DNA of 64,000 nucleotides, taken from positions 128,593 through 192,592 of the forward strand of contig WJKK01000001.1 in assembly GCA_014729135.1 (NCBI GenBank), read 5' to 3'. Below, piece after piece: positions 1 through 64,000 of this stretch. The notes under the pieces were generated by a model. The model had not been told where the DNA came from. It was given only the letters and a program-made list of their open reading frames with translations, and did not search any database. Position numbers and translations under genes: made by a program. The first letter of the stretch is position 1, and every line of letters starts with the position of its first letter. This DNA is from a candidate division WWE3 bacterium. GTDB lineage: Bacteria > Patescibacteriota > WWE3 > UBA101185 > UBA10185.

Positions 1-63
1 GATCAAAGAGTGTTAGCATGCACAAAATATACTAACACGTCGCTACGCTTAGAAAAGATAAGC

Positions 64-684
64 CTAGTAATAGTAGCAGCCTTCTCTTAAATCCTCGGGA
101 AAGCCGGCGTCCTCTAAAACAGCACAGTCAGGGCTTCCGTTGCCATCAGCTGCAATAACCCATTCATCATCTTCCTTGTAGACCCAAAACATACCCCCTC
201 CACCGGGACCTTCGCTTAATTTAACGCCTCCTGTAGCGTACAAAACTTCTGTTTCCAAATCATCAAAAACTTCTGAAATCTCTATAGTAATTTCCTCTAC
301 ATCCTTTTCGTATTTGTTGGCAAAGGCTTCTTTGATAGATTGTATGTCGTTGGAAGTTAGCTCTAAAGTCTCTTCGTCTTCACCTTCAGAAGAATCAGCA
401 TCGGCTTCCTCATCGCCCTCTGCACTCTCAGACTCAACTGCATCTTCTCCGGAGTCGCTTTCAGCTTCCTCCCCGGAATCCTCGGCAGCCTCGTCAACAG
501 GTTCCTCCTCAACAACTTCCGTAGACTCCTCCACTACAACCGCTTCCGGCGCGTCAACACCCATCCCAAGTAAATCCCCGCGAGTGTCGTACCAAAGCTT
601 AGCTGCAAAAATACCCGCCAAAAAAGCCAAAGCTAAAAATATAAACTGATTTGAATTTGTGGTTTCGTGTGAATTTTCTGTCAT
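64..684 (-). CDS. hypothetical membrane-anchored protein with a long acidic (D/E/S-rich) low-complexity linker
   Basis: 206-aa ORF. N-terminal hydrophobic segment (FIFLALAFLAGIFAA), then a very acidic repeat region and a globular C-terminal part. No recognisable family. Confidence 0.45.
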   Translation of the reverse strand: MTENSHETTNSNQFIFLALAFLAGIFAAKLWYDTRGDLLGMGVDAPEAVVVEESTEVVEEEPVDEAAEDSGEEAESDSGEDAVESESAEGDEEADADSSEGEDEETLELTSNDIQSIKEAFANKYEKDVEEITIEISEVFDDLETEVLYATGGVKLSEGPGGGGMFWVYKEDDEWVIAADGNGSPDCAVLEDAGFPEDLREGCYYY

Positions 685-739
685 GGCCTAATTATATGCC
701 TATTTTTGCTATAAATAAACCTTCTGATATTCTAAGAGC

Positions 740-1171
740 ATGCCAACTAATCTAAATAAAACATTAGCAGCAAGAATTGTTCTAGGATTTCTCGGAGGTC
801 TACTTATTGGTCTGGTAGTTTTTGGAGTATCCCGCCGGATTAATCCTTCAAGTACCGTGCAAATTAAAATTAACGAAAAATCTTACACATTGGAAATTGC
901 AAAAACTCCCGCGCAAAGGGCTAAAGGGCTTATGCTTCGAGAAAATTTAGATGAAAATAAGGGCATGCTTTTTGTGTTTCCTAGAGAAGGACGGCATGGA
1001 TTTTGGATGTATAAAACGAGAATTCCTTTGAAGATGATTTGGCTTGATAAAAACTGGAAGGTAGTGCATATGGAGGCGCAGGTACCTCCTTGTGAAAGTG
1101 AGGATCCTTTGAAGTGTCCCTCTTATTATCCTTCTAAACCGGCAATGTATGTGATTGAGATTAACCCTTAA
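740..1171 (+). CDS. DUF192 family protein
   Basis: 143 aa with an N-terminal TM segment. Motif pattern AQRAKGLMLRENL...GMLFVFP...GFWMYKTRIPLKMIWLD is typical of DUF192 proteins. Confidence 0.6.
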   Translation: MPTNLNKTLAARIVLGFLGGLLIGLVVFGVSRRINPSSTVQIKINEKSYTLEIAKTPAQRAKGLMLRENLDENKGMLFVFPREGRHGFWMYKTRIPLKMIWLDKNWKVVHMEAQVPPCESEDPLKCPSYYPSKPAMYVIEINP

Positions 1172-1269
1172 ACACAAAAACGGATTCTCAAGTTTACGGA
1201 GCCTTCAATCCCTTGACGAGACTTATTTTCTCAGGCACTATTCTTCTATAGGCTGTTTGAAATAAATTT

Positions 1270-1620
1270 GGTGACTGGCGGGAAAGGAGAGGACGGTGGC
1301 AAGTAAAACTGCTGTTAAAAAGGCGGTGGTGAGGATCATCGCCGCAGAGAGAGGAAAACGAGGGAGGAGCCGCCCCTCGGCGGAAAAGCTGGAGGAAGTC
1401 TTGCGAAATGCCGTAAGACCCTTTGGGTACACCGTAGCGCGTACTACACAGAGAAATCTCTGCCCCGAACAGGCAAGAGAACGAAACTGGGTCCCCTTAC
1501 GGGACGGGAGAAGTTGCCTCGCCATCTACGTAGATGGCGTGGTGTACACGCGCCTGATTTAAAAACAAACTCCTTCGGGGAACATAGGCGGACGACATGC
1601 CCAAATCCCCGAAGGAGAAA
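1270..1620 (+). promoter_or_regulatory. GC-rich structured leader / candidate ncRNA upstream of metG (unassigned; T-box-like leader is one hypothesis)
   Basis: GC content is far above the surroundings and only implausible overlapping ORFs occur on both strands. There is a 20-bp perfect palindrome CGCCATCTACGTAGATGGCG (1520-1539). A 12-bp-stem hairpin lies at 1570-1617 (CTCCTTCGGGGA / TCCCCGAAGGAG); its 3' arm contains AAGGAG. A further hairpin at 1396-1417 has loop AAAUGC. Long-range complementary segments include GCGCGTAC (1436-1443) and GTACACGCGC (1543-1552). Confidence 0.3.
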
Positions 1621-1666
1621 CACTTCCTGCTGGAACACAAACAACGTATGCTAAAATAACCCCATC

Positions 1667-3160
1667 ATGAAAGAAAAAAAAGACCGACAGGCTAACCACT
1701 CCAAAAACCACAGCACAAAAAAAACCTACATAACAACAGCAATACCCTACGTCAACGCAGCCCCTCACATAGGCTTTGCTCTAGAAATAATTCAAGCCGA
1801 CGTACTTAACCGCTACTACAAAAGCAAAGACCAAGACACTTACTTTGTAACCGGAACCGATGAAAACTCGCTAAAAAACGTCTTGAAAGCTGAAGAAGAA
1901 GGCATCTCCACAAAAGAACTTGTAAATAAATACTCTAAAAACTTCCTGGAGCTAAAGGAAATTCTTAACATTGACTATGACGATTTTATTAGAACCACAG
2001 AGCCCAGACACATCAAAAACGTTGAAAAGTTTTGGAAGGCCTGTGAAAAAGATATCTACAAAAAAAGCTACAAAGGCCTTTACTGCGTGGGTTGCGAGGA
2101 ATTTAAACTTGAAAAAGACCTGGAGGAAGGAAAGTGCCCGGAACATTTAAACAAGGCTTTGGAAGTGGTGGAAGAGGAAAACTACTTTTTTAAACTCTCT
2201 AAATATCAAAAGCAATTAAAAGAACTTATCGAAACAGAAACCCTTAAAATCGTACCTAAAGGAAGAAAAAACGATGTTTTGGGATTTATTGATCAAGGCT
2301 TAGAGGACTTCTCTATTTCGCGATCGGTGGAAAGAGCTAAAGGATGGGGAATTCCTGTTCCGGGAGACCCCTCTCAAATCATTTACGTGTGGTTTGATGC
2401 CCTGGTTAATTACATTAGCGCTTTGGGATATGCCGAGGAAAGCGCTTTGTATAAGGATTTCTGGGCAGATAGCGACAAGATTCTCCATTGTATAGGCAAA
2501 GGAATTACACGCTTTCATGCAATTTACTGGCCGGCTATGCTTTTATCCGCGGGAGTAAGGCTGCCGACGCATGAGCTGGTTCATGGCTACATTACGGCGG
2601 ATGGGCAAAAGATGAGCAAAAGTTTGGGGAATGTTGTGGAGCCTAAGGCTGTGGTGGAAAAGTATGGAACAGATGCAGTGAGATACTTTTTGTTAAAGGC
2701 AATTCCGCCTACTAAGGATGGTGACTTTAATAAGGGGTATTTTGAGGAGGTTTATAATGCGGATTTGGCTAATGGCCTTGGTAATGCGGTTGCGCGTGTG
2801 GCTAAGATGGCGGAGAATTCGGGTTTTGAGTTTGAGGTTGATACTAAGGGGTTTGAGAAGGTTTGGGAGGCAGATTGGACGCAGGATTTGCAAAGTCACA
2901 TGGAGTCTTTTCGGCTGGATTTAGCTATACAGGAGGTGTGGAAAATGCTTTCACAATTGGATAAACATATTAATGAACATGAGCCTTGGGCTGTTAAGGA
3001 TGAGGAAAAGTTGCGTGAAATTTTGGATTTTGAGGTAAATCTTATCAGAAGGGCGGCTGTAGTGCTAAAGCCTTTCATTCCTGATACTAGTAGGAAGATA
3101 CAAGCTCAATTCTTTAAAAAAGATATTAAGGCGCAAAAACCCCTCTTCCCACGCATTTAA
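1667..3160 (+). CDS. metG: methionyl-tRNA synthetase (short form)
   Basis: Class I HIGH-like motif ([11 protein letters not shown]), KMSKS motif ([10 protein letters not shown]), zinc knuckle CVGCEEF...CPEH and overall MetRS sequence pattern. 497 aa, without the C-terminal dimerisation domain. Confidence 0.9.
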
Positions 3161-3161
3161 C

Positions 3162-3302
3162 AAGGATGATCCTTTGTAGAGACGGACCTTTCCCCTATAT
3201 AAGAGCGGAAACCTGTAAGAAGGTAAAGGATTATCCTTTAAAAAAGATCCAGAATAACTGGGGGTAAAGGAAAAAATACCCATTTGATGAAGGATTATCC
3301 TC
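3162..3302. promoter_or_regulatory. three copies of a 13-bp palindrome AAGGATNATCCTT at 64-bp phasing, upstream of smpB
   Basis: aaggatgatcctt (3162-3174), aaggattatcctt (3226-3238) and aaggattatcctc (3290-3302). Centre-to-centre spacing is 64 and 64 bp. The sites lie in the metG-smpB intergenic region. Confidence 0.4.
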
Positions 3303-3333
3303 TAAGTTAAATACTTAATGTTAAAATGGGCAC

Positions 3334-3801
3334 ATGCTGCTAGCAAAGAACAGAAAAGCGCTTTATAACCATGAAATAATTGAAAAGTACCTCGCTGGAG
3401 TGGTCCTAAAAGGGTATGAAGTAAAGGCAATTCGCGAAGGAAAAATAAGTTTTGAAGGATCCTATATAAAAGTGCAAAATGGAGAGGCTTTTGCCATAAA
3501 TATCCATATTGGAAAATACTCCAAACAATCGCAAGAACTGTCGCAGAGGCAGGAAAAACATCCTTTAAAACTACTCCTCAACCAACGAGAAATTGAAGAA
3601 ATCGCGCGGGAAACGCATCAAAAAGGGAAAACAGCAGTACCTATAGCTTTCGTTTTACGTAATAATATGATAAAATTGGAGTTAGCTGTAGTGAAGGGAA
3701 GAAAAGAGTATGAGAAGAAACAGCTTGCTAAGAAACGCCAAGTAGAAAAGGATCTGCAAAGGCAAAGAAAGAATTTAAAATTCGGGGATGACCGGATTTG
3801 A
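3334..3801 (+). CDS. smpB: SsrA-binding protein SmpB
   Basis: 155 aa. The SmpB pattern (GVVLKGYEVKAIREGKISFEGSYIKVQNGEAF...PLKLLLNQREIEEI...KGKTAVPIAFVL...KLELAVVKGRKEYEKK) is present and the gene lies immediately upstream of tmRNA, which is the classic arrangement. Confidence 0.85.
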   Translation: MLLAKNRKALYNHEIIEKYLAGVVLKGYEVKAIREGKISFEGSYIKVQNGEAFAINIHIGKYSKQSQELSQRQEKHPLKLLLNQREIEEIARETHQKGKTAVPIAFVLRNNMIKLELAVVKGRKEYEKKQLAKKRQVEKDLQRQRKNLKFGDDRI

Positions 3802-4175
3802 TTGATTGCACTTTTAAAATATGGGCGCAAGCCAAGCTGCTGATGCTTGTTAAACACAGCAAAAAACACTTGCCGATACAATGGTAAGAGAGCCTGCACT
3901 AGCGGGCGCAATGGCCTAAAATTAGTTTAATTACTATTTAGGTCAGGTTCCTAAAAGCCTATCCGGGGGGTTTTAGAGAATCTTATAAAACCGGAGTGAG
4001 GGGTTTGGAGCCGGTAATTCCAAAATCCAAGGGCTAAAAAACCCAAACACTTTACCTAGGGAGGACCTAGAAAGCGCGTTAAAGGCTTTCCCTTCTGAAA
4101 ATAACTTTAACTAAGCTTGTAGATACTCATATTTGGTCTTTCAAGACGGGGGTTCGATTCCCCCCATCTCCACCA
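3784..4175 (+). ncRNA. ssrA: tmRNA (ssrA), one-piece
   Basis: 5' end GGGGAUGACCGGAUUUGA resembles the tmRNA 5' tRNA-like domain. The 3' end is GGGGGUUCGAUUCCCCC-CAUCUCC-ACCA: T-arm plus acceptor strand plus ACCA. The acceptor stem pairs GGGGAUG with CAUCUCC, including a G3-U70 alanine identity pair. Length is about 392 nt. The candidate tag ORF ends at UAA 3917-3919 (...ALAGAMA*), but the tag frame is uncertain. Confidence 0.75.
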
Positions 4176-4268
4176 GAAAGCATTCGCTACGCGAATGTTT
4201 CTGGCCCAAGCAAATACGAGCGAATGCGAGTATTTGTTTGCTGCCTCACAAATCCAAAAGACTTGTGA
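4175..4268 (+). terminator. terminator hairpin plus two further conserved hairpin modules immediately 3' of tmRNA
   Basis: AGAAAGCATTCGC-TAC-GCGAATGTTTCT (4175-4202). Then CAAATAC-GAGCGAATGCGAG-GTATTTG (4211-4236) and CACAA...TTGTG (4246-4268). The same modules follow tRNA-Arg at 7582-7675. Confidence 0.5.
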
Positions 4269-4334
4269 ATACTTCCAGACTTTGCACACCACCCGCACTC
4301 CCCGATTTGTTAAACAATCCGCTATAATAAGCAC

Positions 4335-4937
4335 ATGTATCTAAACAAACTGGCAGAAACCATCCTTAAATACAACCACCCAAAGAAAATAAGCAAGGTA
4401 AACTTCGCCAAAACCATATACCTAGTTCATAAATACCTCTGTCAAAATAAAAAATCCAAAAACACAGCAATAAAGTACATTAGAATGCCTCTGGGGCCGG
4501 TTCCAAAGGGATTCATGGATCTACACAACCACAATAAAAACATCAAAGTTTCCATAAGAAACACAGAAAACGATCTGTTGTATAACACGGAGAATTACTC
4601 TATTGAAAACAGGGAAATAGAACATTTCGCTAAAGATACGGAACTGGAAATAAAAAAACTCGCAAAAGCGCTGCAAAGATTCCCAACTAGCAAATTAGTA
4701 GATTACACGCATAAAGAACCTTCCTGGAAAAAAAGAAAAAACGGGGAAGAATATTTTATACAAAAAGAGGACCTGAAAAGAAAACTCCCTAACGTACGGG
4801 GAAGAAAAAGACAAAAAACAAAAGAAAATTCAAGAATACAAGCTCAACTTTTAGAGGGACTACTAGAAGACATTGTCACAGAGAGTACAAAGCTGGAATA
4901 TCCAGATTTAAACCAAGATGGAAAAAAGTCTCAGTAA
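4335..4937 (+). CDS. Panacea-domain (SocA/DUF4065-like) putative antitoxin
   Basis: The N-terminal region (KVNFAKTIYLVHKYLCQ...AIKYIRMPLGPVPKGF) resembles the Panacea/DUF4065 domain. It overlaps and precedes a Fic/Doc gene, an arrangement like SocAB. Confidence 0.45.
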   Translation: MYLNKLAETILKYNHPKKISKVNFAKTIYLVHKYLCQNKKSKNTAIKYIRMPLGPVPKGFMDLHNHNKNIKVSIRNTENDLLYNTENYSIENREIEHFAKDTELEIKKLAKALQRFPTSKLVDYTHKEPSWKKRKNGEEYFIQKEDLKRKLPNVRGRKRQKTKENSRIQAQLLEGLLEDIVTESTKLEYPDLNQDGKKSQ

Positions 4938-5622
4938 GAATGATGTAACAAGAAACCTGTGGAATTCCTATAAGAAGAGCGAGGAATATGCGAAAGGAAT
5001 GCATAAAGCAATTCCGGAAAATCACCCCTTAATACAAGAGCGGGAGAAAGAGGGCTTACAACATATCTACTCCCAGGTTAAAAACAAGACCGCCCAAGGA
5101 GAGCTTGCGTTTAAAAAGCTCAAAAAACGAACAGTAGGTAGTTGGGTTAATGAGTGGAAAAAAATGCATTCCACACTTTTTGGAACAGTGCTTAAAGAGC
5201 ATGGGCATTTAAGAAAGAACGATGTCAGGTTTGGAGGTATTGACAGTGTAGAAAAACACAAAATACCCACCTATAAAGAGGTACCTCGAGAGATAAACAA
5301 GCTAGCCTACAAAATACCCCAATTTATGCAAGAAACAAAGGAACAAAGTGAAATCTGCAAAATTCTAGCAAAAATACACTATCAATTTATTCGAATACAC
5401 CCTTTTTACGACGGAAACGGAAGAATAGCACGCGTCTTAACGGATCAAATTTCAGTGGCATATGGATTGCCCCCAGCCATAGCGGGATATCCCCGGCATG
5501 ATAAAAAAAGAAGAGAAGCCTATCACAAAGCAATCGATTCCTGCGCAGAGGATTCAACGTGCGAAAGTCTGGCCCTCTGGATTGAGGGTTATATAAGCAA
5601 ACAGAAAGAACAACTTGCTTAA
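4918..5622 (+). CDS. Fic/Doc family protein (putative AMPylating toxin)
   Basis: Canonical Fic motif HPFYDGNGRIAR (HxFx[D/E]GNGRxxR). Confidence 0.8.
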   Translation: MEKSLSKNDVTRNLWNSYKKSEEYAKGMHKAIPENHPLIQEREKEGLQHIYSQVKNKTAQGELAFKKLKKRTVGSWVNEWKKMHSTLFGTVLKEHGHLRKNDVRFGGIDSVEKHKIPTYKEVPREINKLAYKIPQFMQETKEQSEICKILAKIHYQFIRIHPFYDGNGRIARVLTDQISVAYGLPPAIAGYPRHDKKRREAYHKAIDSCAEDSTCESLALWIEGYISKQKEQLA

Positions 5623-5743
5623 AATTTCTGTAGCTTTATGGAAATCTTTATAAAACTGCAAATCCTTTTATTTTTTAGTGCTGTTGTTATCTTTTTTGGA
5701 ATTGGCTACATGATGGAAATCTAACCGTTCAAGACCTTACTTC

Positions 5744-5772
5744 TTGACACAAGGTTACACAATGTGTAATAT
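5744..5772 (+). promoter_or_regulatory. sigma70-like promoter with overlapping palindromic operator for the vapBC-like operon
   Basis: TTGACA (5744-5749), a 17-nt spacer, then TAATAT (5767-5772) with an upstream TGTG. The palindrome TTACACAATGTGTAA (5755-5769) overlaps the -10 element. The start codon is at 5782. Confidence 0.45.
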
Positions 5773-5781
5773 GTAATCATT

Positions 5782-6027
5782 ATGAACAGAGTACAAGTAT
5801 TACTAAAACCTGAAACCATAACTAAAGTAAAAAAAGCCGCCAAAAAGAACAAAACCTCTGCCTCCGGCTTTATTAGAGAGGTGGTAGAGAAGGAGCTGGA
5901 AAAGGAAAAATCTAAAAAGGACCCCATAAAAATCCTATTAAATGCAGCTAAAAACGCGTCCAAAGGAGGTCCCAGAGACCTCAGCACCAATGATGACTAT
6001 CTTTATGGCAAGGACAGCGTACTATGA
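5782..6027 (+). CDS. ribbon-helix-helix antitoxin (VapB/CopG-like)
   Basis: 81 aa with an RHH-like segment (SASGFIREVVEKELEK). It overlaps the downstream PIN gene by 4 nt (ATGA). Confidence 0.5.
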   Translation: MNRVQVLLKPETITKVKKAAKKNKTSASGFIREVVEKELEKEKSKKDPIKILLNAAKNASKGGPRDLSTNDDYLYGKDSVL

Positions 6028-6428
6028 GAATTCTAATAGATGCTGATACCTATATAGCCCTCTACAACAAAGACGACGCCCTACACAACAAAGCAAATAA
6101 AATCCTAAATTCTCTCAAAAACAAAGATGTAGAAACCTTTACTACTTATGATGTTGTGGATGAAGTGGCGACTAAATTGTCTTATTTCTTAAAAAAATCG
6201 GATTCTCTGAGGTTTTTAAAGCAGTTAATGGAGTCCGAAACAGAAATAATCTATCCCACCGAAAACAGCCTCCTTGAAACAATAGAAAAAGTGAAATCAA
6301 TAAGGTCTAAAAGAGTTTCTTTCACGGATTGCGCAAATATGATTGCTTACAAGCATTACGACATAGATGCGATTTTTTCTTTTGACAAGATTTACGAGAA
6401 GCAAGGGATAAAAACGTTGAAACCATGA
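6024..6428 (+). CDS. vapC: PIN-domain toxin (VapC-like)
   Basis: 134 aa with N-terminal ILIDADTYIAL (acidic D residues) and C-terminal FTDCANMIAYKHYDIDAIFSFDK, the typical PIN signature. Confidence 0.75.
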   Translation: MRILIDADTYIALYNKDDALHNKANKILNSLKNKDVETFTTYDVVDEVATKLSYFLKKSDSLRFLKQLMESETEIIYPTENSLLETIEKVKSIRSKRVSFTDCANMIAYKHYDIDAIFSFDKIYEKQGIKTLKP

Positions 6429-6455
6429 TAAAATAGGCACTGCTAGGCCAAACAT

Positions 6456-6544
6456 GGAGGGTTGGCAGAGTGGTAATGCAGCGGCTTGCTAAGCCGTCAC
6501 CGTGTAATAGCGGTGCGTGGGTTCGAATCCCGCACCCTCCGCCA
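6456..6544 (+). tRNA. tRNA-Ser (anticodon GCU), class II with long variable arm
   Basis: Acceptor GGAGGGT/ACCCTCC. Anticodon loop TTGCTAA. The long variable arm is CACCGTGTAATAGCGGTG. T-loop TTCGAAT. CCA is encoded. Confidence 0.85.
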
Positions 6545-6757
6545 AAAAGATTCCGCTACGCGGAACTTTTTGGGCCAGGTAAATTCGACTGAATAGGAGA
6601 ATTTAGCTGCAACGTAAAAGTTCCAGGAACTTTTACGGATCTTCCAAAATTGCAAATTTTGGAAGCACCTTCAAGTGTAGCGAAGCTACCTTGAATAGCT
6701 TTTGCGCAGCAAAAGGTGAGCTCTTCTAAAGATCCTGACTTTCGTCAGGATGACGCT
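6545..6757 (+). repeat. array of six consecutive near-perfect hairpins (modular repeat) 3' of tRNA-Ser
   Basis: First hairpin is a terminator-like AAAAGATTCCGC-TAC-GCGGAACTTTTT. Then a 12-bp stem CGTAAAAGTTCC/GGAACTTTTACG (6613-6637). An 11-bp stem CTTCCAAAATT-GCA-AATTTTGGAAG (6641-6665). TTCAAGTGTAGC-GAA-GCTACCTTGAA (6669-6694). GCTTTTGC-GCA-GCAAAAG (6698-6716). ATCCTGAC-TTTC-GTCAGGAT (6732-6751). A near-identical copy of 6597-6727 occurs at 14088-14218. Confidence 0.6.
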
Positions 6758-6822
6758 ACCCTCCAGCGGCATAACTCCCACAAATTGCAAACAACAAAAA
6801 ACCCCGCTAAAATAAACCCAAC

Positions 6823-7404
6823 ATGCAACTAAACCAAATCACAGACTTCCTAGGACTCACCGACACAAAATCAAAAGAACCCGAGCCCGCCGACAATCCC
6901 GTATTCAACGTAGAGCAGGCAGGAGAAAAAAAGACCCTTGTAGAATGGGAAGCTCCCTTAAGAACCCCGCTAAAAGCAATGGGAGGTAAACTAAAAAAGA
7001 ACCTCCTAATAGTTGCCATAGTAATGGGGCTTTTCCTCCTTCTAATAGGTGAATACTTCATAATCCTTGTGGTTGCAAGCGTCGTCTTCATTGGATACAT
7101 CCTGTCGGCAACCCCCGCAGAAACCGTCCACTACGAAATCACCACTCACGGCATAAAATACGTGAATCAATTTTACTACTGGAACGAGTTTGGACCTTTC
7201 TTCATTACGGAAGACAATGGAGTGGCCGTGCTAAACGTTGATATGAAAGAGCAAATTCCGGCAAGGCTCTTTATTACTATAAAGGAAGGGCAAAAGGAGA
7301 AGGTTAAGGAGGCATGTGCTAAATATTTGCCTTATTTAGAGGAAAAGCCCGAAACATTCTTGGACAAAGCTTACGAAAAGATTACAAGCAAGCTGGATTT
7401 TTAG
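6823..7404 (+). CDS. hypothetical membrane protein (two central TM helices)
   Basis: 193 aa with hydrophobic segments LLIVAIVMGLFLLLIGEYFIILVVASVVFIGYIL. No recognisable family. Confidence 0.5.
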   Translation: MQLNQITDFLGLTDTKSKEPEPADNPVFNVEQAGEKKTLVEWEAPLRTPLKAMGGKLKKNLLIVAIVMGLFLLLIGEYFIILVVASVVFIGYILSATPAETVHYEITTHGIKYVNQFYYWNEFGPFFITEDNGVAVLNVDMKEQIPARLFITIKEGQKEKVKEACAKYLPYLEEKPETFLDKAYEKITSKLDF

Positions 7405-7505
7405 CTTTCCGATTTAATTTCCCTGTTTTAAAAGTATAGGTTTTAAGAGATAACAAAGGTTTTTCTGTATTTTGCGGTATAATACGCGATGTGGGAGCAG
7501 TGTTT

Positions 7506-7581
7506 GCGCCCGTAGCTCAGTGGATAGAGCACAGCATTGCGGATGCTGGGGTCGGGGGTTCGAGTCCCTCCGGGCGCGCCA
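7506..7581 (+). tRNA. tRNA-Arg (anticodon GCG as encoded)
   Basis: Acceptor GCGCCCG/CGGGCGC. Anticodon loop TTGCGGA (34-36 = GCG). T-arm GGGGG-TTCGAGT-CCCTC. CCA is encoded. Confidence 0.75.
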
Positions 7582-7720
7582 AAAAGATTCCGCTACGCGG
7601 AACTTTTTGGCCCAAGCAAATGTGAGCGAATGCGAACATTTGTTTGCTGCCTCACAAGTTGTACTCAACTTGTGAAGAGGAGAATTTAGCTGCACCCGAG
7701 GCATTTGCCAAAGGCAAATG
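7582..7720 (+). repeat. hairpin-module array 3' of tRNA-Arg, sharing modules with the tmRNA 3' region and the tRNA-Ser 3' region
   Basis: AAAAGATTCCGC-TAC-GCGGAACTTTTT. Then CAAATGT-GAGCGAATGCGA-ACATTTG (7617-7642). The stem covaries against 4211-4236 (TAC/GTA changes to TGT/ACA) while the loop is conserved. Then TCACAAGTTG-TACT-CAACTTGTGA (7652-7675), whose reverse complement is at 12671-12694. Then GCATTTGCC-AAA-GGCAAATGC (7700-7722). Confidence 0.55.
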
Positions 7721-7794
7721 GCGAACTATTTTAACGCGGGTATTTGTTTGAAAATAACAAGTCGCATTAGATAATTATTCTTGTCATCCAAGCC

Positions 7795-9139
7795 CTCTTG
7801 TTAGATAAAAATTCAATGTCATCCAAATTAAACAAATAAATATTAGAATGCTACCTAAAGTATCTGTTTCCTGCCCTCTTTAGGAAGGATCTCTATGAAT
7901 GATTTTGATATGAATTTAACTCAAAAAATGGCTAAAAATTACAAAAAAGCTGCCAAAAAGGACAAGTCCAAAATCTTGGATGATTACTGCAAATTAACTC
8001 AGGTTAAGCGTAATACTGCCGTAAAACGCTTTAGAAGAAAAATACGTAAACCTTATCCTAAGGCTTTACCTATAAAACCAAAGAAAAGGGGTAGAAAGAA
8101 AAAGTACTCTCAAATCCACAAATTACTTATTCAAAATATTTGGGATCTGGCAGATCAAATCTGTGCAGAACGTCTCTACCCTTGCCTGCCTCTATATGTA
8201 GAACAACTACATAAATCAGAAAAACTTAATGGATTCCCTCAAGAAGTTATTGATTGTGTCTTAAATATCCCCCTAGGTACACTTAAATACTTCATCGCAG
8301 ATTTCCCTAAACCTACTTACAAAAAGAAACGTAAGGGCAATAAAGATCTGTATAAACAAATCCCTATAAAAGCTAACTTCGGAAAACACTCTAATAAACC
8401 CGGTTTTGTGGAAGTTGATTATGTAGAGCATAATCAAGGAAGTAACGGTACCTGGGCTATCTCAGGCTGTTACAACGATATCTTCTCAGGATGGATTACA
8501 AGAGCTGCCGGTATGGGTAAATCTTATGAATCCGTTAAAGCCATCCATAAAAAGTGTATGAATGGCTTTTTTCATAAAATAATAGAACTTCATCCCGATA
8601 ATATGCTTTCCACCCTTAAACTACTACTTGAAGACATGATTACAAAAGAAAACCCAACAGGCCTCTTTTATGTCTCAAGATCAAGACCGTATGAAAGTAA
8701 TGATAATGCCCATGTTGAACAAAAAAACGGTGACAAAATAAGACGTCTTGTTGGTTACCATCGCTACGGCACCAAAGAACAACTAAACCTCCTAAATAAA
8801 CTCTATTCAGTTAGTGACCTCTATGATAACTTCTTTATTCCCTCTGCAAAACTAAAAGAAAAAATTATGGATACTAATGGTCGCGTTATTAAAAGAAAAC
8901 ATGATAAACCTAAAACACCTTTCCAACGCCTCCTGGAAAGTGAAGATATTTCCCCAATAGTGAAAAATAACCTTAAAACTGCCTGTGCTAAACTAAACAT
9001 GGTTGATCTAAAAGCTCAAAGAGATAAACTTGTGCAAAAACTAACGAAGACTGTATTAAATTAGATGACAAAATTTTTATCTAACAAGGGGTAAAAAAAG
9101 GGCATTTGGATGACATCGAATTTTTATCTAATACGAGTC
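7795..9139 (+). mobile_element. insertion sequence (about 1.35 kb) with about 30-bp terminal inverted repeats, inserted between tRNA-Arg and tRNA-Ala
   Basis: Left end is CTTGTTAGATAAAAATTCAATGTCATCCAA (7797-7826). Right end is TTGGATGACATCGAATTTTTATCTAATACGAG (9106-9137), the reverse complement with 3 mismatches. A second subterminal copy GATGACAAAATTTTTATCTAACAAG lies at 9065-9090. The element encloses a single transposase ORF. Confidence 0.6.
7895..9064 (+). CDS. DDE transposase (rve/integrase-type catalytic core; IS30/IS481-like)
   Basis: 389 aa. The basic N-terminus is a putative HTH. Candidate catalytic residues are FVEVDYVEH (D1), HPDNMLS (D2) and SRPYESNDNAHVEQKNGDKIRRL (E region, resembling the integrase-core motif RPY..P..NG.vER). 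Confidence 0.65.
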   Translation: MNDFDMNLTQKMAKNYKKAAKKDKSKILDDYCKLTQVKRNTAVKRFRRKIRKPYPKALPIKPKKRGRKKKYSQIHKLLIQNIWDLADQICAERLYPCLPLYVEQLHKSEKLNGFPQEVIDCVLNIPLGTLKYFIADFPKPTYKKKRKGNKDLYKQIPIKANFGKHSNKPGFVEVDYVEHNQGSNGTWAISGCYNDIFSGWITRAAGMGKSYESVKAIHKKCMNGFFHKIIELHPDNMLSTLKLLLEDMITKENPTGLFYVSRSRPYESNDNAHVEQKNGDKIRRLVGYHRYGTKEQLNLLNKLYSVSDLYDNFFIPSAKLKEKIMDTNGRVIKRKHDKPKTPFQRLLESEDISPIVKNNLKTACAKLNMVDLKAQRDKLVQKLTKTVLN

Positions 9140-9228
9140 GCTTCCTGCGACTTGTTAGGTATAACAAAAAGCTCACTCATGCTCGCTTTTTGTTAAACCT
9201 TAAAGGTTTTCTTACGAAAACACTTTAA

Positions 9229-9305
9229 GGGCCGTTAGCTCAGATGGCTAGAGCACTACATTCGCATTGTAGAGGTCGTGGGTTCGAATCCCGCACGGTC
9301 CACCA
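9229..9305 (+). tRNA. tRNA-Ala (anticodon CGC)
   Basis: Acceptor GGGCCGT/ACGGTCC with a G3-U70 pair. Anticodon loop TTCGCAT. T-loop TTCGAAT. CCA is encoded. Confidence 0.85.
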
Positions 9306-9320
9306 TGCTAAAATTAAGAC

Positions 9321-10352
9321 ATGCCTAAAATGAAACCAGCAGCACACCAGGAACGACCAAAACCAATAGAAACACAAAGAGATGACCCCTTAGCAAGGAT
9401 TCGAGAAGAAATCCCACCTTACCGCGAAACTTCAGGCTTAGAAAAAGAACCTTATGGATTACATCCGGATGACGCTCACTTAGGGCGCTATCTAGCTTTA
9501 AAAACACACGTAGCTACTAAAGAGCGAAGCCCTGAAGGCTGGGATGTGTACATAAACAACAATGCAAATTTTAGACTACCTGAAGAGTGGTTCCAAAGCA
9601 ACGCGGAAAGAGAAGAAACAGAACTGGAAACTCTCTCTAAAAGAACCACACATTTTCTAGCAAAACTAGGAAAAAACCGAGGAGGCTCTCTAACAGAATT
9701 TACCCAAGCCTGTCTCAAAGACGCTCAAAGACAAGAAGCCCTGGCCAGACTGTTACAGGCCTTCCCTAAGATAAGCCTAAACATCGCAACAGAGTACATT
9801 CCATTTGCACTTGACCGCCTTTCAGCAGCTCTTGACGAAGATGCAGAATTAGCAATTTTAATAGCTGAGGGAGAAATTGAGGCCTTAGGTAAAAACATGG
9901 GGGTACTTACACCGGGAATAGTCCTGAAACCAGAGGGAGGAAGAAAAGAGGCGGCTCTTTTAGCGCATAAAATGGAAGCGCTATTTCAAGATTGTGCAGA
10001 AGAGATAAGAGGAGGATCTCTTCCAAGGGAAACCGGGAATTTAGTACTTGTAGAAACAGGTAGAAAATCTCTCGAAAAAACCTTACTAGCAAATGCCCCC
10101 GGCGTTGTAGAAAAGGCTGCGGCAGAACCGCCCCCGCATCTTTCGGAAGCATGGACACGTGCCCCCGAGCAAGTTGAAGAATATCCCCTTGAACAGTTGG
10201 AAAAGGACATACAGCTCCTGGAAAAATTCGAAGAGAATTACGACCCAAAGGAGATACGGAATCAGTGGAGGGAAGCCCTGGAAGAAAAACCATATCCGGA
10301 ACAAAGGCGAGAGGCCGTTGAAAAACTCCTGTATGGAGAAGAAAAAAGCTAA
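9321..10352 (+). CDS. hypothetical charged (E/K/R-rich) protein; possible cargo of an integrative element
   Basis: 343-aa ORF starting 16 nt after tRNA-Ala. Local GC is higher than in neighbouring genes, which is why many spurious antisense ORFs are called here. No family recognised. Confidence 0.45.
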   Translation: MPKMKPAAHQERPKPIETQRDDPLARIREEIPPYRETSGLEKEPYGLHPDDAHLGRYLALKTHVATKERSPEGWDVYINNNANFRLPEEWFQSNAEREETELETLSKRTTHFLAKLGKNRGGSLTEFTQACLKDAQRQEALARLLQAFPKISLNIATEYIPFALDRLSAALDEDAELAILIAEGEIEALGKNMGVLTPGIVLKPEGGRKEAALLAHKMEALFQDCAEEIRGGSLPRETGNLVLVETGRKSLEKTLLANAPGVVEKAAAEPPPHLSEAWTRAPEQVEEYPLEQLEKDIQLLEKFEENYDPKEIRNQWREALEEKPYPEQRREAVEKLLYGEEKS

Positions 10353-10394
10353 AGCGCTTTCAAATCCCCAAACAACCCCCTATACTATAAATAC

Positions 10395-10991
10395 ATGGGA
10401 ATATATAGCTTAAAAACAACTCTGGAACGAGAAGAAATAGGTCTCGGCTCCTTCCTAAACCCAAAGCACACAAGAGGCATAGGACGTCCAACAGAAAAAA
10501 GGGCAAGTGCAGAGGACGTGGAAAAAAAACAAGTGCAACTCTCCCCAGAGGCCAAGACACGCTTCAAAACAACAGCCACAGGAACCCTCCTGGAAATACA
10601 CCAACAACATGGCGGAAAACCCCAAGAACAAAGAAGACAAGCGCTAGAAATAAGAAAACAACTTGGAGAATACCTAGGTCCTGAAGAACTCAAAGAAGTT
10701 GCGGCAGGAGCAGCCCTCCTTTTAGCAATACAACAAACAGAAGATTATTCGGGCTATCTTGAAGAGAAAGCAGGAATAGTACTAACAGGAAAATTTGCCT
10801 ATAAAGCTGAACTAAAAACAGAGGAAGGGTCGCAAATGCAAGTACAAAACCTCTCCACGGAAGAAGAACCAACTCTCCAAATAACCCTTGGAGATGAACT
10901 TTTTAACGCAACTACAGGAGAACCCAATGCAAATCTTGGAGAAAAAATAGAAAGAGCCTTGAGGGAGGCGGAAATTACACCAAGAACTTAA
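10395..10991 (+). CDS. hypothetical protein
   Basis: 198-aa ORF. No family recognised. It lies between tRNA-Ala and a tyrosine recombinase. Confidence 0.4.
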   Translation: MGIYSLKTTLEREEIGLGSFLNPKHTRGIGRPTEKRASAEDVEKKQVQLSPEAKTRFKTTATGTLLEIHQQHGGKPQEQRRQALEIRKQLGEYLGPEELKEVAAGAALLLAIQQTEDYSGYLEEKAGIVLTGKFAYKAELKTEEGSQMQVQNLSTEEEPTLQITLGDELFNATTGEPNANLGEKIERALREAEITPRT

Positions 10992-11881
10992 AGCGTAACC
11001 AACTCCACCTTCTGACCACTCTCCTCAACACCGGCATACTCCAAATAACGCTCCGTAGTAGAAACCCTCTTATGCCCCACAACCTTAGAAACATAAGCCA
11101 AACTCACATCATTCTTCAGCTGCTGTGCAATAAACGTATGGCGCAAATCATTCACCGTAGCATCATCAATATCGGCCTTCTCAAAGTAACGATTAATAGT
11201 AGAACGAATATTTCGCACCAACATAGGATTTCCCGTACGCGTAATAAACAAAAATTCACTCTCCTGGTCCTCACGACCCTCATCAATATAACGCTTTATA
11301 GCAGCCTGGGCGATCTCATTCAAAGGAACCGTACGTTCATTTTTAGAACCTCTAGCAGGAATATATAAGTAAGGATCCTTACCTTCCGTGGAAGCAGTTT
11401 TTTCAGTATCCATGTGGAGGTGTGCCAGCTTTATACCGGCAATTTCAGAAATAGAAATTCCTGTTTGCAAAAAGACCTCTATTAAAGCATAAGTGCGCAA
11501 ATCGCCACGAGCCACATCCCTTAAAGCGCGATACTCCAGTGCGGACAAAATTCTAGGAGGGGACACCTTAACCTCAGGATGCTCCAGCCGAGAGGCAGGA
11601 TCATCACTCACATATCTTTTAGTATCAAGGAAGGAAAAGAAAGTCTTTGTAGAGTTAGTCTTTCGAGAAATAGTCTTATTGGTATAGCCCTTCTCCGCAA
11701 AGTGCTCCATGAAATCCTCCAAATCCTCCAGAGAGACATCATTAGGATCAGTAATCCCATTTTTCTCCATAAAATTAGCCAATTGCTCAATATCCTTGCT
11801 GTAAGCAATTAGAGTAGAGTTTGCTCTTCCAAGCTCCTCCAAATATTTAACAAATTGTTTTCTAGCTTCTTTTAGATTCAT
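10988..11881 (-). CDS. tyrosine recombinase / integrase (XerC/XerD-like)
   Basis: 297 aa. N-terminal SAM-like core-binding domain. C-terminal catalytic motifs ARGSKNER...LRHTFIAQQL...VGHKRVSTTERYL (R..H-x-x-R..H..Y). Confidence 0.8.
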   Translation of the reverse strand: MNLKEARKQFVKYLEELGRANSTLIAYSKDIEQLANFMEKNGITDPNDVSLEDLEDFMEHFAEKGYTNKTISRKTNSTKTFFSFLDTKRYVSDDPASRLEHPEVKVSPPRILSALEYRALRDVARGDLRTYALIEVFLQTGISISEIAGIKLAHLHMDTEKTASTEGKDPYLYIPARGSKNERTVPLNEIAQAAIKRYIDEGREDQESEFLFITRTGNPMLVRNIRSTINRYFEKADIDDATVNDLRHTFIAQQLKNDVSLAYVSKVVGHKRVSTTERYLEYAGVEESGQKVELVTL

Positions 11882-11946
11882 TATTTTTATCGTATTCTAA
11901 GGCAGAAATTAGTAACATAAACTTATCCTATAGACTACCATAACAC

Positions 11947-12351
11947 TTGTATTCCGTCAACTCTTTACTTACAATGACACTGATGCACATTACTGCCCGA
12001 CTAAAGTATATCCTTTTAACTATCCTGTTTATTGCGGGTTCGGTTAACATGATTTCCACTACAAAAAAGGTGATAAAGAGTAGTAAACGCCTTAATGAGG
12101 CGGAGGAGAATGTTTTGTCTTTAAAGGAGGAGCAGCGGGGGCTTTTGGAGGAGATTAAGTATAAGGAGACAACGGAGTATGTGGGGGAGGTGGCGCGAGA
12201 TCAGTTGGGTTTGATTAAGCCGGGTGAGGAGGTTTATATTTATCCTGATACTGAAGGGGATTTTGAGGGGGCGGTCTCTATGGAGGGGTCTTGGCGGCGT
12301 TCTGAGGAGTTGGCTCCTTGGCGGCAGTGGGTGAAGTTGGTTTTTTGGTAA
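11947..12351 (+). CDS. septum formation initiator family protein (FtsB/DivIC-like)
   Basis: N-terminal TM segment followed by a coiled coil. The motif VARDQLGLIKPGEEVYIY matches the FtsB/DivIC C-terminal signature. Confidence 0.55.
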   Translation: MYSVNSLLTMTLMHITARLKYILLTILFIAGSVNMISTTKKVIKSSKRLNEAEENVLSLKEEQRGLLEEIKYKETTEYVGEVARDQLGLIKPGEEVYIYPDTEGDFEGAVSMEGSWRRSEELAPWRQWVKLVFW

Positions 12352-12395
12352 GGCTAGTGGTTGCTGGCTCTGTTTTTGGTGGTAGTAAAAGGGAG

Positions 12396-12472
12396 TGGTG
12401 CCAACGCCTGGGATCGAACCAGGGACCTGGCGCTTATGAAACGCCCGCTCTTACCGACTGAGCTACGTTGGC
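12396..12472 (-). tRNA. tRNA-Met, elongator (anticodon CAU); tRNA-Ile2 via lysidine cannot be excluded
   Basis: Reverse complement is GCCAACG-TA-GCTC-AGTCGGTAA-GAGC-G-GGCGT-TTCATAA-GCGCC-AGGTC-CCTGG-TTCGATC-CCAGG-CGTTGGC-A-CCA. The 1-72 pair is G-C. Confidence 0.8.
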
Positions 12473-12819
12473 TTACCTGCAGTGCATGAGGGATTATACC
12501 AAGTTTTTGTGGGGATGGTGTGGGTGAGGTGTTGTCATTCCGTGATTGATACGGAATCCGGAAGGACCTTGTGGGTTGCGGAATTGTCATTCCGTGCTTG
12601 ACACGGAATCTGTGTTTCATACGGTGAACACCCCTTAGTTTGCAAAGTTCGCCTTTGGCGAGACTTTGGTTCACAAGTTGAGTACAACTTGTGAGGTAAC
12701 AAATAAAACCTACCTTGTTACCGCAGCTCATCTTTTGCTACGCAAAAGATTCGGGCGCAGCTAAATTCTCCTGTTCAGTCGAATTTACCTGATCCATTCG
12801 GGTCGCTACGCGACACGAA
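12473..12819 (-). repeat. hairpin-module array between the two CAU tRNAs (3' of initiator tRNA), containing reverse-complement copies of modules seen on the + strand elsewhere
   Basis: ATTCCGT-GATTGAT-ACGGAAT. ATTCCGTG-CTTGA-CACGGAAT. GCAAAGTTCGCC-TTTG-GCGAGACTTTG (reverse complement of 14053-14080). TCACAAGTTG-AGTA-CAACTTGTGA (reverse complement of 7652-7675). GGTAACAA...TTGTTACC. ATCTTTTGC-TAC-GCAAAAGAT. GCAGCTAAATTCTCCTGTTCAGTCGAATTTACC (reverse complement of 6578-6611). Confidence 0.5.
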
Positions 12820-12893
12820 TGGTTGCGGGGCCCGGATTCGAACCGGGGTCTTCAGATTATGAGCCTGACGAGGTACCGCTCCTCCACCCCGCG
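12820..12893 (-). tRNA. initiator tRNA-fMet (anticodon CAU)
   Basis: Reverse complement is CGCGGGGTGGAGGAGCGGTACCTCGTCAGGCTCATAATCTGAAGACCCCGGTTCGAATCCGGGCCCCGCAACCA. The acceptor stem is identical to E. coli tRNA-fMet, including the C1-A72 mismatch. The anticodon stem has only two of the three canonical G-C pairs (A29-U41, G30-C40, G31-U39). Confidence 0.85.
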
Positions 12894-12994
12894 CTAAACA
12901 TTGAAAATCGTAACAAAAAAGCTAGACCCTGTCAAAAAAGCAAATTCTTAGAAAAAGGGCGCAGACTTAGACCCATGCTAAAATAAATCCCACT

Positions 12995-13834
12995 ATGCAA
13001 AAAGCCCTACAAAAACTCAAAACCCAAGTTTGTGATTTAAAAAATCCCCAAAAACTACCCGGAAAAAAATTTAAAAGCTTTATAGAGAACACCCAAGTAG
13101 CCTTAATGGCGGGTGGCCAAGGAACACGTTTCCGAGAGGTTTTAGAATCCAAGGAAGTCAATAAAAACGCGCATAAACTACCTAATGGCGAAACCATGAT
13201 TGAACGCACTATTAAAATGTACGCCAAAGCGGGAATTAAAAACTTCATTGCCCTTGTTTACCACAGTTCCAATTCTATAATAGAAAAGTTGGGAAACGGT
13301 GAAAAGTTAGGTGTTGAAATCACTTATAGTCACGACCCGGATCGTCCCGTCGGTAAGGGAGGAGCTGTTCTAAACGCTTTGCAAAACGGCAGTATTGATC
13401 CAACTAAAAACTTAATAGTACACAATCCGGACGATGTGATTGTCAATTTCGAGCAGGATTTCGTAAAACATATAATTTCAGGGCACATACAAAACGTACA
13501 GCAAGGGGCTGAGGCTAGTATTGTAGTGGTAGAAGAAACTCCTTACCCTTTTACCGGAATGAAAATCAAAGAAAACAAAGTGGAGGAAGTGGAAATGTAT
13601 CCCCTGATTCCAATACCTACACACATTGGTGTCACTATCTTTTCACCAGAAGTTTTCAAGTATTTTCCGAAATTATTTGATTTGACAAAAAAGTCCGATT
13701 TTGAAAAAGTACTCTTCCCGATTCTATCAAAAGAAAAAAAGCTCTATGCTGTAAGCATTCCCGGTGACTCCTGGATTGCAGTAAATAACCTTAAAACATA
13801 CAAAAAATTTGTCGAATACCTTCAAAAAAGCTAA
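12995..13834 (+). CDS. sugar-phosphate nucleotidyltransferase (NTP_transferase family)
   Basis: Motif ALMAGGQGTRFRE (LxxGGxGTRL). Overall fold resembles G1P thymidylyl/uridylyl/guanylyltransferases. Confidence 0.7.
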   Translation: MQKALQKLKTQVCDLKNPQKLPGKKFKSFIENTQVALMAGGQGTRFREVLESKEVNKNAHKLPNGETMIERTIKMYAKAGIKNFIALVYHSSNSIIEKLGNGEKLGVEITYSHDPDRPVGKGGAVLNALQNGSIDPTKNLIVHNPDDVIVNFEQDFVKHIISGHIQNVQQGAEASIVVVEETPYPFTGMKIKENKVEEVEMYPLIPIPTHIGVTIFSPEVFKYFPKLFDLTKKSDFEKVLFPILSKEKKLYAVSIPGDSWIAVNNLKTYKKFVEYLQKS

Positions 13835-13890
13835 ATCAATGTTAAAATCATAACTGCTTTTGAATATTTAGAGAGAAAACAAGCAACTTA

Positions 13891-13981
13891 GGAGGGATGC
13901 GAGAGCGGTCAAATCGGCTCGCCTGGAAAGCGACGCGCTGCATAAAGCGGCACGGGGGTTCGAATCCCCCTCCCTCCGCCA
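13891..13981 (+). tRNA. tRNA-Ser (anticodon GGA), class II
   Basis: Acceptor GGAGGGA/TCCCTCC. 3-bp D stem CGA/TCG. Anticodon arm CTCGC-CTGGAAA-GCGAC. Long variable arm. T-arm GGGGG-TTCGAAT-CCCCC. CCA is encoded. Confidence 0.75.
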
Positions 13982-14218
13982 TTAAAGTGCCTAAGGCACT
14001 TTAATGCGCTTGTCAAAATGAAAAAAGGAATAATTTCATTTTGACATGCCTGCAAAGTCTCGCCAAAGACGAACTTTGCATACTAGAAAATTTAGCTGCA
14101 ACGTAAAAGTTCCTGGAACTTTCCGGATCTTCCAAAATTGTAAATTTTGGAAGCACCTTCAAGTGTAGCGAAGCTACCTTGAATAGCTTTTGCGCAACAA
14201 AAGGTGAGCTCCCTAAAC
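13982..14218 (+). repeat. hairpin-module array 3' of tRNA-Ser(GGA), including a near-identical copy of 6597-6727
   Basis: TTAAAGTGCC-TAA-GGCACTTTAA. TGTCAAAATGAAA-N10-TTTCATTTTGACA. GCAAAGTCTCGCC-AAA-GACGAACTTTGC. Then about 130 bp matching 6597-6727 with a few substitutions. The terminal ATCCTGAC-TTTC-GTCAGGAT module is displaced to 14597-14616, beyond ORF 14229-14552. Confidence 0.5.
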
Positions 14219-14228
14219 GAATAAAAAC

Positions 14229-14552
14229 TTATTCAATCCACACAGAATCAATGACATATGTCTTAACGGCTACTCTTAAAGAAGCATCTACTAGAGCCTT
14301 GACTTCTCTTAATAAAACTTCAGCCCAGCCTCGGATCTTATCTCGCCTGGGAGGAGAAGTTTCTCCTCTCAATAAAAGATCTGGAGCATTCTTGGGTACA
14401 GGAGACAACCAAGGCTCGTAACCCACAATAATACTTTCAGGCTGCTTATCTAGCGAAGTCGAAGTAACCTCGATAATTTTATCTGTAAGTTCGTTTTCTA
14501 AATTTCCGGTGAAATCTTCGGAAGCTTTGTACTTTACTATAATTGTAGACAT
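14229..14552 (-). CDS. hypothetical protein embedded within the hairpin repeat element
   Basis: 107-aa ORF with no family recognised. It is flanked at 14088-14218 and 14597-14616 by modules that are contiguous in the other copy (6597-6751). Confidence 0.4.
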   Translation of the reverse strand: MSTIIVKYKASEDFTGNLENELTDKIIEVTSTSLDKQPESIIVGYEPWLSPVPKNAPDLLLRGETSPPRRDKIRGWAEVLLREVKALVDASLRVAVKTYVIDSVWIE

Positions 14553-14670
14553 GTTAACCTCATTATACCTTTATCAAGAGCTTACGCCAACAGCAGGATC
14601 CTGACTTTCGTCAGGATGACAGAAAAATCCCCAAGCAAAAAACCTAATTAGAAATTTCCGACATCAACAG

Positions 14671-15828
14671 CTACTCCCCAAACAAAAACCTCTGCACATA
14701 AGCACGCACCTGAGAATAATCCCCACTCTTAGGCAACAAAACATACTTTCCGCCATATAAACTTGCATCCACCGGAGAATACAAAAGACCCCCCTCCTCC
14801 GCTAAACTACGATCATCCAAAACAATTGTCCTAACCCCTTCAAAATTAATCTCCTGAGACAAAACATAAAAATCCTGCAACGTAGCAAAATCCATATTTG
14901 TAGAAACACTATCCTTGTAAATCCCGTACAACTCCGCTAGCTTTTTAGGATTAATTAATGTCTCCAAAGAAGTAGCCTTATCCTTTAAAGACATGATCAC
15001 CTTTTGCTGGCGAGCAGAACGAGCAAAATCCGTATTTTCCCCATTAGTCCCTTTACGAGAGCGCACAAACTCTAAAGCCGTTTTTCCATCCATTGTTTGG
15101 TTACCTGACTCAAACGAAACATGCTTATAACGACAAGGGAAAATTTGCGCTGTCCCATATTCCGCTTCCACCATCTCCGCAATCTCTTCAGAAGTACGCC
15201 CGCATAAATCCGCCTCCTTACCCTCCACAGGATAATTGTAATCATCAAAAGCAGTTTCCACATTGACCTCTACACCCTCTAAAGCATCAATAACCTCTAC
15301 AAACAAATCGAAATTAACAACGCCATAATAGTGAATTGGAATCCCCAAAACATCCTCCACACTTTCCTGCAAAACTTCTACAGGCTCTTCGTCGGTGTAA
15401 TAGGCGTAGGCATAAACCTCGTTTATCTTGCATTTACCACAAACCTCACTAGAAACCCAAAGATCGCGAGGCAAGGAAATTAAAACAATGTTGTTATCTA
15501 AGCGCCCAATGGAAGCCACCAGAATAGTATCTGCTCTTTCAGGAGAATCTTGATCGTCAGCAGCGCGCCTGTCAGAACCAAGCAACAAAAGATTAGTTCG
15601 CCCGTCGGTTTCCTTTAACTCAACGCCATTAACTGTAGCTACAACTGAAACGGGGTCAAAAAGAGCTTTTACCTGATCACTAAAAAGAAAAATCGATCCT
15701 CCCGCTACTACAAAAAAAACCAGCAAAACCACCAAATATTTCCACACCTTTGTACCCTTTTTTGAAGGATTCTTGCCGGTTTTAGAGGCATGTTTATTCT
15801 TATTTTTCTTTAAATCAGGATAACGCAT
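14671..15828 (-). CDS. LytR-CpsA-Psr (LCP) family cell-envelope phosphotransferase
   Basis: N-terminal TM anchor. LCP core motifs TNLLLLGSDRR...ADTILVASI...LISLPRDLWV. Confidence 0.8.
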   Translation of the reverse strand: MRYPDLKKNKNKHASKTGKNPSKKGTKVWKYLVVLLVFFVVAGGSIFLFSDQVKALFDPVSVVATVNGVELKETDGRTNLLLLGSDRRAADDQDSPERADTILVASIGRLDNNIVLISLPRDLWVSSEVCGKCKINEVYAYAYYTDEEPVEVLQESVEDVLGIPIHYYGVVNFDLFVEVIDALEGVEVNVETAFDDYNYPVEGKEADLCGRTSEEIAEMVEAEYGTAQIFPCRYKHVSFESGNQTMDGKTALEFVRSRKGTNGENTDFARSARQQKVIMSLKDKATSLETLINPKKLAELYGIYKDSVSTNMDFATLQDFYVLSQEINFEGVRTIVLDDRSLAEEGGLLYSPVDASLYGGKYVLLPKSGDYSQVRAYVQRFLFGE

Positions 15829-15843
15829 TTGCTTTAAGTAAAA

Positions 15844-16533
15844 TTAATTCCAGCTCTTGACCAACTCTAAAAAATGATAAGGATCTAAGCTTGCCTGCCC
15901 CACTAAAACTCCGTCAAGGGCTTCTATAGCAGCCAAATCACTTACGTTGTCTTTATTTACCGAACCACCATACAACACTATAGCCCCTTTTGGCAAGGAA
16001 TTCTTCATGTTTGTTACGGTTTCTTTAATTTTGGCTATAGGAGCTTTCTTATATTCTCCCCCTGCGGAAATGTTTTGAGGATCCTCCCAAGCTAAGATGA
16101 CGCCCTCCTTGTAGAAAAATTCAGCTTGTTCAGGTGAGGTGAAGCAGATAATGGGAGTTATGCCATGTTCTAAAGCTTTATCTCTTTTTGCTGCAACTAA
16201 AGCGGGAGCTTCTGCGCGTTCACTGTGACCTACAATGGAGTATTTGCAGTAGTCTTTTACTTGAAAGGCACCTATTTCGCCTGTGTGAGAACCTTTTGAG
16301 TCTGCGGACACGTTTTGAGTTGCTAAGTTTACTTTGGTGGAGGCATTTTTGGAAAGGTCTTTTAAGGAGTTTTGCAAGTCCGAAAGGTGAAGTGCTGTAG
16401 GCGCAAGGATTGTTTGAACGCCACTGACATCTTTTTCTGATAGCGCGGAAAATTCAGTTTTAAACTTAGCAGCCCAATCCAAAACATCATCCCGCGACAT
16501 TTTCATCTTCCAATTAGCAATTACATACTTCAT
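15844..16533 (-). CDS. tpiA: triosephosphate isomerase
   Basis: MKYVIANWKM (ANWKMN signature) and IVGHSERA. The six-frame ORF extends to 16674, but the upstream 47 aa are not TIM-like. The start is placed at the ATG encoded by 16531-16533. Confidence 0.75.
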   Translation of the reverse strand: MKYVIANWKMKMSRDDVLDWAAKFKTEFSALSEKDVSGVQTILAPTALHLSDLQNSLKDLSKNASTKVNLATQNVSADSKGSHTGEIGAFQVKDYCKYSIVGHSERAEAPALVAAKRDKALEHGITPIICFTSPEQAEFFYKEGVILAWEDPQNISAGGEYKKAPIAKIKETVTNMKNSLPKGAIVLYGGSVNKDNVSDLAAIEALDGVLVGQASLDPYHFLELVKSWN

Positions 16534-17420
16534 AAATTTTCCAAATCCTCCATTAAACTTTTTACCAAATTGGGAATATTTTCCAATTCCTCGTGTGTAT
16601 AGACATATCCTAAAGCATTTAAACAGGAGAACACAACTCCCGGGTCGGAATAAATTTCCTCCGCATACGTACAAGCAACTAAACTATGAACTAAAACGTT
16701 TCCGGAAGTTTCCCCTACCTGAGACTTATCACATCCCATAGGACATCCAACACAGGAGGGATTATCCGCCGGAGAAATTTTAAGCTTTTGGGCTTCATTA
16801 AAGAGCTTAAGATACAATTTCCCGTAACGGGAAATGCCTTCAATATCAAAAGAAGAGTCGGCGTTTATTAGCAACCCTCCTAAGTTACGCTTTGCAAATA
16901 AAAAGGAGAGCAAATGATCTTTGGTATGAAAATAATCATCTAAAAGTAAGTGCTCCTTAAAACTTAACAAAGAGCTTCTTCCCGGAAGAGACTTTCCTGA
17001 AAACTCCTCAAAAGAGTCATAAAAGTTAACAGCACCTGAAGTTATTTCTGTAAAAACAGGAGTCTTAGACTTCCCCAAAATAACAACAGCATCCAAACCA
17101 ATAAAGCGAAGACGTGAAGACAAACTGCCTCCTAAATAAAGTTCCGTAAGACCTTTCCTGCCGGGATTAATTATAGAATTGGACTCTGTAGCAAGATCTA
17201 AATTGGATCCCGTTAAAACACAAGTCTTAGAAACATACGGAAAAAGGCCGTTTAAAGGACCAATAGAAAAAATCAAAGGATCCTCATCGGCATGCATTTG
17301 CAAAAGCTTTAATCCCAAAGCCAATCCACCCAGATAAGCGTGCAAATCGGGATACGTCTTAACGTTAAAGGTCTTATCGGAAAGATTGATATAAAGAACT
17401 TTTCTATTCGAGAAGTTCAT
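16530..17420 (-). CDS. miniaturised aldehyde:ferredoxin oxidoreductase (AOR)-family protein (AOR N-domain plus Fe-S loop only)
   Basis: 296 aa. The N-terminus matches the AOR_N domain: KVLYINLSDKTFNVKTYPDLHAYLGGLALGLKLL, GSLSSRLRFIGLDAVVILGKSKTPVF. The motif NPSCVGCPMGCDKSQVGETSG matches the AOR [4Fe-4S]-binding loop (C.xCP.GCgR...vGETeG). The roughly 300-aa pterin-binding domains of full-length AOR (about 600 aa) are absent. Confidence 0.5.
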   Translation of the reverse strand: MNFSNRKVLYINLSDKTFNVKTYPDLHAYLGGLALGLKLLQMHADEDPLIFSIGPLNGLFPYVSKTCVLTGSNLDLATESNSIINPGRKGLTELYLGGSLSSRLRFIGLDAVVILGKSKTPVFTEITSGAVNFYDSFEEFSGKSLPGRSSLLSFKEHLLLDDYFHTKDHLLSFLFAKRNLGGLLINADSSFDIEGISRYGKLYLKLFNEAQKLKISPADNPSCVGCPMGCDKSQVGETSGNVLVHSLVACTYAEEIYSDPGVVFSCLNALGYVYTHEELENIPNLVKSLMEDLENL

Positions 17421-17655
17421 AATCGTCTACTTCCCGAACCTCGTAAACTCCTTGTGGGCATATGTCTCGAATTTTTTCCACATCTAAAGTGTTAACTTGA
17501 GGGTCTAAAACTATGGAAAACTTGGTTCCTTCTCTGAAAACACGAATGAAGGCGCCTTCAAGGCCTACTTTTCCTAGTTGACGCTGCGAGTCCATGACGC
17601 ACATTTCGCAGCCTATGCATTTTTCCGGAAAGACCGGTTTTAAGATTTTAGTCAT
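17404..17655 (-). CDS. small 4Fe-4S ferredoxin-like protein
   Basis: 83 aa. Cys pattern CIGCEMCV (CxxCxxC) plus a distal CPQG, consistent with a single-cluster ferredoxin. Confidence 0.5.
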   Translation of the reverse strand: MTKILKPVFPEKCIGCEMCVMDSQRQLGKVGLEGAFIRVFREGTKFSIVLDPQVNTLDVEKIRDICPQGVYEVREVDDYELLE

Positions 17656-17703
17656 AAAGTTTTGTAACGTTTACTTTCCTACTACAGATTCCTTTTGAAA
17701 AAC

Positions 17704-18720
17704 TTAATCATAATAGCCTAAAGCAGCTAAGGCAGGCAATTTCTTACCGCTTAAAAAGTCTAACATAGCCCCTCCTCCTGTGGATACAAAATCAAAGGAG
17801 TCTAATAAGCCCAATTTATCTAGGCAGCTGACGGTATCACCTCCACCTACTACAGAACGTGCAGGAGATGCCAAGACAGCTTCTGCAATTTTTTGGCTGC
17901 CTTCTGCGTATCCTTGGTCATAGGCTCCCATAGGCCCTGCCCAAATAATAGTAGCCGCTTTTTTAATGACTTCTGAGTAGTGTTTAATGGTTAAGGGACC
18001 TATATCTAATCCGTTATGGGAGTAGTCTTGTGGATATAAAACTTTGGAATTGGCCGGGTCGCTGGAGTCTTTTTTTAACGCTCCACCAACTAGAACGTAA
18101 TCAAAGTGTTTGGCCAAAGCATAAATTGCCTCTTTTTTTGAGTTTTTTACGCCTCCTACAAGGGCAAACAGTGGTCGCGCGGAGGTATCTATTTTTAGAA
18201 GTTTTTCCATTTCTGTAATTTCTTTTTCTAAACGTAATCCTGCAAAACCGGGAAGGATCTTTGGAACCAAGGCCATAGATGTGTCGGCTCTATGACTATT
18301 ACCAAAGCTTTCATTTACATAAAAGTCTGCTTTTTTAGCTAGTTCCTTTGCAAAAGCTAGGTCCTTCCCTTTTTCTCGCGAGTCAAAACGAAGATTCTCA
18401 AGAAGTGTATAATTTTTGCTACCCAAATGCTGATTAAAAAAGGGCTCCAAATTTTTTGTGCTTAACTTGGGAGTTGTTTTTTTAGGGCGTCCCATGTGAC
18501 CCGCTATTACAGGATGAATCTCATTTTCTATAAGGAGTTTTAACGTGGGAAGAAGCACTTCTAAACGATAATCCTCCAGTATTTCTCCATTGTCGCTTAA
18601 AGGAATGTCCAGATCAGCGCGTACAAAAGCTTTGCTTCCTGGTGCTAATGTTTCTGAGGAAGTGTTTGGTGTTTTTGGAGTTGCTGAAGTGTTTTTAAAG
18701 GCCTGAGATAGGTATTTCAC
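17704..18720 (-). CDS. pgk: phosphoglycerate kinase
   Basis: N-terminal RADLDIPL...VLLPTLKLLIENEIHPVIAGHMGRPKK matches the PGK signature (RvDfNVP...SHLGRP). The C-terminal PGK pattern is also present. Confidence 0.85.
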   Translation of the reverse strand: MKYLSQAFKNTSATPKTPNTSSETLAPGSKAFVRADLDIPLSDNGEILEDYRLEVLLPTLKLLIENEIHPVIAGHMGRPKKTTPKLSTKNLEPFFNQHLGSKNYTLLENLRFDSREKGKDLAFAKELAKKADFYVNESFGNSHRADTSMALVPKILPGFAGLRLEKEITEMEKLLKIDTSARPLFALVGGVKNSKKEAIYALAKHFDYVLVGGALKKDSSDPANSKVLYPQDYSHNGLDIGPLTIKHYSEVIKKAATIIWAGPMGAYDQGYAEGSQKIAEAVLASPARSVVGGGDTVSCLDKLGLLDSFDFVSTGGGAMLDFLSGKKLPALAALGYYD

Positions 18721-18795
18721 TCTTTGATTTTAGCACAAAGGGAAAGTTCTCTTTTTTGAAACAGATTGAAATAAACGTAAAGAGAACAGGATAAA

Positions 18796-20262
18796 TTAGC
18801 GCTTCTTGGGATCACCCTTAATCCAAGCACTCACCTTCTTAGGCATCTTAACTGATGTAATACAAGTAAAAATCATGATAATCGGCGTAAACACAGCAGT
18901 AAGGCCACTCTGCAACAATAAGTCGGTCATACCTCCCTGAGCCTGGGAAAGAAAGGCAATAAAAGGAAAAGCAAACGTAAGCGCCAAAACTAAAACCATA
19001 GCAAAAATGGACAAAACACCTGCGGCAATTTCCTTAAACCAATTTAGTATCATATCCTCCTTACCGGGAATAACACCCAAAGCAAAGTAAATAGGTGAAA
19101 TCACAATGTAACTTAGAAGCTTAATGTATGTAACTAAAACCTTTATAAAGGCTATCAAGGCTACCACCAGTAAAACTATGAGGAAAACTAACATGCTAAA
19201 TAGCAAGGTAAGCCCCATACCGGCATTCCAAAGCAAGCCATTAACCGAAGCTAATACACCCCAACCAATATAGGAAAAGGCACCGGAACTACTTAGATCG
19301 TTCAAAATTTCGGTACTTGCCCATGTATCAACGGCAGTATCTGCTACCAATTCCACAGGTAATACTACAGCCAACCCCATCAAGGGGCCTGTTAGGCGAA
19401 CAAGAAGCGTCCCTATGGGATAACTAAAAAAGATGAGGGCAATAGATAGAGCGATACGGGGAAGAGAATTCTGAACAGTTACTACCGCTTGGGGATTTAT
19501 CTTTTTGCGTGTCATTATCATAACCCCTACCACTAACAAAAAGATGGACATTAGACCCAAGGCTATATTGCGAGTAAGTTTCCACATAGCAAAAACCAAC
19601 TTAGCTCCTAAATAATTGTCGGGAGTACTTTGTGCGTACGCTGTATTCCTGACAACAGGAATACGCTGTGCATAATCCTTGAAAAAGTAGGCCATATTTA
19701 CAGGAATCTCTTCCCTATGCACAGTGTGTTCAAGATTAAGAACCATACCCAATAAACTACCACTTCCACTTATATCGGCGGAAGTGCCTATAGAGAAAGC
19801 CGTCTCGTTAAGAGCGCAGGCCTTGGGATCATAAGTCTTAACCATCTCGGCAGCATCTATAGCTACCTGAGTATCTTCTTCGGGAGTAGAACTATTAAGC
19901 TGAATAGACTCACACGTGTTGGGAATAAGGTCACACCCGGTACCTGCCCCTAACAAATTACCACTTTTGTCCAAATCCTTTGCTACCATAGCACAGTTGG
20001 TCAAGGTATCAGGGTTCTTTCCTGTGGTACCTAAACTGGTCATGTCTATAAGCAATCCGGAACCTGCTCCAATGGCCGTCTTTAAAATATTATTCTCACG
20101 GTATTCTCTATCAACAGCCATATGCCATAAGTGATTGGCCCCACGAAAAACGTCACCCACAGCTGCTTCTGCAGAAGGGGTAAAAAAACTTATTGAGGAA
20201 AGTGAAACCACAAAAGCAACCATCAAAGCGGGCAAATATCTTTTAATTCCCCTATTGTTCAT
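18796..20262 (-). CDS. secreted N-domain plus polytopic membrane protein with VirB6/TrbL-like topology
   Basis: Signal peptide ending AEA-AVGD. A Cys-containing extracytoplasmic domain of about 230 aa follows. Then at least 6 TM helices in the C-terminal half. No enzymatic motif. Confidence 0.45.
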   Translation of the reverse strand: MNNRGIKRYLPALMVAFVVSLSSISFFTPSAEAAVGDVFRGANHLWHMAVDREYRENNILKTAIGAGSGLLIDMTSLGTTGKNPDTLTNCAMVAKDLDKSGNLLGAGTGCDLIPNTCESIQLNSSTPEEDTQVAIDAAEMVKTYDPKACALNETAFSIGTSADISGSGSLLGMVLNLEHTVHREEIPVNMAYFFKDYAQRIPVVRNTAYAQSTPDNYLGAKLVFAMWKLTRNIALGLMSIFLLVVGVMIMTRKKINPQAVVTVQNSLPRIALSIALIFFSYPIGTLLVRLTGPLMGLAVVLPVELVADTAVDTWASTEILNDLSSSGAFSYIGWGVLASVNGLLWNAGMGLTLLFSMLVFLIVLLVVALIAFIKVLVTYIKLLSYIVISPIYFALGVIPGKEDMILNWFKEIAAGVLSIFAMVLVLALTFAFPFIAFLSQAQGGMTDLLLQSGLTAVFTPIIMIFTCITSVKMPKKVSAWIKGDPKKR

Positions 20263-20383
20263 AGCAAGTCAAATTTTATACTCACAACAAGAGTCCTGTC
20301 AAGAAAAACAAAAACGTAAAAAATCTGCAAATTAAAATAAAAAACTTTAAAAAGCCACCTTTTAAAGATAGAATAGTCTTGTT

Positions 20384-23300
20384 ATGCCAAAACCAGTAGG
20401 ATACAGCGGATATTATCCCGGCGATGAAATGATTCGCCAGCCCGGTGGAGGGCGTCCCAAACCTCCCAATGTTTACGATCTAAATGTTATTGCAGATGAA
20501 ATAGACCAATTCGGTTTTGCCCTCGAAGGGGTTCCTGAGTGGATTAAAGAGAAAATGACGGTGGGAGTACAGCAAAGTTTAAGAGCCAATGTTTTCTCCA
20601 AACCCATAAGCCCAGGAGACATGCAGGCATTTGAAGATGAAGAGCTGGAAGAAGAACTTACAGACATAACCGGACAAGCGGGACTTTCCATAAACTTAAA
20701 CCCCGTAGATATAGCTAAGGATCCTCAAAAATGGGCAAAGAAACTTGCAAAAGGGACATGGGCAGAGTTAAACCCACTGGGAGGAGACCTTGAAGCACGT
20801 AAACGTCAAGCTCTTTGGGCGGGCGCAATGGGCATAGGTAAAAATGGAGAATGGGCAACGGATGCAATTAAGCGCCAGGCCATTCGTCGAAGTGGAGAAG
20901 GCAGCTTCTTAGGTGCAGACATTAGCGACAATCCCCTTAACTTAACAACAGCTCTAGGAGAGTACGGAAAACTGGGAGAAAATGTTGCAACAAAAGCAGC
21001 CGATTTTGAAGCAAATATTAAAACGGCGCTATTTAGAGATGCAAAATTCGATGATGTTATGCGAGCCTCTCTTTCTGGCGCCAAAGCAGTAATAGCGGAC
21101 AACATAGAAACTCTTGCAGATAATGTGCATGCTGATGATGCTGTGGCTGCCATAGCATTTAGTGCAAAAGTAGATCTGGCTAAACATATGGAAGACACTG
21201 CGGAAGCTGTAGATGATGCTGTTGAAGCTATTAAACGCTTAGCGCAAGAAGACGGAGCTCTTGATAAACATGGAAAACCCATTGAACTTGATAAAGAAAT
21301 AGCCAAATTAAATCAACAGTTAGCAAAAACTGAAGCTCACATCCAATTAATGGAACAAGGAAGAGATGCTTTGAGCAGACACCAATTAGAACTTTTGGGA
21401 ATTGCTAAAGGGGGTAATTTAGTAGCGGGAAACATATATGCAAGTGATCTTTTGGATGGAGTAGGTCCTCTCTTAACTGCAGATGGCCTTAGAAGAATTC
21501 ATCCTCAAATTAACGGCTGTAGAGGAATACTAAAAAACATAAACCAGGTTGCCACCGGACACAAAGATAGAGGCAGCTCTTTTGGGCTAAGGCAACTTGC
21601 GGAGAAGCTTTCCACAACAACAGTTAATCTTACAGGAAATGGGGCAAGCCTCACATCCCTTGATTTTAACAGTCTTGAAAGATCCCTTCTTAGACAACTT
21701 TCTGATGAATTCACAAGAGGACTTATCACAGGACGGGAAGCAGCAACCCGCTTAGAAGACATCTATAGAGGCTTAAGCCCCGACGGCAAAGAATATATGC
21801 GACGCATCCGCAGATTACTTCCTACTTTAGAAAAGGATCGCCAGTTCTTTGCAGTTGATGACTTTATGGATGCAATGTATTCTGATGACCTGTTCACCAA
21901 ATTTTTATGGGCAGCTCGACTAAATCCGCGATTAAAAGCGCTAACCCCCGGATACTGGACGGGCGAATTCATGGAAAAGATGCACTACTTTGGATTGTTA
22001 GTGGATGAAGGTTCTTTATTGGATGCAAATGGAAACCCTATAAATCCTAAATTCTTCCTTTACAAATGGATGAACAAGTTTGTTATGAGCAGAGATGGCC
22101 TGGCAAACAAGTTCTCTATAGATATAGAAGGCTTTGGCTCCCATGTTGTTAGAGGGGGACATCACTTTGGTGCAGTTAAAGAATTACACACCCTGCTAAA
22201 GGGAGATAAGATAAGTCCGCAACAACTTTCCCTACTGATGAAAGCCGGCAGCGAAAGTGACATTAGAGCACTCCTTGCAGGCTTTGTGGGACCGGATGAA
22301 AAAAAATTCTTTACAGATCCGGAAAAACTGGACAGATTAGCAAAACAAGTGAAAAAGTTACGCGATTGGGTACAAAAAAATGCCCAAAGACTGGGGATAG
22401 ACATCAATAAGGGAGAAGATCTTGCAAAACTTCTTGCAGGGCTCATGAAATATGATGCTAACAAAGTTAAAAACATAGGTATTGGGATCACAAAAGCTTT
22501 TAGGGGCAAACTTCAACACTTAGTCCAAAAATTAAGCTGGCTACAAGATAAGATTTTTAAGAGTTTTGCCGGAAAAGTGGTGGGAAAGTTTTTATCATGG
22601 AAAACGGCCATTTCTACAGCGATTTCTGAAATACTCATGGATGCCGTGGTAGCTATAACGGGAGGAGTGGGCGTGTTATTTAAGCCCTTAGAAGTCCTGC
22701 TTCAGGCGGCTATTAGAATTATTCTGGACATTGGAGAGAAAGTAATCCTAAGTATACTTAAGGCAGATTTCGGCGAACTAGGAAAGTTTTTAGATAAATC
22801 ACTGATAAATGTTGCCAAATTCTTTGCACAAGTAACTGCGGTAATAGTTTTTGCTGTAGCAATACCTGCCATGATAGTGGTTACTCTGTTAAGCGGAATT
22901 CCTCCCGTAAACCATGCAAATGTAGGTGCTTTAGGAGGCGCAGGAGCAGGCGGAACCGGAGACGGTGGTGGACCCACCCCTCGAGTACTCCCCCCTATAG
23001 AAGCGGGAACCTGTTTCTTCGAAAACAATCAAGGCTTTTTAACATACCCATCCTTTGGATATAATTCCAGTACAGGAGAATATAACAACTCTTGTTCAGG
23101 ATACTATTCACCTTACTACGGCCACGGAACCTATGCCTACTCATATTGCTATAACATCCCCAATCTTTGGTTCATTAGCCAAACATCCAAAATGCTAACA
23201 GGCTGTGAAAGAGTATCGCGCTGCTCTTCCAGTGCTGCAGAAGCCACAGATTATTTTGGAATGGCTGCAGACTTTGCAAGGGATTATAATGCTCCCTCCG

Positions 23301-23620
23301 AGCTCTCCGAAGTATACCTTCCTGAATTAGGCAATCCAAATGAGGACGGGGACATTATATGGAACGTCGTGGATACCTCTTTTCATAATGGATTTGGAGC
23401 CCATGTGAACTTACGTAGAAGCGATGGAGAAAATGATTACTACATGCAAATCCTACACATAGTAGGAAACAATAATTTAACAAACGGAGCAGAACTCGAA
23501 GCCGGAACACACATAGGCAGACTTTACGATCTAAGTGGAACCAGAAATCACGTTCATATAGAATTAGAGGTGGATGGAGAAATTAGAAGACCTGATTATG
23601 TTTTTTGCACAGGAGAGTAA
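20384..23620 (+). CDS. 1078-aa multidomain protein: long Ala/Lys-rich helical region, TM segment, Gly/Cys-rich linker, C-terminal M23 (LytM-type) metallopeptidase domain
   Basis: C-terminus ...NGFGAHVNLRRSDGENDYYMQILHIVGN...GTRNHVHIELEVDGEIRRPD carries the M23 HxH motif. TM segment VTAVIVFAVAIPAMIVVTLLSGI near residue 800. Gly tract GGAGAGGTGDGGGPTP. Confidence 0.65.
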   Translation: MPKPVGYSGYYPGDEMIRQPGGGRPKPPNVYDLNVIADEIDQFGFALEGVPEWIKEKMTVGVQQSLRANVFSKPISPGDMQAFEDEELEEELTDITGQAGLSINLNPVDIAKDPQKWAKKLAKGTWAELNPLGGDLEARKRQALWAGAMGIGKNGEWATDAIKRQAIRRSGEGSFLGADISDNPLNLTTALGEYGKLGENVATKAADFEANIKTALFRDAKFDDVMRASLSGAKAVIADNIETLADNVHADDAVAAIAFSAKVDLAKHMEDTAEAVDDAVEAIKRLAQEDGALDKHGKPIELDKEIAKLNQQLAKTEAHIQLMEQGRDALSRHQLELLGIAKGGNLVAGNIYASDLLDGVGPLLTADGLRRIHPQINGCRGILKNINQVATGHKDRGSSFGLRQLAEKLSTTTVNLTGNGASLTSLDFNSLERSLLRQLSDEFTRGLITGREAATRLEDIYRGLSPDGKEYMRRIRRLLPTLEKDRQFFAVDDFMDAMYSDDLFTKFLWAARLNPRLKALTPGYWTGEFMEKMHYFGLLVDEGSLLDANGNPINPKFFLYKWMNKFVMSRDGLANKFSIDIEGFGSHVVRGGHHFGAVKELHTLLKGDKISPQQLSLLMKAGSESDIRALLAGFVGPDEKKFFTDPEKLDRLAKQVKKLRDWVQKNAQRLGIDINKGEDLAKLLAGLMKYDANKVKNIGIGITKAFRGKLQHLVQKLSWLQDKIFKSFAGKVVGKFLSWKTAISTAISEILMDAVVAITGGVGVLFKPLEVLLQAAIRIILDIGEKVILSILKADFGELGKFLDKSLINVAKFFAQVTAVIVFAVAIPAMIVVTLLSGIPPVNHANVGALGGAGAGGTGDGGGPTPRVLPPIEAGTCFFENNQGFLTYPSFGYNSSTGEYNNSCSGYYSPYYGHGTYAYSYCYNIPNLWFISQTSKMLTGCERVSRCSSSAAEATDYFGMAADFARDYNAPSELSEVYLPELGNPNEDGDIIWNVVDTSFHNGFGAHVNLRRSDGENDYYMQILHIVGNNNLTNGAELEAGTHIGRLYDLSGTRNHVHIELEVDGEIRRPDYVFCTGE

Positions 23621-23636
23621 TTTAAAAAATTCTTAG

Positions 23637-24197
23637 ATGAGAAATATTAGGGAGTTACTTAAAAAATACAAAACCCCTCTTCTTATTTTGGGTGTACTTT
23701 TATTGGGGGCTCTTTTCCTCGTTATAATGGAGCTATCCGGAAAAGTTGAAGATACTCCGGTAGCCCCGGTTGTTATTCAGGAAAGGGAAAAACCAACGTA
23801 TGAGGCAAAAGTCCAAAAAACAACACCTTATGATGGAAGTACAGAGGCAAAACAAGGAGATAAAATCAAAATCCATCTGGAAGAGCCTGTGAAAGTGGAA
23901 ACAGTGGAGTATCGAGTCACTCCGGAAATCTCGCTAGCTTTTAGGACTTACGATGAAAGAAACAGAATCGTAACGATATTCCCCGATGAGGAAATCTGGA
24001 AAGAAAACGTGCCATATACAATTACAATAACTCAGCTGGAAAATGCCGAGGGGGAGGACCTTGGAAAGCCAATTGAGTACACATACATTTTTAAGCGACC
24101 CGAAAAATTTGAGGGAGGGGAAAGTTGGTTAAATGAGGAAGGTGCTGAAGAAAATAAAGATTATCAGGAAGATTTTCTGAATTCTGTTAGAAATTAA
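23637..24197 (+). CDS. hypothetical N-terminally anchored extracytoplasmic protein
   Basis: 186 aa. TM anchor LLILGVLLLGALFLVIM followed by a hydrophilic domain. The start is 17 nt after the M23 protein's stop, so it is probably co-transcribed. Confidence 0.5.
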   Translation: MRNIRELLKKYKTPLLILGVLLLGALFLVIMELSGKVEDTPVAPVVIQEREKPTYEAKVQKTTPYDGSTEAKQGDKIKIHLEEPVKVETVEYRVTPEISLAFRTYDERNRIVTIFPDEEIWKENVPYTITITQLENAEGEDLGKPIEYTYIFKRPEKFEGGESWLNEEGAEENKDYQEDFLNSVRN

Positions 24198-24339
24198 AAA
24201 GACCTAAAATGCGGGGTCCCCGGGAGGAGGTACTGGAAGAGGATCTCCAGGTATGGGGTCAACGGGCTCCAAAGGACCTATAGGACCAGGAGGCGGGACC
24301 GGATCGGAAACTACAGGGGGAACTCCCGGAGTAGGACCA

Positions 24340-24744
24340 TCACTCGGAAGGGGTATTGCCTGTCCACTCTACAAGCTCCGAAATCCCCTGGCGTAAGCTG
24401 CCAAAGACACCTCCTGCATCCCCCGCATTAGTACCCAAAATACCATTCACAATAACATTAATCACAAAGACACCTATAACTATTAAAAGACCAATTACCG
24501 AAAAGGTTAAAGATTGCTTAGCTCCAGCGGTTCCTTTGGGATCCCCCTGAGCTGTTGCAAATTTGTAGGCTGAAAAGATCACCATTACTATGAAAACAGC
24601 TCCGGCAGAAAAAACCAAAACATTAAAAGCGCGTGCCAATACATCCACTATTTCCACAACAGTACCGACACTGTTTAAATCTGCCGGATTTTGGGCGTAC
24701 ACAACTGAAGCAGGTAAAAGTTTTAAAAGTGACAAATAAAGCAT
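24340..24744 (-). CDS. small two-TM protein, paralog 1 of 4 (VirB2/TrbC-pilin-like topology)
   Basis: 134 aa. Signal-like N-terminus ending VYA-QNP. Two hydrophobic helices separated by the loop ATAQGDPKGTAGAKQSL. Paralogous to the three upstream genes. Confidence 0.5.
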   Translation of the reverse strand: MLYLSLLKLLPASVVYAQNPADLNSVGTVVEIVDVLARAFNVLVFSAGAVFIVMVIFSAYKFATAQGDPKGTAGAKQSLTFSVIGLLIVIGVFVINVIVNGILGTNAGDAGGVFGSLRQGISELVEWTGNTPSE

Positions 24745-24747
24745 GAT

Positions 24748-25065
24748 TTAAAAAGTGGGCACCGCTCCCTCCAAGTCTCCCCCGGAAACACCTAAAATAC
24801 TATTTACAATTATATATTTTAAAGCAATAGCTCCAACGGAAAGAACTAAAGCAACTATAGCATATGTAAGTGAATGCCTAGCACGCTCCATGTTGTCGGG
24901 ATTACCTCCGGCAGTTACAAAGCGAATGCCTGCTAAGCCAATGAAAATAATAGATAAAGATATACCCACACCCATGAAAAGATTAATGGCAACTCCAAAG
25001 AATTCGCCAACTGAATTGTATCCGGGATCGGGAATCCCGTTCCCGCTTACTACATACTCAAACAT
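24748..25065 (-). CDS. small two-TM protein, paralog 2 of 4
   Basis: 105 aa. Shared NSVGE motif, TM1, loop TAGGNPDNMERARHSL, TM2. Confidence 0.5.
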   Translation of the reverse strand: MFEYVVSGNGIPDPGYNSVGEFFGVAINLFMGVGISLSIIFIGLAGIRFVTAGGNPDNMERARHSLTYAIVALVLSVGAIALKYIIVNSILGVSGGDLEGAVPTF

Positions 25066-25187
25066 TTGTTTTTCTTAAATCTAAAAACTTAATTCAAAAA
25101 ATTGGAAGACCAAGACCTCCAACTTAAAGTAGAACAGAACACGCAAACGAACCGGGAGAATTAAATCTCCCGGAACGTTACTTGAAT

Positions 25188-25544
25188 TTACTCGGTACTA
25201 CCCGCACCTGCACCATCGATCACAAGGTTGGCATCCACACTGGAAATATCAGCATCCAAAATAGAATCTAATACTATTGTCTTAACAGCCAAGGCTCCCA
25301 ATGTAATGATTAAACCAATAACTGCATTTGTTAACCAAGTTCTAGCCTCCTCTGCTGCTTTAGCATCACCTTTTGCAGTGATGTATTTAATACCTCCCAA
25401 TCCTAAAAAGATAACCGAAAGGGATACAGCCACACCCATGATCACGTTCATAGCGACTCCAAAAACAGCAGCCAAACTATCAAAACGCTCCAAAGGATTA
25501 CTTACATTAGTACCTACACCCTGAGCATATACTCTTGTTAGCAT
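25188..25544 (-). CDS. small two-TM protein, paralog 3 of 4
   Basis: 118 aa. N-terminus MLTRVYAQG matches the signal-peptidase region of paralog 1. Loop TAKGDAKAAEEARTWL. Confidence 0.5.
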   Translation of the reverse strand: MLTRVYAQGVGTNVSNPLERFDSLAAVFGVAMNVIMGVAVSLSVIFLGLGGIKYITAKGDAKAAEEARTWLTNAVIGLIITLGALAVKTIVLDSILDADISSVDANLVIDGAGAGSTE

Positions 25545-25594
25545 TCAAATACACCTCCTTTAAAAAACTGATAAACGCTAAAGCCAGCTTAAAG

Positions 25595-25972
25595 CTAAAA
25601 CGAAGTATCAAATAAACCTGTTACTACTACTCTATAAATTGCAACTGCAGAAAGCACAAAAGCTAAGCCAATTATAGCAGACGTAAGATTTTCCCGAGCA
25701 GACTGCACTTTTCGGGGGTCACCCTCACTTGTCAACATTCCATAACCGTTCACTACTATCAAAACGAGCCCTATAATTATTGCTCCCGGCAAAAGTATTC
25801 TGTAAATGGCTGCAAATAAATTCTCTATAAGGTCGGTATCCCACCACTCGTCATCGGCTAACACAACTCCTCCGGTGAAAAAAGCAACGTATAAAAAAAC
25901 AAAGGCCTTCTTAAACAGAGTCACACCGCGAGTCAAACTGGGTAAAAATTTCCTTTGATATAATTTAAACAT
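25595..25972 (-). CDS. small two-TM protein, paralog 4 of 4
   Basis: 125 aa. Loop TSEGDPRKVQSARENL. Its start codon overlaps head-to-head with the start of the divergent gene at 25971. Confidence 0.45.
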   Translation of the reverse strand: MFKLYQRKFLPSLTRGVTLFKKAFVFLYVAFFTGGVVLADDEWWDTDLIENLFAAIYRILLPGAIIIGLVLIVVNGYGMLTSEGDPRKVQSARENLTSAIIGLAFVLSAVAIYRVVVTGLFDTSF

Positions 25973-27908
25973 GTCTGCCTTAGATTATCCTTATAAGAGA
26001 ACGTTACGTCAAGAAACTAAAAAGGGAATTAAAAAAAGTGAAAAGTCCCTAGGGACAAATCCTTTGATAACAAGGTTCAATGTGAAAAAAGTGACAGCAA
26101 AAACAGCACTTACAATAACTTTAACGCTTCTATTAGGCCTCAGTTTAGTCTTCACTTTAAACATTCCCACCTTTGCAAAAGACTGCGATGATATTTCAGA
26201 TCTCGATGATCGCGCAGCCTGCTACGAAGAAAAAAAGGAAGAAAAGGAAGAAGAAGCATCTTCAATTAAAGATAGCCTTGAAAACCTCCGAGAAAAAATA
26301 GGGGAACTTTCGGGAAAAATCACAAATTTGGCATCTCAAATTAACATCACTCAAGGCGAAATAAATTCCCTACAAGCAACCATTAACGAATTGGAAAAAG
26401 AAATTGAGGAGATTAACAAAAATCTTAAAGATCGCCGAACAACTATGGCAGAAAAGGAAAAGCTTCGAAACACCACATTACGCAACCTTTCCAAGAAAAA
26501 CGTGCTTACTAAATGGGAAAAGTTTATAGGGGGTTCTGATGATTTAGCCAGCTTAAACGGCTTTGAGTACGCTACTTTTAACTATATTTTTGATCGTGCC
26601 TTAAGTAAAAATGCTTTAAATTGGATTAAGGTTTTAAATGAAGAGATTCAAAGTTTTGAGGCAGATAAAGCGGAAGCGTTGGAATTGAAAAATGAAATTG
26701 CTCAGGAGCAGACCAACTTAATTGCTGTCAAAACTCAAATGGATAGGCAAAAGGCGGAAGCAGAAAATGTTAAAGGGGCGTTAGATGAGGAGAAGGAGGA
26801 AAAGACAGAAAAATTGCTGTCACTGGAAGAAGAAATTGCCAAGCTTTCTGAAAAACAGCAAGCCATTTTGTCACAAAAGTACGGAAGTGGCTATGTAAGT
26901 GGTTATGAATCTGCAGAATATAAATTACCTGACTGCCCTTTTGATAAAGGGTTTGCCGTCATGAGCTATGGTGCTTTCACACACTACAAGGGAATGAGCC
27001 AATATGGTGCTAAAGGCCGCGCTAAAGATGGCCAAGAGTATAAAGAAATTATTAAGTTTTATTACGGCGAAGATGTAAAAGAAAAAGATGATTTTCCTGA
27101 TGAAGTTTGCGTTCAAAATTACGGAGACATGGACTTCCAGGAGTATTTGTACGGCCTGGCAGAAATGCATGACTCCTGGCCGGAGGATGCCTTAAAAGCC
27201 CAAGCTATTGCAGCACGCTCTTATGCTTACCGATATGTTAAGGCCGGGAAATGTATCTGCACAAGCCAAAGCTGCCAAGTCTTTTTAAAAAGCAAAAGCG
27301 ACAACCCCCCAGGCGACTGGAAAGATGCCGTTGATGACACCAAAGATAAAATTATAGGCGGAAGCACGGATGCCTCCGGATACGGATGGTACTCCTCTAC
27401 AGCGGGAGGATACATTGAAAACCGTGGATGGGACTCTGATGGAAATTGGCCCGGAAACGCCTACGAAAAAAAAGCTGAATCCCCATGGTTTTACAAAGCC
27501 TGGCACACCCAAAGTTATCACAGCAACTCCAGTACGTGCGGGCGATCAACTCCTTGGTTAGATGAAGAAGAATTGGTTGACATACTTAATGCCTGGGTGG
27601 TGTGGCGCAAAGGAGACGATGGGGATAAAGACAACATCTCCCCCGTAACTACAAGCTGTTGGGGAGGCGATCCTTACTCTATGGATAAAATGCGAGAAAA
27701 AGCAGGCGATTACGGAGAAAAATACACGAGCATATCCAAAGTGCATACACCTTCTTTTGCGTCCGGCAGAACAACAGAAATCTGCTTTGAAACAAATCGG
27801 GGTAAAAAATGCCTCGATGGAGAGGAGTTTAAAACTGTCTTTAACTTGAGGGCTCCGGGATATGTAGCCATTCGTTCACGCTTGTTTGATATTGAGATGG
27901 ATGACTAA
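25971..27908 (+). CDS. coiled-coil protein with C-terminal SpoIID/LytB domain (cell-wall glycan-processing)
   Basis: N-terminal TM anchor and a long coiled coil. SpoIID signature GMSQYGAKGRAKDGQEYKEIIKFYYG and ALKAQAIAARSYAYRY. Confidence 0.7.
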   Translation: MSALDYPYKRTLRQETKKGIKKSEKSLGTNPLITRFNVKKVTAKTALTITLTLLLGLSLVFTLNIPTFAKDCDDISDLDDRAACYEEKKEEKEEEASSIKDSLENLREKIGELSGKITNLASQINITQGEINSLQATINELEKEIEEINKNLKDRRTTMAEKEKLRNTTLRNLSKKNVLTKWEKFIGGSDDLASLNGFEYATFNYIFDRALSKNALNWIKVLNEEIQSFEADKAEALELKNEIAQEQTNLIAVKTQMDRQKAEAENVKGALDEEKEEKTEKLLSLEEEIAKLSEKQQAILSQKYGSGYVSGYESAEYKLPDCPFDKGFAVMSYGAFTHYKGMSQYGAKGRAKDGQEYKEIIKFYYGEDVKEKDDFPDEVCVQNYGDMDFQEYLYGLAEMHDSWPEDALKAQAIAARSYAYRYVKAGKCICTSQSCQVFLKSKSDNPPGDWKDAVDDTKDKIIGGSTDASGYGWYSSTAGGYIENRGWDSDGNWPGNAYEKKAESPWFYKAWHTQSYHSNSSTCGRSTPWLDEEELVDILNAWVVWRKGDDGDKDNISPVTTSCWGGDPYSMDKMREKAGDYGEKYTSISKVHTPSFASGRTTEICFETNRGKKCLDGEEFKTVFNLRAPGYVAIRSRLFDIEMDD

Positions 27909-27985
27909 TTAAAACGGTCTAGAAACTCCACAAAAACCAACGCCTTCCTACAAAATCAAAATTCAATGTGGCAAAATAAAATAAC

Positions 27986-29464
27986 ATGTGGCCGAAAAAA
28001 CCAAAAGAAATAAGTAAAATTCATGTAATTCTATTCCTGCTGGGAATCTTCATCTTGTATACTCCCCCAATAGATCCGGATTTCGGGTGGCACTTCAAAT
28101 ACGGGGAATTTATTGTCCAAAACAAAGCTATCCCTAAACAAAACCTATTTTCCTACACTATGCCAAATTACAGGTGGGCAAATTCTTATTGGATATCAGA
28201 AGTTATTTTATATTTAACATACTCAACTTTAGGAACGCTAGGTGCAGGATTACTGTTAGCAGGCCTTGTAACTTTCATCACAATTAAGATACTTGAAAAT
28301 TACTTCAAGGATCAAAAAAACAGCACTATAAATCGATTCTCTAAAAACTTAATACTAAGCATAAGCAGTCTAATAATTTTCGTTTACTATGGATATGCTG
28401 CTGTACCCTGCAGACCTTTGCTGGCAAGTACTATCTTTCTTCTTGTCCTCACTTACACCCTTCTAGAAAAAAAGGAAAACATCAAATGGCTTCCATTTCT
28501 ATTCTTGACATGGGCTAATATGCATGCCGATTTTACTTTAGGTCTGGCAATCCTGGGAATATATAACTTGCAAATCCTTATTCAAGGGGGAATTAAAAAA
28601 GATAATATGAAAGTGCACTTAATTTCGCTGCTTTGTGTAATTATCACCGTAATTAATCCTTATGGAGTTAGGTTGCATGAAACTCTCCTTAAAGAAACCC
28701 ATCCCCTGCAGTTTAAACACATAGTTGAGTGGCTCCCCCTGGTTAAAAAAGACTTCATGACCTTTTATTTTGTAACAATGGGTCTGTTTTGGGCAGCTAT
28801 CTTACAGATTAAAAACATGAAAAAACATATTTGGTATCTAATTGTAGTAACAGCATTTTTCATAGCGTCTATAAGATCCACCTATTTCATTCGGATTTTT
28901 GTGATATTGGCAATATTTCCTTTTGTGGATTTTTGCAAAGAATGGCTGAGTGAAATAAAAAGCTTATTTAGAAAAAATGAAAGAATGCGCATAAAAAAGG
29001 CTTATAACTACACAAGCTTTGCAATTTTTCTAATTTTTGGAGGAAGTTTTGCGATAAATGTTTATGAAGGCAGGCATCCTGAAATATGGCAGAAAAAAGC
29101 AGGATATCCTTATGACGATGTTCAATATATAAAAGAAAATCCTGAAAAATTTAAAGGGAGGATGTTTAACGAATACTCTTGGGGAGGCTATCTTATTTGG
29201 CAACTCCCTGAACATAAAACTTTTATAGATGGGCGTATGCCCTCCTGGAGGGACGATGAAAATAACTCGGTTTTTGAAGAATACATTAAAATAACCAAAA
29301 AACTAGAAAACCGAGAGGCTCTACTAGAAAAACATGAAATCAAATGGATCCTAATGGAAAAAGATTCCAAATTACCAAAACTACTTGAAGAAACAAATGG
29401 CGATAATTGGTACCTCTTAAAACAAAGTCAATCTACATACTTACTTAAAAAAAGAGAGCAATAG
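27986..29464 (+). CDS. polytopic membrane protein (GT-C-like glycosyltransferase or membrane polymerase-like)
   Basis: 492 aa with at least 10 predicted TM helices and a C-terminal soluble domain. No clear motif. Confidence 0.5.
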   Translation: MWPKKPKEISKIHVILFLLGIFILYTPPIDPDFGWHFKYGEFIVQNKAIPKQNLFSYTMPNYRWANSYWISEVILYLTYSTLGTLGAGLLLAGLVTFITIKILENYFKDQKNSTINRFSKNLILSISSLIIFVYYGYAAVPCRPLLASTIFLLVLTYTLLEKKENIKWLPFLFLTWANMHADFTLGLAILGIYNLQILIQGGIKKDNMKVHLISLLCVIITVINPYGVRLHETLLKETHPLQFKHIVEWLPLVKKDFMTFYFVTMGLFWAAILQIKNMKKHIWYLIVVTAFFIASIRSTYFIRIFVILAIFPFVDFCKEWLSEIKSLFRKNERMRIKKAYNYTSFAIFLIFGGSFAINVYEGRHPEIWQKKAGYPYDDVQYIKENPEKFKGRMFNEYSWGGYLIWQLPEHKTFIDGRMPSWRDDENNSVFEEYIKITKKLENREALLEKHEIKWILMEKDSKLPKLLEETNGDNWYLLKQSQSTYLLKKREQ

Positions 29465-31209
29465 TGAACATTTTAACCTATATTCTTAGCCTATTTGTAA
29501 TTATCTATTACCTATTTAGACCCCTTGAGGGATTATTGTTTCTAATCTTCCTCATACCTATAAGATTTTTAAGAGTAAAAATAAAACTTACAGAAAAAAG
29601 CAAGAAAGCCCTGGTGATTGGGGGCATACTCGCCTATCTAACATACAGTTACTATAACACTCGGATACATTCCCATGATGGTTTAAACACACACTTAAAA
29701 TATATATTGCAAATAGCTGAAAAGGGTTTCGTAAATAGTACGGAATACCCTATAAAACCTTACTTTGGCGAAATTATTTTAGGCCATGTGTATAAAAACC
29801 TCGGATTAAGAGCCCTGAATTTAACTTTGGGAATTTTAACACTCCTAAATACCTATTTAGTGTATCAACTGCTAAAAACACTAGAAACAAAGAATGAAAA
29901 AGTAAAAAAATTGGCGTTTCTAATTTTTTTACTATCCCCAACTTTCCTTGGATTTGCATTTAAAGAATTAAAAATTGATTTGATATCTTCGGCAATACTC
30001 TTACTGGCTCTTATTAATTTCAGAAAACTTAGCTATAAAGCTTCTCACAAAAGGTACCTAGTCATCTGCCTCTTAACGGGAATTGTTATTATTACCAAAA
30101 CCTCCGCTATACCTATTGCAATAACAATCCTTATCGCGGCAACAATTAAACACTTACTTAAAAATAAAAACTCTAAAACAATAATAACGACACTCATAGG
30201 CATATCAGTGGCTATCTTACCCAGCATATTATGGGCGCTAAATTTTGGGGGAACAATACCCCAATTAGAAAACCTTGTTGATATAACTCCTCAAAGAAAT
30301 TTATTTGTTAATAGAGTATCTCTAGAAAGAGACCCCCATATTCTTGCAAAATGTAATCAAGATAAATTAAAAAAGGATTATTCTTCTTTTATATTTGGTT
30401 CCAGAACACCCCTTGTACTCTTACAACCAATCTTTTACTTAACAAGATATAAAGCATATCCTTTTAGTGTTCAGAGCATGGCTAATCCCGGGATCTTATT
30501 GTACTTTGGCTTGATAATACTGTTTCCTTACATTCTCTTTAAAAAGAAAAGTTTCTTTGGGAATTCAAAAAAAGAGATGTACTGGCTTATACTCACTCAA
30601 ACAGTTATTTTTTACATACTAGTGGGATCTGTTTTTTGGTACCTGTTACCTCTATACCCCTTTTATGCTCTTTTAACGGCAAGTTTCTTGGATCACATAA
30701 AAAATGCTAGAGTCAAAAAACTTTTCCTGGACATAACCAAAGCATCCTTAATAACAAATCTAATATATGCCCTAATACTCTCTTATATGTATATGGAACC
30801 CTTAAAAACACTTGACGAAAAAAACATAAAACAAAGTGACCTAGTAAAAATATATGAGCAAAATAAAGTAATCTCCAAATTTCGGAAAAACTTTCTGATT
30901 TTAGATGCCTCCGAACACGGACATGCCATACTTACTCCATTTGTTCCTGGAGGGGATGAATTTATAGTCAAATCCAATTATTATTTCGCGAGCTCCCCCA
31001 AAAATCCGAAAGAAATGAAAGAAGAACTAATAGAAAATGGTATAAAGTTTATTATGGCAGAAAAGGATAAGTTAGAAGATTCTTGGTATACAGATTGCCC
31101 AAAAGAAAACAATAAAAAACTTAAAAATTTTCTGGACAAACACACAGTACCCGTCTTCCCTAGAAATACTCAATATAATAATTTATTTTTCGAAATAGTA
31201 GACAAATAA
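29464..31209 (+). CDS. polytopic membrane protein with large C-terminal extracytoplasmic domain (GT-C fold glycosyltransferase-like)
   Basis: 581 aa with many TM helices. Its start overlaps the stop of the upstream gene (ATAGTG). Confidence 0.5.
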   Translation: MNILTYILSLFVIIYYLFRPLEGLLFLIFLIPIRFLRVKIKLTEKSKKALVIGGILAYLTYSYYNTRIHSHDGLNTHLKYILQIAEKGFVNSTEYPIKPYFGEIILGHVYKNLGLRALNLTLGILTLLNTYLVYQLLKTLETKNEKVKKLAFLIFLLSPTFLGFAFKELKIDLISSAILLLALINFRKLSYKASHKRYLVICLLTGIVIITKTSAIPIAITILIAATIKHLLKNKNSKTIITTLIGISVAILPSILWALNFGGTIPQLENLVDITPQRNLFVNRVSLERDPHILAKCNQDKLKKDYSSFIFGSRTPLVLLQPIFYLTRYKAYPFSVQSMANPGILLYFGLIILFPYILFKKKSFFGNSKKEMYWLILTQTVIFYILVGSVFWYLLPLYPFYALLTASFLDHIKNARVKKLFLDITKASLITNLIYALILSYMYMEPLKTLDEKNIKQSDLVKIYEQNKVISKFRKNFLILDASEHGHAILTPFVPGGDEFIVKSNYYFASSPKNPKEMKEELIENGIKFIMAEKDKLEDSWYTDCPKENNKKLKNFLDKHTVPVFPRNTQYNNLFFEIVDK

Positions 31210-31299
31210 AAACTCAAAAAATTTCTTCAAAATAATCAGCCACATCTCCGGAAACTCTCAAACCCGTCACCCAAAACAAAATGCTATAATGCCCTCACA

Positions 31300-31860
31300 A
31301 TGAGCATAATATTCTCCTCATTTATAAAAGAACCAAAAAGAACAAGCTTTGATGGCGAAGACCACGACGAAAGAATCATCTACATTCTAAGACGCAGCTT
31401 CATCACCAACTTAGACTGGATAGCAGCAGCAACAATAATGCTTCTCATCCCTTTCGCCTTAGACCTTCTTTACGCAAATGCAAGCCTCCAAAACCTACCT
31501 TCCATATCCGGCCGACTAGCCTTCATTTTAAACATCTTCTGGTACTTAATCACTTTCGGATTCATCTTTCAAAGCTTTCTAAACTGGTTTTTTAACGTCT
31601 ACATCATCACCAACAAAAAAATCGTAGACGTCGACTTTCATGGAATCCTTTACAAAAATATCTCAGAAGCAAGCCTTAAAAGGGTAGAAGACGTAACCTC
31701 CAACATAACGGGAGCCTTAAGAGTAATTTTCAACTACGGCCACGTTTACATTCAAACCTCCGCAGAAAAAAGGGAATTTGACTTTGAAGACGTCGCCAAC
31801 CCTGCCAAAATCAGAGATTTGATAGCAGATTTGTCCATGGAGGTGAAAAATGGAGCCTAA
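31300..31860 (+). CDS. membrane protein, bacterial PH-domain (DUF304/YdbT)-like
   Basis: 186 aa. Two TM helices after ERIIYILRRSF, which is the typical DUF304 topology. Confidence 0.4.
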   Translation: MSIIFSSFIKEPKRTSFDGEDHDERIIYILRRSFITNLDWIAAATIMLLIPFALDLLYANASLQNLPSISGRLAFILNIFWYLITFGFIFQSFLNWFFNVYIITNKKIVDVDFHGILYKNISEASLKRVEDVTSNITGALRVIFNYGHVYIQTSAEKREFDFEDVANPAKIRDLIADLSMEVKNGA

Positions 31861-32077
31861 CGCGTTGTTTTTTACAGGATTTGAGACGATTTTTAGCTAT
31901 GCGCTTCTTTTTGGAGAGGCTGTGTATGTTTTGTTTGCTTTTATTACGGTCAGGCAAGTGCGCTTAATGAATGCAAGTTTTGAGACCATTATGAAGCCAG
32001 TGTTTTTGACAGTTGCACGCCTCCACTTTGTGTTTTCCCTAGGGCTTTTTCTTCTTTCATTGTTGCTGTTGCTTTAG
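31850..32077 (+). CDS. small hydrophobic protein (uncertain)
   Basis: 75-aa ORF with two hydrophobic segments, overlapping the upstream stop. No homology recognised. Confidence 0.25.
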   Translation: MEPNALFFTGFETIFSYALLFGEAVYVLFAFITVRQVRLMNASFETIMKPVFLTVARLHFVFSLGLFLLSLLLLL

Positions 32078-32196
32078 TCTTTGGAAAACTTTTCAATGGA
32101 GTGGCCGGTGCGCCTTGAGAGCTTCCGGGAAAGGCGGGAAAAGAGGGAGTTACAAAGCTTTTAAAAATGGTGCCAAAAAGAGAAAACTAACAACCT

Positions 32197-34275
32197 ATGC
32201 CAAAACAATTATCCGCAAAAACCCAGGAAATAAAATCACCGCTTCCGCCTACTTCAAAGGAATTTGCAGATACTATTTCGTTTAAACCTGAAAAAGACTC
32301 TCCGCAAAGGCATAAAGGCAGTTTGTACGGAATCTACAGTATTAAAGACCAAACGGCATATGAGACGGATCTTTTAACAAAGCTGATTACGGATATTTTA
32401 AAGGAGTCTTATTATCAGTCGGAGAATGCTTCACCAATTCAAGCTTTGGAAAACGCTATTACGGAGGTGAGAGGTAAGGTTTTGAAGTTGAAGGAGACGG
32501 AGGGTGAGGAGATGTCGGGGGATCCGGTGACTAAGGAGAAAGCTATGCTGGAAACTCCGGAATCCAAAAAAGAGGATCTGAAACCTATCTTTAACATAAC
32601 TGTAGCGGCCTTGTGGGGTGATGTTTTGTATCTGGTGGAAAACGGCAAAACAGGCGGTAACACTTACATTGTAAGGGAGGGCAATTTTAAGCAGATAGAG
32701 ACGGTGAAAGAAGGCAAGTTTGCGGTGGCTACGGGAATGGTTAATCCGGGAGATGTTGTTGTTATGTCTACAAAAGAGTTTGAACTTAAGTTTCCTCCTA
32801 AAAAGCTTCTAAAGTTGAATCCAACTAAACTAAAGGAGTTGGAGTTTAACGAAGCTTGTGTAATGGTTAAGTTTGATCTGGAAGAGGGGACTAAAAAAGT
32901 GAAGGAGAGTAAGGGGCTTTTAAATTTGGGATTTGGCTCACCGGAGGGTCCGAAGGGACTGAGAGGAAAGCGGGAGAAAGGGGCTTTGCAAAAACCTGCG
33001 GGAGCTGCAGAAGCCGGGGGAAGAGTTCAAAACTTTAGGGAGTTTAAAAAAAGCTTGGGATTTGGTTTAGACCTTGGCTTGGATCTAGGAGCAAAAACCG
33101 GATTGAGAAAAATCTTTACACAGGCCAAAAAAGAGTTAAATACACCTACAAACCCCGATGAGGCAAAGCGGTTATCCGGTGAAAAGGAACGCTCCAAAGT
33201 TGAAAGCTTTCCCAAAGCAAAAAGAAGTGCAGCTACTCCAAGGAGAAAACAATTCCCTAAAAGATTGGAAGCAAGCAAAGTAGAAGCTATCAAAAAGCGA
33301 CGGAAACAAATAGTTATAGGAATCTTAGCGGCAGCTTTTGTAATAGCAATTGTTCAAACAGTGCGTGCAAAAAGACAAGAACAGGTAGAGGAAACGGAAA
33401 ATCCGGGAGGTGTGGTGGAAGGAATTGCAGAAACGAATCCTGAGGGAACTGACACAGATGAGGAGAGCCAAGAGACAGACGCCTCTCAAAATCCCCAAAA
33501 CAGTGAGATATTCTATGACATCAAAATTGTAAATGCAGATGCCAACCCTAAATACTTGGAAATTACTAAAGACAAAGTTATTGTTGCGGATGAAAACGGC
33601 ACTTTATATGCCTCTGCTGTTGATACGCCTAAATTTGAGGAAATAGCTCAATTTGAAAAAATAACCGACATGGAAATTTCAGATGAGTTGGTTTTTGTTG
33701 CAACGGAGGAAAAAGTTTATGTTTACAACACTGCTACAGAAAACACTTCAGAAATAAGTGTGAGTACTTCTAAAGCCATTTTCCCCTATCTACAAGCGCT
33801 ATATCAAGTAGAAGAAAACGAAATTTTGAAATATAATCTGAATCTGCCTGAGAATACCGAAACGGAAATCACGGAGACAGTTGAGATTTTGGACAGTTCT
33901 ACATGGGCTCAAAGTGAGAAATTTAGGGATGCTAAGGACATGGCAATTTCTATCAGCATTTTTGTGCTTACTAAAGATGACGAAATTGTAAAGTATACAA
34001 GTGGTACAAGGGGAAGTGTTGAAACTGAAAGTTCCTTAGAGGGGGCCACCGGATTAAAAACGCAGTGGGATTGGGAAAATATGTACGTTGTAAAAGGGAG
34101 TGCTTTTGTAGGGGGCAATGGTTCTAATGAGCTTTTGGTCTTAGATAAAAGCGGCAATTTTGCTAAGGTGATAGCAAGTCCTGTTTGGCAGGATTTAAGG
34201 GATGTGGCAATTTCTGCAGATGAGTCTGAAGCGTTTGTGCTGAATGGTTCGCGGGTTTATCGTGTGGAGTTGTAA
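32197..34275 (+). CDS. large hypothetical protein with a central TM helix and C-terminal repeat (beta-propeller-like) domain
   Basis: 692 aa. TM segment IVIGILAAAFVIAIVQTV near residue 370. Repetitive beta-strand-rich C-terminal half. Confidence 0.5.
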   Translation: MPKQLSAKTQEIKSPLPPTSKEFADTISFKPEKDSPQRHKGSLYGIYSIKDQTAYETDLLTKLITDILKESYYQSENASPIQALENAITEVRGKVLKLKETEGEEMSGDPVTKEKAMLETPESKKEDLKPIFNITVAALWGDVLYLVENGKTGGNTYIVREGNFKQIETVKEGKFAVATGMVNPGDVVVMSTKEFELKFPPKKLLKLNPTKLKELEFNEACVMVKFDLEEGTKKVKESKGLLNLGFGSPEGPKGLRGKREKGALQKPAGAAEAGGRVQNFREFKKSLGFGLDLGLDLGAKTGLRKIFTQAKKELNTPTNPDEAKRLSGEKERSKVESFPKAKRSAATPRRKQFPKRLEASKVEAIKKRRKQIVIGILAAAFVIAIVQTVRAKRQEQVEETENPGGVVEGIAETNPEGTDTDEESQETDASQNPQNSEIFYDIKIVNADANPKYLEITKDKVIVADENGTLYASAVDTPKFEEIAQFEKITDMEISDELVFVATEEKVYVYNTATENTSEISVSTSKAIFPYLQALYQVEENEILKYNLNLPENTETEITETVEILDSSTWAQSEKFRDAKDMAISISIFVLTKDDEIVKYTSGTRGSVETESSLEGATGLKTQWDWENMYVVKGSAFVGGNGSNELLVLDKSGNFAKVIASPVWQDLRDVAISADESEAFVLNGSRVYRVEL

Positions 34276-34307
34276 TTCGCTAACATAGAAAGTGTAGAAA
34301 CTGAAAT

Positions 34308-35069
34308 CTAACCGGCCACCTCCGTTACCGTCTTCCTTTTCAGGCGCTTACTAAGCGTAAAAGCTGAAACCTCCCAAGCACCTGCGGCATACAAAGTTTG
34401 AGCAGCTTCCGTTAACGTAGCTCCTGTAGTGCAAATGTCATCTACTAAAAGAAAACGCATTTTATTCTTCTTTAGACCGGCCATTCCCGGAACTACTTTA
34501 AAAGCTCCTTTCATGTTTTTTAAACGCTCCCTTTTGTTTAAACGATGTTGCGCTGTAGTAGTTTTTTGTCTAGTTAAAATAGAATATTGGTATGGAATCT
34601 TGTAAGCCCTCCCTAAAATTTCTGCTATTACTTTGGCTTGATTAAATCCCCTGGAATGTTTCTTACGGGTGCTTAAAGGGATGGGAATTATGTAATCAGC
34701 CTGAAACTTTATATTTCGAGCAAGCATGTCTGAAACTGCGTGTTTTGTTACCTCCCTGAGAGCTGCAAATTGCTTTTTAGAGTATTTTGCTTTGCGAATG
34801 CAGTCTCTTATCCTCTTTTCGTATACAAAGTAAGAGAAGAGGTTTAAAGAAGTCGGCAATTCTGTGGATTGCCTCCTTTGATTTAGGGCGTGTGAGGTCT
34901 TTTCGGAGTCGAAGACAAAATCTCCCTTAGCATTTTCGAATTCCAGGGGGAGTTGATAATGCCTCCGAAGCTTTCGCGACTCCCTAATACAAGCAGTGCA
35001 AAAAAGGGATCCGTAATTACCGCAGACAATACATTTTGGAGGAAAAATTAGTTTTAGTAAGTTATCCAT
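34308..35069 (-). CDS. comFC: ComF family protein (phosphoribosyltransferase domain)
   Basis: N-terminal zinc finger CIVCGN...CTAC. PRTase motif FLLVDDICTTGATLTEA. Confidence 0.8.
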   Translation of the reverse strand: MDNLLKLIFPPKCIVCGNYGSLFCTACIRESRKLRRHYQLPLEFENAKGDFVFDSEKTSHALNQRRQSTELPTSLNLFSYFVYEKRIRDCIRKAKYSKKQFAALREVTKHAVSDMLARNIKFQADYIIPIPLSTRKKHSRGFNQAKVIAEILGRAYKIPYQYSILTRQKTTTAQHRLNKRERLKNMKGAFKVVPGMAGLKKNKMRFLLVDDICTTGATLTEAAQTLYAAGAWEVSAFTLSKRLKRKTVTEVAG

Positions 35070-35241
35070 AAGTTATCCACATATTTTAATTTGCTGTTAC
35101 AAAGGGGTTAATAGAATCCATTTCCTATAGTATATATTTCCCTCTCCTATAGTTTTATAAACTAACCATAAAATTATTTCAAGGGGGTATATTCTAGTTA
35201 AACTAGAGTCTCAAAAACTTTGAAAATTTATCAGGCTAAAT

Positions 35242-36246
35242 TTAATCCGTTATAGAAAGGGAAGGGTTGGGAGAAATTCGCTTAAAATCCTCCAAAGAAA
35301 GGGGAGTGAAATTGTAGAAAGCAGCAGAAGCAACTGTAGAAGCATTATCACCACATAAACGAAGCTCCGGCAAAAACAGAGGAATCTCCAATTCCTTAGC
35401 ACGAAGCTGCAAACGAGAGCGCAGCTGTGTGTTAGCGGAAACGCCTCCCCCTAACAGAATGCTTTGGACTGAAAAATCAGAAGCTGCTTTAATAGTCTTT
35501 TCCACCAAAACATCAACAACTGCCGTCTCAAATTCACAAGCCACTTCTTCAACCGGAAAATCATTTTGCGCCCACAAGCGCTTAACCGCAGTTTTTAAAC
35601 CTGAAAAAGAAAAATCGTAATTGTCCTTGTTAAGCAGAGGGCGCGGGAGACTTCCTGCAACAGAGTTTTGCTTACAGGTAGCCGCTAACTTAGAGAGCTG
35701 AGGGCCTCCCAAGTAACTTGCAATATCTAAAATTCTAGCTGTTTTATCAAAGGCTTCGCCGGCGGCGTCATCTAAAGTACCTCCTAAATATTGCAAATCG
35801 CCATGATCGTGCATTAAAACCAGATCTGTGTGACCTCCACTAACTACTAAAACCAAAGCCGGAAATTTGATGTCAGCAGGATTGTGGCTTATGAAGTTGG
35901 CGTAAAAGTGGGCAATAAGATGGTTGATAGGTACAAGCGGTTTATCTAGAGCAAGAGCTAAAGCTTTGGCAGCTTCGATACCAACAATGAGAGAACCTAT
36001 TAAACCGGGGCCTTGAGTTACGGCGATTGCATCAATTTCTTCTTTTGGAACTTCTTTGAAAACTTGATCTAAAACGGGAATCATGAAGTCGACTTGCTTT
36101 CTGGCTGCTATTTCGGGAACAACTCCTCCTGTTTTTTCATGGAAGTCTTTAGAGGAAGCTACAACAAAGGCTAGTTCAGTGGTTCCGTTTTCTACAACGG
36201 AAGCAGCCGTTTCATCACAAGATGTTTCGATACCTAAGATTTTCAT
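35242..36246 (-). CDS. tsaD: tRNA N6-adenosine threonylcarbamoyltransferase
   Basis: MKILGIETSCDETAASVV N-terminus and Kae1/TsaD family pattern throughout. Confidence 0.9.
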   Translation of the reverse strand: MKILGIETSCDETAASVVENGTTELAFVVASSKDFHEKTGGVVPEIAARKQVDFMIPVLDQVFKEVPKEEIDAIAVTQGPGLIGSLIVGIEAAKALALALDKPLVPINHLIAHFYANFISHNPADIKFPALVLVVSGGHTDLVLMHDHGDLQYLGGTLDDAAGEAFDKTARILDIASYLGGPQLSKLAATCKQNSVAGSLPRPLLNKDNYDFSFSGLKTAVKRLWAQNDFPVEEVACEFETAVVDVLVEKTIKAASDFSVQSILLGGGVSANTQLRSRLQLRAKELEIPLFLPELRLCGDNASTVASAAFYNFTPLSLEDFKRISPNPSLSITD

Positions 36247-36292
36247 GGAGGTATTATACTGGATGACAACTAACGAAAAAGAAAGAAAATAT

Positions 36293-36432
36293 GAGGATGA
36301 TCCTCGGTGAGAGGGGTGATGGTACCTATCCCAAAAGCGGAAAGCTCTTTTCGGAGAAGGATCATCCTTACAGAAATCTTAAAAAAGATTGAGTTGGGAG
36401 GGACTTTGAGAGTTTGCAGAAGGATTATCCTT
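36293..36432. promoter_or_regulatory. second triplet of the 13-bp palindrome AAGGATNATCCTT at 63-64 bp phasing, upstream of tsaD
   Basis: gaggatgatcctc (36293-36305), aaggatcatcctt (36357-36369) and aaggattatcctt (36420-36432). The third copy lies in the 3' end of the exonuclease ORF. Confidence 0.4.
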
Positions 36433-37389
36433 GGAAGCATCGCTAATATAACCATTACTTGCCAAGCGTTTAACCAAAGAATAAAACGAAAAGTGCTCCA
36501 AAACCCCTCTAACCGAACCCTTATCTAAGCCCGAAAAAGCACAATCCTCCAAAGCCACCTCCAGATCCAGATCTGTAACAATTGTAGCCAAATCATAACT
36601 TAAAAAAGCCTCCTCCCGCTGCTGTGAAAGCTTCTTACCAACACTCCCCGAAATTTCATCCAAATTTGCATAAATCTCCTCCAAATGGCCATACGCCTTA
36701 ATCAACTTAGTAGCCGTAACTTTTCCAATGCCCTTAACCCCCGGAATGTTATCGCTGGAATCGCCGGTTAGAGCCTTGTAATCAACAACATACTCAGGAC
36801 CAAAGCCAAAATGAGCCTTAACCGCACGCGTATCAATCCAATCGGCATCCCTCCCACCCTTCTTGGGAGACATGACCAAAATACCATCATCCACCAGCTG
36901 CCATAAATCGCGATCATTAGAGCAAATCACCAACTGACCAATCTCTCCAAACTGAGCAGTTAGCGTTCCAATAACGTCGTCAGCCTCATATCCCGAAGCC
37001 ATCACTTGCTTTATTCCAAAGCCCTCCAAAAGCTCAAACAACAAAGGAATTTGCGCCTTTAACTCCTCATCCATGGGCTTGCGATGCGCTTTATAATCTT
37101 CAAATTGCTTTTTGCGCTCCACTTTTTCTTTGCTTTCCAGGGCAGCTACCGCATAATCCGGCGAAATCAAATCAAAGATGCTTAATAACATGGAGGCTGT
37201 ACCGTAAATGGCGTTAACCTGGCGATCCTTGGAGTCGGTTAAGGTGGGGGGTAAGGCGTAGTAGGCTCTATGGAAGAAGTTGAATGTGTCTATGATGAGA
37301 AATTTTTTCATGATTTTTTGTGGAGTTAGTATAGCAGGAGGAATTTTTAAAAAAGACACTACCACAGCTCCCTTTAGATACAGCAACAT
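36379..37389 (-). CDS. 5'-3' exonuclease (flap endonuclease, Pol I N-terminal-domain-like)
   Basis: FLIIDTFNFFHRAYYALPP (5'-3' exo N-domain), an acidic metal-binding cluster, and a C-terminal H3TH-like region. Confidence 0.85.
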   Translation of the reverse strand: MLLYLKGAVVVSFLKIPPAILTPQKIMKKFLIIDTFNFFHRAYYALPPTLTDSKDRQVNAIYGTASMLLSIFDLISPDYAVAALESKEKVERKKQFEDYKAHRKPMDEELKAQIPLLFELLEGFGIKQVMASGYEADDVIGTLTAQFGEIGQLVICSNDRDLWQLVDDGILVMSPKKGGRDADWIDTRAVKAHFGFGPEYVVDYKALTGDSSDNIPGVKGIGKVTATKLIKAYGHLEEIYANLDEISGSVGKKLSQQREEAFLSYDLATIVTDLDLEVALEDCAFSGLDKGSVRGVLEHFSFYSLVKRLASNGYISDASKDNPSANSQSPSQLNLF

Positions 37390-37413
37390 TTATTTAAAAT
37401 CTGCCTGCAAAAA

Positions 37414-37569
37414 TTAGCGTGTGCGGGAAGTGGTTACGCCCAAAGCATCCGGGGCAGCAACATCCAGTAAAGAACCTCTACTCTGCTTAGAAACCGCAAC
37501 TAACAAAAAAGCGGAAAATCCCATTAAACAAAGTAAACCTACTATAACTATGCGATCAAGTTGTTTCAT
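37414..37569 (-). CDS. possible small membrane peptide (51 aa), not in supplied ORF track
   Basis: Hand-translated MKQLDRIVIVGLLCLMGFSAFLLVAVSKQSRGSLLDVAAPDALGVTTSRTR. One TM helix. It occupies the otherwise empty 240-bp gap between two minus-strand genes. Confidence 0.2.
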   Translation of the reverse strand: MKQLDRIVIVGLLCLMGFSAFLLVAVSKQSRGSLLDVAAPDALGVTTSRTR

Positions 37570-37628
37570 TTTTATAAAACCTTTCTTAATTTAGTAATTT
37601 TTTACGGCCTAAAAGACTAAAGAAAAAC

Positions 37629-38966
37629 CTACTGCGCAATACTAGCTTTAGCAGAAGTCAAAGCAGTTTCCACATCAGTTCCTTCCAAAACAGCATTCAC
37701 CGCCGTCTGCAAAGCATCCACCTGGCGACGATTCCCGGAACGAGCTGCAATCTCAGCCTCTGTAGCATGCGGAGCATCCAGTGTATACGGACGCAAATAA
37801 TCATTTAACGCTAGCTCATCCGCAAGATCGGTACGCGCATAAGCAGACCCAAAAGGACGATAATTTGACGACTGACTGTAATAAGAAAGCTGCTGATCCC
37901 GCTGCGCCAAAAAGTTCAAAAACTCCCAGGCCGCTTTTGGATTAGCGCTATCCGCCGAAACACCCTCCATCCAAAAACTACCCCAGGTAACGGGATTCTC
38001 AGAATCAACTTGCGGAACAGGAGCCACTCCAATGTTCATGCCCGGCGACATCTCCAAAATATCCAGAATTCGCCATGAAGGAACAAAAATCATGGAAACC
38101 TCTCCATTAGCAAAAGCTGTAGTAGCCTCCGGGAAAGAAGCATTCCAAACGCGGTCCTCCTTTACAAAGTTAGTGTAAAAAGTCAGAGCATCCTGAGCAC
38201 GCGCGCTGTCGATTTCAGCCGGAATACCAACCTCTGCCTGCGACCACATCAGCCCCAAAATATCCGCAAAGTGCTCAATGTTATCCGCTGTTCCCATAGC
38301 AGCTCCGGCACGAATCAGCTCATCCTCAGAATAAAGCGACAACTCTAAAGCCAGCCGACGAAACTCTTCCCAGGCAGTAGGAGGCGCTTGCTGACCTACC
38401 TCTGCAAAGTGATTTCGATTGTAAACCAAAGCCAAGCCATCGTAATACAGAGGCAAGGCGTAAATCTTTCCATCATGAACTGCACTTTCTGCAGCCACAG
38501 GATAAAAAGTGGCATTATAAGTTTCAGTATCCATTAAAGACCCCGGCATAGGCGCCAAAACCGAAGTCAAACGATAAACCCAACTATTATGAACCCGCAC
38601 AATATCCGGCCCGCCTCCCTCAGACAACCGATTAAAAACCCGCTCCTTATAGTTAACCAAAGGCTTCACAACAGAGCGATCCTCATAATTAATAGTTACA
38701 TTTGGGTGCGCCTCCTGATACTGAGCTATCAAATCGCGCATCACCTCCGGATTTTCCCAAAGCCCCCACATAGTCAAGGTTACAGGCTCATTTGACGTTC
38801 CTCCTCCACCAATTAGCGGAAGATTTCCAAGCGCCTCGCCAATTACGGGAAGGTCTTGAACAGTACAGGCCGTTAGTAGGAGGGATAAGGACGAAAGCAA
38901 TACTAGTGTGAAAATTTTTGAAATAGGCAGTTTAGACTTCATCAAGGAAATTGTACTGTAAAGCAA
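37629..38966 (-). CDS. ABC-transporter-type extracellular solute-binding lipoprotein (family 1, sugar-binding-like)
   Basis: Lipobox LLLTAC. Mature protein pattern typical of SBP_bac_1. No permease or ATPase genes are adjacent. Confidence 0.7.
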   Translation of the reverse strand: MLYSTISLMKSKLPISKIFTLVLLSSLSLLLTACTVQDLPVIGEALGNLPLIGGGGTSNEPVTLTMWGLWENPEVMRDLIAQYQEAHPNVTINYEDRSVVKPLVNYKERVFNRLSEGGGPDIVRVHNSWVYRLTSVLAPMPGSLMDTETYNATFYPVAAESAVHDGKIYALPLYYDGLALVYNRNHFAEVGQQAPPTAWEEFRRLALELSLYSEDELIRAGAAMGTADNIEHFADILGLMWSQAEVGIPAEIDSARAQDALTFYTNFVKEDRVWNASFPEATTAFANGEVSMIFVPSWRILDILEMSPGMNIGVAPVPQVDSENPVTWGSFWMEGVSADSANPKAAWEFLNFLAQRDQQLSYYSQSSNYRPFGSAYARTDLADELALNDYLRPYTLDAPHATEAEIAARSGNRRQVDALQTAVNAVLEGTDVETALTSAKASIAQ

Positions 38967-40338
38967 TTCCTATCGTCAACCAGAAGAGAAGTTGCATTTG
39001 ATGGGCGGTTAGCAGGTAGTGGTCAAAGCCTCCTAGGAGGAGCAGGTGGAGGATTAGTGTAATTAGAAGTGGCTTGCTTTGGCGGTTGTTTTGGCGAATT
39101 TGGAAGGATTTTTTAGGAAAATTGTTTAGGAGATTTTTTATAAGGCTAGCTAAAAAGAGGATGAAAAAGGTTAGGGAAAAGATTCCGCTTTCAACAAGAA
39201 GTAGCATGTAAATGTTATGGATGGGTTGTGTAAATTTGGCAAATCCATTGTAAATGCTTAGCTGATCCACAAAATAAGTGAAGTTGTTATAGCCAATTCC
39301 AAATAGGGGGCGCTGCTTAATTAGTTGAAAACCTATTGTTAAAAGATTGCTACGACGCTGGAGTGAGGAGGTGTTTAACAGCGGAAGGTGTGTGCTAAAT
39401 GGGAGTATAAACGTTAAGAGCAGGAGTAGTGCAAGGACCAAATAAATCAGCCGATTGCCAAGGGAGGGGGTTTTTTGCAAGAGAGTTAAAACAACTAGAG
39501 ACAGAAGGAACGCTGCCATTACAAACCACGAAAAAGTTAAAAAGAGTGTAATTGTTCCCAAGAGAAAAGTTAAAGCGTAAAGGGGACCTGCCTTTCTTTG
39601 TAAAAAGCTATTGAAAACAATTAAAAGACCAAAACTTAAAAACCCTGCAAAAACGTTGGGATGCCTAAATGTGCCATAAGGTGGGATTTTTGTAACCCCA
39701 AAGAAGTTTTCTTTAACTATGCCCGGTGTGGAAAATGTATAAGGCTGCTCCCCCAGGATAAGATAGTTGTCAAAAATACTCCCTTGATGCAGCCATTGCA
39801 AAATCCCTAAAACACTTAGTGCAAGAATTAAAAAAGCAAACCAAGTATGATACTGGCTTAAAAATCCGGAAACCTTGGAGATAAGGGATTTGGGGAGTTT
39901 TTGTGAAGTATGATACTTGAAATTTCTAAAAGGAATATATAGGACAAATCCTGCATATAAAAACAATCGTAGATATGCATAAAAAGAGGGAGCAAACTCA
40001 AAGGAGCTAACAACTGAAAGAAAAACGCTCCAGAGAAAAAGAGTTAGAAAAATTAAGGACCAAGACCTCTTTCCTTTCATCAGCAAAAAACCTTTCCAAA
40101 AAACAACAAGTTTTGGAAGTGCAACTAAGAGCAGCAAAAAAACTAAAATGTCATGAACATAAAGCGTGGGAATTAAGTAGTCAATTAATTTGCCATTAAC
40201 ATAAGCAAAGGGGAAAATGAAATGCTTCCCTAAATTTAAAGGCAAACTCAATAAAACAAGTGCAAATAAAAATCTCTCAAGTGAAAAACCGCGAAGGACT
40301 CTTAAAAAATAGTCAAAAAAACGTCTTAAAAACCTCAT
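38932..40338 (-). CDS. O-antigen ligase (Wzy_C) family polytopic membrane protein
   Basis: 468 aa with at least 10 TM helices. A periplasmic loop contains the GIGYNNF motif. Confidence 0.55.
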   Translation of the reverse strand: MRFLRRFFDYFLRVLRGFSLERFLFALVLLSLPLNLGKHFIFPFAYVNGKLIDYLIPTLYVHDILVFLLLLVALPKLVVFWKGFLLMKGKRSWSLIFLTLFLWSVFLSVVSSFEFAPSFYAYLRLFLYAGFVLYIPFRNFKYHTSQKLPKSLISKVSGFLSQYHTWFAFLILALSVLGILQWLHQGSIFDNYLILGEQPYTFSTPGIVKENFFGVTKIPPYGTFRHPNVFAGFLSFGLLIVFNSFLQRKAGPLYALTFLLGTITLFLTFSWFVMAAFLLSLVVLTLLQKTPSLGNRLIYLVLALLLLLTFILPFSTHLPLLNTSSLQRRSNLLTIGFQLIKQRPLFGIGYNNFTYFVDQLSIYNGFAKFTQPIHNIYMLLLVESGIFSLTFFILFLASLIKNLLNNFPKKSFQIRQNNRQSKPLLITLILHLLLLGGFDHYLLTAHQMQLLFWLTIGIALQYNFLDEV

Positions 40339-41159
40339 CTGGCCAGCTCTTTCGATCGAGCATGGGCAGAAACAATTACAGAATCATCCAACTTTGCAAG
40401 CTCCTCTATTCCCAAAGCTTTTGCAATTAAAAAATCAGCTAAATGCGGGTTTCGAGCTAAAACAGGACCATGAAAGTAAGTCCCTAAAGTGTTTTTATAC
40501 AAAACACCCTCAGTTGTGTCCCGCGAGTTATTTCCAAAAGCCTTCGTTGTTGTTGCCAAAGGAGTAAGATCCCCCGAAAGATAAGTTCTACCTCCATGGT
40601 TTTCAAAGCCTACAATTTCATCTCCAATAGTATTGTTTTTTTGAAAGTAAATATCCGATAAAATGTCCTCATGCAAAGTAGCTACAGCATTTCCTATACT
40701 GCGAGGACCTTCCCGGGCTTCCGTGTAAAAATCCAGAAAACCAAGCCCTTCCAAAATAGAACCATCAGCTGATTTATAATAATTGCCTAAAAGTTGGTAA
40801 GAACCACAAATAAAAAGACCAACTCCGTTAGCTTCCAGAAAATCGACTAAAAAACTGCCTTTCTTGTCTAAAAAATCCTTGTAAATTTTTTGCTGAGATA
40901 AATCGGGGCCACCTCCCATAAAGACGAGATTCAATTTGTTCATGAGGGAAGCGTCTAAAGTGGTTTCAAGAGAGATTTCAAAAACTTCAACTTCAATATC
41001 ACAGCGCAGGGCACGCTCTTTTAAAATTTCAACATTGCCTCGATCGCCGTATAAATTTAAAAAGTGCGGATAAAACCAACCAATGTTTAACTTTTTTGAG
41101 GATTTTTGAGAACCCTTTGTAGGAACTGCCACTTTTTCAGATTTATTAAGATTGGTCAT
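40335..41159 (-). CDS. gatD: lipid II isoglutaminyl synthase glutaminase subunit (GatD, CobB/CobQ-like GATase)
   Basis: GATase type-1 pattern with catalytic Cys region GVGLFICGSYQLLG and His region YFHGPVLARNPH. It is translationally coupled to the MurT-like gene. Confidence 0.7.
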   Translation of the reverse strand: MTNLNKSEKVAVPTKGSQKSSKKLNIGWFYPHFLNLYGDRGNVEILKERALRCDIEVEVFEISLETTLDASLMNKLNLVFMGGGPDLSQQKIYKDFLDKKGSFLVDFLEANGVGLFICGSYQLLGNYYKSADGSILEGLGFLDFYTEAREGPRSIGNAVATLHEDILSDIYFQKNNTIGDEIVGFENHGGRTYLSGDLTPLATTTKAFGNNSRDTTEGVLYKNTLGTYFHGPVLARNPHLADFLIAKALGIEELAKLDDSVIVSAHARSKELAR

Positions 41160-42454
41160 AAAATATTTTGCCCTGTAACTAACTGTCTAAACTCTAACAT
41201 TGCTGAATAATTAGGTAAGACAACAATCTTTTTACCCTCTAAACCGGCGACATCAGCAGAGGAAAGACCAAGTTCTGAGGCATCTCCAATAAATACACCT
41301 GCAAAATCAGAAACTCCGGCATAATCCAGGCGAATCTGCATATCTAAAGCACGAGAACCTCCTACGTAAACCAAAGCCTCTTTACAAACTTTTGCCAAAG
41401 GGGTGGGATCAATGTCATAAATCCAGGAAACATCGCGCCCATCAGGAATACGATCATTTAACAAAAATAAAATGGTATCAAAATCAATTTCACCCGATAG
41501 CAGCATTTCTAAGTTATTGTTAAAACTGGCAGGATTTTTTGCTAAAAACACATAAAATTCTTTTTCTAAATAGGCAATTTTTTCACCACGGCCAAAAGCT
41601 GCTTGAAAAGTTTTAAGAGCTTTTTCAATAACAACATCCTTCAAACCTAAAGCTTTCGCTACAGTAACCGCAGCATTTACATTGCGAGTATTAAAGCCTC
41701 CAACCAAAGGCGTAAGCTTTGCAAAAGAATCATCCAAGTCAAAATCTAAAACTTGCCCTCCCTGGGCAATCCAAAAAGAGCGCAATCTATCAAAAGGGGA
41801 GTAATCCTTGGGCAAAACCATGGCAGGAACTTGAGCTTTTTTCATAGAACCACTCGACCTACAAGAAACAGCAACATTCTTTAAAGCCCCCTCCCAACGA
41901 GACAAAATTGTATCCACTTCGCCATAACGATCCAGCTGATCGCGCGACAAATTAGTCAGCACCACAAAATCCGTATGCAAACGCTGCAAAACCAAGGGCA
42001 AATTAAACTCATCAACTTCCAGTACAAAAAAATCCGAAGTAAAACGACCCAAAAAATCAGTGTCCGTTAAAAGGCTAGTTAAAATTCCATTTAGCAAATT
42101 GGCACCGGAAGCATTATGCGTAACTTTAAAACCGGCCTCCCGAAGTAGATGGGTGAGGAGGGTGGCGGTAGTAGTTTTGCCATTAGTGCCACTTACTAAA
42201 ATAACTTTGCCTAAATTTTGGGAAATCTCTGAACCCTTTAAATCTTGAGAATCTTTCGAATTCTTTAAAACATGCTCCCTCCCCGAAACCTCCAAAATCC
42301 TCTCATCCACCAAATCCCAAATCCTAGGAAAAAATTTCTGAACCAAATGCCCCGGATAAACATATCCATTACCTGCATTTAAAAGAGGAATAATTTTTGA
42401 AACTATTTTTGTAAACCAACTTGCCATCAAAATCATGTCCACATTATATGTCAT
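41156..42454 (-). CDS. murT: lipid II isoglutaminyl synthase ligase subunit MurT (Mur ligase family)
   Basis: P-loop VILVSGTNGKTTTATLL, Mur ligase central domain and C-terminal DUF1727-like region. Confidence 0.8.
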   Translation of the reverse strand: MTYNVDMILMASWFTKIVSKIIPLLNAGNGYVYPGHLVQKFFPRIWDLVDERILEVSGREHVLKNSKDSQDLKGSEISQNLGKVILVSGTNGKTTTATLLTHLLREAGFKVTHNASGANLLNGILTSLLTDTDFLGRFTSDFFVLEVDEFNLPLVLQRLHTDFVVLTNLSRDQLDRYGEVDTILSRWEGALKNVAVSCRSSGSMKKAQVPAMVLPKDYSPFDRLRSFWIAQGGQVLDFDLDDSFAKLTPLVGGFNTRNVNAAVTVAKALGLKDVVIEKALKTFQAAFGRGEKIAYLEKEFYVFLAKNPASFNNNLEMLLSGEIDFDTILFLLNDRIPDGRDVSWIYDIDPTPLAKVCKEALVYVGGSRALDMQIRLDYAGVSDFAGVFIGDASELGLSSADVAGLEGKKIVVLPNYSAMLEFRQLVTGQNIL

Positions 42455-42788
42455 TCTTATTTATATATATAAAACGTAGTAGTAGTAATAGTATTGTGGA
42501 TATGTTGATGGGCTTTTTTATGGCTTTTGTGGTGGTGTTTTTGGAGGGGTGTCTGTGTGGATAAGCTGTTTTTGGCTTTACTGTAGTGTTTGAAGGCTTT
42601 TTTGTTTGTATTTTTGCTTTTGTTTGGCGTTTTTTAAGTGTTGAAAAGTTGCAAAAATTTGTGGGTTTTGTTGTGGATAATTTTGCAGACTTATCCACAG
42701 AACTTTTAGGGTAGTGTTTTTTATCCACGCTTATCCACAAGTTTTCCACAACCTATCCCCAAAGTTTCAGCGCGCCCCCTTCCCTTAA
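42455..42788. promoter_or_regulatory. oriC-type DnaA-box cluster downstream of dnaA
   Basis: TTATCCACA-type 9-mers at 42556-42564 (reverse-complement orientation), 42672-42680 (reverse-complement orientation), 42691-42699, 42721-42729 (TTATCCACG) and 42731-42739. AT-rich stretch 42600-42670. Confidence 0.6.
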
Positions 42789-44378
42789 CTACATAGTAAA
42801 AATCAAATTTCGAATATTCTCCACATCCTGACGCGTACGCGGCTCCTTCTGAATCATCCCCGCAATCTTATCCGTACCATGCATAACCGTAGTATGATCC
42901 CGCCCCCCAAGAAGTTCTCCAATAACCTCCAAAGGACTCTCCGTCATATTCCTAAGCAAATACATCGCAATTTGACGCGGAACCACGATCTGCTTAGTTC
43001 GTCGCCTCCCCTTAATATCAGATTTATTCACCTGAAAATACTTACAAACTGCATTCATAATCGTATTTGGATTAGCTGTAGTCCTCCTGGAAGGTACCAC
43101 CTGCCCCAACTCCTCCGCCGCCATCTCTATTGTTGCCGGAACCTTCTGCACCTTCACTTTAGCTACAATTTGAATGTAGGCCCCTTTAAGCTCGCGAATG
43201 TTTGTGTCCACTTTTTCGGCAATAAAGTCGATAACGTCGTTACCTAAGGGATCCTTTCGCTGATCCCGCAAAGTTCGCAAAATGGCCATTCGCAACTCTA
43301 CATCTGCATGGGCAATGTCCGCCGTAATTCCACTTCCAAACCGTGACGTCAGCCTTTCCTCTAAACTTACAAAATCCTTAGGAGGTCGATCCGAAGTTAA
43401 CACAATCTGTTTTTTCTTGTCATAAAGCGTGTTAAACGTATGGAAAAATTCCCTCTGAGTTGCATCCTTGCCAATAATAAACTGAATGTCGTCAATTATT
43501 AGAAGGTCGGTTTTTCGGTACTTTTTTCTAAAAGCTTCTGTTCTGGCTCTCTTGCTAGCTTTTCCTTTTTGAATGACTTCTATTAATTCGTTCCCAAATT
43601 CTTCGCCGGTGGTGTAAATAACTTCCATGTCGGGTTTGGTTCTTAAGATGTAGTTGCCAATTGCTTGTACCAAGTGGGTTTTGCCTAATCCTACTCCGGA
43701 GTATAAAAATAAAGGGTTGTAATCTTTTCCGGGTTCTTTGGCTACGGTTAAGGCAATTGAGTAGGCTAAGTCGTTGCTGTCGCCTCTTATGTAGTTTTCA
43801 AATGTGTATTCCGGCACAAGCCCTGCCTTTCTTTGTGCGCTTTCTATTTTTTCTGCTACTTCAAATAGAGGGGCTTCTGAAGGTTTGTTTTTTGCACCTG
43901 CTTTTTTAGCGTTTGTAGCTTTTTTACCGGAGGCTGTTTCTGTGCTTGTTCCGGCAGGTACAACGTCCTGAATCTTTTTTTGCTCCAGTTTTGGATCTAT
44001 TATGAAGCTTAGTTTGGATTTTTTTTCGGTAATTTCTTCCAGGCTTTCTTTTATTAGGGTTTCAAATTTTTTTAAAGTTGCTTGTGCGGCTGCATTGGGA
44101 GTTGCTATGGTTATGGTGTCTTTTTTAATTTCGGCAATTTCGCATTTTACAAACCACATTTTGTAGGTGTATTCGGAGAGGTTTAATTGAAGTTTTCCCA
44201 GGACTCCTCTCCAAATGGAGTCTTTGTCGGTTTTTGCGTATGTTTTTTTGTCTTTTTCGGGGTTTTTGGAGGCGCTTTTTTCACTTTTTGGAGTTGTTGA
44301 GTTAGCCTTTTGCACCACTTCCTTTGGAGTAGTTTTTGCGGCTTTTTTTGTTACTGTTATTTCCTGTTGTACGGGCAT
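42789..44378 (-). CDS. dnaA: chromosomal replication initiator protein DnaA
   Basis: AAA+ motifs LFLYSGVGLGKTHLVQAIGN, LLIIDDIQFI, and a C-terminal DnaA box-binding domain. Confidence 0.9.
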   Translation of the reverse strand: MPVQQEITVTKKAAKTTPKEVVQKANSTTPKSEKSASKNPEKDKKTYAKTDKDSIWRGVLGKLQLNLSEYTYKMWFVKCEIAEIKKDTITIATPNAAAQATLKKFETLIKESLEEITEKKSKLSFIIDPKLEQKKIQDVVPAGTSTETASGKKATNAKKAGAKNKPSEAPLFEVAEKIESAQRKAGLVPEYTFENYIRGDSNDLAYSIALTVAKEPGKDYNPLFLYSGVGLGKTHLVQAIGNYILRTKPDMEVIYTTGEEFGNELIEVIQKGKASKRARTEAFRKKYRKTDLLIIDDIQFIIGKDATQREFFHTFNTLYDKKKQIVLTSDRPPKDFVSLEERLTSRFGSGITADIAHADVELRMAILRTLRDQRKDPLGNDVIDFIAEKVDTNIRELKGAYIQIVAKVKVQKVPATIEMAAEELGQVVPSRRTTANPNTIMNAVCKYFQVNKSDIKGRRRTKQIVVPRQIAMYLLRNMTESPLEVIGELLGGRDHTTVMHGTDKIAGMIQKEPRTRQDVENIRNLIFTM

Positions 44379-44660
44379 TTTATGTGTTTTTAGTTGGAGG
44401 GGCAGTGTAAAACTTGGCTTGTTGTGTGTATAACTTTAGAGAACTTATCCACATTTATAAAGCAATTCTAATTGATTCTTCTCTTGAAGGTGTGATGAGG
44501 TTCTTTAGAAGATGTGAATTTGAGTTAATTTAGTGATGTGCCTTAATGTCTTTGAAACGAAGTCCTCCTGAATTCAAATCTGTCATCCTGATGAAAATCA
44601 GGATCCTGTTGGTATGATCAGTTCCTTTGTTGACTTACTAACTCACATCCGTTATCATTT
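44379..44660. promoter_or_regulatory. dnaA/rpmH divergent intergenic region with DnaA box and ATCCTGA-family hairpin
   Basis: TTATCCACA at 44445-44453. Hairpin ATCCTGA-TGAAAA-TCAGGAT at 44584-44603. Confidence 0.4.
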
Positions 44661-44667
44661 CAACGCT

Positions 44668-44841
44668 ATGCCAAAGAGAACATATCAACCAAAAAAGAAA
44701 AAAGGACTTCGCAAATCCGGGTGGAGAAAGCTTATGCTAACAAAAAACGGAAGAAAGCGAATTGCCCGTCGTCGCAGGAAAGGTCGTAAAAGACTGGCAG
44801 GTAGGCTGTACAAAGGAAAGCAGAAGCGCAACATCAAATAA
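44668..44841 (+). CDS. rpmH: 50S ribosomal protein L34
   Basis: [43 protein letters not shown]. The start is at an internal Met of track ORF 44614..44841. Confidence 0.8.
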
Positions 44842-44896
44842 CACCTCCGCAGAGATTGCGTTGTTTTTATAAAGAAGCTTCAAAATAAAGCACCAA

Positions 44897-45265
44897 ATGC
44901 TAAAAAAACAAAACAGACTTCTGACCAACTTCGAATTTCGCATCACCCACCGTTATGGCAAGAAAACCTCCGGGAAATACTTCTACCTTTACTACTTAGA
45001 CCGCTCCAAACGCAACCTTTCCGAAGCAAAAAAACCAACAAGAATTGGCTTTCTAACCTCCAAAAAACTGGCAAAAAACGCCGTTACCAGAAACCGCATA
45101 AAAAGAGTCTTTAGAGAAGTGGTTCGCTTAAATCTTGATAAAATTAAACCCGGATTTTGGATAGCCCTGCACCCTAAAAAACAAAGTTTAACCGCCTCCT
45201 ATGAAGAAATTAACACTGACTTTATTAAAACTCTACAGAAAGTTTCTTTCGCCAAAGAACTTTAA
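44897..45265 (+). CDS. rnpA: ribonuclease P protein component
   Basis: 122 aa, basic. RnpA pattern ([11 protein letters not shown]...[20 protein letters not shown]) and the conserved position after rpmH. Confidence 0.8.
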
Positions 45266-45416
45266 CCTTTCTACCTGCAGATTTACGCCCAGTTGCTCCA
45301 AATATACAAGGCAAGCAGTGCAAAAGTACGGTGTTGTTAAAGGTTTAGCTTTAGGTTTGTGGAGGGTTTTGCGATGTAATCCCCTTTCAAAAGGGGGGTA
45401 TGATCCTGTAGAATAG
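45201..45416 (+). CDS. yidD: membrane protein insertion efficiency factor YidD
   Basis: [14 protein letters not shown]...[14 protein letters not shown] signature. Overlaps the rnpA 3' end in another frame. Confidence 0.75.
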
Positions 45417-45493
45417 TCAAGCAAATAAAAGCCGAAACTTTTTAGGCTTCCGTGAAGTAAACCTGAAGATAATCGGTTTAATAAAGTAAAAAT

Positions 45494-46306
45494 ATGTTAG
45501 GAACAATTTGGAACACAATTTTAGTAACGCCTCTTTTAAACTTGTTAGTGTCGTTGTATCAGGCAGTTGGAAATTTAGGTATTGCCATAATTTTAATGAC
45601 GCTTTTAATTAGAGCTGCTCTTCTTCCTGTAATGCTGCCTTCCTTAAAAAGCATGAAAAAACAGCGTGCTTTAAAACCCGAACTTGATAAAATTCGCGAA
45701 AAATTCAAATACGATAAGCAAAAGCAAGCCGAAAAACAAATGGAACTTTTTAAGCAACATGGTATAAATCCTGCTTCAGGGTGCTTAACTCAAATCGTAA
45801 CCATCTTAATTTTGTTTTCCCTTTATGGCGTTATTCGCAAATTCACAACCGCTGAAGATATTGCCAATATCAACAGCCTTTTGTACTTTCCCTTCTTAAA
45901 GCTTCAGGAAGGTGCCGGAATTAACACTTCCTTTTTATATTTGGATCTTGCTAAACCGGATCCTTACTTTATTTTTGCGGTACTTTCAGGAGGATTGCAG
46001 TTCCTCTCAACCCGCATGACCATGGGCTTTACTCAAATGGGAGAGAAAGCTGCAAAAGAGACTCCTGAGAAAACTGATGACATGGCTTACAACATGCAAA
46101 AACAAATGCTCTACACAATGCCCATAATGAATGTTATAGTAGGAGTCACTCTGCCCTCCGGAATCGTTTTGTACATGATAACGGCTGCGGTCTTTTCTAT
46201 GTTGCAAAATATAATTCTAAATGGTCCGGAAAGTATGGGTCTTTCATTTGATAAGATGAAGGCAACAGTTAATAAGTTAACGGATAAGTTGAGAAAACAA
46301 TCCTAG
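45494..46306 (+). CDS. yidC: membrane protein insertase YidC (short Gram-positive type)
   Basis: 270 aa, 5 TM helices, YidC/Oxa1 conserved region and conserved position. Confidence 0.85.
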   Translation: MLGTIWNTILVTPLLNLLVSLYQAVGNLGIAIILMTLLIRAALLPVMLPSLKSMKKQRALKPELDKIREKFKYDKQKQAEKQMELFKQHGINPASGCLTQIVTILILFSLYGVIRKFTTAEDIANINSLLYFPFLKLQEGAGINTSFLYLDLAKPDPYFIFAVLSGGLQFLSTRMTMGFTQMGEKAAKETPEKTDDMAYNMQKQMLYTMPIMNVIVGVTLPSGIVLYMITAAVFSMLQNIILNGPESMGLSFDKMKATVNKLTDKLRKQS

Positions 46307-46321
46307 AAAGCAGTTTGAACT

Positions 46322-46810
46322 ATGACTACAGAAAAAAAGATTGAAAGTTTGAAAGAAATTTTAGAGGAGATTTTTGGTTATTTGGGAATTGATCCTAAGT
46401 TTACAATTGATGATGTTGAAGAGGATCATCTTTTTGTGAAGATTTGGGACGGTGATTTAAGCTTTTTAATTGGTTATCGCGGGAATTGTTTGAAGGCTTT
46501 GAAGTATTTTTTGGGGCTGGCTTTAAATCGAGGGATTGATGAGGAAGAGTGGACACGCGTTAGTGTTGATATTGAAGGTTATTTGGAGCGTCGTAAGGAG
46601 AAGATTGAGGAGATTGCTCGTAATCATATTGATAGGGTTAGGTTTTTTGGTCATGAGGTTTCTTTGCCGAACATGGATGCTTCGGAGCGTTTCATTGTGC
46701 ATGAGTATGTTGGGGAATATGCTGATATTGAGTCGGAGAGCGAAGGCTCCGGTTATAGTCGCCATGTTGTGCTGAAGCCTGTGGGAGATTCTGAGTCAAG
46801 CTCAGAATGA
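46322..46810 (+). CDS. jag: Jag/KhpB-like RNA-binding protein (KH plus R3H)
   Basis: DHLFVKIWDGDLSFLIGYRGNCLKALKYFL (KH-like) and R3H-like C-terminus. Conserved position after yidC. Confidence 0.7.
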   Translation: MTTEKKIESLKEILEEIFGYLGIDPKFTIDDVEEDHLFVKIWDGDLSFLIGYRGNCLKALKYFLGLALNRGIDEEEWTRVSVDIEGYLERRKEKIEEIARNHIDRVRFFGHEVSLPNMDASERFIVHEYVGEYADIESESEGSGYSRHVVLKPVGDSESSSE

Positions 46811-46828
46811 CGCAAGTCATCCTTGCTT

Positions 46829-46856
46829 ATGTCATCCCGGACTTGATCCGGGATCC
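46829..46856 (+). terminator. ATCCYGR-family hairpin 3' of jag
   Basis: GTC-ATCCCGG-ACTTGAT-CCGGGAT-CC. Same architecture as 57605-57630 with compensatory stem changes. Confidence 0.4.
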
Positions 46857-46905
46857 AAAGGCTAAAAACGCTTTTGAAAAGGTCTAGCAAATACAAACAA
46901 AAACA

Positions 46906-48018
46906 ATGAAATTTACCTGCCGCCAAGAAAACTTAGAAACAGGACTATCCCAGGTATATAAGGCTGTCCCTAACAAAGCCAACCTACCCATTCTTTCAAA
47001 TGTCCACCTTTTAGCAAAGGACGGCCGCTTAAGACTTTCAGCAACCAATTTGGACACCTCCATTACAACTTATGTTGGCGTTGACATAGCAAAAGAGGGC
47101 GCCATTACAGTTCCTGCTAAAATCTTTCGGGATTTAGTTTCCAACTTACCCGAAGGCGTTATAACAGTTACTTTAGACGATCACTTGCTTCATGTTGAAG
47201 TGGAAAAAAACACCGCCAAGCTTAACACTGTAGCTGCAGAGGAATATCCTGAAATTCCCGTTATGGGAGATGATGTAGAAGTGCTTGAAATGGACACGGA
47301 AGTTTTTGCCGATGCCGTTAAGACCGTTGTTTTTGCAGCAGCTAGCGATGAAACTCGGCCTATCTTTTCCGGAGTTTACATTTCCTTTATTGACGGAGTT
47401 TTAAACGTGGTTGCCTCGGATGGTTTTAGACTTTCCGAAAAAACCTTAACCTTGGATACTCCTTTTACAAAAACTTTCTCCGTTGTTATTCCGGCCAAAA
47501 CCTTAATGGAAGTTTCCCGCTTAATTGACACCGATGCTCCCACAAAAATTGCCTTAGATGACCGTGCTAACTTAGTTTTATTTGCAAACAAAGATACTGT
47601 TGTAGCCACAAGAATCTTAGACGGCAACTTTCCCGATTACAAACGCATAATTCCCACAGAGCACACCCTAGAAGCAGAAGTAGCTTATGAAGATTTGTTG
47701 GAAGCTGTAAGATTAGCCGACGTTTTTGCACAGCAAGTAGACAGCTCTATTAAAGTAAAATTTGACTCTGAGGAAGGCTTAATTTCCGTTTCCTCTTCCT
47801 CTCCCGAATCCGGTGAGCAAACCTCCTCCTTTCAAGCAGCCGTTGACGGCGACCCTCTAGAAATAGTCTTAAACTCCAAATATATTCTTGATTTCTTAAG
47901 TAACGCCGGCACTGATAAAATTCGCTTTCGTACCCAAACAGATCTTTCACCTTGTGTGTTCAATCCTTTAGGTAAGGAGGGTTTTCTGCACATAATCATG
48001 CCTCGTCAAAAGGATTAA
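46906..48018 (+). CDS. dnaN: DNA polymerase III beta subunit (sliding clamp)
   Basis: 370 aa. DnaN N-terminal pattern MKFTCRQENL...ILSNVHLLAKDGRLRLSATNLDTSI and three-domain length. Confidence 0.9.
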   Translation: MKFTCRQENLETGLSQVYKAVPNKANLPILSNVHLLAKDGRLRLSATNLDTSITTYVGVDIAKEGAITVPAKIFRDLVSNLPEGVITVTLDDHLLHVEVEKNTAKLNTVAAEEYPEIPVMGDDVEVLEMDTEVFADAVKTVVFAAASDETRPIFSGVYISFIDGVLNVVASDGFRLSEKTLTLDTPFTKTFSVVIPAKTLMEVSRLIDTDAPTKIALDDRANLVLFANKDTVVATRILDGNFPDYKRIIPTEHTLEAEVAYEDLLEAVRLADVFAQQVDSSIKVKFDSEEGLISVSSSSPESGEQTSSFQAAVDGDPLEIVLNSKYILDFLSNAGTDKIRFRTQTDLSPCVFNPLGKEGFLHIIMPRQKD

Positions 48019-48057
48019 GTAATCGAATAAATCGGTTACAATTAAGCCAATTAACCT

Positions 48058-49833
48058 ATGGATTCAGTACAAAAAGTAAAAACCAGATTAGGGATAGTTG
48101 AAGTTGTAAGTTCTTACCTTGATTTGCAACGTTCCGGAAAAAACTACAAAGCAGTTTGCCCCTTTCACTCCGAAGATACTCCTTCTTTTATGGTGTCGCC
48201 TAAATTGGGAATCTATAAGTGTTTTGGTTGTGGTGCTTCCGGGGATATTTTCACGTTTGTACAGGAAATGGATGGATTGGACTTTTACGAGGCCTTAAAA
48301 AAACTGGCAGATCAGGCAGGAGTTGAGCTGGAAAAGGCTCCAAAAAATGAGGCTTACAGGCTAAAAAAGAAGCTTTACAAAATTAACGAAAAAGCTGTGG
48401 AATTTTACGAGCACCTGCTGTTAAAGCATAAAGCAGGAAAGCAGGGATTGGAGTATTTAACAAAAAAGCGTGGCTTAAGTAAAGAAGTTATAAATGAATA
48501 TCGCCTGGGTTATGCTCCAAAAACCTGGGATCTGCTATATAAATTTCTGGTTAAGCAGGGGTATAAAGATGCTGAAATGGAAAAGGCCGGCGTTGTTATT
48601 CCTCGGAAAAAAGGCGACGGCTATATTGATAAATTTCGCGGGCGTGTAATGTTTCCTTTAATAGACACAACGGGGAAAGTTCAAGGTTTCATGGCTCGTA
48701 CAATTTTTGACGATATTCCCAAGTACCTAAACACCTCAGATACTCCCGTTTTTAACAAGTCGCGCTTTGTTTTTGGGCTTGATAAGGCTAGGATTTCGAT
48801 AAAAAAGAAGGGTACAGTTTTTGTGGAAGGCCCTATGGATGTGATTAGTGCTTATCAGGCAGGGATTAAAAATGTAGTGGCTCCTTTGGGGACTTCGCTT
48901 ACTTCGGCGCATCTAAAAATTATTGCTCGCTATACGGAAGATGTAACTTTTTGTTTTGACTCCGATACGGCGGGTCTGGAGGCAATTAAGCGCGCTATCT
49001 TGTTGGCAGAAAAGCAGAATTTAAATATTAAGGTGGCTATGATTCCTGAAAAGTATCGCGATTTAGATGAGGTCTTAAAGGATGATGCTGATCTAGCAGG
49101 AGATGTTTTGGCTTCGGCGGTTTCGGCTTACGACTTTTTTATTGCCTATGCCTTAAAAAAGCACAACAAAAAATCTGCTTTAGGTAAGAAGAAAATTGTC
49201 ACTGAACTTGCTCCGATTTTTTCTAAGATTTCCAGTGAGGTGGCCTTGGATCACTACGTTAAAGAGCTTGCCGAAGAGCTGGAAACTTCAGAGGAGGTTA
49301 TTTATTCGGCGTTGTCATCCGAGGAGGGTAAGGTTGATTTGGATGCTGCTTTTGGGGTGTCCTCAACGGAGGCTCCTGTGGAGGTGCACAGCCCTATTCA
49401 GGATCAGGAGGCGTACTTTTTATTTTTGCTTTTGAAGTTGGAGGATAGGCTAAAAATGCAGCCGTTTTTGGAAAAGCATAAGGAGGCGCACTTTTTTGGT
49501 ACTCAGGCAAAGCAGACTTTTACTCGGTTGGGTGATTACGTGGCTTCTTCTAAGGGAAATAAACTTGATATAAAAGCCTTTATTGATATAATGGATGAGT
49601 CTTTGGCCGGTTTTGTGCAGAATCTTTATTTGTGGCAAGATTGGTCTGAACTGGATGACTCCGGAATTTTAGGAGAGTTGGAGGATGTTAGTGAGCGTCT
49701 GGAGAAGCGGTTTGCAAAGAAGGCTATTGAGCGTTTGCAAAAGGAGTTGTCGTTGGCGGAAAAGCAGGGGGATACGGCTAAAGTTAAGAGTTTGACGGAG
49801 CGAATTAGGGATTTTTCACGTAAGATAGTTTAA
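48058..49833 (+). CDS. dnaG: DNA primase
   Basis: CHC2 zinc finger CPFHSEDTPSFMVSPKLGIYKCFGCGASGD, Toprim domain and C-terminal helicase-binding region. Confidence 0.9.
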   Translation: MDSVQKVKTRLGIVEVVSSYLDLQRSGKNYKAVCPFHSEDTPSFMVSPKLGIYKCFGCGASGDIFTFVQEMDGLDFYEALKKLADQAGVELEKAPKNEAYRLKKKLYKINEKAVEFYEHLLLKHKAGKQGLEYLTKKRGLSKEVINEYRLGYAPKTWDLLYKFLVKQGYKDAEMEKAGVVIPRKKGDGYIDKFRGRVMFPLIDTTGKVQGFMARTIFDDIPKYLNTSDTPVFNKSRFVFGLDKARISIKKKGTVFVEGPMDVISAYQAGIKNVVAPLGTSLTSAHLKIIARYTEDVTFCFDSDTAGLEAIKRAILLAEKQNLNIKVAMIPEKYRDLDEVLKDDADLAGDVLASAVSAYDFFIAYALKKHNKKSALGKKKIVTELAPIFSKISSEVALDHYVKELAEELETSEEVIYSALSSEEGKVDLDAAFGVSSTEAPVEVHSPIQDQEAYFLFLLLKLEDRLKMQPFLEKHKEAHFFGTQAKQTFTRLGDYVASSKGNKLDIKAFIDIMDESLAGFVQNLYLWQDWSELDDSGILGELEDVSERLEKRFAKKAIERLQKELSLAEKQGDTAKVKSLTERIRDFSRKIV

Positions 49834-49891
49834 AATTAAGGCGCTATTTGCTGTTCTTTGAGAGAGGAAAGAGGCAGCTTTTTAAAAACAC

Positions 49892-51004
49892 ATGGCAAAA
49901 AAGAAAGAACCCAAAAACAAAAAAGAAAATATAGTAGATCCCAAGGAGCGCACAATTCAAAAGTTGGTGCTGCAAGGGAAAAAGCAAGGATATTTGACTG
50001 TTTCGGAAGTACTTTCTGTTTTTCCTGAAGCTGAAGAGAACATTGAGGAACTGGATAAGCTGTATCAAAAGCTTGGCGGTGAAGGTGTTAATGTTTTTGA
50101 TGTTCAGGCAGAGCGCGATGAGGAAGAATTGGATGCCTTTTCTGAAGGTATTTTAGAGAAGCTGCAAAAAGGAGGTTCTCGTTCGACGGATCCTGTTCGC
50201 ATGTATCTGCGTGAAATTGGAAAGGTTCCTTTGTTAAAGGCTGAAGAAGAAGTTCAGTTAGCCAAGCGAATTGAGGCTGATGATGAGGCTGCTTTTGAGC
50301 ATTTAACACGTGCAAATCTCCGCTTAGTTGTTTCCATAGCCAAAAAATATATGGGGCGAGGTTTAGCCTTTCTTGACTTGATTCAGGAAGGTAACACCGG
50401 TTTAATGCGTGCTGTTGAAAAATTTGATTGGCGTCGTGGATTTAAGTTTTCAACATATGCTACTTGGTGGATTCGTCAGGCCATTACACGCGCTTTAGCG
50501 GATCAGGCTAGGACTATTCGAATTCCTGTGCACATGGTGGAGACGATTAACAAGTATAAAAAGATTGAGCGTCAGCTGGAGCAGGAGAAGGAGCGTGCCA
50601 TTAAGCCTGCAGAAGTTGCAAAAGAGATGGACATTGATATTGAGAAGGCTCGCCACATTGTTAAGATTTCGCAAAAGACGGCCTCTATAGAGACCCCTGT
50701 GGGTAAGGAAGAGGACACTCGTTTGAAGGCTTTTATTGAGGATAAGAAGGCGTTGTCCCCTTTTGAGTCGGCTAGTCAGGAGCTTTTGAAGGGGCATATT
50801 ATGGATGTTTTGCACACGCTAAGTGATCGGGAGAAGCGTGTTTTGGAGTTGCGTTTTGGATTGTTGGATGGGCGGACGCGAACTTTGGAGGAGGTTGGCA
50901 AGGAGTTTGGAGTGACTCGTGAGCGTATTCGGCAGATTGAGGCTAAGGCTTTGCGAAAGTTGCGTCATCCTTCAAGAAGCCGTAAGCTACGGGATTATTT
51001 GTAG
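49892..51004 (+). CDS. rpoD: RNA polymerase primary sigma factor (sigma-70 family)
   Basis: Regions 1.2, 2 ([18 protein letters not shown]), 3 and 4 ([28 protein letters not shown]). Follows dnaG as in the MMS operon. Confidence 0.9.
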
Positions 51005-51014
51005 CTTTTTATTT

Positions 51015-52688
51015 CTAGAGTTTTGGGCAATAATTTTTCTTCGTTGTTAAGCACTTGTTTTCATAAATATGCACGTCTGAAAGATTCACTAAATTTGGTT
51101 TTGGGAGCGTAAACTCTTTTATTAGTTGAAATTTTTCCGGATTTTTTACTGTAGTTTCAAACTCTTCCCATCTTTCTGAATAAAAAGGATACTTTTCCTG
51201 CACCTCTTCCCTTTTATAGTTGTTCATGGGTTTTGAGGATAAAATTACATAATCATAGCCTATTGGATCCGGTGGAAAGTCAAATTGGGCATTTTCCGTT
51301 GTATAAACAATTGGTCTTATTACTCTTATCCCCTGCAACTTATTAAGGGGATCTAAACCCTCTTCCGTAATTGCAAGTTTATTAGCACTTTCCGGTAGAT
51401 TATCCCTTGCCCACTCGTAGCTTTCTGATTTTGGTGTGTGCCGATTGAATTGCTTTAGTAGCAGTAGAGGGTTTTTTAGATAGAGGGTTCCCCCCGCAAG
51501 TATTGTTATTGTACTTAGAAGTGGGAAAAGGTTCTTTTGAACGCACTTTTGCAGCCCGCTCCTAGCGGGCGAAACGTGAGGAAAAAGATGCCTTTTCCCA
51601 ACTTCTACTATGCCTTTTGCTGCATAAACCAGCACCAAAGGAAGTATTGGAAGTAGCCATCTACCAACTTCACGGGCATTTAGTGAGAAAAACAGCAAAT
51701 AAGTTAGGATGTTTCCTGTTAAAAAGATATGCAAAGCAATGTCCTTTTTTTCCTTCCTTTTACTACGAACAAAAGTAACCAAATTCCCGTAAAGGGAAAT
51801 GAGAAAAACAAGTGGAGTTGAAATAAAAATTAGACTTTTCAAATACTTCAGGGTATCTAAATTTACCGAATCAAAAACCATTCCGGCTTCTTTAGCTTGC
51901 ATCTCAAAAATTCTATAAGCAAAATCATGTGCAAAAATAAGCGAAAAGGGATTAGATATAGCAAATCCTATGTAGCTTAGAAACAGAAAAGCAAATAAAC
52001 TACGCCAATCCTTTTGCTTTGCGTAAATATAAATCAGCCAAGGCAAAGATAAAACGGCAGTAATCTTTGTTCCTACCGCAAATCCAAATAAGATTCCCGA
52101 CAAAATCACCCACAAACTTTTCTTTGGATCTCTAAAATATAGGATGTAGGTTAAAAACACCCCATTAATTAACAGAGTTAGGAAAATATCCATATTCACG
52201 TAATGAGAATGCACTATTAGTTTCCAGTTAAGGCTTGTTAGAAAAATTAATCCTAGTGCTTCTAGCTTTGAAACTTTTTTATTAAACAAATTTTTATAAA
52301 TTAACAATGCTATGGGAATGATGCTTAAAGAAGTTAAAGCAGTAAGACTTCTTAAAAAAACATAAATTGCTTGCTTTTCAAAGGCGAAGTTTAAAAGATT
52401 GGCTCCTTTACTAAAGGACATAGTGGCAAGAGTTAAAATATAAGTGGGAAACATTCCATACACAAAAGAAATTGGGATGAGTCTGTAAAATTCTTTTTTA
52501 CTCATTATGTTGCGGATTTGATAGGTGTATTTAACTGCCAATTCCACAATTTCAGGCTCGTCAGCATGAAAACTATGAGGGAGTCCGAAATTTATGGCAT
52601 GAAGGCGTAGATATGTTCCTGATAGAACTATTATTGCTGCCGTCAGCCAAAAAAGAAGTTGTTTGTTTTTAAATTTAGAGATTTTCAT
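51015..52688 (-). CDS. polytopic membrane glycosyltransferase-like protein (GT-C / ArnT-PMT-like)
   Basis: 557 aa. N-terminal half has at least 10 TM helices. C-terminal soluble domain. Confidence 0.5.
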   Translation of the reverse strand: MKISKFKNKQLLFWLTAAIIVLSGTYLRLHAINFGLPHSFHADEPEIVELAVKYTYQIRNIMSKKEFYRLIPISFVYGMFPTYILTLATMSFSKGANLLNFAFEKQAIYVFLRSLTALTSLSIIPIALLIYKNLFNKKVSKLEALGLIFLTSLNWKLIVHSHYVNMDIFLTLLINGVFLTYILYFRDPKKSLWVILSGILFGFAVGTKITAVLSLPWLIYIYAKQKDWRSLFAFLFLSYIGFAISNPFSLIFAHDFAYRIFEMQAKEAGMVFDSVNLDTLKYLKSLIFISTPLVFLISLYGNLVTFVRSKRKEKKDIALHIFLTGNILTYLLFFSLNAREVGRWLLPILPLVLVYAAKGIVEVGKRHLFPHVSPARSGLQKCVQKNLFPLLSTITILAGGTLYLKNPLLLLKQFNRHTPKSESYEWARDNLPESANKLAITEEGLDPLNKLQGIRVIRPIVYTTENAQFDFPPDPIGYDYVILSSKPMNNYKREEVQEKYPFYSERWEEFETTVKNPEKFQLIKEFTLPKPNLVNLSDVHIYENKCLTTKKNYCPKL

Positions 52689-53793
52689 TAGCCAAAAGTT
52701 CTCGTGTTTTAGATTTGTAAGCTTCTACATCCGGTTGTCCAAAAGGATTAACCTCTAAAAGCTTAGCTAAAAGAAGCACTTCCATCATTTTAGTTTGCAT
52801 AAACTTACCTAGCTCCTCCTCATTTGTTTCTTCCAGTATGTGGGTTCTAAAAGGAATTTGCTTTTCTTTGTAGGTTTCTTGAACGGCTTTCATAATGGTT
52901 TGTTGGTATTTGTTTTCATCTTTAGAGATTAGGAATTCATGCTGTGTGTTTTGAGTTCCTCCTGCAAAGTATTGTTGCAGTGAGTGGAGGTCTTTGGATC
53001 CTTCTGAAACTGCTGGAAAAAATCCTTTGTTTTCTTTTCCTAAGCTTTCTCCAAGGAGCTGTTGATACCAAAAAGCTAGTGTTTTTAGCTTTGGCGAGAA
53101 AACAAAGATGTTGTAGATTTTTTTACCATTTTTATAGTTTTCAAAGACTTCCGTTACGTTTTTGATAGTTTTTTCCGGATTTTCAGAGATTTCTTTGGTT
53201 GCTTGCATTGCTCCTTTTAGTAACTGGACTACATCTATTTTTGTTAGAGCTAATGGAACCAGTCCTACAGGAGAAAAAACGGAAAATCTTCCACCTACCT
53301 CTTGAGGAATTGTTAGGGTTGTGGCTTTTTCCCTATTGATAGGAAATTCGGAGTCTTTTCCCGTTATGAGAATTTCATGAAAGCCGGCTTTCCATGGGAG
53401 ATGTTCTTTTAACAGTTCATAGTTCTTTCTTGTTTCTAAAGTTTTTCCTGATTTGCTAATTGTTATGAAGGCTGTTTTTTTAGGATCTTTTTTTTCCAAA
53501 TCTTTTACTAAGTATTGAATTTTTTCTACGTTTATTTGATCTAAAAAATGGAGTTTAGTACTAGGGTTAGTGTAGGAAAACAGCGCTTCATAAATAGCTT
53601 TTGTCCCTAAAGAAGAACCTCCAATTCCTATAACAAAAACATCTGTGACATTTAGGTTTTTTGTCGCCTCCATAACTTCTCTAAGGTTATCCTCATCAAA
53701 GGGAAGTTTAAGAAAACTTTCTTCCGTTGAGTATCCTTCTTTTTTTAATGTTTGGGAAAGACTATCCAGATATGTTGCAAGTTCCAATGCCAT
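52675..53793 (-). CDS. pgi: glucose-6-phosphate isomerase (SIS-domain PGI)
   Basis: VFVIGIGGSSLGTKAIYEAL and PGI family pattern. 372 aa. Confidence 0.75.
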   Translation of the reverse strand: MALELATYLDSLSQTLKKEGYSTEESFLKLPFDEDNLREVMEATKNLNVTDVFVIGIGGSSLGTKAIYEALFSYTNPSTKLHFLDQINVEKIQYLVKDLEKKDPKKTAFITISKSGKTLETRKNYELLKEHLPWKAGFHEILITGKDSEFPINREKATTLTIPQEVGGRFSVFSPVGLVPLALTKIDVVQLLKGAMQATKEISENPEKTIKNVTEVFENYKNGKKIYNIFVFSPKLKTLAFWYQQLLGESLGKENKGFFPAVSEGSKDLHSLQQYFAGGTQNTQHEFLISKDENKYQQTIMKAVQETYKEKQIPFRTHILEETNEEELGKFMQTKMMEVLLLAKLLEVNPFGQPDVEAYKSKTRELLANENL

Positions 53794-53820
53794 GTTTAAA
53801 GTATATCAGTTTCGTTATTT

Positions 53821-56415
53821 TTGCATTTTGTTAAAATAGGCTTTGCAATGGTCTCTAGAAAATCCGGTAAAAAAGCCTCCAAAAAAGGAAAGGAAAAGTC
53901 TCCCTCCAAAGATGTTTCTGAAAAAGGCGTAGAAGAAAATTGCTCCAAATCCTCTTTAGAACGGGAATTCCAAACACCAATGATGCAGCAGTACATTGAG
54001 ATTAAAAGAGCTCACAAAGACTGCATAATCTTTTTTCGACTAGGCGACTTTTATGAAATGTTTTTGGAAGACGCTCAAATAGGGGCAAAAGTTTTAGACA
54101 TAACTTTAACCGGTCGTGACAGAGGAAAAGACGGGCGTGTTCCCATGGCGGGAGTTCCCTATCATGCTGTTGATTCGTATCTCCCTCGTTTAGTAAAGGC
54201 AGGTCACAAAGTAGCTATTTGTGAACAAGTTGGCGATCCCGAATCCGGAGGACTAATGAAGCGGGAAGTCGTTCGCATTGTCACTCCGGGTACTTTGTTA
54301 AACGAAAGTAGTCTTGAGAAAAAAGAAAACAACTACATTTTTTCATTTCTCGTTACGGGAAAACACATAGGAGTTGCTTTAGCAGACTTATCCACCGGGG
54401 ATTTCAAGTCGGCAGAGTTTAAAGATACCTCTTTAGAACAAATTTTAACAGATGAAATTTTTAGATTTATGCCTTCCGAATGCATTGTTACTTTGGACGA
54501 CTACAACAATCCCAAAATTTTAAAAGTCCTAAAAAAGAACCCAAACCTTAACATATATTTCTATGAAGACGCCTCTTTTTACATTGATAATGCTGAAAAC
54601 ACTTTATTGGAGCATTTTGAGGTTAAAGATCTTTCAGGCTTTGGTTTAAAAGAAAAAACGGCGGCTCAAAAAGCTTCCGCCTTATTGTTGGGCTATCTCT
54701 ACTCCACACAAAAAGGCAAAGTAAGCCACATTTCTAAAATTTCTTTATTGCAAAGAAAAGATCATGTAAGTCTGGATCAATCTACTGTAATTAACTTGGA
54801 AATTTTTAAAACTCTTCGTGACGGCTCTAAAAAAGGCTCTTTAGTTGGCTTTTTAGACCAAATGCAAACTTCTATGGGAGGGCGTTTGCTGCGTTCTTGG
54901 TTACGATCCCCTTTAATGGAAACCAAAACCTTAGAAGAGCGCTATGATCTAATTGATTATTACCTTCAAAACCTTGATTCCTATGAAAAGTTGCGCGAAA
55001 TGCTTTGTGAAATAGCTGATATAGAAAGAATTCTTTCGCGAGTTTCTGTAGGTATAGGAAATCCAATTGATCTTGTCTCGCTAAAATCTTCTGTGAATAT
55101 GGCCCTGAATGTTCGGGAAGTAGTTGAATCAGCCCTGCCGCCCCTTACTAAAGCTCACAAAAAGCTGGTTGCAGATATTTCCCCTAAGTTACAGGACTTA
55201 GTGGATTACATTGAAAAGCGTCTAATAGCGGAACCTCCCCTAGATCCCAAGAACGGCGGTTTTATAAAGGAAGGTGTGGACTCCCGTTTAGATGACCTTC
55301 GCAAAAAGATTTTAGGCAGTCGGGATTTTGTGGAAAATCTGGAAGAACAGCAACGTGAGGAAACGGGCATCGCCTCCCTTAAGGTAAAATCAAACAAGGT
55401 TTATGGTTATTACATCGAAGTTACCAAGACGAATCTGGATCAAGTGCCTGATCATTATGTGCGCAAGCAAACTCTGGTAAATTCGGAGCGCTTTATTACG
55501 CCGGAGTTGAAACGGCATGAAGCTCTGATTTTGAAAGCAGAGGAGAAAATAAAAGATCTTGAATATGAGTTGTTTTTAGAAATTGTTGAGGAGGTTTTGT
55601 CCTATAATGCCTTTTTACAGCAAGCTTCCCAAGCTATTGCAACTTTAGATTGCCTATTAAATTTTACGAAATTTGCTCTAGAAAAGGACTTTCATCGTCC
55701 AAATCTGACAAGTTCAGGGGAAATTAAGATTAATCAAGGGAGGCATCCTGTTGTAGAGGACTTGTTGCCTCTAGGTGAGTTTAATCCCAATGACACCGTG
55801 TTAAACCAAAAGGATCATCAGCTTCTGATTTTAACCGGGCCAAACATGTCGGGAAAGTCGGTTTATATTCGTCAGGTGGCTGTCATTATGCTGCTGGCTC
55901 AAATAGGATGTTTTGTTCCTGCTGCCTCCGCCGAGATAACTCCCGTGGATAGAATCTTTGTTCGCAGCGGGGCTTCTGACATGATTTCGTCAGGCATTTC
56001 AACTTTCATGCTGGAAATGATTGAAGCTGCCTACATTTTAAACAACGCCACCTCCAACAGTTTAATTATTATGGATGAAATTGGCCGTGGTACCAGTACT
56101 TATGACGGTATCAGTTTGGCCTGGTCTATTGCTTCTTACTTGGTGACTCAAAAGGATTTAAAGCCCAAGACGCTTTTTGCCACGCATTATCACGAGCTTT
56201 GTGATCTGGAGAAAAAGTTTCCCGACTCCATTAAGAATTTTCAGGTGCTGGTTCAAGAGGATGCTGAAGGGGAGCCTATCTTTTTGCATAAGGTAACGGA
56301 GGGGCCTGCAGGGCATAGCTGTGGGATTGCAGTGGCGCGTTTGGCGGGTGTTCCTGAGGAGGTTACAAAAAAAGCAGAGGAGGTTTTGAAGCGTCTGGAG
56401 GGCCGTGGTGTTTAG
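53821..56415 (+). CDS. mutS: DNA mismatch repair protein MutS
   Basis: N-terminal mismatch-binding domain TPMMQQYIEIKRAHKDCIIFFRLGDFYEMF. Walker A GPNMSGKS. Complete domain series. Confidence 0.9.
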   Translation: MHFVKIGFAMVSRKSGKKASKKGKEKSPSKDVSEKGVEENCSKSSLEREFQTPMMQQYIEIKRAHKDCIIFFRLGDFYEMFLEDAQIGAKVLDITLTGRDRGKDGRVPMAGVPYHAVDSYLPRLVKAGHKVAICEQVGDPESGGLMKREVVRIVTPGTLLNESSLEKKENNYIFSFLVTGKHIGVALADLSTGDFKSAEFKDTSLEQILTDEIFRFMPSECIVTLDDYNNPKILKVLKKNPNLNIYFYEDASFYIDNAENTLLEHFEVKDLSGFGLKEKTAAQKASALLLGYLYSTQKGKVSHISKISLLQRKDHVSLDQSTVINLEIFKTLRDGSKKGSLVGFLDQMQTSMGGRLLRSWLRSPLMETKTLEERYDLIDYYLQNLDSYEKLREMLCEIADIERILSRVSVGIGNPIDLVSLKSSVNMALNVREVVESALPPLTKAHKKLVADISPKLQDLVDYIEKRLIAEPPLDPKNGGFIKEGVDSRLDDLRKKILGSRDFVENLEEQQREETGIASLKVKSNKVYGYYIEVTKTNLDQVPDHYVRKQTLVNSERFITPELKRHEALILKAEEKIKDLEYELFLEIVEEVLSYNAFLQQASQAIATLDCLLNFTKFALEKDFHRPNLTSSGEIKINQGRHPVVEDLLPLGEFNPNDTVLNQKDHQLLILTGPNMSGKSVYIRQVAVIMLLAQIGCFVPAASAEITPVDRIFVRSGASDMISSGISTFMLEMIEAAYILNNATSNSLIIMDEIGRGTSTYDGISLAWSIASYLVTQKDLKPKTLFATHYHELCDLEKKFPDSIKNFQVLVQEDAEGEPIFLHKVTEGPAGHSCGIAVARLAGVPEEVTKKAEEVLKRLEGRGV

Positions 56416-56504
56416 TGTAAAAATTGCAAGCATCAAGGCAGCGCTTTTTAGGCCTTGACTAGGCCTCCCGTTATAGAGTAGAATGCTACTCGCTTACAAC
56501 TTGT

Positions 56505-56873
56505 ATGAGTAATCGACAAAGTTTAGAAAATGTTTCTTGCTACAATTGCGGAGCCACTTTAAAAAAGGGGCAGCTGGTAATTGTATCTGAAACTCCACTT
56601 GCCCTTGTTGCTCATGCCGTCTGCTACCAATGCGGTGCTCAAAGCATGTTAACAATGACACCTTCCGGTGTGGGTAGCGTGCCAATGGTTTCAGATTTGG
56701 AAGCAAGTGAAATAAAAAGATTTTTAGAAATGGATCTAATTTCTTATGATGAGATTTTAGACCTCCATAAGGAACTGAAAGGAACAAATATATGCAGCTT
56801 ATTGCAGAAAAACGAGAACAATTTGGAAAAAAAGCAAAAAGGATTAGGCAAGATAGAAAAGTCCCGGCAGTAA
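56505..56873 (+). CDS. hypothetical zinc-ribbon protein (uncertain)
   Basis: 122 aa with two Cys pairs, CYNCG...CYQCG. Overlaps the annotated start of the L25 gene. Confidence 0.3.
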   Translation: MSNRQSLENVSCYNCGATLKKGQLVIVSETPLALVAHAVCYQCGAQSMLTMTPSGVGSVPMVSDLEASEIKRFLEMDLISYDEILDLHKELKGTNICSLLQKNENNLEKKQKGLGKIEKSRQ

Positions 56874-57517
56874 TTTTTGGGCCGGATATAGATTCAATCC
56901 CTATTACAATAGACAATAATGAGTTTGTGCGAATTTATCGTGAGGCCGGTGAAACTACTTTGGTTGATATTGCGGTTGAAGGTGTTAAAGAGCCCTACAA
57001 GGTTTTGATAAAGGAGCTTCAGTTGAATCCGGTTAATTACAGTGTTTTGCATGCAAGTTTTTACAAGGTGAATCTAAAGGAGAAAACTACCGCCGACATT
57101 CCTGTTGTTATTGAGGGTGATCAGGAGATTGATTTGGTAAAGAAGGGAGAAGCTTTGGTTTTGACGCAGCTTAATGAGATTACGGTTTCTGCTTTACCTA
57201 TGAATTTGCCTCGTGAGTTTGTTTTGGATGTTTCGGGCTTTGAGGAGATTGGCGATAGCTTGACGGTTGCTGATTTGGAGTTTGACGAGGATAAAGTGGA
57301 GGTTGTGGAGCACGGTACTGAAGATATTGTTGCTGTTTTGGATTATGCAACTATTGAGGAGGAGGAAGAGGAGGAGGCATTGACCGAGGAGGAGCTTATT
57401 GAGGGTCTTGAGGCTACTGAGGAGCGTGAGGAGGGCGAGGAAGGCGCTGTTGAGGGAGGAGAAGGAGCTGCTGCAAGCGAGGATGCTCCCGCCGATTCTG
57501 AGTCAAGCGCCGAGTAA
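56792..57517 (+). CDS. rplY: 50S ribosomal protein L25 / general stress protein Ctc with acidic C-terminal tail
   Basis: L25/Ctc N-terminal beta-barrel pattern (AEKREQFGKKAKRIRQDRKVPAVIFG...) and a poly-Glu C-terminal extension. Confidence 0.8.
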   Translation: MQLIAEKREQFGKKAKRIRQDRKVPAVIFGPDIDSIPITIDNNEFVRIYREAGETTLVDIAVEGVKEPYKVLIKELQLNPVNYSVLHASFYKVNLKEKTTADIPVVIEGDQEIDLVKKGEALVLTQLNEITVSALPMNLPREFVLDVSGFEEIGDSLTVADLEFDEDKVEVVEHGTEDIVAVLDYATIEEEEEEEALTEEELIEGLEATEEREEGEEGAVEGGEGAAASEDAPADSESSAE

Positions 57518-57604
57518 TATAGCTTTCAGGCTGTTGCATTCTGCATTTCAAAAAAATTGCAACTTTTTTGTTATTCTGACTGTGTCTTTTGGTATCTCGA
57601 TTTC

Positions 57605-57630
57605 GTCATCCTGAACTTGATTCAGGATCT
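57605..57630. terminator. ATCCTGA-family hairpin between convergent rplY and valS
   Basis: GTC-ATCCTGAA-CTTGA-TTCAGGAT-CT. Lies between two convergent genes, so it is a candidate bidirectional terminator. Confidence 0.4.
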
Positions 57631-57638
57631 TACCCACT

Positions 57639-59909
57639 TTATACCTTTGGCCATTGAGAAATCATCAAAGGCACTTCATCTTCTGTTATCTCCTGCCAAA
57701 TCTTCTCTGTTGCAAAAGGCATAAAAGGATGGAGCAACTTCAAACAAGTTTTGTAAGCGTGGTCCAAAACACTTAAAGCAACCTTCTTATCCTTGCGATC
57801 CTTAACTGTTTCAATGTACTCGTCTGCCAAAGTGTGCCACATAAAGTGATAAACTTCATTTCCCGCATCTGCAAACCGGTACTTTTCAAGCTCTTCATTT
57901 ACTTTTGTTACAGTTTTTTCGAGCTCCTTCAGCAGGTCTTTATCCTCTTTTTGCAAGGCTAACTTGTAATTTTCCGGATTATACAAAGGAACTTTCTCCC
58001 CAAAATCCTCCTTCATCAGCTCCATAAATCGCGCCATATTCCAGATTTTATTAGCAAAGTTTCTATAACCTCTAACCTTATCTTCGCTTAGCGCTGTTTG
58101 CTTTGCTGCTGTATTTCCTCCTACAACCAAGCCCATCCTTAAAGCATCTGCTCCATATTCTTCAATAAATTCCATAGGATTAATTACGTTGCCCTTGCTC
58201 TTACTCATCTTTTTGCCCTTCTCATCAGTAATTGCCCCATGAATATATACATTTTTAAAAGGGATTTGATCTGTAAGATATAAGCTAAACATGATCATTC
58301 GGGCAATCCAGAAGAAAAGAATGTCCCACATGCTATCCATAAAATCCGTTGGGAAGAACTCCTTAAAGTCCTTGTTGTTTGGATATTTTAGAGTAGTTAA
58401 AGGCCATTGTCCCGAGCTAAACCAAGTGTCAAAAGTATCCGTTTCTTGTATGTACTTTTCTCCGGGGGGGTTTCTGGAAACTTCATATTCTGCGCCTATC
58501 GGGGCTATAAGCTTTTGAAGGCCCTCCTTAATATCTGCTAAATCGTGGTTTTTCAGCAGATTTTCAATTTTCCCGTCATGAGAAACTCCTTTTTGATCAA
58601 TAAAAGTGACGTGTAGATCGGGATTTTTTTCTATGTCATACCAAACCGGAATTTTAATTCCAAAAACAATCTGTCTGCTTATAGGCCAGTCGTAGATTTC
58701 ATTTAGCCATCGCAAAATTTCTTTTTTCCATAAAGGACGGTTAAACTTTACTTCTTCCTTCTTAATGACTTTTTTAGCTTCCTCTGCTAATCCTTCCATT
58801 TTAATAAACCAATTTGGCAATGGAAGAGGTTCAATTTCACGTTTATCCTTATAGTCAGCGAGTAGACTGTGTTTATATTTCTCGTCCACCTTTACTAAGG
58901 CCCCCTTGTCTTCTAGAATTTCCGCTACCTTTTTACGTGCCGGTTTAGGATACATTCCCGAAACATCCACGGCATCCTTAGTCATCTTGCCTTCCAAATC
59001 AATCACAGTAATTATTGGTAAGTTATGCTTTTGCCCTATTTCATAGTCATTAAAATCATGTCCCGGAGTTATTTTTAACGCTCCCGTTCCAAATTCCGGA
59101 TCTACATATGAATCTTCAATTATCTCCAGCTCTTTTCCATTTAGGGGGTTAATGGCAACCTTTCCAACCATTTTCCCGTAACGGGAATCGTCGGGATTAA
59201 CTGCAATAGCAACATCTGCATAAATAGTTTCCGGGCGTACTGTAGCTACAGTTATAATTTCCTCCGAATCTTTTAGAGCATACTTTACGTAATACAAAGG
59301 GGAAACACTTTCCTTGTGCGTCGTTTCCAGGTTACTAAAAGTAGTGCCATGAAAAGTGGAGTAATTAACCATGTAAGTATCTCTGTAAACAAGGCCGTCC
59401 TCATGCATTTTTTCAAAAGTGTTGTAAACCGTGTCAATAACGTGATCATCGAGCATAAAAGTTAAGCGCTCCCAGTCAGCACTCATTCCTAGCTTTTTTA
59501 GTTGGTCTGTAGCCATTTGGGAATTTTCTTTTACAAAATTTAAAACCTTCTCATAAAGAGTATCGCGGTCAAAATCGAAACGTGATTTTCCTTGCTCTTT
59601 AAGTTTTCGCTCATACACTACCTGAGTTTCAAAACCTGCATGATCTGTTCCCGGAAGATACAAAGTTTTAAATCCTTGCATTCTTTTTATTCGCGCCATT
59701 ATGTCCTGAATTGCATATGTAGCATGCCCGCAATGGAGGGGAGCGTTTGCATTGGGAGGAGGCATTAGGACGCTAAAGGTATCGTTTTTGTTTTCCAATT
59801 CGGCTTTTTCTCTAGCTTTATAACTTTTTTCAGGGGAGAATAAATCTAAACTTTCCCAATAGGCATAGATTTCATTTTCTGAATTTTTATGGTTGTAGGT
59901 TTTATCCAT
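57639..59909 (-). CDS. valS: valyl-tRNA synthetase (compact form)
   Basis: PPPNANAPLHCGHA (ValRS-type HIGH region), GTDHAGFETQ, KMSKSKGNVI, and an editing-domain insertion. 756 aa. Confidence 0.8.
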   Translation of the reverse strand: MDKTYNHKNSENEIYAYWESLDLFSPEKSYKAREKAELENKNDTFSVLMPPPNANAPLHCGHATYAIQDIMARIKRMQGFKTLYLPGTDHAGFETQVVYERKLKEQGKSRFDFDRDTLYEKVLNFVKENSQMATDQLKKLGMSADWERLTFMLDDHVIDTVYNTFEKMHEDGLVYRDTYMVNYSTFHGTTFSNLETTHKESVSPLYYVKYALKDSEEIITVATVRPETIYADVAIAVNPDDSRYGKMVGKVAINPLNGKELEIIEDSYVDPEFGTGALKITPGHDFNDYEIGQKHNLPIITVIDLEGKMTKDAVDVSGMYPKPARKKVAEILEDKGALVKVDEKYKHSLLADYKDKREIEPLPLPNWFIKMEGLAEEAKKVIKKEEVKFNRPLWKKEILRWLNEIYDWPISRQIVFGIKIPVWYDIEKNPDLHVTFIDQKGVSHDGKIENLLKNHDLADIKEGLQKLIAPIGAEYEVSRNPPGEKYIQETDTFDTWFSSGQWPLTTLKYPNNKDFKEFFPTDFMDSMWDILFFWIARMIMFSLYLTDQIPFKNVYIHGAITDEKGKKMSKSKGNVINPMEFIEEYGADALRMGLVVGGNTAAKQTALSEDKVRGYRNFANKIWNMARFMELMKEDFGEKVPLYNPENYKLALQKEDKDLLKELEKTVTKVNEELEKYRFADAGNEVYHFMWHTLADEYIETVKDRKDKKVALSVLDHAYKTCLKLLHPFMPFATEKIWQEITEDEVPLMISQWPKV

Positions 59910-60185
59910 TTTTTGCTTTCTTTAACTTTCTTTTTAAGGGGATTTATGTCTGTAATGCAAATAAAAATACCCCTCAATTTTTTACTTGAGAGGTTCCTGT
60001 TTTAGGAAGGTACCAACCTTCTCCATACTTAATTTAGTGCTGTAACGGGCTTTCCCGGCAGGTTCTAGTTTCGCTTTTGTTCTAGTGCGTTCAGCAACTA
60101 GAAAAGCGATTTCTTCCTGCAACTTGTTTGGTGACATTACCTCCAAACTTTTCGTTGTTGTGAGGATTATAGCACAAACCTGGTT

Positions 60186-61013
60186 TTATTCCCCTTCCAA
60201 ACGCTTAACCGCTCCTACCACCAAAAAACTAGGAAACTCCTTCTTAAACTCCAGATACTCCTTATCATCCAACTCATCCGCACGAACATGCTCCCTACTA
60301 ATCTCGCGAAAATCCGTAATCTCAAACTTATGCTCCGTTAACCTCTCCACATAAAACTGCAAAGGCCTATGATAAGACATAATCCCCTCCTCACCATACA
60401 ATTTATTTGGAATTTCCATCACCTTTCTGTAATTTTCAAGGCGCAAATAATAGTTGTCCTTTTCCTTAACGGTTTTTGCCATGTGGGTCCACGGATGGGG
60501 AATGGAGAAAACAAGTTTGCCTCCAATTTGGATGACTCGGGCAATTTCCGCCATTACTTCGGAGAGCTCTTTGATGTCGTGGAAGGCCATGTTAACAACG
60601 ACTGCATCGAACTGGTTGGATTTTACGTTTGTAAGATCTGCCGCATTTCGGGCAATAAACTTGATTTTGTTTTGCTCTACTTTTTCGGCGAAGTTTTCCT
60701 TGGCCATTTCTATAAGCTTTTCGGAGATGTCTACTCCCAGGACGTGCGCGCCTTTGTCTGCGAGGATTTTAGAAAAGTAGCCTTGCCCGCAAGCTAGATC
60801 CATTATGTTTTTGTTTTGGAGGTTTCCAAGGATTTCCAGGATTACGGGGTTGATATAGGTTTTGTGGTTGAAGTCCCCTGTTTCGCCTATGAGGTTGTTG
60901 TAGTCGTCAGCAACGCGATCCCAGTTTGTGGTTTTGTCTGAGTTGGAGTTTTGGGGAGTGCTTTTGGTTTTATCTTTGCGTTTAGGCAGGTTAAACATGG
61001 TTCTATTATACAT
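60186..61013 (-). CDS. class I SAM-dependent methyltransferase
   Basis: Motif I IMDLACGQGYFS. Post-I acidic residue in HVLGVDISE. Motif in DAVVVNMAFHD. Confidence 0.8.
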   Translation of the reverse strand: MYNRTMFNLPKRKDKTKSTPQNSNSDKTTNWDRVADDYNNLIGETGDFNHKTYINPVILEILGNLQNKNIMDLACGQGYFSKILADKGAHVLGVDISEKLIEMAKENFAEKVEQNKIKFIARNAADLTNVKSNQFDAVVVNMAFHDIKELSEVMAEIARVIQIGGKLVFSIPHPWTHMAKTVKEKDNYYLRLENYRKVMEIPNKLYGEEGIMSYHRPLQFYVERLTEHKFEITDFREISREHVRADELDDKEYLEFKKEFPSFLVVGAVKRLEGE

Positions 61014-61209
61014 ATTTTTAAAAAAGGGACAGCTAGAAAAGAGATACTCCTCTTAAAGGAATGTCAAGCGTAGCGAAGCTACCTTGACTTCTTAGGTAAA
61101 TGAGAGCGAAGCGATCATTTAGCTATGCTGTCCCTTATAAGTTGGGAACTTGACAAAAAAGTTAAAGAGTATATAATGAATACGTATTCGGAATAAGAAA
61201 TGTATTATT

Positions 61210-61527
61210 TTGTTGAACTTCTCAAAGGAGGTGTATAAAATGCCTTATTTTGATGGAACCGGTCCTTTAGGACAAGGCCCTTTAACCGGTAGAGGTATGG
61301 GTCCTTGCGGTGGTGGTTTTGGCTTCGGAAGAGGTCGAGGTTACGGCTATGGCAGAGGCTGCGGCCGAGGAAGAGGTTTAGGTCGTTTTTTCGGAAATGG
61401 CTTTGGTTTCTTTGGCAACGCCCGTCCCTTAACTCGCTCCGAGGAAAAAGAAGCCTTAGAGGACTACAAAAAAGATCTTCAAGATGAAATTTCCGCTGTA
61501 GAAGAGGAAATAAACAATCTTGAATAA
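61210..61527 (+). CDS. Gly/Arg-rich small protein, DUF5320-like
   Basis: MPYFDGTGPLGQGPLTGRGMGPCGGG... followed by a coiled C-terminus. Confidence 0.45.
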   Translation: MLNFSKEVYKMPYFDGTGPLGQGPLTGRGMGPCGGGFGFGRGRGYGYGRGCGRGRGLGRFFGNGFGFFGNARPLTRSEEKEALEDYKKDLQDEISAVEEEINNLE

Positions 61528-61693
61528 AACTACTTAAGGACAGTTTTTGCTTGTGTCTAGTTTTGCTCCCGGGTGCCTGTTGTTTGCTAAAAATTAGAGA
61601 GCTGTCCTTTTGGTAGTCGTGCTTACAGAGTGTTTTATTTAAAACTCCTCTTTAAGATTGCCGTAGAAATCAAAATAATTAAAGTGTTATCAT

Positions 61694-61981
61694 TTGCTTA
61701 TGCCAAGACCTAGAAGACCAAGACATATAAAATTTAATCCCAATATAACTTATTTTAAGCCTAGGGGAGTCCCCATGCGTGCCTTAAATGAGGTGGTTTT
61801 GCGTGCTGATGAAGTAGAGGCTTTACGCTTGTATGAACTTAAAGAGCTGTCTCAAACGGAGGCAGCTAAACAAATGAAAATTTCTCAGCCTACTTTTGCG
61901 CGGATTTTAGGAAAAGCTAATAAGAAGGTGGCGCGTGCTTTAATAAAGGGGTATGCCATTCGCCTGGAATCTCAGCAGTAG
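61694..61981 (+). CDS. DUF134 (UPF0251) family predicted DNA-binding protein
   Basis: MPRPRRPR...ITYFKPRGVPMRALNEVVLRADEVEALRLYELKELSQTEAAKQMKISQPTFARIL matches the DUF134 pattern, including the sigma-70 region-4-like HTH. Confidence 0.6.
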   Translation: MLMPRPRRPRHIKFNPNITYFKPRGVPMRALNEVVLRADEVEALRLYELKELSQTEAAKQMKISQPTFARILGKANKKVARALIKGYAIRLESQQ

Positions 61982-62042
61982 GAATTATTAAAGCCTTTAA
62001 ACAAGGGTTTTTAGAATTTCCCGTAACGGGAATAGCTTTGGT

Positions 62043-63947
62043 TTATTCTTTAATAACAGCTTCAAACTCATCGCCTGTAAGCGTCTCTTTTTCCAGTAAC
62101 TTTTCTGCCAACTTTTTCATCGATTCTTTTTTAGACTTCAAAATTTCCTTAGCCGCGTTATAAGCGCCCTCCACAATTGCCTTAATTTCAGCGTCAATCT
62201 TAGAAGCCGTTTGCTCACTTTGCTTATGATATTCACCCATTTGACGTGCTAACCACATCTTTTCCTCATCGTGTCCATTAAACGCAATAGGCCCCAAAGA
62301 GCTCATCCCATATTCTGTCACCATTTTTCGGGCAATTTTAGTAGCCCTTTCAATATCATCAGCAGCGCCACTTGTAAATTCGTCAAAAAACACTTCCTCT
62401 GCTGCGCGACCTCCTAGCATAGTTGCCAGCATAGATTCCAACCGGGTTTTAGTCTCCTTATAGCGATCCCTCTCAGGTGGAAAACTAGTATGCCCCAAAG
62501 AACTTCCCCGAGCAGTAATTGAAATCCTTTGAACCTTATCCATTTCGGGTAAATTTGCTGCCACTACGGCATGTCCTGCTTCATGATAAGCTGTAATTTC
62601 CCGCTCCTTTTTTGATTGCAAAGTCTTTTTCTCCGGTCCCAAAGTAACCTTCAAAGCTGCCTCTTCCAAATCCTTCTCGTCAATCTTCTTTTTATCCTCA
62701 CGTGCCGCCAAAATAGCCGACTCATTAAGCATATTCTCAATGTCCGCTCCACTAAAGCCCACAGTCTTTTTTGCCAGACCCTCCAGATTTACATCCTTTG
62801 CCAAAGGCTTTTCCTTAACATGAATCTGAATAATCTTTTTTCTATCCTCTAAATCGGGGAGTGAAATGGAGATTCTACGGTCAAATCGTCCCGCCCTTAC
62901 CAAAGCAGGATCCAGCATGTCCGGCCGATTAGTAGCTGCAATAACAATCACGTTAGTTCTGGGATCAAAGCCATCCATCTCAGTTAAAATCTGGTTTAAA
63001 GTCTGCTCTCTTTCGTCGTGGCCACCCCCAATTCCCATCCCTCTCTGACGGCCAATAGCATCAATTTCATCTATAAAAATCAAACTAGGTTGACTTGCTT
63101 TAGCCATTTTAAACAAGTCACGAACACGTGCGGATCCCACACCTACAAGCATCTCCATGAACTCACTACCTGCCACGCTATAAAAAGGAACTTCGGCCTC
63201 ACCTGCAATAGCTTTTGCCATCAAGGTTTTACCTACACCTGCAGGGCCAACAAGCAAAATCCCTTTAGGAATTCTTGCCCCCAACTTTCGATATTTCTCA
63301 GGATGCTGCAAAAAGTCCACTATTTCCTTAACCTCTTTTTTTGCCTCTTCGTTTCCTGCCACATCATCAAAAGTGGTCTCCTCTTTGCCTTTCTTAAAAA
63401 GCTTAGCCTTAGATTTTCCAAAAGACAGCATATCCCCGCCGGCGTTTTTCATCTTGTTTATAAAAAATAGTAAAAAGGCAATGGGTAACAGCACCGAAAG
63501 AGCTGTAGGTAAGATATTTTCCCATAAAACCGGATGTTCTACTTCATATTCCCCCGGAATTTTAGATAGAGAAACTTCGTTGTCCTTTAAGATTTCCTGA
63601 AAGCTTACATCAGATTCTTTTTCCGTAATTATTTGAGTCCCATTTTTTAGCTGCACTTCAATGGAGTTGCCCGTTACCGTTACGTTTTGAACTTTTTCCT
63701 CTTGTACTAAGCGGATTACTTCGTTTAAGGGTTTTTCCTCTTTGGTCATGGTTTCCAAGTTGTCGGTTCCAAAGATTAGCCAAGCTATAACCAAAAGGCC
63801 TAAATAAAAGAAGATGTTTTTGTAAAAGGGTACTTTTTTCTCGGGAGGAGTTTGCAGTTTTTCTTTAATCCCTTTTATATCGAGGTTTCTGGTCTCTTTT
63901 TTATTTTGCGTTGTTTCTTTTGTTTTTTTCTTGTTTTTTTTTGTCAT
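62043..63947 (-). CDS. ftsH: ATP-dependent zinc metalloprotease FtsH
   Basis: N-terminal TM pair. Walker A GPAGVGKT. Second region of homology. HEAGHAVV zinc-binding motif. Confidence 0.9.
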
Positions 63948-63965
63948 AAATTTAGATGTAGTTTC

Positions 63966-63978
63966 AAGGATTATCCTT
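63966..63978. promoter_or_regulatory. single copy of the AAGGATNATCCTT palindrome 19 bp upstream of the ftsH start
   Basis: aaggattatcctt at 63966-63978. Further copies may lie beyond the window end. Confidence 0.35.
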
Positions 63979-64000
63979 GGGCATTTTTCCCTCCGCGCTA

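What the first reader, a model, noticed from the sequence alone, without database searches (positions are those of the whole stretch)
18796..27908. Candidate novel envelope-spanning pilus/secretion-like module without recognisable ATPases
Five features co-occur in about 9 kb: a secreted-domain-plus-polytopic membrane protein with VirB6/TrbL-like topology (18796-20262); a 1078-aa Ala/Lys-rich helical protein with an internal TM and a C-terminal M23 peptidoglycan hydrolase (20384-23620), as seen in Gram-positive conjugation hydrolases and phage tape-measure proteins; a membrane-anchored 186-aa protein; four tandem paralogous two-TM mini-proteins whose size and topology resemble VirB2/TrbC pilins (24340-25972); and a coiled-coil SpoIID/LytB-like wall-remodelling protein (25971-27908). 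No VirB4, VirD4 or VirB11-type ATPase, relaxase, or phage capsid/terminase gene is visible here. The gene set therefore does not fit a canonical T4SS, type IV pilus or prophage. The combination of pilin-like subunits, a channel-like membrane protein and two cell-wall hydrolases suggests a dedicated cell-surface apparatus. It could be relevant to an epibiotic or host-associated lifestyle in a small-genome bacterium.
Basis: partly seen in the sequence, partly recalled or inferred. Interest (0 to 1): 0.75.

Follow-up and report, generated by a model that had tools for sequence, protein, structure and literature searches.

The report
Pilin half of a CPR T4SS
This 9-kb cluster is the pilin, channel and cell-wall-cutting part of the type IV secretion system already known from ultrasmall "CPR" bacteria; it lacks a motor ATPase only because this lineage encodes that part outside the window, so it is not a new kind of machine.

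Summary
All eight ORFs exist exactly as described, in a candidate division WWE3 (CPR/Patescibacteria) chromosome about 15 kb from dnaA.

**What the genes are**
- The four small proteins match PF18895, the VirB2-like T4SS pilin family.
- The 645-aa protein is SpoIID/LytB.
- The 186-aa protein is a membrane-anchored Ig-like protein.
- The 1078-aa protein belongs to a small lineage-restricted family. Its extracellular head swaps between members (M23-like, CHAP, C39-like, HExxH).

**Where the ATPase is**
- No VirB4, PrgI or TrsD lies anywhere in the 64-kb window.
- In sister WWE3 genomes the same block is followed directly by PrgI(VirB3)–TrsD–VirB4–DnaN–DnaA.
- In the window's clade PGK follows instead.
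- WWE3-like contigs also exist with PrgI–TrsD–VirB4 and no adjacent VirB6.

**Verdict**
This is the pilin/VirB6/hydrolase sub-locus of the published Patescibacteria T4SS, detached from its ATPase operon. It is not an ATPase-less new apparatus, a prophage or an ICE. Whether this genome keeps virB4 could not be tested. It is a new member of a known kind, of moderate-to-low interest.

The parts
18796..20262 (-). VirB6-like polytopic membrane protein (488 aa; NCBI MBD3365835.1, GF360_00660): signal peptide, ~200-aa extracytoplasmic domain, at least 5 TM helices.
20384..23620 (+). 1078-aa membrane protein (MBD3365836.1), read here as bitopic: a conserved N-terminal NPxYxGYYPG motif, a long helical N-part inferred to be cytoplasmic, a strong TM at 817-835, a Gly-rich linker and an extracellular Cys-containing M23-like head. 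Inferred to be the system's tethered wall hydrolase (VirB1/PrgK-type role).
   Evidence: The family alignment is and the TM prediction. The Pfam M23 match is sub-threshold. A 40-member profile hits PDB M23 proteins. Other family members carry CHAP (4 of 40), Peptidase_C39_2 (3 of 40) or HExxH heads. Only 166 cluster representatives exist among 1.84 billion. The gene is always adjacent to the VirB6-like gene in WWE3-type loci. The AF2 model was unusable (pLDDT 35).
23637..24197 (+). 186-aa membrane-anchored Ig-like (Big_5) protein, probably co-transcribed with the 1078-aa gene (16-nt gap). Its role is unknown; it may be an extracytoplasmic scaffold.
   Evidence: Pfam Big_5 scores 35.3 bits against a cut-off of 23.6. 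A TM lies at 15-33. It holds the same position in most WWE3-type loci.
25595..25972 (-). VirB2-like pilin A (125 aa): long signal peptide plus a two-TM hairpin. Its orthologues in several relatives carry a 200-400-aa N-terminal extension.
   Evidence: PF18895 scores 38.6 bits against a cut-off of 26.6, and PF04956 TrbC gives a weak 16.8 bits. It is 45-49% identical to its positional orthologues and 21-23% to its window paralogues. Extended forms occur in L010 and L012-L015.
25188..25544 (-). VirB2-like pilin B (118 aa), with no signal peptide.
   Evidence: PF18895 scores 28.2 bits. It is 62-69% identical to its positional orthologues in L002 and L008.
24748..25065 (-). VirB2-like pilin C (105 aa), with no signal peptide and a conserved C-terminal (G)xxPTF.
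   Evidence: PF18895 scores 29.9 bits. It is 52-53% identical to its positional orthologues.
24340..24744 (-). VirB2-like pilin D (134 aa): short signal peptide and a C-terminal extension.
   Evidence: PF18895 scores 22.7 bits, below the 26.6 cut-off. It has weak NCBIfam matches to Mycoplasma ICE pilin-like and conjugal-transfer families. It is 50-53% identical to its positional orthologues.
25971..27908 (+). SpoIID/LytB-type wall-remodelling enzyme (645 aa): TM, ~250-aa coiled coil, catalytic domain.
   Evidence: PF08486 scores 61.8 bits and TIGR02669 87.2 bits against a cut-off of 83.3. It is adjacent to the pilin array in WWE3 loci and in Daviesbacteria L005. In L027 and L057 it lies on the same strand between the pilin array and the VirB6-like gene.
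20273..20302 (-). Promoter-like site (TTGACA-18-TAAAAT, 11 of 12 matches) just upstream of the VirB6-like gene.
   Evidence: This is a consensus match only, and the region's total count of such sites is not above shuffled controls.
25956..26012 (.). Face-to-face promoter-like sites around the overlapping divergent start codons ('CATG' at 25970-25973). TGATATAAT at 25956-25964(+) ends 6 nt before the SpoIID ATG. TTGACG-17-GATAAT at 26012-25984(-) ends 11 nt before the pilin A ATG.
   Evidence: The 2-nt start overlap recurs in L002, L008, L010 and L012. That the transcripts are leaderless or nearly so is an inference.
31300..34275 (+). Conserved neighbours of uncertain membership: a bPH_2-like membrane protein (31300-31860), DUF5657 (31850-32077) and a 692-aa bitopic protein (32197-34275).
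   Evidence: DUF5657 scores 53.9 bits; bPH_2 is weak at 17.4 bits. In relatives the bPH_2-like gene sits directly beside SpoIID (L005, L010, L014, L017) or one gene away (L012); the neighbouring genes were also seen in L005, L014 and L017. No evidence ties them to secretion.

Best explanation
The region encodes the membrane and extracytoplasmic half of the Patescibacteria-type type IV secretion system. That system is derived from the monoderm (MPF-FATA) conjugation machinery and carries added VirB2-like pilins.

**Shown**
- Four ancient, non-redundant VirB2-like pilins.
- A structural VirB6 homologue.
- A SpoIID/LytB enzyme.
- A membrane-anchored protein with an M23-like head.
- In sister genomes this block is contiguous with PrgI(VirB3)-TrsD-VirB4 next to dnaN/dnaA.

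**Inferred mechanism**
- The pilins insert into the membrane as two-helix hairpins.
- They are extracted and polymerised on an oligomeric VirB6-like platform into a pilus or conduit.
- The M23-like endopeptidase is tethered to the machine by its large cytoplasmic helical domain. Together with the SpoIID-type lytic transglycosylase it opens the peptidoglycan locally. This is the VirB1/PrgK role.
- Energy comes from a VirB4-PrgI-TrsD module that in this clade has been moved elsewhere in the 864-kb chromosome.
- No relaxase or coupling protein is present in the window, and the block is a stable near-origin chromosomal locus. The system therefore most likely serves host interaction (import or export of macromolecules at the epibiont-host interface), not conjugation.
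For: **Component identities**
- PF18895 pilins.
- VirB6 fold by two methods.
- SpoIID.
- M23-like head, with other hydrolase heads in the same family.

**Synteny**
- WWE3 loci L013 and L015-L018 (genomes) and L063, L066 and L077 (metagenomes) place the VirB6-like gene, with as much of the SpoIID/pilins/Big_5/~1100-aa block as each contig or locus retains, directly before PrgI/TrsD/VirB4/DnaN (DnaA beyond, where the contig extends).
- L066 continues with the same genes as the window, from dnaA to tsaD.
- Daviesbacteria L005 has SpoIID, five pilins and a homologue of the 488-aa protein, with PrgI, TraC-like and VirB4 genes about 3 kb further on.
- A pilin array is adjacent to the VirB6-like gene in 44 of 46 species-level loci.

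**Split loci are normal**
- VirB4 lies within 10 kb in only 11 of 34 loci of this family.
- WWE3-like contigs exist with PrgI-TrsD-VirB4 but no adjacent VirB6 (L067-L076, L079, L087/88).
- The literature reports pilins near virB4 in only 1,135 of 1,948 assemblies (PMC12102498).

**Long-term maintenance after the split**
- All non-VirB4-adjacent WWE3 loci group together in a neighbour-joining tree.
- Their ORFs are intact.
- Window pilins are 45-69% identical to their orthologues but 21-38% to one another.

**Location**
- The window lies near the origin (dnaA at 42789-44378), as reported for this system.
Against: - No VirB4, PrgI, TrsD or T4CP is in the 64-kb window.
- The ancestral VirB4 site after dnaN is empty: dnaN's stop at 48018 is followed by dnaG's start at 48058.
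- I could not examine the rest of this genome, so 'VirB4 in trans' is inferred.
- The VirB6 assignment rests on a medium-confidence model (mean pLDDT 63) with no sequence-level support.
- The M23 head is sub-threshold in Pfam, and the canonical first His of the HxxxD motif is not in its usual place. Catalytic activity is therefore uncertain.
- The roles of the 1078-aa N-domain and of the Big_5 protein are guesses.
- No pilus has ever been seen for this system in any Patescibacterium.
Confidence: 0.8

Rival explanations
1. Autonomous apparatus. In this clade the pilin/VirB6-like/hydrolase module works without a VirB4-type ATPase, either because VirB4 was lost or because another energy source was recruited. 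This is essentially the first reader's reading.
For: No VirB4, PrgI or TrsD is in the window and the ancestral site after dnaN is empty. The module has been kept intact across a whole clade in which it is not next to VirB4.
Against: Sister lineages have the same module fused to PrgI-TrsD-VirB4. [quoted passage not shown] VirB4 is present in about 80% of Patescibacteria assemblies, many of them incomplete, and in 18 of 20 classes. Split VirB4 loci exist in WWE3-like contigs.
Confidence: 0.1
2. General cell-wall or division cluster. SpoIID, the M23 protein and the membrane proteins remodel the organism's own wall, and the small two-TM proteins are unrelated membrane peptides.
For: SpoIID and M23 enzymes are classic autolytic or engulfment enzymes. 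The SpoIID-bPH_2-DUF5657-692-aa neighbours look like housekeeping genes.
Against: The small proteins match the T4SS_pilin family. The 488-aa protein has a VirB6 fold. The whole block is contiguous with VirB4 in relatives.
Confidence: 0.04
3. Decaying remnant of a T4SS after loss of its ATPase operon.
For: The ATPase genes are absent from the window and from their ancestral site.
Against: All eight ORFs are full-length. The arrangement without VirB4 nearby is shared by at least ten related genomes or contigs whose VirB6-like proteins are only 29-48% identical to the window's. Those carrying the pilin array (L002, L008) keep 1:1 pilin orthologues that are 45-69% identical. That pattern indicates purifying selection, not decay.
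Confidence: 0.04
4. Mobile element: a prophage (tape-measure-like 1078-aa protein, holin-like small proteins) or an integrative conjugative element.
For: The 1078-aa protein superficially resembles a tape measure. An integrase gene and tRNA genes lie 7-8 kb away (10988-11881).
Against: Seven of the eight proteins have no PHROG hit, and the eighth shows only coiled-coil noise. No capsid, terminase, relaxase or T4CP was found. GC content equals that of the flanks (0.41). The cluster sits between syntenic housekeeping genes (PGK-AFOR_N-TIM-LytR) at the same chromosomal place in many relatives.
Confidence: 0.02

Closest known systems
Patescibacteria T4SS, e.g. Southlakia epibionticum ML1 SEML1_0006-0019 (Wang et al. 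2023, PMC10633639; survey by Quinonero-Coronel et al. 2025, PMC12102498)
   Same: Both are chromosomal, near-origin systems in a monoderm host. Both have an array of sequence-divergent VirB2-like pilins (PF18895), a VirB6, associated peptidoglycan hydrolases and no relaxase. VirB4/PrgI/TrsD partners are present in relatives.
   Different: Here the pilin/VirB6/hydrolase part is physically separated from VirB4-PrgI-TrsD. The VirB6 is a family that HMMs do not recognise; the survey found VirB6 'scarce' in Microgenomatia. The hydrolases are a SpoIID-type enzyme and a ~1100-aa lineage-specific membrane protein, whereas Southlakia has peptidase and lysozyme genes downstream of virB4.
Gram-positive conjugative T4SSs (MPF-FATA: pCF10 Prg/Pcf, pIP501 Tra, pGO1 Trs)
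   Same: In relatives the ATPase module is VirB4 + PrgI (VirB3-like) + TrsD-like. A membrane-anchored multidomain wall hydrolase is present, comparable to PrgK, and some members of the 1078-aa family carry CHAP heads as in the monoderm VirB1-like hydrolases described in PMC12102498. There are no outer-membrane core proteins.
   Different: Those systems lack VirB2-type pilins and are on mobile elements with a relaxase and coupling protein. From my own recollection, not checked here, PrgK has only a short N-terminal anchor, whereas this protein has about 800 residues before its TM.
R388 Trw / Agrobacterium VirB pilus-biogenesis platform (VirB6 pentamer-VirB5-VirB2; PDB 7o3v) and Legionella DotA protochannel (9ngy)
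   Same: They are the best, and the only outstanding, structural matches of the 488-aa protein. The small proteins have a two-helix hairpin and a charged loop as VirB2 does.
   Different: Sequence identity is 11-15%. No VirB5, VirB7, VirB9 or VirB10 is present, and the host is a monoderm. The 488-aa protein has an extra ~200-aa N-terminal extracytoplasmic domain.
Mycoplasma ICE pilin-like proteins (NCBIfam Mbov_0395 / MMCAP2_0565-0566 families)
   Same: All four small proteins give weak matches (23-27 bits against a cut-off of 40). These are also two-TM pilin-like proteins of a wall-less or monoderm MPF-FATA system.
   Different: All matches are below threshold, and those proteins are ICE-borne.
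Bacillus SpoIID-SpoIIP-SpoIIM engulfment hydrolase machine
   Same: It pairs a SpoIID lytic transglycosylase with a membrane-tethered peptidase to remodel wall at a membrane machine. This rests on my own knowledge; only the domain assignments were tested here.
   Different: There is no SpoIIP or SpoIIM homologue. The context here is a secretion system, not sporulation.

Membership tests
Patescibacteria-type T4SS (MPF-FATA-related) | VirB4-family ATPase (the signature protein of every T4SS) | tested here: not met
   VirB4 is absent from the 64-kb window by Pfam, phmmer and tblastn. It is present directly downstream of the orthologous block in sister WWE3 genomes. The rest of the source genome could not be searched, so the cluster is filed as a sub-locus of the system and not as a complete system.
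Patescibacteria-type T4SS (MPF-FATA-related) | VirB2-like pilin gene(s), often as an array (PF18895) | tested here: met
   Four tandem genes are present. Three score above the PF18895 gathering score and the fourth scores 22.7 bits. They are 21-38% identical to one another, like the ~25% average in published arrays.
Patescibacteria-type T4SS (MPF-FATA-related) | VirB3/PrgI and TrsD/TraC-like partners next to VirB4 | tested here: not met
   None are in the window. They are present in relatives, for example L017, where PrgI scores 35.4 bits against a cut-off of 27.
Patescibacteria-type T4SS (MPF-FATA-related) | Chromosomal, often near oriC, without a relaxase | tested here: met
   dnaA is 15 kb away and dnaN 19 kb away. 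No relaxase or T4CP domain is in the window. The flanking genes are housekeeping genes.
VirB6/TrbL family | Sequence match to VirB6/TrbL/PrgH-type profiles | tested here: not met
   None of 15 family members gives a Pfam hit to TrbL/VirB6 even at E<=1. A family profile finds no PDB sequence hit to TrwI.
VirB6/TrbL family | VirB6 fold (helical polytopic core as in TrwI, PDB 7o3v) | tested here: met
VirB6/TrbL family | Encoded with VirB2 pilins and VirB4 in one locus | tested here: met
   It is adjacent to a pilin array in 44 of 46 loci. It lies immediately upstream of PrgI-TrsD-VirB4 in L013, L015-L018, L063, L066 and L077. VirB4 is not in this window.
VirB2/TrbC pilins | Small protein with a two-TM hairpin, a charged loop and a signal peptide; polymerises into a pilus | tested here: inconclusive
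   The hairpin and a conserved GDPK...A(K/R) loop are present in all four. Only two of the four have a signal peptide. The PF04956 TrbC match is below threshold (16.8 bits against a cut-off of 27.9). Polymerisation cannot be tested with these tools.
Peptidase M23 (LytM) | Profile match and the HxxxD...HxH zinc site | tested here: inconclusive
   Pfam gives 17.4 bits against a cut-off of 28.7. A 40-member profile hits PDB M23 9gy1_A at E=3.3e-4. AAD, LHI and HVHIE motifs are present, but the canonical first His is not at its usual position.
SpoIID/LytB | SpoIID domain above curated thresholds | tested here: met
   PF08486 scores 61.8 bits against a cut-off of 23, and TIGR02669 scores 87.2 against 83.3.
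Prophage | Capsid, terminase, portal or tail genes; phage-family matches | tested here: not met
   PHROGs gives no hit for seven proteins and only coiled-coil noise for the eighth. No phage structural domains are in the window; the only Phage_integrase-family match is the 297-aa XerC/D-like integrase at 10988-11881.
Integrative conjugative element | Relaxase, coupling protein, integrase at the border, variable insertion site | tested here: not met
   There is no relaxase or T4CP. The integrase at 10988-11881 is separated from the cluster by syntenic housekeeping genes. The cluster sits at the same chromosomal position in relatives. GC content is unchanged.

The most novel reading that the evidence does not exclude
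In the WWE3 clade that contains this genome, the pilin/VirB6/hydrolase module has become independent of VirB4. The ATPase operon would have been lost, as the clean dnaN-dnaG junction hints, and the VirB2-type filament or conduit would be assembled without a VirB4 motor or with a different one.

A weaker but more likely novelty (about 0.5) concerns the ~1100-aa family. It would be a previously unrecognised core T4SS component that joins a large cytoplasmic scaffold to an exchangeable extracellular wall-hydrolase head.
Probability: 0.1. Interest if true: 0.75.

Novelty: new member of a known kind. Interest (0 to 1): 0.33.

Why it matters
The Patescibacteria T4SS is essential for epibiotic growth in the one species tested, and its function is still unknown (PMC10633639, PMC11665869).

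This locus adds annotation value more than a new principle:
- It supplies a candidate for the VirB6 that HMM surveys found 'scarce or absent' in Microgenomatia-type lineages.
- It shows that a SpoIID-type enzyme and a lineage-specific ~1100-aa protein with swappable hydrolase heads are the steady companions of the pilin array in WWE3.
- It shows that the four pilins are old, individually conserved orthologous groups and not recent variable copies. That favours a fixed multi-subunit structure over antigenic-variation-type diversity.
- It shows that the system splits cleanly into a pilin/VirB6/hydrolase module and a PrgI/TrsD/VirB4 module that can sit at different chromosomal places.

Tried and rejected
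2. **Search for this genome's own VirB4 using a Daviesbacteria VirB4 query.** All 8000 scored candidates passed the threshold, and every named protein among the 120 listed was from Daviesbacteria or an unspecified Microgenomates/Patescibacteria bacterium. No WWE3 or GF360 entry was visible.
3. **Supplementary tables of PMC12102498.** They hold no WWE3, Katanobacteria or GF360 entry in the stored text.
4. **Word-indexed homologue search with the 1078-aa protein.** It gave only 2 hits, the query's own entry and one homologue.
5. **AF2 model of the 1078-aa protein.** It was built from a 2-sequence alignment and was unusable (pLDDT 35). No fold search was run on it.
6. **The afdb50 library.** It was unavailable.
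7. **PDB sequence search with the 13-member 1078-aa family profile.** It returned only coiled-coil noise.
8. **Prophage or tape-measure reading.** Rejected.
9. **ICE reading.** Rejected on synteny, GC content and missing hallmark genes.
10. **The ~1270-aa protein that follows the VirB6-like gene in L011 and L014.** I checked whether it is an ATPase. It has a signal peptide and no Walker A motif, so it is not.
11. **The ~1030-aa protein upstream of PrgI in split VirB4 loci.** I checked whether it is another VirB6. It is an epimerase-fusion protein with one TM.
12. **Promoter and terminator scans.** The counts are not above shuffled expectation, so individual sites are only suggestions.

Full report
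**Origin and setting**

The 488-aa and 1078-aa proteins are identical to GF360_00660 and GF360_00665 (MBD3365835.1 and MBD3365836.1). They come from a candidate division WWE3 (CPR/Patescibacteria) MAG, on an 864-kb contig.

The window is ordinary chromosome.
- One side carries MetRS, SmpB/tmRNA, tRNAs, LytR, TIM and PGK.
- The other side carries TsaD, a 5'-3' exonuclease, MurT/GatD, dnaA (42789-44378), YidC, dnaN, dnaG, sigma-70, MutS, LeuRS and FtsH.
- GC content across the cluster is 0.41, the same as the flanks.

**Observation check**

- The four small proteins match PF18895 'T4SS_pilin': 38.6, 28.2, 29.9 and 22.7 bits against a gathering score of 26.6. They also give weak matches to TrbC/VirB2 and to Mycoplasma ICE pilin-like families.
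- Each has a two-helix hairpin around a conserved GDPK...A(K/R) loop.
- The 645-aa protein is SpoIID/LytB, above both curated thresholds.
- The 186-aa protein is a TM-anchored Big_5 Ig-like domain.
- The 1078-aa protein has no signal peptide and a strong TM at 817-835. Its M23 match is sub-threshold.
- The 488-aa protein has no family match at all, even across 15 homologues at E<=1.
- No VirB4, VirD4, relaxase, capsid or terminase domain is found in any ORF of at least 120 aa in the window.

**The 488-aa protein is a VirB6**

I built an AlphaFold2 model from 15 homologues. Mean pLDDT is 63, and most of the membrane part is at 70-88.
- Foldseek independently ranked five TrwI chains first, with probability 0.95-0.98 but weak E-values.

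It is not upheld at the sequence-family level.

**Synteny decides the interpretation**

Relatives of the 488-aa protein were found in 55 species-representative genomes of WWE3 and Microgenomatia (Shapiro-, Woese-, Levy-, Ames- and Daviesbacteria). I mapped their neighbourhoods with phmmer.

Three results follow.
1. The unit SpoIID / pilin array / Big_5 / ~1100-aa protein / VirB6-like is conserved in WWE3-type genomes whose VirB6-like proteins are only 30-48% identical to the window's.
2. In WWE3 loci L013 and L015-L018, and in metagenome contigs L063, L066 and L077, the VirB6-like gene, with as much of this unit as each contig or locus retains, is followed directly by PrgI (VirB3-like; Pfam 35.4 bits in L017), a TraC-like/TrsD protein, VirB4 and then dnaN, with dnaA beyond where the contig extends. 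L066 then continues through the very genes seen in the window from dnaA to tsaD.
3. Daviesbacteria L005 has SpoIID, five pilins and a homologue of the 488-aa protein, with PrgI, TraC-like and VirB4 genes about 3 kb further on, all between smpB and dnaN.

The module is therefore part of a VirB4-based T4SS.

**Why no ATPase is seen here**

In the window and its nearest relatives, PGK-AFOR_N-TIM-LytR follows the VirB6-like gene instead of PrgI-TrsD-VirB4. These relatives are L001/L009, L003, L008, L010, L012 and L143-L145.
- In a neighbour-joining tree of the VirB6-like proteins, all non-VirB4-adjacent WWE3 loci group together (no bootstrap). This suggests one ancestral rearrangement.
- In the window, dnaN is followed 40 bp later by dnaG, so the ancestral VirB4 site is empty.
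- tblastn finds no remnants of VirB4, PrgI or TrsD anywhere in the window.

Split loci are common.
- Across the family, a pilin array adjoins the VirB6-like gene in 44 of 46 loci.
- VirB4 is within 10 kb in only 11 of 34 loci.
- A metagenome scan with WWE3 VirB4 found contigs carrying PrgI-TrsD-VirB4-dnaN preceded by unrelated genes (an epimerase fusion, GroEL, a UvrD-like helicase, dnaG/sigma-70) and no VirB6-like gene (L067-L076, L079, L080, L087/88).

I could not search the rest of this genome. A VirB4 operon elsewhere is a strong inference and has not been observed.

**The pilins**

The four paralogues have 1:1 positional orthologues in L002 and L008.
- Window pilins are 45-69% identical to their orthologues in L002 and L008.
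- Window paralogues are 21-38% identical to one another.
- They share lineage-specific termini, such as ...PTF in pilin C.

They are old, individually conserved subunits and not recent variable copies. Two of them (B and C) lack signal peptides in all three genomes. In several relatives the first pilin carries a 200-400-aa N-terminal domain.

**The 1078-aa protein**

An exhaustive HMMER search of 1.84 billion cluster representatives found only 166 relatives, mostly 1000-1500 aa long.

Alignments show the following layout:
- a nearly invariant N-terminal NPxYxGYYPG motif;
- a variable coiled-coil stretch;
- a conserved central region;
- the TM;
- a Gly-rich linker;
- a variable head.

The head is M23-like here; a 40-member profile hits PDB M23 9gy1_A at E=3.3e-4. 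It is HExxH-type in L011, L014 and L017. It is CHAP in 4 of 40 members and Peptidase_C39_2 in 3 of 40.

Exchangeable wall-hydrolase heads on a constant body fit a T4SS-tethered VirB1/PrgK-type function. Daviesbacteria has an analogue after VirB4: a 632-aa bitopic protein whose C-terminal sequence looked SLT-like by eye, with no profile test.

The AF2 model was unusable (pLDDT 35). The N-domain fold and the membrane topology remain inferred.

**Rivals**

- Prophage: seven of the eight proteins have no PHROG match, and the eighth shows only coiled-coil noise. No phage structural genes are present.
- ICE: there is no relaxase or T4CP, the chromosomal position is fixed and the composition is native.
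- Relic: the ORFs are intact and the orthologues conserved across a clade.
- Autonomous ATPase-less machine: this cannot be excluded without the whole genome. It is unlikely given the contiguity with VirB4 in sister lineages and the status of VirB4 as the only protein with homologues in all known T4SSs (PMC12102498).

**Comparison with the literature**

Wang et al. 2023 showed that an essential T4SS with an essential pilin series exists in Southlakia (PMC10633639).

Quinonero-Coronel et al. 2025 surveyed 3,035 Patescibacteria genomes (PMC12102498). They reported:
- VirB4 in about 80% of assemblies;
- 441 VirB2 arrays of 2-11 genes, especially in Microgenomatia and Saccharimonadia;
- pilins near virB4 in 1,135 of 1,948 assemblies;
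- VirB6 scarce in Microgenomatia;
- few VirB1 homologues;
- frequent proximity to dnaA and dnaN.

A 2025 review lists these systems as the one monoderm exception that has VirB2 pilins (PMC12857230). I found no WWE3-specific description.

**Verdict**

This is a further example of a published system. It adds annotation insights:
- a fold-level VirB6 for WWE3 and Microgenomatia;
- SpoIID and the ~1100-aa swappable-head protein as steady partners;
- fixed pilin orthogroups;
- a two-module architecture.

Interest is moderate to low.

Noticed in passing
window 25956-26012: The divergent start codons of pilin A (-) and the SpoIID-like gene (+) overlap in a 'CATG' at 25970-25973. The same 2-nt overlap occurs in L002, L008, L010 and L012. 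An extended -10 (TGATATAAT) ends 6 nt before the SpoIID ATG. A TTGACG-17-GATAAT site on the other strand ends 11 nt before the pilin ATG. This suggests leaderless or near-leaderless transcripts from promoters lying inside each other's ORF.
   Followed up: partly
window 46906-49833: dnaN's stop (48018) is followed 40 bp later by dnaG's start (48058). In most related WWE3 and Microgenomatia contigs VirB4 lies within a few kb of dnaN, directly abutting it in the WWE3-type ones. The ancestral ATPase site is therefore cleanly empty here.
   Followed up: partly
window 27986-31209: Two large polytopic membrane proteins sit between the SpoIID and bPH_2-like genes. The second has a sub-threshold PMT_2 match (25.3 bits against a cut-off of 26.1), and the first has no Pfam match. 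GC across this stretch drops to 0.335-0.353 against about 0.41 elsewhere. L010, L014 and L017 lack both genes at this place, and L012 has only the first. This may be an acquired insertion.
   Followed up: partly
window 31300-34275; L005 784-3435; L014 1-1962: A block made of a bPH_2-like membrane protein, DUF5657 and a ~610-690-aa bitopic protein accompanies SpoIID from WWE3 to Daviesbacteria. Its function is unknown, and it is unclear whether it belongs to the T4SS.
   Followed up: partly
L011 47-3268, L014 6653-9955, L017 6422-9565; representatives P0141-P0288: Members of the 1078-aa family carry different extracellular heads on the same body: M23-like, HExxH-type, CHAP or Peptidase_C39_2. 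The extreme N-terminus has a nearly invariant NPxYxGYYPG motif of unknown role.
   Followed up: partly
L010 2660-3697, L012 4016-5047, L013 3368-4336, L014 3891-5294, L015 513-4263, L005 5280-6374: In relatives the first gene of the pilin array often encodes an 'extended pilin': a 200-400-aa secreted N-terminal domain fused to the VirB2-like hairpin. L015 has three of them. The window's pilin A lacks the extension.
   Followed up: no
L011 4689-8495, L014 11425-15264: In two WWE3-type genomes the VirB6-like gene is followed by a ~1270-aa secreted, Cys-rich protein and then smpB, instead of PrgI-TrsD-VirB4 or PGK. The protein has a signal peptide, no Walker A motif and no Pfam hit.
   Followed up: partly
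window 25152-25173 (-): A GC-rich terminator-like hairpin (8 pairs, 6 of them GC) lies in the 122-nt gap between pilin B and pilin C. It might lower expression of the two distal pilins.
   Followed up: no
window 3334-5622: smpB is followed directly by the tmRNA gene (3784-4175; tag ADTMVREPALAGAMA). A SocA/Panacea antitoxin and Fic/Doc toxin pair follows at 4335-5622.
   Followed up: no
window 7506-11881: tRNA-Arg and tRNA-Ala genes are interleaved with three ORFs that have no Pfam match (389, 343 and 198 aa). A XerC/D-like integrase follows at 10988-11881. This may be a small island.
   Followed up: no
window 16530-17420 and relatives: A 280-296-aa protein with only the N-terminal domain of aldehyde:ferredoxin oxidoreductase (AFOR_N) is conserved between PGK and TIM in all PGK-type relatives.
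   Followed up: no
L008, L013-L016, L018, L025-L028 and other loci (record titles): Many TPA assemblies titled 'uncultured Gammaproteobacteria' or 'Candidatus Saccharibacteria' carry WWE3- or Microgenomatia-type T4SS loci. The titles look like automatic mislabels.
   Followed up: no
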